20,000 bases of DNA from Chiloscyllium plagiosum (Eukaryota). The translations under genes were made by a program, and so were the position numbers. Below the pieces are notes generated by a model that was not told the origin of the DNA, did not search any database, and saw only the letters and a program-made list of their open reading frames with translations. The stretch spans positions 7,439,893 to 7,459,892 of the forward strand of contig NC_057718.1 of assembly GCF_004010195.1 (NCBI RefSeq), given 5' to 3'. Positions 1 through 20,000 of the stretch are shown here, in pieces; position 1 is the first letter of the stretch, and each line of letters opens with the position of its first letter.

Positions 1-252
1 TCACATAGTGGTAGGGAGACTATTGGAGAAAATTCTGAAGAAGAGAATTAATCTCCAATTGGAGAAGTGAGGTTGATTAGGGATAGTCAGCACACCTTTG
101 CAGAGGGATGCCATGCCTAATAATTTTGGTTGATATTTTTGAGGTCATGACCAGATACACAGTTGAGGGTAGAACAATGGATGCAGTTTATATGTATTTC
201 AACAAGGCCTCCGTCAAAGTTCCATGTGGGAACCTGATAAAGAAGATAAGAG

Positions 253-380
253 GAGAAGGTGGGGACTGCAGATGCTGGAGGTCAGAGTTGAGAGTGTAGC
301 GCTGGAAAAGCACAGCAAGTCAGGCAGCATCCGAGGAGCAGGAGAGTCGATGTTTCGGGCATAAACCCTTCCTCAGGAAT
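253..380 (-). mobile_element. Solo Penelope terminal unit (~128 nt) with hammerhead core
   Basis: Reverse complement aligns by eye over its length with 15494-15622, the 3' end of the RT-coding PLE. Flanked by agaagataagag (241-252) and agaaaataagag (381-392), a 12-bp TSD with 1 mismatch. Confidence 0.85.
346..380 (-). ncRNA. Minimal hammerhead ribozyme motif, slightly decayed
   Basis: Minus strand reads attc-CTGAGGA-A-GGG-tttatg-CCC-GAAA-CA-TC-gac. The CA is probably CpG decay of CG. Confidence 0.65.
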
Positions 381-1093
381 AGAAAATAAGAGTGCATGGG
401 ATGCATTGTAGCTTGGCAAGTTGGACTCAAAATTGAAGACAGAGGATGGTGGTTGAGGGCTGTTTGACTGTTCCTATCATATACCACAGGGATCAGTGCT
501 CGGTCCCTTATTGTTCATGATACACAAAAAATAGTATGGAAGAAAATGTTGAGGAAGATGATAAGTAAGTTTGTCGGTGACGTGAAGATTAGCTGGGTGG
601 AGGTTTTAAATCAGACACAGGTATAGACAGATTGTGCAGATCAGTGACAGAATGGAATTTCACTCTGATAATTGTAAGGTGATGCACTTTGGTACGAGTA
701 ACAAGCAAAGGGAGTACTCAATGAATGGCAGGACACTAGGAAGCTCGGAGGAACAGAAGGATCTTAGGGTGCTTGTCCACAGATCCCTGAAGGTGGTGGG
801 ACAAGTTAACAAAATAGTTAAGGAGGCATATAGGACACTTACCTTTATCAGTTGTGGTATAGATTATAAGATCAGGGGGAGATTATGTGGAGCTGTACAG
901 GACTTTGGTTAGACCACAGCTGGAGCACTGTTTGCAGTTCTGCATTATAGGAAGGATGTGATTGCACTGAACAGGGAATCAAAGGAGATTCATCAGGAGG
1001 TTATCTGGGATGGAGCATTTTAATAATGTAGAGAGGCCATATAAGGTCAGGTTGTTTTCTTTAGAGCAGAGAAGGCTGAGGGTGATTAATGTG

Positions 1094-1221
1094 TAGGAGA
1101 AAGTGAGGGCTGCAGATGCTGGAGATCACAGTTGAGATTGTGGTGCTGGAAAAGCACAGCTGGTCAGGCAGCATCCAAGGTGCAGGAGAATGGACGTTTC
1201 TCGTAAGTCCTTCATCAGGAA
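1094..1221 (-). mobile_element. Solo Penelope terminal unit, second copy, with degenerate hammerhead
   Basis: Homologous to 253-380. TSD tgattaatgtg (1083-1093) / tgattaacgtg (1222-1232). Minus strand reads attc-CTGATGA-AGGacttacga-GAAACGTC, with stem II damaged. Confidence 0.85.
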
Positions 1222-1624
1222 TGATTAACGTGAGAAGAAAGCTTGTCCCTTTAGTTGAAGAGTCATTAACAAGTGGGCAAAATGTTTAGGTGACAGGCAG
1301 GAGGTTTGGTTGGGATTTGAATGTTTTTTTATCCAGAGGGTGATGGGTATCTAGAATGCACTGTCTAGGAGGGACATTGAGGTGGGAAACCTCATAGCCT
1401 TTAAACAATACTTGGATGAGCACTTGAAACATCACAAAATTCAAAGTTATGGGTCTTGTGCAGGAAATGTAGATTTAGAATAGTTTTTGTCAGTGTGGTC
1501 TCAATGGGCCAAAGTGCTTCTTCTGAATGGTATGATTCTGTGATTCTGTAGGTCAGATTGTAAGATAGCCCTAGGTATGAAATTAATAGCATTTGAAATT
1601 CTCACAATACCAATGTGTTAAATA

Positions 1625-1927
1625 TATATATTTTTTCTTTATGAGGTGCCTGTGCAACTGGCTGGGTCAACTGACATTGCTCATTTCTAGTCATATTTGA
1701 CAAGATGGTGGTGAGCTGCCTTCTTGCAGTCCATGCGCTGTAGGTAGACCCACAATGCCGTGAGGGAGAGAATTCCAGGTTCGACCCAATGACCGTCAAG
1801 GAACGGCGATATATTTCCAGGTCAGAATGGTAAGTGGCTTGGAAGGGAACTTGTAGAGGGTAGTCTTCCCATGTGTCTGCTGCCCTTATCCTTCTAGATG
1901 GAAATGGTCACGAATTTGGAAGGTGAT
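1625..1927 (-). mobile_element. 3' end of an L2/CR1-group LINE
   Basis: Reverse complement matches 19529-19694 (aagttccc..ccaagccact.accat.ctga..tggaaatatat.gcc.ttcctt) and includes a WNSLP-type motif (ctggaattctctccct). Confidence 0.7.
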
Positions 1928-1944
1928 TTTTAATATCTCTCAAT

Positions 1945-2062
1945 CAATATCTGGTCATTATCACATTGTTATTTGTGGAACCTTTGTTGGATTACCTTGA
2001 ACATTTCCTGCAAATCAACACTGACCAACCACACTTCATTTTATTTTTTGTAAACCATTTTA
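1945..2062 (+). mobile_element. DeuSINE-like (AmnSINE1/SacSINE1-type) 3' fragment
   Basis: tatctggtcattatcacattgttatttgtggaa...tttcct...acacttcatt resembles the Deu-domain/3' region as recalled; similar to 11335-11490. Confidence 0.5.
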
Positions 2063-2600
2063 ATAAGCAGTACCTTTAAAGACAATATATGTTAGGGTGT
2101 ATAATTCTGAAGGAGTTACATGAGCAGAGGAATCTGGGTGTCCATGTGTATATATCATTGAAGGTGGCAAGATAGGCAGAGGAAGCAGTAAGTAAAGCAT
2201 ACAGTACTCTCAGTTTCATTAATAGCAGCACAGAGTCCAAGAGCAGGGAGATGAAATTGGACATGTAAGAGACACTTGTTAGATTTTAGCTGGAATATTA
2301 TGTAATATTGCGGGCAACACATTATGGAGAGTGTGCAGAAGCTACTTACAAGGATATTTCCAGGAAAGAGAACTTCAGATATCAGGGTCAGTTGAAGAAC
2401 CTTGGATTGCTCTTTTTGTAAAGAAGAAAGCTGAGAAGAGATTTGATGGAGGTTTTCATCATCATGAACAAGCTGGATAGTGTAGATAGGGAGAAACTGT
2501 TCGTAATCTCGGGGCACAGAATTCAAACGACTTGCAAAAGGAGCAAATATGATGTGAGAAACATTTTTTTCTGTCAATGAGTAATGGGTAAGGAATGCAG

Positions 2601-3242
2601 TAGGGTTAAAGTTAGTCACGGTTTGGGTTACGGCTAGAGTTAGGGTGAGGGTTATGGTTAGGATTAGGGCCAGGGTTAGGGTTAGGGTGAGGATTAGAGC
2701 TAGGACAAGGGTTAGGGTGAGAGTTATGGCCAGGGTTAGGGTTAGGGCTCGAGCAAATGTAAAGATTAAGGTTAAGGTCAAGGTTAGGGTTAGGGCTAGG
2801 GCAAGGTTAGGATTAGAGTTACGGCCAGGGTTGGGGTTAGGGCTAGAGCATGGATTAGAATTAGGGTTAAGGTCAAGGTTAGTGTTAGGGCTAAGGCAAA
2901 GGCTAGGTTTAAGGTCAGGGGTTAGGGATAAGGTTAGGGCTAGGATTGAGGTTAGAGTTTGGGTTAAGGTTGGGGTTCGGTTTAGGGTTTGGATCAGGAT
3001 TTGGGCTAAGGTTAGGTTCAGTGTTAGAGTTACAGGTCATGTTAGGATTAGGGTTAGGGTTAGGGCTGCTATAGGGGTTAGGGTTAGGGTTGTGTTTAGG
3101 GTTAGGACCAGGGTTAGGGTTAGGGTTAGGGTTAGAGTTAGGTTTGGATTAGGGTTAGGGTTAGGTTTCACACCAGAGTTAGGGTTTGGGTTAGGGCTCA
3201 GATTGAGTTTAGAGTTAAGACTGGAGTTGGGGTTAGGGTTCG
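2601..3242 (+). repeat. Degenerate interstitial telomeric repeat (TTAGGG)n, ~640 bp
   Basis: About 105 hexamers of TTAGGG and variants (TTAGGA, CTAGGG, TTAAGG, TTTGGG, TTAGAG, CCAGGG); pure runs e.g. ~3111-3133. Confidence 0.95.
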
Positions 3243-3426
3243 GCACTGCCTGGGAAATGTGGTGAGTGCAAGTTCAATTAAAGTGTTCACCAGGACATTG
3301 AATGGATAGTTTGAATAGAAATAACATACACCGGTTGGGGTGAAGGTAGGAGATAATGTGACTTTAGTTAATGATGCTCATTTAAAGAACCGATGTACAC
3401 ATGATGGGCTGAATGGCCTCTATGTA

Positions 3427-3750
3427 TAGATTAGATTAGATTACTTACAGTGTGGAAACAGGCCCTTCGGCCCAACAAGTCCACACCGACCCGCCGAAGC
3501 ACACCCACCCAGACCCATTCCCCTACATTTACCCCTTCACCTAACACTATGGGCAAATTAGCATGGCCAATTCACCTAACCTGCACATTTTTTGAACTTT
3601 GGGAGGAAACCGGAGCACCCGGAGGAAACCCACACAGACACGGGAAGAATGTGTAAACTCCACACAGAGAGTTGCCTGAGGCGGGAATTGAACCCGGGTC
3701 TCTGGCGCTGTGAGGCAGCAGTGCTAACCACTGTGCCGCTGTGCCGCCCA
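3427..3750 (-). mobile_element. tRNA-derived V-SINE (HE1-like shark SINE)
   Basis: Minus strand starts gggcggcacagcggcacagtggttagcactgctgcc (A-box region), has B box gggttcaattccc, the V-domain gtgggtttcctccgggtgctccggtttcctccca, a CR1-like tail ttgggccgaagggcctgtttccacactgta and a (tctaa)n end. Confidence 0.9.
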
Positions 3751-4679
3751 TATACTGCGACATGTCTGTGATTCTGGATGTGCTAATGACATAAATGATG
3801 ATGATTCAAAATTTCCTTTTTTCAATAAATTCCTCTCACAACTTTTCTGAAAACGAAGCTGCCTCTGAGAGTGGGACTCAGATTTGACAGGGGAAGTTTA
3901 CACCACGTAATTGCCAAAAGAAATCACAATCTCTTCCAGCTGCTGTGACATCAGTGTAGTGGTCAAGTGTCAGCCTGAGCTGTTTGAACTGTCACATCCC
4001 TTGCAATGATCAAATGTATTTACCCACACAGCAAGTGGCTGCACTTGGGAATCCACTTCATCACAATTACTATGACACCAGATCAAAATATTGACAGTAC
4101 ACCTGGTGAGCGTGTCACTTCCATATTTTGCAATAACAGCAGTGCACTTCTCATGGTGTACACAGACAGTATATTCTGTTAAAAATGCTTGCAGGTTATC
4201 TTCCAGTGTTCCCGACTGACACTTTCTTCCAATGCCCCTTGCGTATGCATTTTTTTCAATGTGAATAGAAAGTGTTGAAAATCTACAGTGAAGACAGCAA
4301 GGGCAAGAAATGCACAGCATGTTTTTTCTTAAATATTTGGTCAGACACAATGTTGGACAATGTCCTGCAACTGCTGTGCGGTTTACCTTTAAAAGAATTT
4401 GAGTTATCATCTCTCCATCATGGCATGCGGTCAAATGGTGTAAAGCTTTCAGTCTCCATCTTGCTGAGCTCTGTTCTCTTGCAACATGACACTGTAAGGG
4501 AAGCTTGCTACACTACCCTCTGAGTTGCTTTGCTTGAGCCCAGTCACACAAGTGCCTCTGGTTGTACATACCACATAAATACCAGAGATTTCATAAAAGT
4601 TCATTGAATTCTTCAGTTCTACATGACCCCATGTCTTAACCTTTACATTACAGGAGCTAATATAGGTATCACATCTTGG

Positions 4680-5040
4680 TAGTTGCCTATCATCAAAACA
4701 TCATGGCTGATCATGCAATCTCAGTATCCCATTCCCGCTTTCTCTCCATACCCCTTGATCCCTTTAGCCATGAGGGCCACATCCAACTTCCTCTTGAATG
4801 TATCTAACGACCTGGCCCCAACAGCTTCCTGTGGGAGAGAATTCCACAGGTTCACCATTCTCTGAGTGAAGACATTCTTCCTCATCTCAGTCCTGAATGG
4901 CCTACCCCTTATTCTTAGACTGTGACCCGTAGTTCTGGACTTCCCCAACATGAGGAACATTCTTCTTGGATCTAGCCTGTCCAATCCCATTGGGATTTTA
5001 TAGGTTTAGGCGAGGTCCCCCCACATTCTTCTAAATTCCA
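4680..5040 (-). mobile_element. CR1 LINE 3' end
   Basis: ORF 4721-4990 encodes SRTTGHSLRIRGRPFRTEMRKNVFTQRMVNLWNSLPQEAV, the typical CR1 ORF2 C-terminus. Confidence 0.9.
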
Positions 5041-5384
5041 TGGTGGATGCAGCAGTGACTGCTCATAAGAGAATTCTCGTGGAAGATTAGGCAGCCCCTG
5101 CTCGTAAAACATTCAGCAACCAGTTGCAAAAGGTGTATAAGAGGTCATATCTCCAACTTAATTATCCAGGAGGCAGATTTGCTTCCTCCCTCCTTAAAGT
5201 TCAAGAACTATCAAGTTAAAGGTTATCTTCTGTTTTACAAAAACTGAAAAAAGAAAACTTCATCTCACTTCCCATTTTACAGGAAACTCTGAACGTAGGG
5301 TAAGGGGTGAAGGAAGAGATGTAGGACTGCAAGACCTTCCTTCCTGGTCTCTCTTTCTGAGGAAGGATGCTTTTGCTCTTGAGG

Positions 5385-5882
5385 GAGCATAGTGAAGGTT
5401 TTCCAGGCTGATTCCGGGGATGGTGAGACTGACCTATGAGGAGAGATTGACCAGGGTAGGATTGTTTTCATTGGAGTTCAGACGAGTGAGGTGGTGGGGG
5501 TGGATCTCATAGGACCCATAAAATTCTAACAGGGCGGGACAAGGTAAATGCAAGGAGGATGTTTCCAATGGTGGGTGCATCAAAATGTGCATCATTACAT
5601 TCTGAGGGTTTGGAGTGGACCATTGAGGACAGAGATGAGGAGATATCTCCAAAGAGTGGGGTGCCTGTGAAATTCATTACCACAGGAAGTAGTTGATGCC
5701 AAAACATTGAATGTATTCGAGAGGCGGCTAGATATAGCACTTGGGGGTGAAAGGGATCAAAGTTTCTGGGGAGAAAGCAGGATTAGGCTATTGAGTTGGA
5801 CGATCAGCCATGGTTGTAATGAATGGCGGAGCAGACTCGAAGGGCTGAATGGTCTCCTCCTGCTCCTATCTTCTATGTTTCA
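5385..5882 (+). mobile_element. CR1 LINE 3' end
   Basis: aggctgattccggggatg...tatgaggagagattg...tattcgagaggcggctagatatagc; tail gagcagactcgaagggctgaatggtctcctcctgctcctatcttctatgtttc. Confidence 0.85.
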
Positions 5883-5884
5883 AG

Positions 5885-6365
5885 GAGGTGAGTCAGACAT
5901 GGCTGAAGACTCTGTCTATCACAGTGAGGGGGTTTCTCAATCGAGGATCAGATTGATATTGGAGGTAGTCTGGTGGATGAAGGCATCATCAGAACAGATG
6001 CAAAGGAGAGGGAGACACTGGGAAACTGGAATGGAACAAACATAGGAACTGTCGGAGAAATTCAGCAGGTCTGGCAGCATCTGTGGAGAGGGAGAGAGAG
6101 ACACACTTAATGTTTGTAGTCTGACAGGACTCTTCTTCAGAACTAGAATGGTATCTTTGCAGGAAGCAGGGAGTGAGGAGGCGCAGTTAAGGAAACTGTG
6201 AAAATGGCTTGGCTACTCATGGACATTGGTAGCCTATCCTCAGAAAGGGAAACAGTGATGCCAAGGAAGGGAAGCCAATAGTCAGAGCTTGACCAGGTGA
6301 AGGTGAGAGAACGATGGTATTTAGAAGCAAAACTGATTAATTTTTCCAATTCTAGATGAAAGTGT
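5885..6365 (-). pseudogene. Decayed Penelope-like RT fragment
   Basis: EKLISFASKYHRSLTFTWSSSDYWLPFLGITVSLSEDRL aligns with EQLINFTNTFHPDLKFTWTISDTSLPFLDLSISINDDRL of the 14178 ORF. After the insertion it continues as IPVSQCLPLLCICS (cf. IPYPQFLRLRRINS). Confidence 0.8.
6035..6144 (-). mobile_element. Solo PLE terminal unit of a third family with decayed hammerhead
   Basis: Minus strand reads agtt-CTGAAGA-A-GAGTC-ctgtca-GACTA-CAAA-CA-TT-aa...ctctccacagatgctgccagacctgctgaattt. Flanked by aactggaatgg (6024-6034) / aactagaatgg (6141-6151). Confidence 0.65.
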
Positions 6366-6574
6366 CATGCAGACCTCCTTTCTGGTGTTCTCCAGAGATA
6401 TAAACACCACAGTAATGTTCCTTTTCTTCACGAACCTCTCCAGATGGATATTTGATCACCAGATCGGTACGACATGTCAAAACTCCAAAATATGATAGCA
6501 AAGCTTGAATTATTTACCTTGTTAACTTACTGCTCAGTGAAGAGCTCAGTCACAGCAACGGCATCGGTGGCAGT

Positions 6575-7195
6575 GAGTATGCCCAGCACTATGGGCTCTA
6601 GTGGGCCCAGTAGTATGGACTTGAGTAGACCCAGCAGCACAGACTCAAGTAGGCTCAGCAGCATGGACTCGAGTGGACCCAGCAGCAAATACTTGAGTGA
6701 GCCCGGCAGTATAGACTCAAGTAGACCCAGCAGTGTAGATTCAAGTAGGCCCAGCTGTATGGACCAGAGTAGGCCCAGCAGCAAATACTTGTGTAGGCCC
6801 AGCAGTTTAGTCTCAAGTAGGACCAGCAACATGGACCCTAGTGGGCCCAGCAGCACGTACTCAAGTGGGCTCAGCAGTAGACACTCAAATAGGCCCAGCA
6901 GTATAGACTCAAGTAGGTCCAGCAGCATGGACTCGAGTGGGCACAGCAGCAAATACTTGAGTGGGCCCAGCAGTATGGACCAGAGAAGGCTCAGCAGTAT
7001 GGACTCAAGTAGGCCCAACAGCACATACTCAAGTGGGCCCAACCGCACATACTCAAGTGGGCCCAGCAGTAGAGAGTCAAAAAGGCCCAGCAGTAGACTC
7101 AAGTAGGCCCAGCAGCATGGACCCAAGTAGGCCTAGCAGCATGGACTCGAGTTGGCCAAGCAGCATGGACTCGAGTAGGCCCAGCAGCATGGATA
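6575..7195. repeat. 24-bp minisatellite (consensus ~AAGTAGGCCCAGCAGCATGGACTC), about 25 copies
   Basis: Direct tandem periodicity. Translates as (SSRPSSMD)n on + and (LLGPLESM)n on -. Confidence 0.92.
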
Positions 7196-8689
7196 CGTGG
7201 CGGTGGCATCAGAAGTGGGTTTGGGCCCAGTATAACACCCTGTGGCATCATCAGTGGCTGCAGAAGGCAAGGTGGGCCTGAAGCACACTCTTGGCAGTGG
7301 CAGAGTCGAGTTTGGGCCATTTCAAAACTCAGCAGCATCAGTGGTGTCTGCATTGGTGAGGTCCAGTGAGGACTCAGTGGGGGGGGGGGGAGGTGTCAGT
7401 GGAGATGATATGGCACTGACGGGTGACACCTTTCATTCCAGTGACAGTGACATCGCAAAGGGGACTCCTGGCTGGTCACCAGGTCCATGGCCTAGTGATG
7501 GAGCACTTAACAAGAAAGCTCCAAGAGTTGTTGACCAGGTAAAGGGTGCGGAGTGTATCCCCTCCTTTATAACATCCCTCTTCATTACAAGTGACACTTG
7601 TATTTCATTCCAGCTTTGGTCTACTACACCTGAATGAAATGGTGTTAAGCAGATCAGTCATAAAAATAAGTTAATTTCAAAGTTTTCTTGAATGGAAGAG
7701 AGAGGGATTTAAATTCTTATTACTTTCCAAAAATATTAAAACAACACCAAACACCTGCAAGCAAACCCAGGCAATAAGCTTACAAAGAAGTGGGGTGCCT
7801 ATTACAGACAGGAAGTTAAAAGCAATTGTAGTTTGCATTTCTAAAGAGTCCCTAAGGGTTTAGATTATAAATTAGTATCCTAACTGTATAACAGTTATTT
7901 TGCTTCTTCATCAATGATAAATATAGGTTTAATCTACAACCTTCTTGTGGAGGCACCCGTAGATAGCAGAGTTCATAATATAATTGAATTTCACATTCAA
8001 TTTGAGGGAGAGATGTTTGGGTCCAAGACTAGTATTTTAAAATTAAATAAGGGCAATTATGGAGGCATGAATACAAAGCTGGCTAATGTGAATTAACAAT
8101 TTGGTTAAAGGATAAGTTAATAGAGATACCTGTGGGAGACATTGAAGGGGATACTTCAGACTACAAAGAATAGAAACATTCAAATGGATAATAATTATTC
8201 CTAGATGAAGTTACAGCCTTTGGTTAGCTAGAAATATTTCAAACTTAAAGCAACAGCATACAATTGTGCAAAGGTAGATGGCCGAAGATTGATTAGTATA
8301 CAAAGAAAAAGACTGAAAATTAATGAGGGAAAAATTAGAGTATGTGAGAAAGTTAGTCAGAAATATAAGAATAGATAATAAGAGTTTCTATGCTTACTGA
8401 AAAGAAAAGGCAAACTGGACATTGACCCTATGGAAAGTGAGACTTCAGAACTGATCGTGCAAAATAAAAGGAGGCAAATAAAAGGAAGCATATTCTTCAT
8501 TTTTGATAATGGAGGATGCAAGTAACATCCCAAAAGTAGTGATTCATTCAGAAATGGAAGGAAGGGAGAAACAGAAGAAAAATAGATTCAGAGAAGTGGC
8601 CAAGCAGAGGCTGATAGCCAAGTTTGGTACCCAGAGGGATGGCTTCAGTTGGGACCTTGGGTTCATGTCACACTACAGGTGACCCCACT

Positions 8690-8930
8690 ACACTATACAC
8701 TCTCTCTCTCTCTCTCTCACAGTCACACACAAACACACATACACGCACACACCGACAGACCCGACAGAGATCATACACAAGATCTCTCTCATACACTCAC
8801 ACATATACACCCACACATGCACCCTCTCGCAGACTTATACTCCTTTACACTCACACTCACACGTATACATAGACACTCATACCCCTCCCCCCCCCTCCCC
8901 CACACACACACACACACATATGTGTATGTT
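8690..8930 (+). repeat. (CT)n/(CA)n-rich compound microsatellite inside the PLE 3' region
   Basis: tctctctctctctctctc followed by degenerate (ca)n tracts. Confidence 0.9.
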
Positions 8931-9302
8931 TGTGGGGTGAATTTGTATTTGCAGAATTATATTTTATTTTGCTCAAAAACTGCATGAATCCATGTAAGAA
9001 AATGTAAATCCCTTTTTTAGAAATAGAATCAGTTTGAACATTGGGGCACAGACAGCCTCACACAGGGCACCTCACACCTTCAATGCATTATCTAAGCCAA
9101 CATGGCACCTATTGTTAAAGTTCACTTGAGAATGTTACTTTAAAACAAATTTCTGGGATTTACATATGAAAGAACTGAAACCACCATGGTCATTCTAAAA
9201 GATGAGAGACTTAACAAACAATCCAGGTCTTTTTCAATACATTGCATCACGCTGTAAACTTTTGCTATAAATTCTGCATCTTACAATCTTATGCTCCACA
9301 AC

Positions 9303-9337
9303 CACCTGATGAAGGAGCAGCGCCCCGAAAGCTAGTG
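9303..9337 (+). ncRNA. Minimal type I hammerhead ribozyme motif
   Basis: CAC-CTGATGA-A-GGAGC-agc-GCCCC-GAAA-GC-TA-GTG: stem I CAC/GTG, stem II with one mismatch, palindromic AGCT in place of stem III. Confidence 0.75.
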
Positions 9338-9379
9338 CCTCCAAATAAACTGGCTCCTCTACATCAGAGAAGTGGGACT

Positions 9380-9624
9380 GCAACTTTTTCACACAGAGGG
9401 TGGTACGTGTATGGAATGAGCTGCCAGAGGATGTGGTGGAGGCTGGTACAATTGCAACATTTAAGAGGCATTTGGATGGGTATATGAATAGGAAGGGTTT
9501 GGAGGTATATGGACCGGGTGCTGGCAGGTGGGACTAGTTTGGGTTGGGATATCTGGTCAGCATGGAGGGGTTGGACCGATGGGTCTGTTTCCATGCTGTA
9601 CATCTCTATGACTCTATGACTCTA
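9380..9624 (+). mobile_element. Younger CR1 3' tail insertion
   Basis: FFTQRVVRVWNELPEDVVEAGTIATFKRHLDGYMNRKG reading, with a (ctatgact)n tail. Confidence 0.9.
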
Positions 9625-10511
9625 AGTGCAGACTATAGATGCTTGGTTCCTGGTGGACTTCACCCTGGGGTCTTAAAAGACTCAACTAGTGAGATTGTCA
9701 ATAAATTAGTTTTAAATTTCCAAAATTCCCTTGAATGACTTCTTTAGATTGGAAGACTATGAATGCAACTTCTTTATTCAAAAGGCAGAGTTTGACAGGA
9801 AACAGGTAAGTATAGGTTAGTTATGTTGACATCTGTTATAAGGAAAATGTTAGAAGCTATTGACAAAGAAGTTGTAGAAAAGTTTTAAACCTTAGATAAG
9901 TTCAAGGTAATCAGACAAGGTAAATATGGTTTTATAAAAGGGAAATAATGCTTAACCAACTAATGAAGTACTTGAGGGAACAGCATGTGCTGTGGATAAA
10001 GGAGCACAGGTAGATGTACTGTACTTAAGAGTTTCAAAAGGCATATGATGAATTGCCACATCAAAGATTATTGTGGAAAGTAAACGTTTATGGGGTAGAG
10101 AGTAGCACATTTACATGGATAGAAAATTGGCTGGCAAGCAGGAAACAAAGAATAGGCATAAATGAATGCTTTTCAGGATGGCAAAATTAATGATTAGTGT
10201 GCCTCAAGACTCAGTAATTATACCTCAAATATCTACAAATTAAATAAATGATTTGAATAAAGTGATGGAAGAGGGCACAAAGATAGGTGAGAAAGTGAAT
10301 TGTGGAGAGGACAGAAGGAGCCTACGAAGGGATAAAGACAGGTTAAGTGAATGGACAAAGATTTGGTAAATGGAATATAATGTGTAAAAATGTGAAATTG
10401 CCCACTTTGGCAGGAGGTATTTAAAAAAACAGTCAAAACAATGAGAGATTGCAGAGCTTTAAGAGTACAGAGGGATCTGGGTGTTTTGTTGCAAGAATCA
10501 CAGAGTGTAAG

Positions 10512-10736
10512 TGAAATAACTCCAGAGAGGCCAGTATCTGTCATCAAGGCACCCACATGAACAGTCCTTGACTTTAGTACTGCCTCTTTAGAGTCAGCTA
10601 CCAGGGTGTCAGCATCTCAGACATTCACCTTTTTATCTGTCAGCCAGGGCTCCCTGATTGGACTAGCATAACAGCCTCAATCAAGGAACCCATGTTTCTA
10701 TGAGTCCAGCTGGCTGACCATTTTTCAATCCTGACA
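10512..10736 (-). mobile_element. Solo LTR (225 bp), probably Gypsy-type
   Basis: TG...CA termini; flanks gtaag (10507-10511) / gttag (10737-10741). Minus strand has CCAAT then TATA-like gataaaaagg. Removing it restores continuous CR1 sequence. Confidence 0.7.
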
Positions 10737-11334
10737 GTTAGTATGCAGGTACAGCAAGTAATTGGGAAATTTAATGGCATGTTACTGTTTAATTTGAGGG
10801 GTATTGGGTTCAAAAGAAAAGAGGTAGTGCTTCAGTTGTACTAGATGCTGGTGAGATCACATCTGGAGTGCTGTGTTTAGTGTTGATCACTTGATTTAAG
10901 ATGTGAGTACGCTGGAAGCAGTTCAGGGAAGGTTTATCAGACTGATATCAAGGATCGGAGAGTTATCAGAGCAGGTGAAGATGGACAGGCTCTGTATCTG
11001 CTTGTATCCACTGGATTTTGGAAGAGTATGAGGTGATTTGCTTAAAACATAATATCCAGAGACCCCTCAAAAAGGAGGATGTGGAAAGGGTCTCTGGTGG
11101 GAGATATTAGAGTTGGGAGTCACTGCTTAAAAATAAAACTGAGATGAGGAAGACTGTTTTCTCACAGAGTCCTCGAAAGGGAAGCAGAGTTTTTGACTAT
11201 TTTTAGAGCAGAGGTGAATAGATTCTTGGTTAGCAAGGGCTGAAAGGTCATCAGGGCTAGGTGGAAATGTGATGTAATCTGATCAGCTAAGAGCTTATTG
11301 AATGACATAGTCATCTTGAGGGAGCTTACTATTT

Positions 11335-11490
11335 TCAATGTTTGAATGCTTGCTGTGGGAGCTTACTGTGCACAAATTATTTGCTCATTTCCTGAAATTG
11401 CAACAAAAAAAACTTCACCTCAAAAACTACTATGAAGCACTTTGAGTATCGTCAAGGTTACAAAAGGTAACAGAAATCCTTTCCTTTTAA
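11335..11490 (+). mobile_element. DeuSINE-like 3' fragment
   Basis: tgtgggagcttactgtgcacaaatt...tttcctgaaattgcaaca...aagcactttgag resembles the AmnSINE1/SacSINE1 3' region as recalled. Confidence 0.55.
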
Positions 11491-12450
11491 ACGATCAAGT
11501 GCATAACTGGTCACTATCCACTTCTTGGAAAGATTCATAATTGCTTTAACAACAGAAGATTTTTGAAGCAAAGAATTATTTTTTGCACGATTCACAATTG
11601 CGACCTTAAATATTTCCAGCACTGTTTGCTTGTAGCTGTTGAAGTATTTCTTAGCCCTATCTTGCAAAGTGGCTGTCACCTCTCTCAGACATTGTCTGTA
11701 TTTCCCTAGCTGTGCATATTTCTCCAACTGTTACTGTCTCACTGTCTTTGAACCTCTCCCTTTTCCTGTAACCATGCGAGTTCCTTACTGTGTGTTTGTT
11801 GGTCTGTACCAGTCTCTCTTGAGAATATCCATTTCAACACCTGTTGTGAGCTGTCATATTTCACAGTTTCACTCACTATCTGCTTTTGCAGTCTCATATT
11901 TCTCCTCCCAAGTGTCTCTGCCGCCTCCTCAAACACACACACATAACACACACAGTCTAAATTTGTAGAGCTCCATTCAGTTTAATTTGCTGACTTCACT
12001 GACCCCAAGTGAATACTCTAATATTTTTTATGTACAGTCCCATGATCAGTAAGCTCCTCATTTAATATAACCTTCTCATAAATGATCCCACGTCATATGC
12101 CATTGGTGCAAATGTTTGGGTGGATGTGCGTTGGTGAAAAGCGAAAAACATTCACATGCTGCATTTACTTTTCCCTCTTGGTCCAGCCTTTCTTCCCTCA
12201 TCTAAATTCTCAAGTTACATCTCTGACAAAACAATCAACTGGTCCCGACAGAAAATATGATGTTTAGTCTCAAAATGCTTTCTGCTGCTGGTTCTATTCT
12301 AGCGGTCACATCCGACGTCAGTTCCACTGACAGCATTTTTTATCCAGAAGGTTCGGCTGAAAATAATTGGGAGGATGAGGTGCAGAGGGGAATGTTGTAA
12401 TGTTCCATAGAGAAAGGACAGAAATAGCAAGGCTGCCTATCTGCCTCCTG

Positions 12451-12670
12451 ATTTGGAGATGCCAGTGTTGGACTGGGGTGTACAAAGCTAAAAATCACAC
12501 AACACCAGGTTATAGTCCAACAGGTTTAATTGGAAGCACACTAGCTTTCGGAGCGACGCTCCTTCATCAATTGTGTCCTCCACAATCACCTGATGAAGGA
12601 GCACCGAAAGCTAGTGTGCTTCCAATTAAACCTGCTGGACTATAACCTGGTGTTGTGTGATTTTTAGCTT
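12451..12670. mobile_element. Head-to-head inverted pair of PLE terminal repeats, each with a hammerhead core
   Basis: Arms ~12484-12575 and 12581-12671 are reverse complements. TSD tatctgcctcctg (12438-12450) / tatcagcctcctg (12671-12683). Same family as 9290-9350. Confidence 0.88.
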
Positions 12671-12689
12671 TATCAGCCTCCTGGCTTTT

Positions 12690-12990
12690 CCAACTCGATC
12701 CAGCCACATCTCCAAAACTTGCAATTTTTCACCCACCTCATATGCCTCCATCTCTACTCTCTTCCAATTCAGACTTCTGGGATGGTTCCTATTTTGGTCA
12801 AATCACCTAAACTCTGGGATTCCCTCCCAATAAAACTTTCCATCTCTTTACTTCTCTACTAGACACTTCTTAAGACCTGCCACTTTGACAATGCTTTTCT
12901 AACCATGTCAGATTTGGCTTCACAACTTTTCAGCACAGTGCGTTGTTTTACTATTTTAAAGCAGTTATATAACACAAGTTCTTGTTGTTT
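12690..12990 (+). mobile_element. L2-type LINE 3' end, decayed
   Basis: aaactctgggattccctccc (LWNSLP-like), cttcttaagacctgccactttgacaatgctttt, tail aaagcagttatataacacaagttcttgttgtt. Confidence 0.6.
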
Positions 12991-13154
12991 CCTCTTGTCC
13001 CAGCTGTTAGCACTCTTGCCTCAGAACAAGATGGATTTGAATTCCAAAGTAGGAACTGCAGGTGAAAGAGAGGAACAGATCTTTGAGCCTTATCCATTCT
13101 TCAGTTAGATCATGGCCTCTCTGCATCTGAACGTCTTCAGCGCATTTTGGTTCC

Positions 13155-13392
13155 ACACTATTGCCAGATATCGATCAGGCTCAAGACTAGACAATCTAAG
13201 CCCCACTCCTTTAGATTCAATGATTGTGCCATCACTGAATCCCCTACTATCACCATTCACGGGGTTACTACTGACCAGGAACTGCACTGGTCCAGCCAGA
13301 CAGATACTGTACCTTCAAGGACAGGACAGAAGTCAGGAATCCTGCAGTGAGTAACTTACCTCCTGACACCCCAAAGCTTGTTCACCATCTAC
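13155..13392 (+). mobile_element. LINE RT C-terminal fragment (L2/CR1 group)
   Basis: ORF 13147-13350 encodes FNDCAITESPTITIHGVTTDQELHWSSQTDTVPSRTGQKSGILQ (cf. LGV.ID..L.W..HI). Confidence 0.7.
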
Positions 13393-13396
13393 AACA

Positions 13397-13645
13397 TTTT
13401 CCCCTCATGGGGGCATTTATGACCAGAAGGCACGGTCTCAGAATAAAGGGCTGCCAATTTAAGACTGAGATGAGGAGGAATTTCTTCTGTCAGAGGGTTG
13501 AGAGACTTTGGAACTCTTTGCCGCAGAGAGCTGTGGGGACAGAGCCCTTGTGTATATTTAAGGCTGAGGTAGATTGATTCTTGATCTGTCGGGGAATGCA
13601 AGATAATTGGGAAAAGGCAGGAAAGTGGACGTGAGGGATGTCAGA
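13397..13645 (+). mobile_element. CR1 LINE 3' end
   Basis: TRRHGLRIKGCQFKTEMRRNFFCQRVERLWNSLPQRAV. Confidence 0.9.
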
Positions 13646-14018
13646 ACTGATCCGCCTCTTTGGGAAGCTTTCCCTTAATCCTTAGCCCTTCCCCATCAGA
13701 GGAAGTCATTGATCTGTCCTATCGAATCTTTTGCTGATCTTAAAAACCTGAGTTCACGGAGATTGAGTGCTTGTTGATAGCAGTGGAGACATTCCAAACA
13801 GGAAGTTACATTTGTGCTGCCTCAGATGTTCAATTCCGCCCAACAGAGAGACAACTATCCATGTCTCTGCTGACAGACTGTAATATGTATTAATTTCCCA
13901 CTTGTATATGAATGAAGCTGTGGAGTTTCTCCTCTGTTTCTGCAACCACTTATATTTGCACTATTGTATATAACACAGGACTTTGTCAGTACATCTCGCA
14001 CTAGGATAAACTATTCTC

Positions 14019-14863
14019 TCAGCATGCTCCTGCCCCACTGAACTCATCTCTACCTACCTCGACACCCTCCTATCCCCCCTAGTCCAGGAACTCCCCACAT
14101 ACATTCGAGACACCACCCACACCCTCCACCTTCTCCAAGACTTCCGTTTCCCCGGCCCCCAATGCCTCATCTTCACCATGGATATCCAATCCCTCTCCAC
14201 CTCTATCCGCCATGACCAGGGCCTCCAAGCCCTCCGTTTTATCCTCTCCCGACGTTCCCAACAGTACCCTTCCACAAACACTCTCGTTTGTTTGGCCAAA
14301 CTGGTCCTCACCCTTAACAATTTCTCCTTCGAATCCTCCCACTTCCTCCAGACCAAAGGGGTAGCCATGGGCACATGTATGGGCCCCAGCTATGCCTGTC
14401 TCTTTGTTGGCTACGTAGAGCAGTTGATCTTCCGTAATTACACCGGCGTCACTCCCCACCTCTTCCTCCGCTACATTGATGACTGCATTGGTGCCACGTT
14501 GTGCTCCCGCGAGGAGGTTGAGCAACTCATCAACTTCACCAACACATTCCACCCTGACCTTAAATTTACCTGGACCATCTCTGACACCTCCCTCCCCTTC
14601 CTGGACCTTTCCATCTCCATTAATGACGACCGACTTGACACTGACATTTCCTACAAACCCACCGACTCCCACAGCTACCTGGATTACACCTCTTCCCACC
14701 CTACCTCTTGCAAAAATGCCATCCCGTATCCCCAATTCCTCCGCCTCCGCCGTATCAACTCCCAGGAGGAGCGGTTCCACCATAAAACACACCAGATGGC
14801 CTCCTTCTTTACAGACCGCAATTTCCCTTCCCACGTGGTTAAAGATGCCCCCCAACGCATCTC
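14019..14863 (+). CDS. Penelope-like reverse transcriptase, partial; open frame runs into the gap
   Basis: Stop-free from SACSCPTELISTYLD through TMDIQSL, QTKGVAMGTCMGPSYACLF, RYIDD, LKFT, LPFLD, YKPTDSHSYLDYTSSHP, all PLE RT motifs. Confidence 0.9.
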
Positions 14864-15445
14864 NNNNNNNNNNNNNNNNNNNNNNNNNNNNNNNNNNNNN
14901 NNNNNNNNNNNNNNNNNNNNNNNNNNNNNNNNNNNNNNNNNNNNNNNNNNNNNNNNNNNNNNNNNNNNNNNNNNNNNNNNNNNNNNNNNNNNNNNNNNNN
15001 NNNNNNNNNNNNNNNNNNNNNNNNNNNNNNNNNNNNNNNNNNNNNNNNNNNNNNNNNNNNNNNNNNNNNNNNNNNNNNNNNNNNNNNNNNNNNNNNNNNN
15101 NNNNNNNNNNNNNNNNNNNNNNNNNNNNNNNNNNNNNNNNNNNNNNNNNNNNNNNNNNNNNNNNNNNNNNNNNNNNNNNNNNNNNNNNNNNNNNNNNNNN
15201 NNNNNNNNNNNNNNNNNNNNNNNNNNNNNNNNNNNNNNNNNNNNNNNNNNNNNNNNNNNNNNNNNNNNNNNNNNNNNNNNNNNNNNNNNNNNNNNNNNNN
15301 NNNNNNNNNNNNNNNNNNNNNNNNNNNNNNNNNNNNNNNNNNNNNNNNNNNNNNNNNNNNNNNNNNNNNNNNNNNNNNNNNNNNNNNNNNNNNNNNNNNN
15401 NNNNNNNNNNNNNNNNNNNNNNNNNNNNNNNNNNNNNNNNNNNNN
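14864..15445. other. Assembly gap (582 N)
   Basis: Run of n. Confidence 1.
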
Positions 15446-15493
15446 CCCACCCTCCTCTAGCTTATCTCTCCACGCTTCAGACTCTCTGCCTTT

Positions 15494-15528
15494 ATTCCTG
15501 ATGAAGGGCTTTTCCCGAAACGTCGATT
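15494..15528 (+). ncRNA. Minimal type I hammerhead ribozyme motif in the PLE terminal repeat
   Basis: attc-CTGATGA-A-GGG-ctttt-CCC-GAAA-CG-TC-gatt: intact core, palindromic ACGT, predicted GUC cleavage after 15524. Confidence 0.78.
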
Positions 15529-15699
15529 TTACTGCTCCTTAGATGCTGCCTGAACTGCTGTGCTCTTGCAGCACCACTAATCCAAATTCAGGTTTCCAGC
15601 ATCTGCAGTCATTGTTTTTACCTAAACTATTCCACCCTGTCTTCACGGTGTCCTACAGCTGACTGCAAATGTCACTGTTACTTTGGAATGTACCTACCT

Positions 15700-15897
15700 C
15701 TCCACTTAAAGGAGAAGGTAAGGTTTCCATAGACCAAGCAGACCTGAGGGTCATCATGTGTTAGGCAAGGAATGAGGTTGAGATGGCAGGGTCTTCATGG
15801 TAACCATAACCTTCCAGGCCATATGGGAATGGAACCCACCCTGTTGATTTCACTGTGCATCACAAACCTGAAGTCCAGCCAACTGAGCTAACCAACT
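15700..15897 (-). mobile_element. tRNA-derived SINE, decayed
   Basis: Minus strand begins agttggttagctcagttggctgga (A box) and has gggttccattccc (B-box-like). Confidence 0.65.
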
Positions 15898-15944
15898 CGC
15901 AACATCCAAGGCCATGAGCAGTCACATTCTTTTTTAAAGACTTC

Positions 15945-16408
15945 TTTTAATACGCTCAGAGGACGAGGGCATCTCTGGCCAAGCCAACATTCATTGTCCA
16001 TCCCTAATTGCCCAAGAAGCAGTTGAGAATCACCCACATTGCTGTGGGTCTAAAGTAGGCCAGACCCCCTGGTGAGGATGGCAGATTTCCTCGCCTAAAG
16101 ACCTTTAGTGAACCAGATGGGTATTTTTGGCCCCCCTGACGATCAACAATAGCTTCATAGTTATTGTCAGATTTCTTATTCCAGACTTTCATTAAATGCA
16201 AACCTCACAATTTGCCATGGTGGGATTCGAACTGAAGTCCCCAGAACATTACCTGGGTGTATGGATGAATAGGTTAGATCAGAGTGGTGCTGGAAATGCA
16301 GAGCAGGTCAGGCAGCATCGGAGAAGCAGGAAAATCGGCTTTTCAGGCAAAAGCCCTTCATCATGAATTAATACTCTAGCGATAAGGCCACTAGGTCATC
16401 ACCTCCCC
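15945..16408 (-). mobile_element. SINE with LINE-derived tail, interrupted by a PLE solo unit
   Basis: Minus strand starts gggaggtgatgacctagtgg, has B box agttcgaatccc, and a tail gggcaattagggatggacaatgaatgttggcttggccagagatgccc resembling the LINE tail at 1625-1700. Confidence 0.7.
16272..16368 (-). mobile_element. Solo PLE terminal unit with inactivated hammerhead
   Basis: Homologous to 1140-1222 and 15494-15585. Minus strand reads attc-ATGATGA-AGGGcttttgCCT-GAAAAGCC-gattt. Confidence 0.8.
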
Positions 16409-16864
16409 GGATCAGACAGTAGACCATACAACCTAGTCCAGCTTTCACATTGTCAAGGGGACAACTTGATAAACTTTATCACTTCCAACAACAACTTGAA
16501 TTTGAATAACACCTTCATGGTGATAAATATCCCCAAGGCACTTCACCGAAGCACTACATTCTCAATCAGTGAAATTGAAGTTGGGAGTAAAATGGAAGGA
16601 AAGCAAAATCTCTTCTGTGAATGGGCACGTGAATTGTAGTGTTACCATGGCTACTGAAGTGAACGCATGCAGTAGATTTATGAGGCGTTTATGCAGCAGA
16701 CGGAATCCAGTGAGAAAACTACAGTGACATTTGTCAGGTTGGGGTCAGTCAGGAAGGGATGATTAAATCAGGCTTGCCAGCATTACCCATATTCTAAGGA
16801 TAATAATCTGCTCTTTGGATATGGTAGTTTAGCAACTGTTTCAATTTAATTTTAAATGTTAAAA

Positions 16865-17340
16865 AGACATAGAGTCATACAGTTATATAGCATGGAAACA
16901 GACCTTTCGGTCCAAGTCATCCACGCTGACCAGATATCCTAAATTAATCTCGTCCCATTTGCTAGCATTTGGCCCATATCCATCGAAACTCTTCCTATTC
17001 ATTTAGCTATCCAGATGCCTTTTAAATGGTGTCATTGTGCCAGCCTCCACCATTTCCTCTGGCAAGTCATTCTACACACGCAACACCCTCTGCATGAAAA
17101 AGTTGTCCCTGGGGTCCATTTTAAACCTTTCCTCTCTCACCTTAAACCTATGCCTTCTAGTTTTGAACTCCCCTAACTCTGGGTAAAAGACTTTGGCTAT
17201 TCACCCTATCCCTTCATGATTTTATAAACCTCTATAAGGTCACCCCCTCAGCCTCCGACACTCCAGGGAAAATAGCCTCAGCCTATATAGCCGCTCCATG
17301 TAGCTCAAAACCTCCAACCCTGGCAACATTTTTGTAAATT
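16865..17340 (-). mobile_element. CR1 LINE 3' end
   Basis: Reverse-complement homologue of 9380-9624; catagagtcat tail at the left end. Confidence 0.9.
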
Positions 17341-17344
17341 TTGT

Positions 17345-17998
17345 AAAGAGGCCCAGCAATCACTTCTCTAGCTTACCACAGAGTTCTCGGGTACACCTGA
17401 TCAGGTCCTGGGGATTTATCCACCTTTATGCCTCCTGATTTCCCTCTTAAGTATTCTCCTACTGCCTTTATACTCTTCTAAGGATTCACTCGATCTATTC
17501 TGTCTATACATAACATATGCTTCCTTCTTTTTCATAACTAAACCCTCAATTGCTTTAAGTCATCCAGCATTCCCTATACCTACCAGCCTTCCCTTTCACC
17601 CTGACAGGAATATACTTCCTCTCGTTATCTCATCTCTGAAGGCTCCCAATTTTCCAACCGGCCCTTTCCCTGCAAACATCTGCCCCCAATCAGCTTTTGA
17701 AATTTCTTGCTTAATACCGTCAAAATTGGCCTTTCTCCAATTTAGAACTTCAACTTTTAGATCTGGTCTGTTCTTTTCCATCACTATTTTAAATCTAATC
17801 GAATTATGGTCGCTGGCCCCAAAGTGCTCCCCTACTGATTCCTCAGTCACCTGCCCTGCCTTATTTCCTAAGAGCAGGTCAGGTTTTGCACCTTCTCTAG
17901 TAGGTACATCCACATACTGACTCAGAAAATTGTCTTGTACACACTTAACAAATTCCTCTCCATCTTAATTCCTCTCCATCTAAACCTTAACATTATGG
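17345..17998 (-). mobile_element. CR1 ORF2 internal fragment (endonuclease C-terminus/linker)
   Basis: ORF 17596-17913 encodes VPTREGAKPDLLLGNKAGQVTEESVGEHFGASDHNSIRFKIVMEK, including the APE SDH motif. Confidence 0.9.
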
Positions 17999-18000
17999 CA

Positions 18001-18063
18001 GTTTTGGTAGACATGGATGAGTTGGGCCAAAGGGCCTGTTTCTGTGCTGTATGACTCTATGAC
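18001..18063 (+). mobile_element. Very short CR1 3' tail
   Basis: ttgggccaaagggcctgtttctgtgctgtatgactctatgac. Confidence 0.8.
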
Positions 18064-19028
18064 ATTATTTATTTTCTGGGAGTTGATACTGTTTCATCCG
18101 GCAGTGCCTGGTGAGACCCAATTGGACTATCATTGAATGCAGACAGTTAAGAGGCAATGAATGAATGAATGACCCTTTAATGCCAGCTTGCACAAATAGA
18201 GGATGGGCATTGCTAAGTCTACAGACATTGAGTGAGGGCACACCAATGGTCAACCACTCTTAAAGGCAGGTAAAAGATATTGCCAGACATATGGGGGCAG
18301 AGACGTCATGCAGCACTGTTGCCATGACAGTGACTACTGAAGCTGAGGAGCTCCTTGTGGCCAATAGAGAGCTCAGAAAGTGGGCCTTCCCTCACACTTC
18401 CCTCACACACAGTGACACCAGTCCCCAAGAACCCAACAGTAGCTGTAGGTTTTTGATGTCAATAGCCTTTTCACAAGTTGATTAGTCATCTCGATGGCAA
18501 GCCCCACCATGAAGGCAGGAAGTGGCCATTAATTGGCCACATATTTGGCTCACTTGATGTCTGGCTGAATTTCATGGGGGGATTTCTTTCTGGAATCTCG
18601 GGTCAGTTTTCTCCCTCTGTTATCCTAAACCTGTCTCATTAACAATCCACCACGTCCTTACATCGCAGGGTTTGTTGTATCCTGTCTCTCATCACAGGTA
18701 AATGTACCTGCCCACTGTAGGGACTTCCCAGATACCTGGCACCAGCGCAGTCTTTATGGACTGGGTGTGCACCGAGCCAAGTGTTGGAAGTCCACAGCTG
18801 CTGTACATGGTTCCCATCAACTGCCTTGTCAGAGGGAAATTGGTAGCCACTTTTCCAATGGAGACTTGGAGGTTCTGGTTGACGGGGGCTTTGTGTGGTC
18901 ACTGCCCATGGATCATGCCCTGAGATGTTGGTGCCTGCTATCCAAGACGGAAAGGCCAGAAGAGCAAATGAGCTGGAGTCAGCAGGTAACCAGTCCAGCT
19001 TCCACGTCAGTGACTGTCATCATTTAGC

Positions 19029-19528
19029 NNNNNNNNNNNNNNNNNNNNNNNNNNNNNNNNNNNNNNNNNNNNNNNNNNNNNNNNNNNNNNNNNNNNNNNN
19101 NNNNNNNNNNNNNNNNNNNNNNNNNNNNNNNNNNNNNNNNNNNNNNNNNNNNNNNNNNNNNNNNNNNNNNNNNNNNNNNNNNNNNNNNNNNNNNNNNNNN
19201 NNNNNNNNNNNNNNNNNNNNNNNNNNNNNNNNNNNNNNNNNNNNNNNNNNNNNNNNNNNNNNNNNNNNNNNNNNNNNNNNNNNNNNNNNNNNNNNNNNNN
19301 NNNNNNNNNNNNNNNNNNNNNNNNNNNNNNNNNNNNNNNNNNNNNNNNNNNNNNNNNNNNNNNNNNNNNNNNNNNNNNNNNNNNNNNNNNNNNNNNNNNN
19401 NNNNNNNNNNNNNNNNNNNNNNNNNNNNNNNNNNNNNNNNNNNNNNNNNNNNNNNNNNNNNNNNNNNNNNNNNNNNNNNNNNNNNNNNNNNNNNNNNNNN
19501 NNNNNNNNNNNNNNNNNNNNNNNNNNNN
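19029..19528. other. Assembly gap (500 N)
   Basis: Run of n. Confidence 1.
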
Positions 19529-19694
19529 GGGAACAGCACCATCTTCAAGTTCCCCTCTAAGCCACTCACCATCCTGATTTGGAAATATATTGCCATTCCT
19601 TCACTGTTACTGGTTCAATAGTCTGGAATTTCCTCCCTAAGGGTATTGTGGGTAAACCTACAGCAGGTGGACTGCAGCAGTTCAAGATGGCAGG
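19529..19694 (+). mobile_element. L2/CR1-group LINE 3' region
   Basis: Homologous to the reverse complement of 1700-1875; gtctggaatttcctccct (WNxLP). Confidence 0.7.
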
Positions 19695-19699
19695 GTAAG

Positions 19700-20000
19700 G
19701 GGAAATGCCTTGAAGAAGTTTTCCTCCTCTCTCTACAAGAATCTCAGGGAGTCCCTCTCCCACTGCAACTCCCAGGTCATTTCCTCTGCCCTGAAACCCT
19801 TCAACCATATCCTGAAACAAACTTGCCTCATTTCCCTTTCCCCCACCTCACCCTCGTTCCAAACTTCCAGATCAGCACTGTCCCCATTACTTGTCCGGAC
19901 TTGTCCTACCTGCCTATCTCCTTTTCCACCTATCCACTCCACCCTCTTCTCCCTGACCTATCACCTTCATCCCCTCCCCCACTCACCCATTGTACTCTAT
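19700..20000 (+). mobile_element. Probable Penelope-derived fragment (pyrimidine-rich 3' region), running out of the window
   Basis: C/T-rich + strand of the same composition as 14030-14860 and 15446-15495. No diagnostic motif lies inside the window. Confidence 0.5.

What the first reader, a model, noticed from the sequence alone, without database searches (positions are those of the whole stretch)
253..16368. Family of ~100-130-nt solo ribozyme units with a fixed 5' boundary and their own TSDs
Seen: four separate insertions (253-380, 1094-1221, 6035-6144, 16272-16368) all start 3-4 nt upstream of the CUGANGA core. The first two match the last ~128 nt of the RT-coding PLE and carry 11-12-bp TSDs. 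Random 5' truncation would not give the same boundary repeatedly, and the boundary is not the predicted cleavage site. Inference: a non-autonomous, promoterless, retrozyme-like class mobilised by the PLE RT, or a programmed end-point of reverse transcription at the ribozyme structure. I cannot tell whether it is already catalogued in sharks.
Basis: partly seen in the sequence, partly recalled or inferred. Interest (0 to 1): 0.8.

Follow-up and report, generated by a model that had tools for sequence, protein, structure and literature searches.

The report
Short Penelope-element copies starting at hammerhead
These are very short retrocopies of the tail end of a shark Penelope-like retrotransposon that nearly always begin at the first base of its small hammerhead ribozyme, which points to a defined RNA start or stop in a poorly understood copying mechanism.

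Summary
Units at 253-380, 1094-1221 and 16272-16368 (minus strand) match the last ~117 nt of the Penelope-like element (PLE) ending at 15622. The unit at 6035-6144 belongs to a related family. Three of the four have 11-12 bp target-site duplications (TSDs).

Genome-wide, 5' ends pile up at the first base of hammerhead helix I, 4 nt before CUGANGA:
- DNA-contig depth on a long natural copy rises 4.1-fold exactly there.
- In one recently active subfamily (13,615 exact-match arms), about 70% end within 11 nt upstream. Solo copies peak sharply at -4.

The units are not a separate lineage. Long copies are interspersed with them in a tree. They also carry known PLE hallmarks: two alternative 3' ends about 35 nt apart (the "tail"), head-to-head pairs sharing one TSD, and 10-15 bp TSDs.

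Best reading (about 0.45): the cDNA runs from an internal RT start site to the 5' end of an RNA that starts at the hammerhead's first base, from the promoter in the PLE terminal repeat.

Rivals: an RT or second-strand end-point at the ribozyme edge, or a self-transcribed SINE-like unit.

They are not retrozymes by definition. The scan noted head-to-head PLE 3' modules before, in a rotifer.

The parts
253..380 (-). Solo unit u1: hammerhead plus 3' stem-loop domain plus tail. 5' end at -4 (ATTC before CUGAGGA). Flanked by a 12-bp TSD at 241-252 and 381-392.
1094..1221 (-). Solo unit u2, with tail. 5' end at -3/-4. 11-bp TSD at 1083-1093 and 1222-1232. Like u1, it is inserted in a LINE-like RT remnant.
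6035..6140 (-). Solo unit u3 of a related but different hammerhead-bearing family (family 3). 5' end at 0 to -2. 11-bp TSD at 6024-6034 and 6141-6151.
16272..16368 (-). Unit u4, lacking the terminal ~26-35 nt. It stops near the first of the two 3' end classes. 5' end at -4, core mutated (AUGAUGA). No convincing TSD.
14010..15622 (+). 5'-truncated PLE copy. RT frame at 14010-14864, masked N at 14865-15446, then 3' UTR. The terminal unit is 15494-15622.
15494..15525 (+). Minimal hammerhead of the PLE copy: helix I 5' strand ATTC, CUGAUGA at 15498, bulged A, 4-bp helix II, GAAA, palindromic ACGU. Predicted cut after GUC at 15525.
   Evidence: No Rfam match.
12451..12670 (.). Head-to-head pair of units of a second PLE family. 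The left arm carries the ~35-nt tail and the right arm lacks it. One 13-bp TSD (12 of 13) at 12438-12450 and 12671-12683.
9294..9355 (+). Hammerhead region of a longer copy of the second PLE family. It extends upstream of the ribozyme.

Best explanation
The units are by-products of Penelope-like element (PLE) retrotransposition. They are not a separate element.

The parent is a canonical RT plus GIY-YIG PLE. In its 3' UTR it carries a module made of a minimal, dimer-type hammerhead followed by about 95 nt of stem-loops.

Shown or strongly supported:
- The PLE machinery nicks both target strands 10-15 bp apart.
- It starts cDNA synthesis inside the RNA at one of two sites about 35 nt apart. One lies in a hairpin loop, giving a tail-less copy. 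The other lies after the tail.
- It often does this on both strands, giving head-to-head pairs with one tail-less and one tailed arm.

Inferred:
- That RNA starts there because the promoter known to lie in the PLE terminal repeat fires at a pyrimidine-A step immediately before the ribozyme.
- Any transcript that starts there carries the RT-binding module within its first ~130 nt, whether it comes from the upstream repeat of a tandem element or from a solitary copy that keeps ~40 nt of upstream sequence. An RT that initiates at this 5'-proximal module therefore runs off after only 95-130 nt.
- The short cDNA is then joined to the other target end, or to a second cDNA, often through TTC/GAA microhomology.
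For: PLE identity:
- RT frame in the window.
- The nearest named proteins (87-90% identity) are from bamboo shark. More distant relatives carry RVT_1 plus a C-terminal GIY-YIG domain.
- A natural unmasked copy aligns to that endonuclease region at E 2e-49. Its stop codon lies ~210 nt before the hammerhead.

Two 3' ends:
- Of 23,675 arms, about 41% stop at ..TTTCAAC(T) and about 59% continue 35 nt further.
- 22 of 25 close head-to-head pairs have one arm of each kind. So do 7 of 7 pairs in my loci.
- This matches the in-vitro behaviour of an Anolis PLE, which cuts and extends both strands and has two internal RT start sites that define the tail. In that system shorter RNA 5' ends give shorter products (PMC11167929, main text read).

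Sharp 5' end:
- In the subfamily with 13,615 exact arms, 30 of 47 solo-like arms begin at -4/-3 (classified by eye).
- The -4 base is A in 24 of 31 such arms. The -5 base matches the element in only 5 of 23, which is chance level.
- DNA-contig depth steps 4.1-fold at the boundary.

Start-site reading:
- Long copies read pyrimidine-C-A|TTCC at the boundary. A conserved T/A-rich block lies 26-32 nt upstream. The fit to Inr and TATA consensus is from recall.
- The subfamily with CA has the sharp boundary. The one with TA has a fuzzier one.
- A second family has a cluster at an A after CC, 8 nt upstream of its ribozyme.
- Published work places PLE promoters and start sites in the terminal repeat (PMC6765202 and PMC2377424, passages read).

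Weak RNA hints:
- In two runs guessed to be RNA, the depth step is 13- and 22-fold, against 4-fold in DNA.
- In one of those runs, loose ends beyond the 3' end (43) outnumber those before the 5' boundary (7), a ratio of 0.16. The DNA ratio is 39 to 66, or 0.59. For the second run (66 beyond the 3' end) the cut listing shows none before the boundary.
Against: - No direct RNA 5'-end data. The only raw-read RNA run laid nothing. The two 'RNA?' runs are contigs of guessed type, and their contigs run from units into unrelated sequence on both sides, as expected for passive co-transcription or DNA.
- The Inr/TATA reading rests on recalled consensus motifs and was not tested.
- The position relative to the ribozyme is kept in three families whose upstream sequences differ. 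That fits a structure-defined end-point as well as a conserved start site.
- In head-to-head pairs the second arm usually begins inside the ribozyme (+2 to +25) rather than at -4. Identical junctions recur many times. So joining chemistry (TTC/GAA microhomology, template switching) contributes to where ends fall.
- In Drosophila virilis Penelope the mapped start site is separated from the ribozyme by 46 nt plus an intron (PMC2377424, PMC4209133). That is not immediately before it.
- The pair count on 22 copies gives no covariation support for the proposed RNA fold.
Confidence: 0.45

Rival explanations
1. The boundary is an end-point of DNA synthesis, not of the RNA. Either the RT (or the priming of the second strand) preferentially stops or switches template as it leaves the protein-bound, structured module. 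Or the cDNA end made at -3/-4 (..GAA) is captured by TTC microhomology. On this view long RNAs also give short copies.
For: - The same position relative to the ribozyme recurs in three families with different upstream sequence.
- Many junctions show TTC/GAA overlap. One junction type recurs 8 times in 100 rows.
- Stutters and small inverted pieces occur at 5' junctions.
- Second arms start inside the ribozyme.
- The PLE RT is telomerase-like, and telomerase has a template boundary set by RNA structure (established knowledge, recalled).
Against: - An RT blocked by structure should stop before the ribozyme (at its 3' side), not after copying all of it.
- In vitro the Anolis enzyme runs to the RNA 5' end (PMC11167929).
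- The single-nucleotide sharpness, with templated A at -4 and chance-level identity at -5, is unusual for fall-off.
Confidence: 0.3
2. The units are a self-propagating SINE-like element. An internal promoter inside the unit drives transcription from its first base. The PLE RT then copies it from the internal start sites, so solo units breed solo units.
For: - D. virilis Penelope has an internal, TATA-less promoter downstream of its start site (PMC2377424, passages read).
- Copy numbers are very high: 9,983 exact 39-mers of one subfamily.
- Both ends are sharply defined.
- The unit is over-represented in the putative RNA contigs.
Against: - Short units do not form their own clade. A long copy is sister to the tight cluster of short ones, and other long copies are scattered through the tree (small sample, short alignment).
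- About 30-50% of arms in each subfamily still extend upstream.
- No tRNA-like or other pol III head.
Confidence: 0.12
3. Retrozyme-type cycle. Tandem copies are transcribed, cut by the hammerhead and circularised. The circles are reverse-transcribed, and the units are monomer offspring.
For: - One same-strand pair of long-type copies lies 224 nt apart on contig C1.
- There is a small spike of arms that begin exactly at the predicted cleavage product: 12 of 100 rows at +28, against 7 over +24..+27.
- Vertebrate non-LTR retrozymes are reported to derive from PLE terminal repeats (bioRxiv 10.64898/2026.07.22.740005; part 1 of 5 and matched passages read).
Against: - Cut-and-ligate monomers would begin at +28, not at -4.
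- Ends at +28 are a few hundred genome-wide at most, against thousands at -4.
- The window units are dispersed singles, not tandem.
- The ribozyme is the minimal dimer type with reported low activity (PMC4209133).
Confidence: 0.05
4. Artefact. The apparent boundary is only the edge of the conserved block (ribozyme conserved, upstream diverged), or chance.
For: The first census used a diverged reference.
Against: - TSDs abut the boundary.
- The census repeated with five natural long references gives the same result.
- Exact-match samples show unrelated sequence directly upstream of -4.
- The reversed-pattern controls gave 0 matches.
Confidence: 0.01

Closest known systems
5'-truncated insertions of canonical (RT plus C-terminal GIY-YIG) Penelope-like elements with minimal hammerheads (Cervera & de la Pena 2014, PMC4209133; Craig et al. 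2021, PMC8557442)
   Same: - A minimal type-I hammerhead with a palindromic ACGU in place of helix III sits in the terminal region.
- Most motifs are single and 'probably related to truncated PLEs'.
- Inverted 5'-truncated partners occur.
- A 30-40 bp tail is present at one end only.
   Different: The texts I read describe truncation as high and variable. None mentions a preferred 5' end at the first base of helix I. Here that end dominates tens of thousands of copies.
Poseidon element of Anolis carolinensis studied in vitro (Frangieh et al. 2024, PMC11167929)
   Same: - Both strands are cut and extended.
- Reverse transcription starts internally at two nearby sites in a stem-loop, and the tail is the stretch between them.
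- The minimal template is the ~150 nt just after the ribozyme start.
   Different: - In Anolis the ORF begins inside the ribozyme. Here the ribozyme lies ~210 nt after the stop codon.
- The paper does not report where genomic 5' ends fall. I did not read its supplement.
Non-LTR retrozymes and their 'solo' monomers (Cervera & de la Pena 2020, PMC7229834; Li, Clavereau & Pollet 2026 preprint)
   Same: Short, non-coding, hammerhead-bearing repeats related to PLE terminal repeats, probably moved by PLE proteins.
   Different: - Retrozymes are defined by tandem repeats with a hammerhead in each unit and by circular RNAs. Their ribozymes are mostly canonical.
- These units are dispersed singles or inverted pairs, with TSDs and a minimal ribozyme.
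Schistosome SINE-like hammerhead retroposons (Sm-alpha / Sj-alpha). Known to me from the figure legend and reference list in PMC6765202 and from recall.
   Same: A short interspersed retroposon consisting of a promoter region and a hammerhead.
   Different: - They carry a pol III-type head and a canonical, active ribozyme.
- No tRNA-like head is found here, and the 3' end is the PLE RT start module.
HDV-like ribozymes at the 5' end of R2 and L1Tc elements (PMC6765202, passages)
   Same: A small ribozyme sits at the very 5' end of the retrotransposed RNA.
   Different: HDV-like ribozymes cut at their own 5' edge and so create that end. A hammerhead cuts on its 3' side, so here the 5' end must be made by something else.

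Membership tests
Penelope-like element (canonical EN+), 3'-terminal module | Parent element encodes a PLE-type RT followed by a C-terminal GIY-YIG endonuclease | tested here: met
   - Window 14010-14864 hits RVT_1 weakly (22.7 bits, below the cut-off).
- The closest proteins, 87-90% identical, carry RVT_1. More distant relatives (about 50-54% identical) also have a C-terminal GIY-YIG domain.
- Natural copy L003:737-1315 aligns to that endonuclease region at E 2e-49.
- The endonuclease part of the window's own copy is masked.
Penelope-like element (canonical EN+), 3'-terminal module | Optional 30-40 bp tail at one end; two alternative 3' ends | tested here: met
   About 41% of 23,675 arms stop at ..TTTCAAC(T). 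The rest continue ~35 nt. 22 of 25 close pairs have one arm of each kind.
Penelope-like element (canonical EN+), 3'-terminal module | Adjacent inverted 5'-truncated copy (head-to-head) within one TSD | tested here: met
   (for example, 13-15 bp perfect TSDs around five pairs). In some searches, 30 of 100 and 73 of 100 rows are inverted junctions.
Penelope-like element (canonical EN+), 3'-terminal module | Partial tandem arrangement forming pseudo-LTRs | tested here: inconclusive
   None of about 28 fetched young copies is followed by another copy. One same-strand pair 224 nt apart appears. Full-length copies are masked.
Minimal hammerhead of PLEs (descriptor of Cervera & de la Pena 2014) | CUGANGA and GAAA boxes, extra base before helix II, G10.1-C11.1, palindromic 15.2-16.2, helix I of 4-5 bp | tested here: met
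   - Read directly.
- Pair counts on 22 copies: helix II 92% paired; helix I 69% paired, with a common U.U mismatch that is absent in one subfamily.
- No covariation support.
Hammerhead ribozyme families of Rfam | Match to a curated covariance model | tested here: not met
   no match in the window at E up to 1. This is expected for motifs without helix III.
Hammerhead ribozyme (function) | Self-cleavage after H17 | not testable with these tools
   Only a hint. 12 of 100 sampled arms begin exactly at the predicted 3' product (+28), against 7 over the four positions before it (classified by eye).
Non-LTR retrozyme | Tandem repeats with a complete hammerhead in consecutive units | tested here: not met
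   The four units are single, TSD-flanked or isolated. Tandem Repeats Finder reports no array at them.
Non-LTR retrozyme | Unit-length linear and circular RNAs | not testable with these tools
   Only contigs of guessed RNA type were available. The raw RNA run laid no reads.
SINE | Pol III head derived from tRNA, 7SL or 5S | tested here: not met
   ARAGORN finds no tRNA-like sequence in the window. The unit starts directly with the ribozyme. 7SL and 5S similarity was covered only by the Rfam scan, which found nothing.

The most novel reading that the evidence does not exclude
In these shark PLEs transcription starts exactly at the first base of the hammerhead. The ribozyme would then be the 5'-terminal structure of every element RNA.

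On this reading the tens of thousands of 95-130-nt units are 'run-off' retrocopies, made when the RT initiates at the promoter-proximal copy of its binding module.

The genome would then hold a nucleotide-resolution fossil record of three otherwise unmeasured steps of PLE biology:
- the transcription start;
- the two internal RT start sites;
- through the small spike of copies beginning at +28, hammerhead cleavage in vivo.
Probability: 0.35. Interest if true: 0.65.

Novelty: new member of a known kind. Interest (0 to 1): 0.5.

Why it matters
The role of the hammerhead in Penelope-like elements, and the way these elements are transcribed and copied, are still open. The only biochemical study so far used one lizard element.

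Here one genome offers more than 60,000 exact-match insertion arms whose two ends are sharply defined. The 3' ends reproduce, in vivo and in a distant vertebrate, the two internal RT start sites and the two-strand priming seen in vitro. The 5' ends reveal a preferred end at the ribozyme's first base that I did not find described.

If that end is the RNA start, it fixes the element's promoter architecture and places the ribozyme at the RNA 5' terminus. If it is an RT end-point, it would be a template boundary in a telomerase-related RT. Either answer can be tested with standard 5'-end mapping or with the published in-vitro assay.

For annotation, these units should be filed as PLE fragments, not as a new SINE or retrozyme.

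Tried and rejected
- Rfam scan of the whole window at E up to 1 found nothing.
- RNAalifold on 22 copies did not recover the ribozyme fold. My own structure is compatible with the copies (83% of cells paired, against 23-36% when slid) but has no covariation support.
- Single-sequence folds were not better than shuffles (z from 0.0 to -1.7).
- Pfam did not detect GIY-YIG in the natural copy's frame. Similarity to a relative with that domain did.
The random-stretch census therefore rests on the 200 kb fetched, plus 30 loci of about 3 kb and the window.
- RNA evidence: no listed holder is on record as RNA. The raw single-cell RNA run laid 0 reads, which is no test.
- I considered and dropped a splice acceptor at the boundary, because there is no AG there.
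- I considered and dropped a hammerhead cut at -5/-4, because no enzyme arm can pair there.
- Earlier notes of this scan held nothing on this genome.
- Lunse et al. 2017 is not held. I did not read the supplements of PMC11167929 or PMC4209133, and the preprint's supplements are closed. Any of these might already describe 5' end positions.
- Literature searches that found no description of a preferred 5' end at the ribozyme edge.

Full report
**What is there**

The window comes from a 3.56-Gb genome. The nearest named proteins for the element studied here are from the bamboo shark Chiloscyllium punctatum (87-90% identity) and the zebra shark.

At 14010-15622 (+) lies a 5'-truncated Penelope-like element (PLE):
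- It has a reverse-transcriptase frame.
- A masked stretch follows at 14865-15446.
- A 3' UTR ends at 15622.
- The closest relatives carry RVT_1. More distant relatives also carry a C-terminal GIY-YIG domain.
- An unmasked natural copy elsewhere (L003) aligns to that endonuclease region at E 2e-49. Its stop codon is ~210 nt before the ribozyme.

The last 129 nt of the element (15494-15622) hold a minimal hammerhead. Its parts are a 4-nt helix I strand, CUGAUGA, a bulged A, a 4-bp helix II, GAAA, and a palindromic ACGU in place of helix III. The predicted cut is after GUC at 15525. About 95 nt that can form a long-range stem around two hairpins follow. Rfam models do not match, as expected for this dimer-type motif described in PLEs (PMC4209133; parts 1-2 of 4 read).

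**The observation**

- The units at 253-380, 1094-1221 and 16272-16368 lie on the minus strand. They match 15494-15610 at 79-84%.
- The unit at 6035-6144 shares only a 34-nt core. It belongs to a related family.
- The units begin 4, 3-4, 4 and 0-2 nt before the C of CUGANGA.
- Three have 11-12 bp TSDs with one mismatch each. The fourth (u4) does not.
- The last 13-16 nt of u1 and u2 differ from the window's PLE copy, so they come from a sister subfamily.

**Is the boundary real?**

I fetched 30 loci around copies and 20 arbitrary 10-kb stretches.

Local census:
- I aligned every non-selected arm to five natural long copies (66 arms). I dropped 7 weak arms, 2 next to masked N and 1 duplicate.
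- Of the remaining 56: 19 end at -7..+1, 4 at -8..-12, 5 at -13..-40, 12 run more than 40 nt upstream, and 16 start inside the unit.
- One value (L038 minus arm) I corrected by eye, because the palindrome misled the aligner.
- TSD-like repeats flank 18 of 32 insertions, against 13 of 186 offset controls. So the edges are insertion edges, not conservation edges.

Depth test:
- I laid a DNA run's contigs on a long natural copy at 90% likeness or more.
- Summed depth was 0.60-0.75 M in the three bins before the boundary (0.55-0.95 M over the 400 nt upstream).
- It was 2.61 M and 3.29 M in the two bins after the boundary.
- The step falls exactly between 1525 and 1526, and heterogeneous loose ends sit there.
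- This depth is a sum over contigs, not a copy count.

Genome-wide pattern search gave exact counts and printed the flanks of the first 100 matches. I classified these rows by eye.

For a recently active subfamily (ribozyme start CUGAAGAAGGGCCUGUGC):
- There are 13,615 arms in total: 8,532 with A/T and 5,083 with G/C at -17.
- In one search, 47 rows were long-type, 21 solo-like, 30 inverted junctions and 2 other.
- In one search, 1 row was long-type, 26 solo-like and 73 inverted.
- Weighted, about 30% of arms extend upstream, 23% are solo ends and 47% are joined to an inverted arm.
- Of the 47 solo-like arms, 30 start at -4/-3, 8 at -5..-11 and 9 at -2..0.
- The -4 base is A in 24 of 31. The -5 base agrees with the element in only 5 of 23.

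For the larger set with the window element's ribozyme start:
- There are 51,324 arms.
- About half are long-type.
- The solo ends still peak at -4/-3 but spread from -13 to 0.

A second family shows clusters at -8 and -3/-4.

The boundary is therefore a strong preference shared by several PLE families. It is not a property of one lineage.

**What the units are**

Three further regularities tie them to the known PLE insertion mechanism.

1. Two 3' ends.
- Of 23,675 arms of the subfamily, about 41% stop at ..TTTCAAC(T), in the loop of the second hairpin. About 59% continue ~35 nt to the tail end.

2. Head-to-head pairs inside a single TSD of 10-15 bp are very common.
- The window itself holds one, from the second family, at 12451-12670.

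3. Pairs almost always combine one tail-less and one tailed arm.
- This holds in 7 of 7 pairs in my loci.
- It holds in 22 of 25 close pairs matched between the lists. Two pairs have both arms tailed and one is ambiguous.

These match published work:
- The description of PLE insertions: an inverted truncated partner and a 30-40 bp tail at one end (PMC8557442, passages).
- The in-vitro behaviour of an Anolis PLE: both strands are cut and extended, two internal RT start sites define the tail, the minimal template is the ~150 nt after the ribozyme start, and shorter RNA 5' ends give shorter products (PMC11167929, parts 1-2 read; supplement not read).

In a tree of 85 arms, long copies are scattered among short ones. 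One long copy is sister to the tight cluster of short units of the active subfamily (short alignment, weak resolution). The units are thus products of PLE activity, not a separate element. They also fail the defining features of retrozymes and SINEs.

**How the 5' end arises (inference)**

A hammerhead cuts on its 3' side, so it cannot make an end at its own first base. Ends at the predicted cleavage product exist but are rare:
- 521 arms in the sample pass an anchor that starts at +28.
- Of 100 listed, 12 begin exactly at +28, 7 at +24..+27 and 12 at +19..+22.
- This small spike may record cleavage in vivo.

- PLE promoters and start sites lie in the terminal repeat (PMC6765202 and PMC2377424, passages).
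- The boundary reads pyrimidine-C-A|TTCC in long copies. A conserved T/A-rich block lies 26-32 nt upstream in four diverged subfamilies. The likeness to Inr and TATA elements is from recalled consensus.
- The CA subfamily has the sharp boundary and the TA family the fuzzy one.

A transcript that begins there carries the RT module within its first 130 nt. Initiation at that module gives a cDNA of exactly the observed length, whatever lies downstream.

Weak RNA hints agree:
- In two runs guessed to be RNA, the depth step is 22- and 13-fold, against 4.1-fold in DNA.
- In one of them, contigs that run beyond the 3' end (43) outnumber those that run in from upstream (7). The second has 66 beyond the 3' end and none listed from upstream in the cut table. 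In DNA the numbers are 66 and 39.
- These are contigs of uncertain type, and the loose-end table is cut to its best-supported rows.

**Main rival**

The main rival is a DNA-synthesis end-point: RT exit from the bound module, internal priming of the second strand, or capture of the ..GAA cDNA end by TTC microhomology.
- It is favoured by recurrent identical junctions, by stutters and small inverted pieces at 5' junctions, and by second arms that start inside the ribozyme.
- I cannot separate the two readings by sequence alone.

**Novelty**

Single hammerhead motifs from truncated PLEs, tails, inverted partners and solo retrozyme monomers are all in print. A preferred 5' end at the first base of helix I was not mentioned in the texts I read or found in my searches. 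Lunse et al. 2017 and several supplements could not be seen. I therefore file the units as members of a known kind, with one new and testable regularity.

Noticed in passing
window 2620-3165: A degenerate array of about 91 copies of a 6-nt unit that is a permutation of the vertebrate telomere repeat (65% matches). It is an interstitial telomere-like tract.
   Followed up: no
window 6575-7193: A tandem array with a 24-nt period (about 26 copies) and a 96-nt higher-order period. It is open in several frames, which produces spurious long ORFs.
   Followed up: no
window 14865-15446 and 19028-19527: Two runs of N (1,082 in all). The first hides the linker and endonuclease part of the PLE copy. Similar runs lie next to many other copies in the fetched loci.
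   Followed up: partly
window 1-1500, 5671-6045, 9380-9500, 13275-13577: Remnants of LINE-like reverse-transcriptase elements with a shared C-terminal motif. u1 and u2 are nested in the first one.
   Followed up: no
G000 contig C1, for example 1863533/1863757, 18072195/18072414, 25850415/25850634, 26033247/26033471; tandem at 26522146/26522370: Long-type copies of the active subfamily recur as opposite-strand pairs with the two ribozyme starts 219-224 nt apart. Once they occur as a same-strand pair 224 nt apart. This suggests a second preferred 5' end about 100 nt upstream, or an amplified ~224-nt composite (retrozyme-like).
   Followed up: no
G000, rows: Identical head-to-head junctions recur at many independent places. 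One type occurs 8 times and another 6 times in 100 rows. The second type carries an internal deletion between two CCTG repeats. They may form repeatedly by microhomology, or composite elements may be copied as such.
   Followed up: partly
G000; for example C4:18253496/18253518: A small spike of arms that begin exactly at the predicted hammerhead cleavage product (+28). It includes one head-to-head pair with both arms starting there. This is possible genomic evidence of ribozyme cleavage in vivo.
   Followed up: partly
L040:3983-4117: At one solo tail-less unit, the 5' junction carries 7 nt copied in inverse from the target duplication and 8 nt copied in inverse from the ribozyme start. This is a footprint of template switching at the 5' join.
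   Followed up: partly
(runs X1-X20): The 3' 570 nt of the young PLE family is held at 0.93-0.95 of sampled words in DNA (or unclassified) runs under three coded organism labels. A fourth label appears only in runs guessed to be RNA, at about 0.6. The family is therefore shared by related species or labels.
   Followed up: no
window 16200-16420: u4 sits inside a repeat with a tRNA-like T-arm motif on the minus strand, probably a tRNA-derived SINE. ARAGORN calls no tRNA there.
   Followed up: no

Follow-up and report, generated by a model that had tools for sequence, protein, structure and literature searches.

A 20,000-nt window of Chiloscyllium plagiosum contig NC_057718.1 (the whole stretch of DNA analysed here, in whose coordinates all positions are given) contains a 220-bp palindrome with a hammerhead ribozyme-like core on each strand. 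An earlier note, made from the sequence alone, connected this palindrome with Penelope-like elements (PLEs), regarded it as a single insertion and suggested that a fold-back or template switch had produced it. Does the palindrome represent one insertion or several, is it itself a unit that is copied around the genome, and how were its two arms made? Our analyses indicate that 12451-12670 very probably arose when a young and extremely abundant PLE bearing an endonuclease (EN+) integrated once, with the compound architecture typical of such elements. The architecture at this locus consists of two 5'-truncated 3' ends placed head to head, with their 3' ends facing outward, a single tail and one 13-bp target-site duplication (TSD). 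The coordinates of all features are given in Table 1.

Table 1. Coordinates of the insertion and its parts in the 20,000-nt window.
Feature	Position	Strand or orientation	Description
Whole insertion	12451-12670, 220 bp	head-to-head arms	Chiloscyllium plagiosum NC_057718.1 window
TSD, left copy TATCTGCCTCCTG	12438-12450		last 2 nt (TG) alternatively the end of the tail
Left arm	12449/51-12569, about 119-121 nt	-	5'-truncated PLE 3'-terminal fragment, unit 272-392
PLE tail, ~33 nt 3' extension, left arm only	12451-12483	-	unit ~358-392
Left-arm truncated min-hammerhead	12538-12569	-	U4-A9 onward; C3 and 5' strand of helix I absent
Arm junction	12568-12569		2-nt overlap CA, compatible with both arms
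Right arm	12568/70-12670/71, about 101-104 nt	+	5'-truncated, same PLE family, unit 258-357, tail-less
Internal inverted repeat of the element, ATTGTG-TCCTC-CACAAT	12570-12586	+	upstream of the element's hammerhead
Right-arm min-hammerhead	12587-12616	+	both catalytic boxes complete; helix II = GG/CC
TSD, right copy TATCAGCCTCCTG	12671-12683		first T alternatively the last base of the arm

The palindrome with its inverted arms was borne out by a repeat search, which recovered an outer inverted repeat (12484-12554 / 12601-12671; 71 nt, 97% complementary) and an inner pair (12558-12569 / 12591-12602; 12 nt, 100% complementary). RNA folding of the palindrome, a check that the earlier note had proposed, gives a single long hairpin of -159.1 kcal/mol, compared with -61.9 ± 5.2 kcal/mol for dinucleotide shuffles (z = -18.7, with 0 of 200 shuffles equally good). 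The structure of the sense arm alone, folded as RNA, is not unusual relative to expectation (z = -1.3).

The arms were mapped onto a yardstick, a real 393-nt copy of the element, on which C3 of the hammerhead is at unit position 271 and the predicted cleavage falls after position 299. The left arm is 98% identical to this copy and 95-99% identical to 39 other copies, while the right arm terminates in GATTTTTAGCTT(T). Beyond the point at which the left arm stops, other copies read ...TCATCA/GGTGAT... (the slash marking the stop; loose-end consensus from thousands of copies), and leading into the right arm they read ...GTGTCTTA/CAATTGTG... (loose-end consensus); longer copies across the junction region read ...ttacaattgtgtcctcc.... 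The inverted arms of ~90 bp described in the earlier note are thus real and differ in length (Table 1), and the ~5-nt spacer that it placed between them is not real: TCCTC is the loop of the element's own hairpin and lies within the right arm. The same ATTGTG-TCCTC-CACAAT is found in non-palindromic longer copies (L021, L039 and L040; L numbers designate individual family loci), as well as in the loose-end consensus.

The plus-strand core reads CAC / CUGAUGA / A / GG-AGCA-CC / GAAA / GCUA / GUG, as had been claimed, including a stem II of GG/CC. All of the conserved positions are there (12590-12596, 12606-12609, U 12612 and A 12613), and cleavage is predicted between 12613 and 12614. Helix II is down to 2 bp via a 5-nt deletion relative to family GGAGCGUCGCUCC and is shorter than the at least 3 bp demanded by the min-hammerhead (min-HHR) descriptor; other copies read GGAGCGTCGCTCC at this position. 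On the minus strand (12569-12538) the core reads UGAUGA-A-GGAGC-GUC-GCUCC-GAAA-GCUA-GUG, with a 5-bp helix II (GGAGC/GCUCC) and the loop GUC. C3 is missing from it, as is the 5' strand of helix I, because the left arm ends at U4 (unit 272). The minus-strand motif proposed at ~12538-12572 therefore remains, and the C3>U point mutation assigned to it falls away, the bases next to U4 being those of the right arm. Both arms have G10.1-C11.1 and one unpaired A before helix II. Judged from their sequences, neither hammerhead is intact, the left being truncated at U4 and the right carrying the 5-nt deletion in helix II; both cores appear to fit the published pattern of PLE min-HHRs, with cleavage only predicted. 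The whole window has no match to the Rfam hammerhead models at gathering score, and a search of 12350-12800 at E ≤ 10 gave no hammerhead and six weak matches to hairpin-type miRNA, snoRNA and similar families, which reflect the palindrome. Among the family loci (171,694 bases), the min-HHR descriptor identified 45 sites, all with the unpaired nucleotide and G10.1-C11.1, and the family motif CUGAUGA-A-GGAGC-GUC-GCUCC-GAAA-GCUA matches every published min-HHR feature that was compared.

Other PLE-derived hammerhead cores are also present in the window. A second PLE family has min-HHR cores (CUGAUGA-A-GGG-CUUUU-CCC-GAAA-CGUC) at 15498-15530 (+) and 1190-1225 (-), of which the one at 15498 starts right after a run of N and the minus-strand one near 1212 is degenerate. 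Helix II differs between the PLE families in the window (GGAGC/GCUCC vs. GGG/CCC at 15498). At window positions 9037-9350 (+) a related PLE family is represented by a longer fragment, likewise 5'-truncated, that is 74% identical to yardstick unit 6-317; this fragment contains TATAAA at ~9268-9273 and a min-HHR-like core at 9306 (helix II GGAGC/GCCCC, with one mismatch), and it stops prematurely, giving way to another kind of repeat.

The 13-nt TSD with 1 mismatch that the earlier note saw around the 220 bp was confirmed both by the sequence and by a displaced-flank control, which for this locus yielded a direct repeat of 5 nt. In a related species (organism B) there is an A at 12442, as in the right copy of the TSD, and a G at 12439; by parsimony from this A, the original TSD was probably a perfect 13-mer. 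Since one TSD, once perfect, brackets both arms, the reading as a single insertion event stands. Similar duplications accompany most of the head-to-head pairs examined: a TSD of at least 10 nt (≤1 mismatch) was found for 30 of 36 pairs (the window and 35 others), while flanks displaced by 60 nt gave a best direct repeat of 5-9 nt in 35 of the 36 controls and of 11 nt in one. For two of the six pairs with short TSDs (L052 and L054), the right end was misplaced in the scoring, with an arm split by an insertion.

The flank-element junctions are also present in short-read contigs. In contigs from two studies of the same species, the left flank is represented by 12250-12474 (X1) and 12250-12401 (X5) with 0-1 differences, the X1 contig including 24 nt of the element, and the right junction is contained in contigs of both studies (12646/12658-12900, 0-1 differences). 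Contigs of organism B correspond to 12250-12474 with 7 differences in 225 positions and to 12644-12900 with 12 in 257. The insertion is thus present in the related species too and predates the split between the species. No contig among the listed short-read contigs spans the whole palindrome and no empty site was found, the one related species examined having the insertion. Run X15, which we guess to be RNA, has contigs that match the repeat but none that match the unique flanks. The idea in the earlier note that the long hairpin, if transcribed, may be an ADAR or Dicer substrate is a conjecture. We saw no sign of a function for the copy at 12451-12670; most likely the locus is inert, a relic of an insertion made before the related species split off.

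For classification of the element, longer copies were informative, as they share several hundred bases upstream of the terminal unit. L021 and L039 share 87% identity across 1,148 nt, a stretch that runs into the end of an ORF (...VVYLIPC...YIGET...NGHR...) that is GIY-YIG-like by eye. Between the stop of this endonuclease ORF and the terminal unit, both loci have ~450 nt of CA/TG-rich, microsatellite-like sequence (L021:720-1170 and L039:715-1170), which translates to H-T runs in several frames. A 116-aa endonuclease-like fragment retrieved 48,652 first-look candidates in the genome, with E < 1e-55 for all 150 that were scored; Pfam gave no GIY-YIG match for this fragment. At L044 the endonuclease frame extends upstream through reverse-transcriptase (RT) motifs and is interrupted by stops, and Pfam matched the upstream frame to RVT_1 with E = 6e-6 and 26.5 bits, under the 29.6-bit cut-off. 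The L044 frame has 968 relatives at E ≤ 1e-10 in a large protein collection, with sharks first, followed by turtles and invertebrates; many of these have PF00078 among their precomputed domains and some have PF01541 (GIY-YIG). A PDB sequence search with the RT-region frame of L044 returned 0 matches, and Pfam found nothing relevant in 13 ORFs of the window. Long open frames in L053 and L054 were rejected as coding because they are runs of N. Two N runs in the window (14864-15445, 582 bases; 19029-19528, 500 bases) also generate spurious long ORFs in all six frames. On the precomputed domains of the homologues and the motifs recognized by eye, the arms are assigned to the 3'-terminal region of an endonuclease-bearing PLE. 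The link to PLEs made in the earlier note holds, and it agrees with the available text of Craig et al. 2021 (PMC8557442), according to which PLE insertions are highly 5'-truncated, are adjoined by an inverted 5'-truncated copy and have a tail of 30-40 bp at one end only; for compound PLE insertions that text cites Evgen'ev & Arkhipova 2005 and Arkhipova 2006. In a limited literature search on sharks and Penelope, PLEs were only listed among shark repeats, and a description of this family was not found.

When the window's own genome (3.56 Gb) was searched with the 220-nt unit, 2,573 first-look candidates came up. All 39 non-self places among the 40 that were scored match practically the whole length of the unit, with 87-93% identity. 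The tailed arm as query gave 582 candidates, of which the 40 scored are 95-100% identical to the arm in the window, indicating that the family is young. When ten copies were aligned with their flanks, the arms proved strongly conserved and the centre different in each copy, with variable truncation points and, at some centres, extra element sequence. One outer end was always ~33 nt longer than the other, and the TSDs differed in sequence and in length (9-14 bp by eye in 9 of 10). Over the family, arms range from ~70 nt to >1 kb and TSDs from about 9 to 17 bp. Because centres, arm lengths and TSDs differ, each copy represents a separate insertion. The genome-wide comparison proposed in the earlier note gave a clear answer: palindromic units are very numerous, and the junction ttgtg-tcctc-cacaa is not shared by the ten aligned copies. 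The recurring palindromes are the repeated outcome of the element's integration mechanism and no amplified palindrome, and the copy number of the short twin form appears to be very high. The summed word depth of contigs over the arms (12448-12689; the three DNA runs X1, X5 and X10) is 10^5-10^6 times that of the unique flanks, a figure that does not equal copy number; by word depth, both the source species and the related species contain the family in enormous abundance. Two head-to-head pairs, L057:1972-4961 and L062:1094-3796, have two long partners, each with the end of the endonuclease ORF, and the twin architecture is therefore not confined to short fragments.

The positions at which the arms end are far from uniform. 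Among 83 arms, the 3' ends fall into two classes, one at unit 350-364 (33 arms) and the other at 385-393 (47 arms). One tail per pair was observed in all 36 pairs scored first and in 40 of 41 pairs overall. The 36 came from the whole-palindrome query (10, biased), from a tail-arm seed with the partner left free (17) and from bystander or protein-seeded loci (9). Ten further protein-seeded loci provided five pairs, with mixed tails in L055, L057, L059 and L062; in the exception, L058:1135-2991, both arms are tail-less, the TSD is undetectable and the pair apparently lies inside a further copy of this element. Few copies were sampled, and queries containing the tail supplied 27 of the 41 pairs; in the unbiased pairs (bystander and protein-seeded), 13 of 14 have one tail. 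If the start site were chosen independently for each arm, at most half of the pairs would be mixed (p about 0.001 for at least 13 of 14).

The 5' ends of the arms are clustered as well: 51 of 83 fall within unit 250-279, and they are most frequent at 260-269, with 29 arms. The cluster immediately precedes the hammerhead; 17-46 nt further upstream, at unit 233, is a TATAAA, which is kept in 10 of the 10 copies that reach that far (of 15 compared) and may be the promoter of the terminal repeat. On the yardstick (L018/L015), TATAAA is ~27-36 nt upstream of the commonest arm 5' end. The longer arm of a pair is tailed in some loci and tail-less in others: the tailed arm of L055 has 77 nt vs. >1 kb for its partner, and tailed arms are long in L043 and L054 and short in L050 and L052. 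Arms differ by a median of 3.2% within pairs vs. 4.8% between loci (permutation p = 0.034, two misaligned outliers included). Two arms of one pair therefore resemble each other only slightly more than arms taken from separate loci do, and co-derivation from one RNA is not established by this comparison.

How could such pairs form? In the work of Frangieh et al. 2024 (PMC11167929), the purified protein of the Poseidon PLE cut both DNA strands and extended each of them. Two neighbouring internal sites serve as starts of reverse transcription by this element, the tail corresponds to what lies between them, and hammerhead mutants still insert in vitro (PMC11167929). Applied to the shark family, the GIY-YIG endonuclease would cut both target strands ~13 bp apart, and each freed 3'-OH would serve as primer for the copying of element RNA from either of two internal start sites ~35-40 nt apart, with the left arm starting from the downstream site (and including the tail) and the right arm from the upstream site. 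Both cDNAs, ~85-120 nt in length, would end at or just past the hammerhead, near the probable start of pLTR-initiated transcripts; they would then be joined at the 2-nt microhomology and filled in, and the hammerhead cores would be passengers of the copied RNA segment. We would give the details of this mechanism, which are taken over from the in vitro work on PLEs, an even chance of being correct.

A palindrome could also come from a single cDNA whose 3' end snaps back on the internal inverted repeat (ATTGTG/CACAAT) or switches templates, with the second arm copied from the first, much as the earlier note had proposed. The centre of symmetry does coincide with the element's hairpin ATTGTG-TCCTC-CACAAT in the window and in L002, the arms of many short twins are similar in length, and the tail is ascribed in the available text of PMC8557442 to endonuclease-mediated resolution of an intermediate, not to priming. 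However, the centres vary and are often outside the hairpin (L007, L008, L009 and L010), and a copied arm cannot exceed the length of its template, whereas arms within pairs can be strongly unequal and either the tailed or the tail-less one may be the long one. Extension of both target strands, moreover, is what was demonstrated in vitro for a PLE (PMC11167929). We consider an origin from one cDNA unlikely; the evidence leans toward two separately primed cDNAs, because there is a systematic difference between the outer ends and because one arm of a pair can be more than ten times as long as the other.

It is highly improbable that the ~220-bp palindrome itself is copied, as a MITE-like or foldback non-autonomous element. 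Such an element would be in line with matches over nearly the full length of the unit at all 39 non-self scored places and with the near-perfect hairpin fold of the unit, but the 10 aligned copies have different centres, the arms (~70 nt to >1 kb) grade into copies with the RT/endonuclease ORF, the TSD of about 9-17 bp has no fixed length, and the outer ends are unequal, with 33 extra nt on one of them and no mutual inverted repeat. Least credible are two independent back-to-back insertions, despite the abundance of the family and the occurrence of nested or adjacent insertions (L049 and L058), and an assembly inversion artefact, despite the breaking of short-read contigs within the repeat: a single TSD surrounds the two arms at this locus, as it does for 30 of 36 pairs, a tailed arm faces a tail-less one in 40 of 41 pairs, the arms meet directly and share 2 nt, and both flank-element junctions are found in independent short-read contigs of the source and the related species. 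Neither of the two refuting cases named in the earlier note was encountered. The MITE-like unit, the independent insertions and the artefact are all contradicted by the data.

If two separately primed cDNAs make up each pair, the end positions of the arms may say something about the reaction. The one-tail rule would point to an obligately asymmetric, two-ended reaction carried out by a dimeric ribonucleoprotein. The short arms could, in our own inference, be explained by run-off at the 5' end of terminal-repeat transcripts, the alternative being a stop of the RT at the hammerhead. We put forward only tentatively, as possible and rather doubtful, that the short twins are a genomic footprint of PLE integration in which coordinated, exclusive use of the start sites and run-off arms act jointly. 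Run-off, if true, would mean that every PLE mRNA has an RT entry site in its first ~130 nt, and would explain why isolated min-hammerheads far outnumber full PLEs in genomes.

Inverted 5'-truncated copies, the one-sided tail and min-HHRs are all already published. The locus itself matters little: it is a dead retroelement remnant of ~220 bp, of a type already known, and both of its ribozyme motifs are damaged. For genome annotation the result is of use, since a palindrome of this type in a shark should be treated in repeat masking as a twin insertion of a PLE and should not be called a foldback element, a miRNA-like hairpin or a pair of ribozymes. The regularities at the family level (a single tail in each pair, 3' ends of two discrete kinds, and 5' ends concentrated just upstream of the hammerhead) are cheap to obtain from genomic data and bear on the integration cycle of PLEs, which is still poorly understood; an in vitro system for them exists.

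A formal parallel outside PLEs is the twin priming of LINE-1, in which the second strand reportedly also primes reverse transcription, leaving an inverted 5' segment within one TSD. The two segments are said to stem from different parts of one RNA, so that sequence is inverted but not duplicated. In the shark pairs, unlike LINE-1, both arms copy the same segment.

Compound PLE insertions as described in the available text of PMC8557442 resemble the present locus in their strong 5' truncation, the inverted copy at the 5' end and an extension at one end (~33 nt here), and the elements resemble the shark family in their terminal-repeat hammerhead and in an RT with a C-terminal GIY-YIG-like endonuclease. 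They are unlike it in that both partners here are only ~100-120 nt, forming a 220-bp palindrome without a coding part.

The min-HHRs of PLEs were defined by Cervera & de la Pena 2014 (PMC4209133), whose available text has them thought to act as dimers, notes dual motifs close by on opposite strands and reports poor cleavage in vitro. The motif of the shark family agrees with these ribozymes in the CUGAUGA and GAAA boxes, G10.1-C11.1, a longer helix II (5 bp in the shark family), a helix I of 3 bp, the absence of helix III and the palindromic 15.2-16.2 (A-GC-U). In contrast to them, neither copy at this locus is intact and no Rfam model is matched. Animal non-LTR retrozymes are short, non-coding, hammerhead-bearing derivatives of PLE terminal regions (Li, Clavereau & Pollet 2026, 10.64898/2026.07.22.740005); in the available text of that source they are arranged head to tail in tandem, whereas the arms at this locus are head to head. 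A retrozyme was rejected as an identity for the locus, as there is no tandem copy in the window and no tandem array in 54 loci plus the window.

The Anolis Poseidon element PAc has an ORF that opens within the hammerhead, and its start sites lie 111-118 nt from the beginning of this ORF (PMC11167929). As in PAc, the hammerhead of the shark family is ~85-120 nt upstream of the start sites, with the shark cleavage site at unit 299 and arm ends at ~352-358 and ~390-393. Unlike that of PAc, the ATG within the shark CUGAUGA meets an in-frame TAG after 8 codons. In vitro, no difference between top and bottom strand in the use of the start sites was reported for PAc (PMC11167929), and a strict one-tail rule is therefore not predicted, whereas the shark pairs almost always combine one of each.

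Follow-up and report, generated by a model that had tools for sequence, protein, structure and literature searches.

Evidence for an old, 5'-truncated insertion of a very abundant Penelope-like element family in a bamboo-shark-like genome

The 20,000-nt stretch of DNA analysed here (the window), from a bamboo-shark-like genome, very probably carries a single old insertion from a Penelope-like element (PLE) family that is very abundant, endonuclease-positive and of the Neptune/Nematis type. The copy lies between the two halves of an exact 10-bp target-site duplication (TSD), its junctions coincide with limits of the family, and it is found in two organisms. It is truncated at its 5' end and carries a load of private mutations. 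The features are collected in Table 1.

Table 1. Parts of the inserted copy and the short related units, in window coordinates
Feature	Position	Strand	Remarks
Left TSD copy	14007..14016	+	last bases 14013-14015 (ATT) match family too
5'-truncated PLE reverse transcriptase (RT)	14017..14863	+	begins within GRPIVS motif; thumb region; open, many private missense changes
Assembly gap	14864..15445	.	582 N
Gap span in the family		 	thumb end, CX4CXXC linker, GIY-YIG endonuclease, most of 3' UTR; about 846-861 nt
3' UTR / pseudo-LTR end, pyrimidine-rich	15446..15497	+	15494-15497 = helix I 5' strand
Minimal type I hammerhead core	15498..15524	+	motif; GTC 15522-15524, predicted cut after 15524
Helix I 3' strand and remaining pseudo-LTR	15525..15590	+	many family copies end near 15590
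Probable optional tail	15591..15622	+	32-33 nt; T at 15623 possibly shared with target
Right TSD copy	15623..15632	+	repeat search of window
Short hammerhead-core units	253-380, 1094-1221, 6035-6140, 16271-16362	-	

Results

The open frame belongs to an endonuclease-bearing PLE family

The frame at 14010-14863 (forward strand) runs through 284 codons without a stop. Its first two to three codons are target DNA, and the stop that precedes them lies inside the left TSD copy. The fragment retains the catalytic aspartates D58, D157 and D158 and matches RVT_1 at E 9e-5, short of the curated cut-off. Searches at E<=1e-10 returned 128 longer homologous proteins, headed by proteins labelled Chiloscyllium punctatum (90% and 87% identity), with named marine invertebrate proteins among the remainder at 33-60%. 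The predicted RT fold (pLDDT 92.5) has telomerase as its top structural match (E 8e-8), narrowly ahead of retron RTs (2.5e-7). A PDB sequence search with a single RT protein gave no hits; the family profile gave three weak matches there and weakly matched an intron GIY-YIG endonuclease (E 0.018).

The C-terminal part of a zebra-shark relative, used as a query, recovered 59 proteins, P0125 included. Over the RT, P0125 shares 85% identity with the fragment; it then reads on through a CX4CXXC linker, found also in P0122, P0123 and P0124, into a GIY-YIG region. Among 171 stored relatives, 129 extend at least 200 residues beyond the point where the frame enters the gap; a CX2-5CxxC linker is present in 121 of these 129 and a GIY-YIG pattern in 101. 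The CCHH motif (two Cys in the GIY-YIG pattern and two downstream His), scored at family level with a loose pattern, occurs in 99 of the 101, and DKG in 86 of the 90 relatives with enough upstream sequence. Pfam GIY-YIG matched three relatives at E 2e-5 to 2e-3, one of them above the cut-off. The many homologues that combine RT with GIY-YIG, the DKG motif and the telomerase-first fold support the frame as a PLE reverse transcriptase, as the sequence-only reading had proposed, and P0125 bears out its view that the family carries an endonuclease.

Judged by sequence at the level of the family, the linker and the CCHH motif mark it as endonuclease-positive and of the Neptune/Nematis type; the CX2-5CxxC linker is described as a mark of those two clades (PMC8557442). 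We prefer Neptune to Nematis because Neptune is reported in vertebrates. Minimal hammerheads are reported in fish Xena, Poseidon and Neptune elements (PMC4209133), and a PLE expansion is reported for the whale shark (10.1101/443036). Our literature search found nothing on this particular family, nor on PLE families or hammerheads of this shark genus; Repbase or Dfam may already catalogue the family. A metagenome protein search gave 214 pattern matches, none of them confirmed.

The assembly gap is too short for the family sequence

The gap has room for 194 codons, fewer than the 198-274 (median 217) required, before any 3' UTR, by every one of the 90 relatives whose terminal motif could be scored. 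A fill drawn from the family consists of the 257 codons of P0125 between gap entry and the point matching window 19942, 58 nt from there to the window end and 17 nt from the loose contig end at 15446. This gives ~846 nt, or 861 nt with a 5-codon indel allowed. In the zebra-shark relative, the read-through to the hammerhead takes 1026 nt, against 633 in the window. By these comparisons the gap appears about 265-280 nt short of the family's endonuclease and 3' UTR. Being ~270 nt too short, it is either underestimated in size or part of an internally deleted copy. We consider it likely that the GIY-YIG endonuclease is present in part inside the gap.

A second piece of the family lies at 19703-20000 on the forward strand. 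Its segment 19793-19942 aligns with P0125 in the C-terminal read-through (E 2e-9), and the window end (20000) with the part of the family 3' UTR that directly precedes 15446. The segment 19703-19815 may, to judge from its sequence, be the N-terminus of the ORF, which would make 19703-20000 an internally deleted copy; as an ORF head it scored E 2.4, without statistical support.

Scaffold gap sizes are estimates, and the other gap in the window is a round 500 N, both of which weigh against taking 582 at face value. None of the contigs in the three runs that we used (X1, X5 and X10, aligned to 13500-16200 at 88% likeness) spans the gap. Both gap edges, at loose ends 14863 and 15446 among those listed, run on into it as normal family sequence, possibly from other copies, and this too argues against a deletion. 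A correct gap size, with a loss of ~270 nt that took part of the endonuclease or of the 3' UTR, is nonetheless a possibility that we entertain tentatively. It would account for 582 N where the family has about 846-861 nt. It would also agree with the second piece, which appears to join the ORF head straight to the 3' UTR, and with the microhomology deletions described in PLE copies (PMC3846280).

The pseudo-LTR holds a hammerhead motif followed by a probable tail

Loose-end figures here and below are those among the 18 rows listed, beside 3656 further. Among them, the family breaks into unrelated sequence at two places. The first lies at ~15584-15591, where 168 and 265 records stop at 15584 and 94 at 15591, and the second at 15623 (117, 99 and 157 records per DNA run). 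The spacing of the two ends, ~33 nt, fits the optional 30-40-nt PLE tail (PMC8557442, PMC11167929, PMC3846280); two 3' ends in a PLE have been explained by two internal RT start sites (PMC11167929).

The core reads CTGATGA-A-GGG-CTTTT-CCC-GAAA-CG-TC. It has the extra A after A9, G10.1-C11.1, a palindromic ACGU (15.2-16.2) and no helix III, traits of the minimal type I hammerheads of PLE pseudo-LTRs, which are treated as established (PMC6155905). To this extent the motif first noticed by eye stands. It had been described as terminal, which is incorrect: 98 nt of element follow the GTC. Rfam hammerhead models gave no match, either in the window at E<=5 or in 15446-15660 at E<=10, and the call consequently rests on the full core motif as read from the sequence. 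Helix II is 3 bp with a 5-nt loop. With the cut after 15524, helix I would pair C-G, U-A and A-U around a U-U mismatch before the last pair (2 contiguous pairs + 1), and the palindromic ACGU could form helix III in a dimer only.

The minimum-energy fold pairs 15489-15496 with 15500-15507, hiding the core, and forcing hammerhead helices I and II costs 6.9 kcal/mol relative to it; folding of the 3' region is modestly stronger than that of shuffled sequences (z -2.3). A consensus fold of four window copies recovered neither hammerhead helix, and compensatory change was seen in 0 of 15 pairs. The hammerhead pattern was found at 22 loci in metagenome contigs and in 0 viral contigs. Seven of the loci have PLE protein matches (L005, L009, L016, L018, L020, L021, L022), and none has DNA similarity to the shark element, so that they could not be used for covariation.

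It is possible to imagine the lone hammerhead as an active self-cleaving site in host read-through transcripts, given that its core nucleotides and the palindromic ACGU are all intact and that minimal PLE hammerheads cleave weakly in vitro when engineered or multimeric (PMC4209133). We regard this as unlikely. Single minimal PLE hammerheads showed no in vitro cleavage in the same study (PMC4209133), and the motif of the anole PLE cleaved only with the element's protein and left no RNA-seq ends at the cut site (PMC11167929). Here, only 2 pairs of helix I are contiguous, and helix II is formed by 3 pairs against 4 in the sister unit 253-380. The motif lacks a neighbouring partner copy, its helix I is weak and a hairpin competes with it, so that most likely no cutting takes place at this locus. 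By analogy with those systems, the motif probably works in tandem active copies, either dimerized or assisted by the element's protein.

Short units in the window are sister subfamilies

Three of the short units (253-380, 1094-1221 and 16271-16362) are 79-83% identical to the element's 3' part and have different tails, which makes them sister subfamilies and not offspring of this copy. The proposed partnership between the element and the short units is thus not upheld. The units 253-380 and 1094-1221, and the more distant 6035-6140, are flanked by repeats of 11-12 nt with one mismatch, and such TSD-like flanks point to a greater age. Unit 16271-16362 has a 6-nt flanking repeat only, within chance; random window pairs scored 8 or more for a flanking repeat in ~7 of 296 draws. 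All four units begin at the very start of the core or up to ~6 nt before it, upstream of the predicted cut, and none begins at the cut site. Two sister units carry one more G in helix II.

Another hammerhead-bearing pseudo-LTR family is represented at 12451-12670 by a head-to-head inverted pair with 71-nt arms, 97% complementary, which turns at the core and has a 13-nt TSD-like flank with one mismatch. The same family occurs at ~8690-9345 (+), with a hammerhead core at 9306 at its end; this stretch is probably the 3' UTR and pseudo-LTR of a second PLE family. An old, broken PLE RT relic at 5940-6460 (-) matches the family profile at E 2e-7 and is interrupted by unit 6035-6140. The window also contains a degenerate TTAGGG-like array of ~640 nt at 2600-3245 (+), an interstitial telomere-like repeat, and a 24-bp tandem repeat of ~27 units at 6530-7215 with an open Ser-rich frame (+) and a Leu-rich frame (-). 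Dispersed repeats of ~70-80% identity lie at 9381-9621 (+), 16865-17105 (-), 4793-4924 and 13431-13562; we take them to resemble the 3' ends of CR1/L2-type LINEs.

The copy is old and was dead on arrival

The left junction is crossed by individual contigs of X1 and X5, both from organism A, with 0 differences, and of X10, from organism B, in which 11 of 515 letters are different and 17 are gap letters. At the right junction the contigs of X1, X5 and X10 have 2, 0 and 14 other letters, X10 also having 13 gap letters; these junction contigs carry 30 (left) and 21-23 (right) element letters, under the 31-letter bridging rule. The flanks of the two organisms differ by ~2.6% substitutions (25 in ~980). 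Since both junctions are present in the second organism, the insertion is older than the split that left this divergence.

Within 14017-14863 the window letter differs from the family contig majority (at least 2 of the three runs) at at least 24 positions, a nucleotide divergence of at least 2.8%. The 281 residues compared include 21 private amino-acid changes. Two other shark copies have 5 and 14, and these were chosen as long ORFs, which favours less-mutated copies. Several of the private changes fall in columns conserved at 88-98% (Y63, R94, E97, F173, S241 and C250). Y63 presumably corresponds to the aromatic residue that follows the motif A aspartate and serves RTs in dNTP selection.

Full-length relatives align from residue 382-446, leaving the copy without ~380-445 N-terminal codons. 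The N-terminal domain, DKG, the first RT motifs, the start codon and the upstream pseudo-LTR are all absent from it, and PLE promoters are reported to reside in the upstream pseudo-LTR (PMC2377424). Without a start codon, an N-terminal domain or that promoter, the copy was dead on arrival. It is a dead fossil of an autonomous family that has drifted since insertion, and its 284 codons, still stop-free, limit how old it can be.

The sequence-only reading had called the element a fairly young copy of the autonomous partner of the short units. A young, competent source driving those units would explain the open frame, the kept catalytic aspartates and the exact TSD. It is very improbable in view of the missing codons and pseudo-LTR, the changed conserved residues and an insertion common to a second organism; the short units, moreover, are just 79-83% identical, and three of the four are older by their mismatched flanks. 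The sharing between organisms and the private changes speak against a recent or polymorphic insertion, as the truncation and the altered residues do against autonomy.

The duplication sits at the family's own limits

The 10-mer TAAACTATTC is exactly repeated and occurs, on either strand of the window, solely at the two TSD positions. With 45 boundary offsets allowed for, the probability that such a match arises by chance is 4.8e-5; when position pairs were drawn at random in the window, 22 of 200,000 draws produced one. At the 5' junction there are 3 nt of microhomology, 14013-14015 fitting target and family sequence alike. The family continues upstream from here: among the rows listed, a loose end at 14013 has 23 contig records of run X5. 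The family codons read I-V-S-A where the window has I-L-S-A. The DNA directly upstream of the element is at single-copy depth in the contig runs, and depth over the element is ~1e5-fold above the flanks, a figure that is not a copy number. An empty site, which would show as a joint from 14016 to 15633, was not among the 15 joints listed, beside 323 further. No tandem repeat was found at the element locus.

Because the 10-mers stand at the family's own limits, which contig ends set independently, we read them as a true TSD, in agreement with the initial claim, and a mis-join as unlikely. That an assembler joined two unrelated insertions across the gap is barely credible, for despite the missing gap-spanning contig, the extreme abundance of the family and the misfit in gap size, it would need a chance 10-mer at both ends (p ~5e-5 to 1e-4) as well as the same strand and the same family on both gap sides.

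Discussion

We propose a route of insertion by analogy with what is known of the class. The protein of an active family member would have nicked an A+T-rich site on both strands, 10 nt apart. Of two start points in the pseudo-LTR, the distal one may then have primed reverse transcription, with the result that the tail was included, and the cDNA would have been copied through the hammerhead, which was left uncut, and on through the 3' UTR and the larger part of the ORF. Copying presumably halted early in the RT gene; ~3 nt of microhomology would have allowed the cDNA to join the target, and fill-in would have yielded the 10-bp duplication.

The endonuclease-positive PLEs of Craig et al. 2021 (PMC8557442) are described with the organization that we find in the family, RT + CX2-5CxxC linker + GIY-YIG, and likewise with frequent 5' truncation, a hammerhead pseudo-LTR and an optional 30-40-nt tail. 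The shark copy differs from them in being truncated and mutated, with the endonuclease part within the unread gap. Whereas that source ties the linker to microsatellite targets, the shark element sits in ordinary A+T-rich sequence and has a clean TSD.

The metazoan minimal hammerheads of Cervera and De la Pena 2014 (PMC4209133) are reported with the same lack of helix III, the same extra nucleotide A9/10.1, G10.1-C11.1 and palindromic 15.2-16.2, and occur mostly as single motifs in truncated copies. Their Schistosoma examples have 7-8 bp in helix II and 4-5 bp in helix I, in contrast to 3 bp and 2+1 bp in the shark. Sharks are not named in the passages of that paper used for this comparison; its supplements and those of a 2026 preprint may list shark motifs.

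PAc, the Poseidon element of Anolis carolinensis (Frangieh et al. 2024, PMC11167929), shares with our element two 3' ends one tail apart, an A+T-rich target and cDNA copied through an uncut hammerhead. As described there, however, it belongs to the Poseidon clade, lacks the zinc-finger-like linker that the shark family has, and starts its ORF within the hammerhead. Penelope of Adineta vaga (Arkhipova et al. 2013, PMC3846280) shares 8-10-bp TSDs, a 31-bp tail, 5' junction microhomology and internal deletions. Its copies are usually reported with inverted pseudo-LTRs, whereas the single pseudo-LTR of the shark copy is a direct one. Non-LTR retrozymes (Li et al., bioRxiv 10.64898/2026.07.22.740005) share the type I hammerhead from a PLE pseudo-LTR and are reported from the one chondrichthyan sampled. 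We rejected a retrozyme identity: retrozymes are non-coding tandem repeats, and the shark element has one hammerhead, a coding body and no tandem repeat.

PLE hammerheads, tails and 8-10-bp duplications are already in print, and every feature of the locus is known for PLEs. The locus alone matters little, being one fossil among very many copies. With its tail, exact TSD and 5' microhomology it illustrates a PLE insertion cleanly, and an insertion common to two organisms could serve as a phylogenetic marker. The locus touches on the role of the PLE hammerhead itself, the anole motif having been reported to be dispensable for insertion in vitro (PMC11167929); that role is better approached via the whole family than via a single copy.

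One possible reading of the short units bears on this role. They start at the edge of the core and never at the cut site, and the core is also where the inverted pair turns, thus raising the possibility that they are run-off cDNAs of the 5' ends of PLE transcripts and not a separate parasite family or random truncations, an interpretation of five units to which we give limited credence. No more firmly, we suggest that RT might start at the tail site in the upstream pseudo-LTR and stop at the transcription start just before the core. If true, the shark hammerhead would stay uncut during retrotransposition, held by the hairpin at 15489-15507, and would mark the 5' end of the RNA; start site, tail choice and ribozyme timing would then be measurable from shark genomic fossils.
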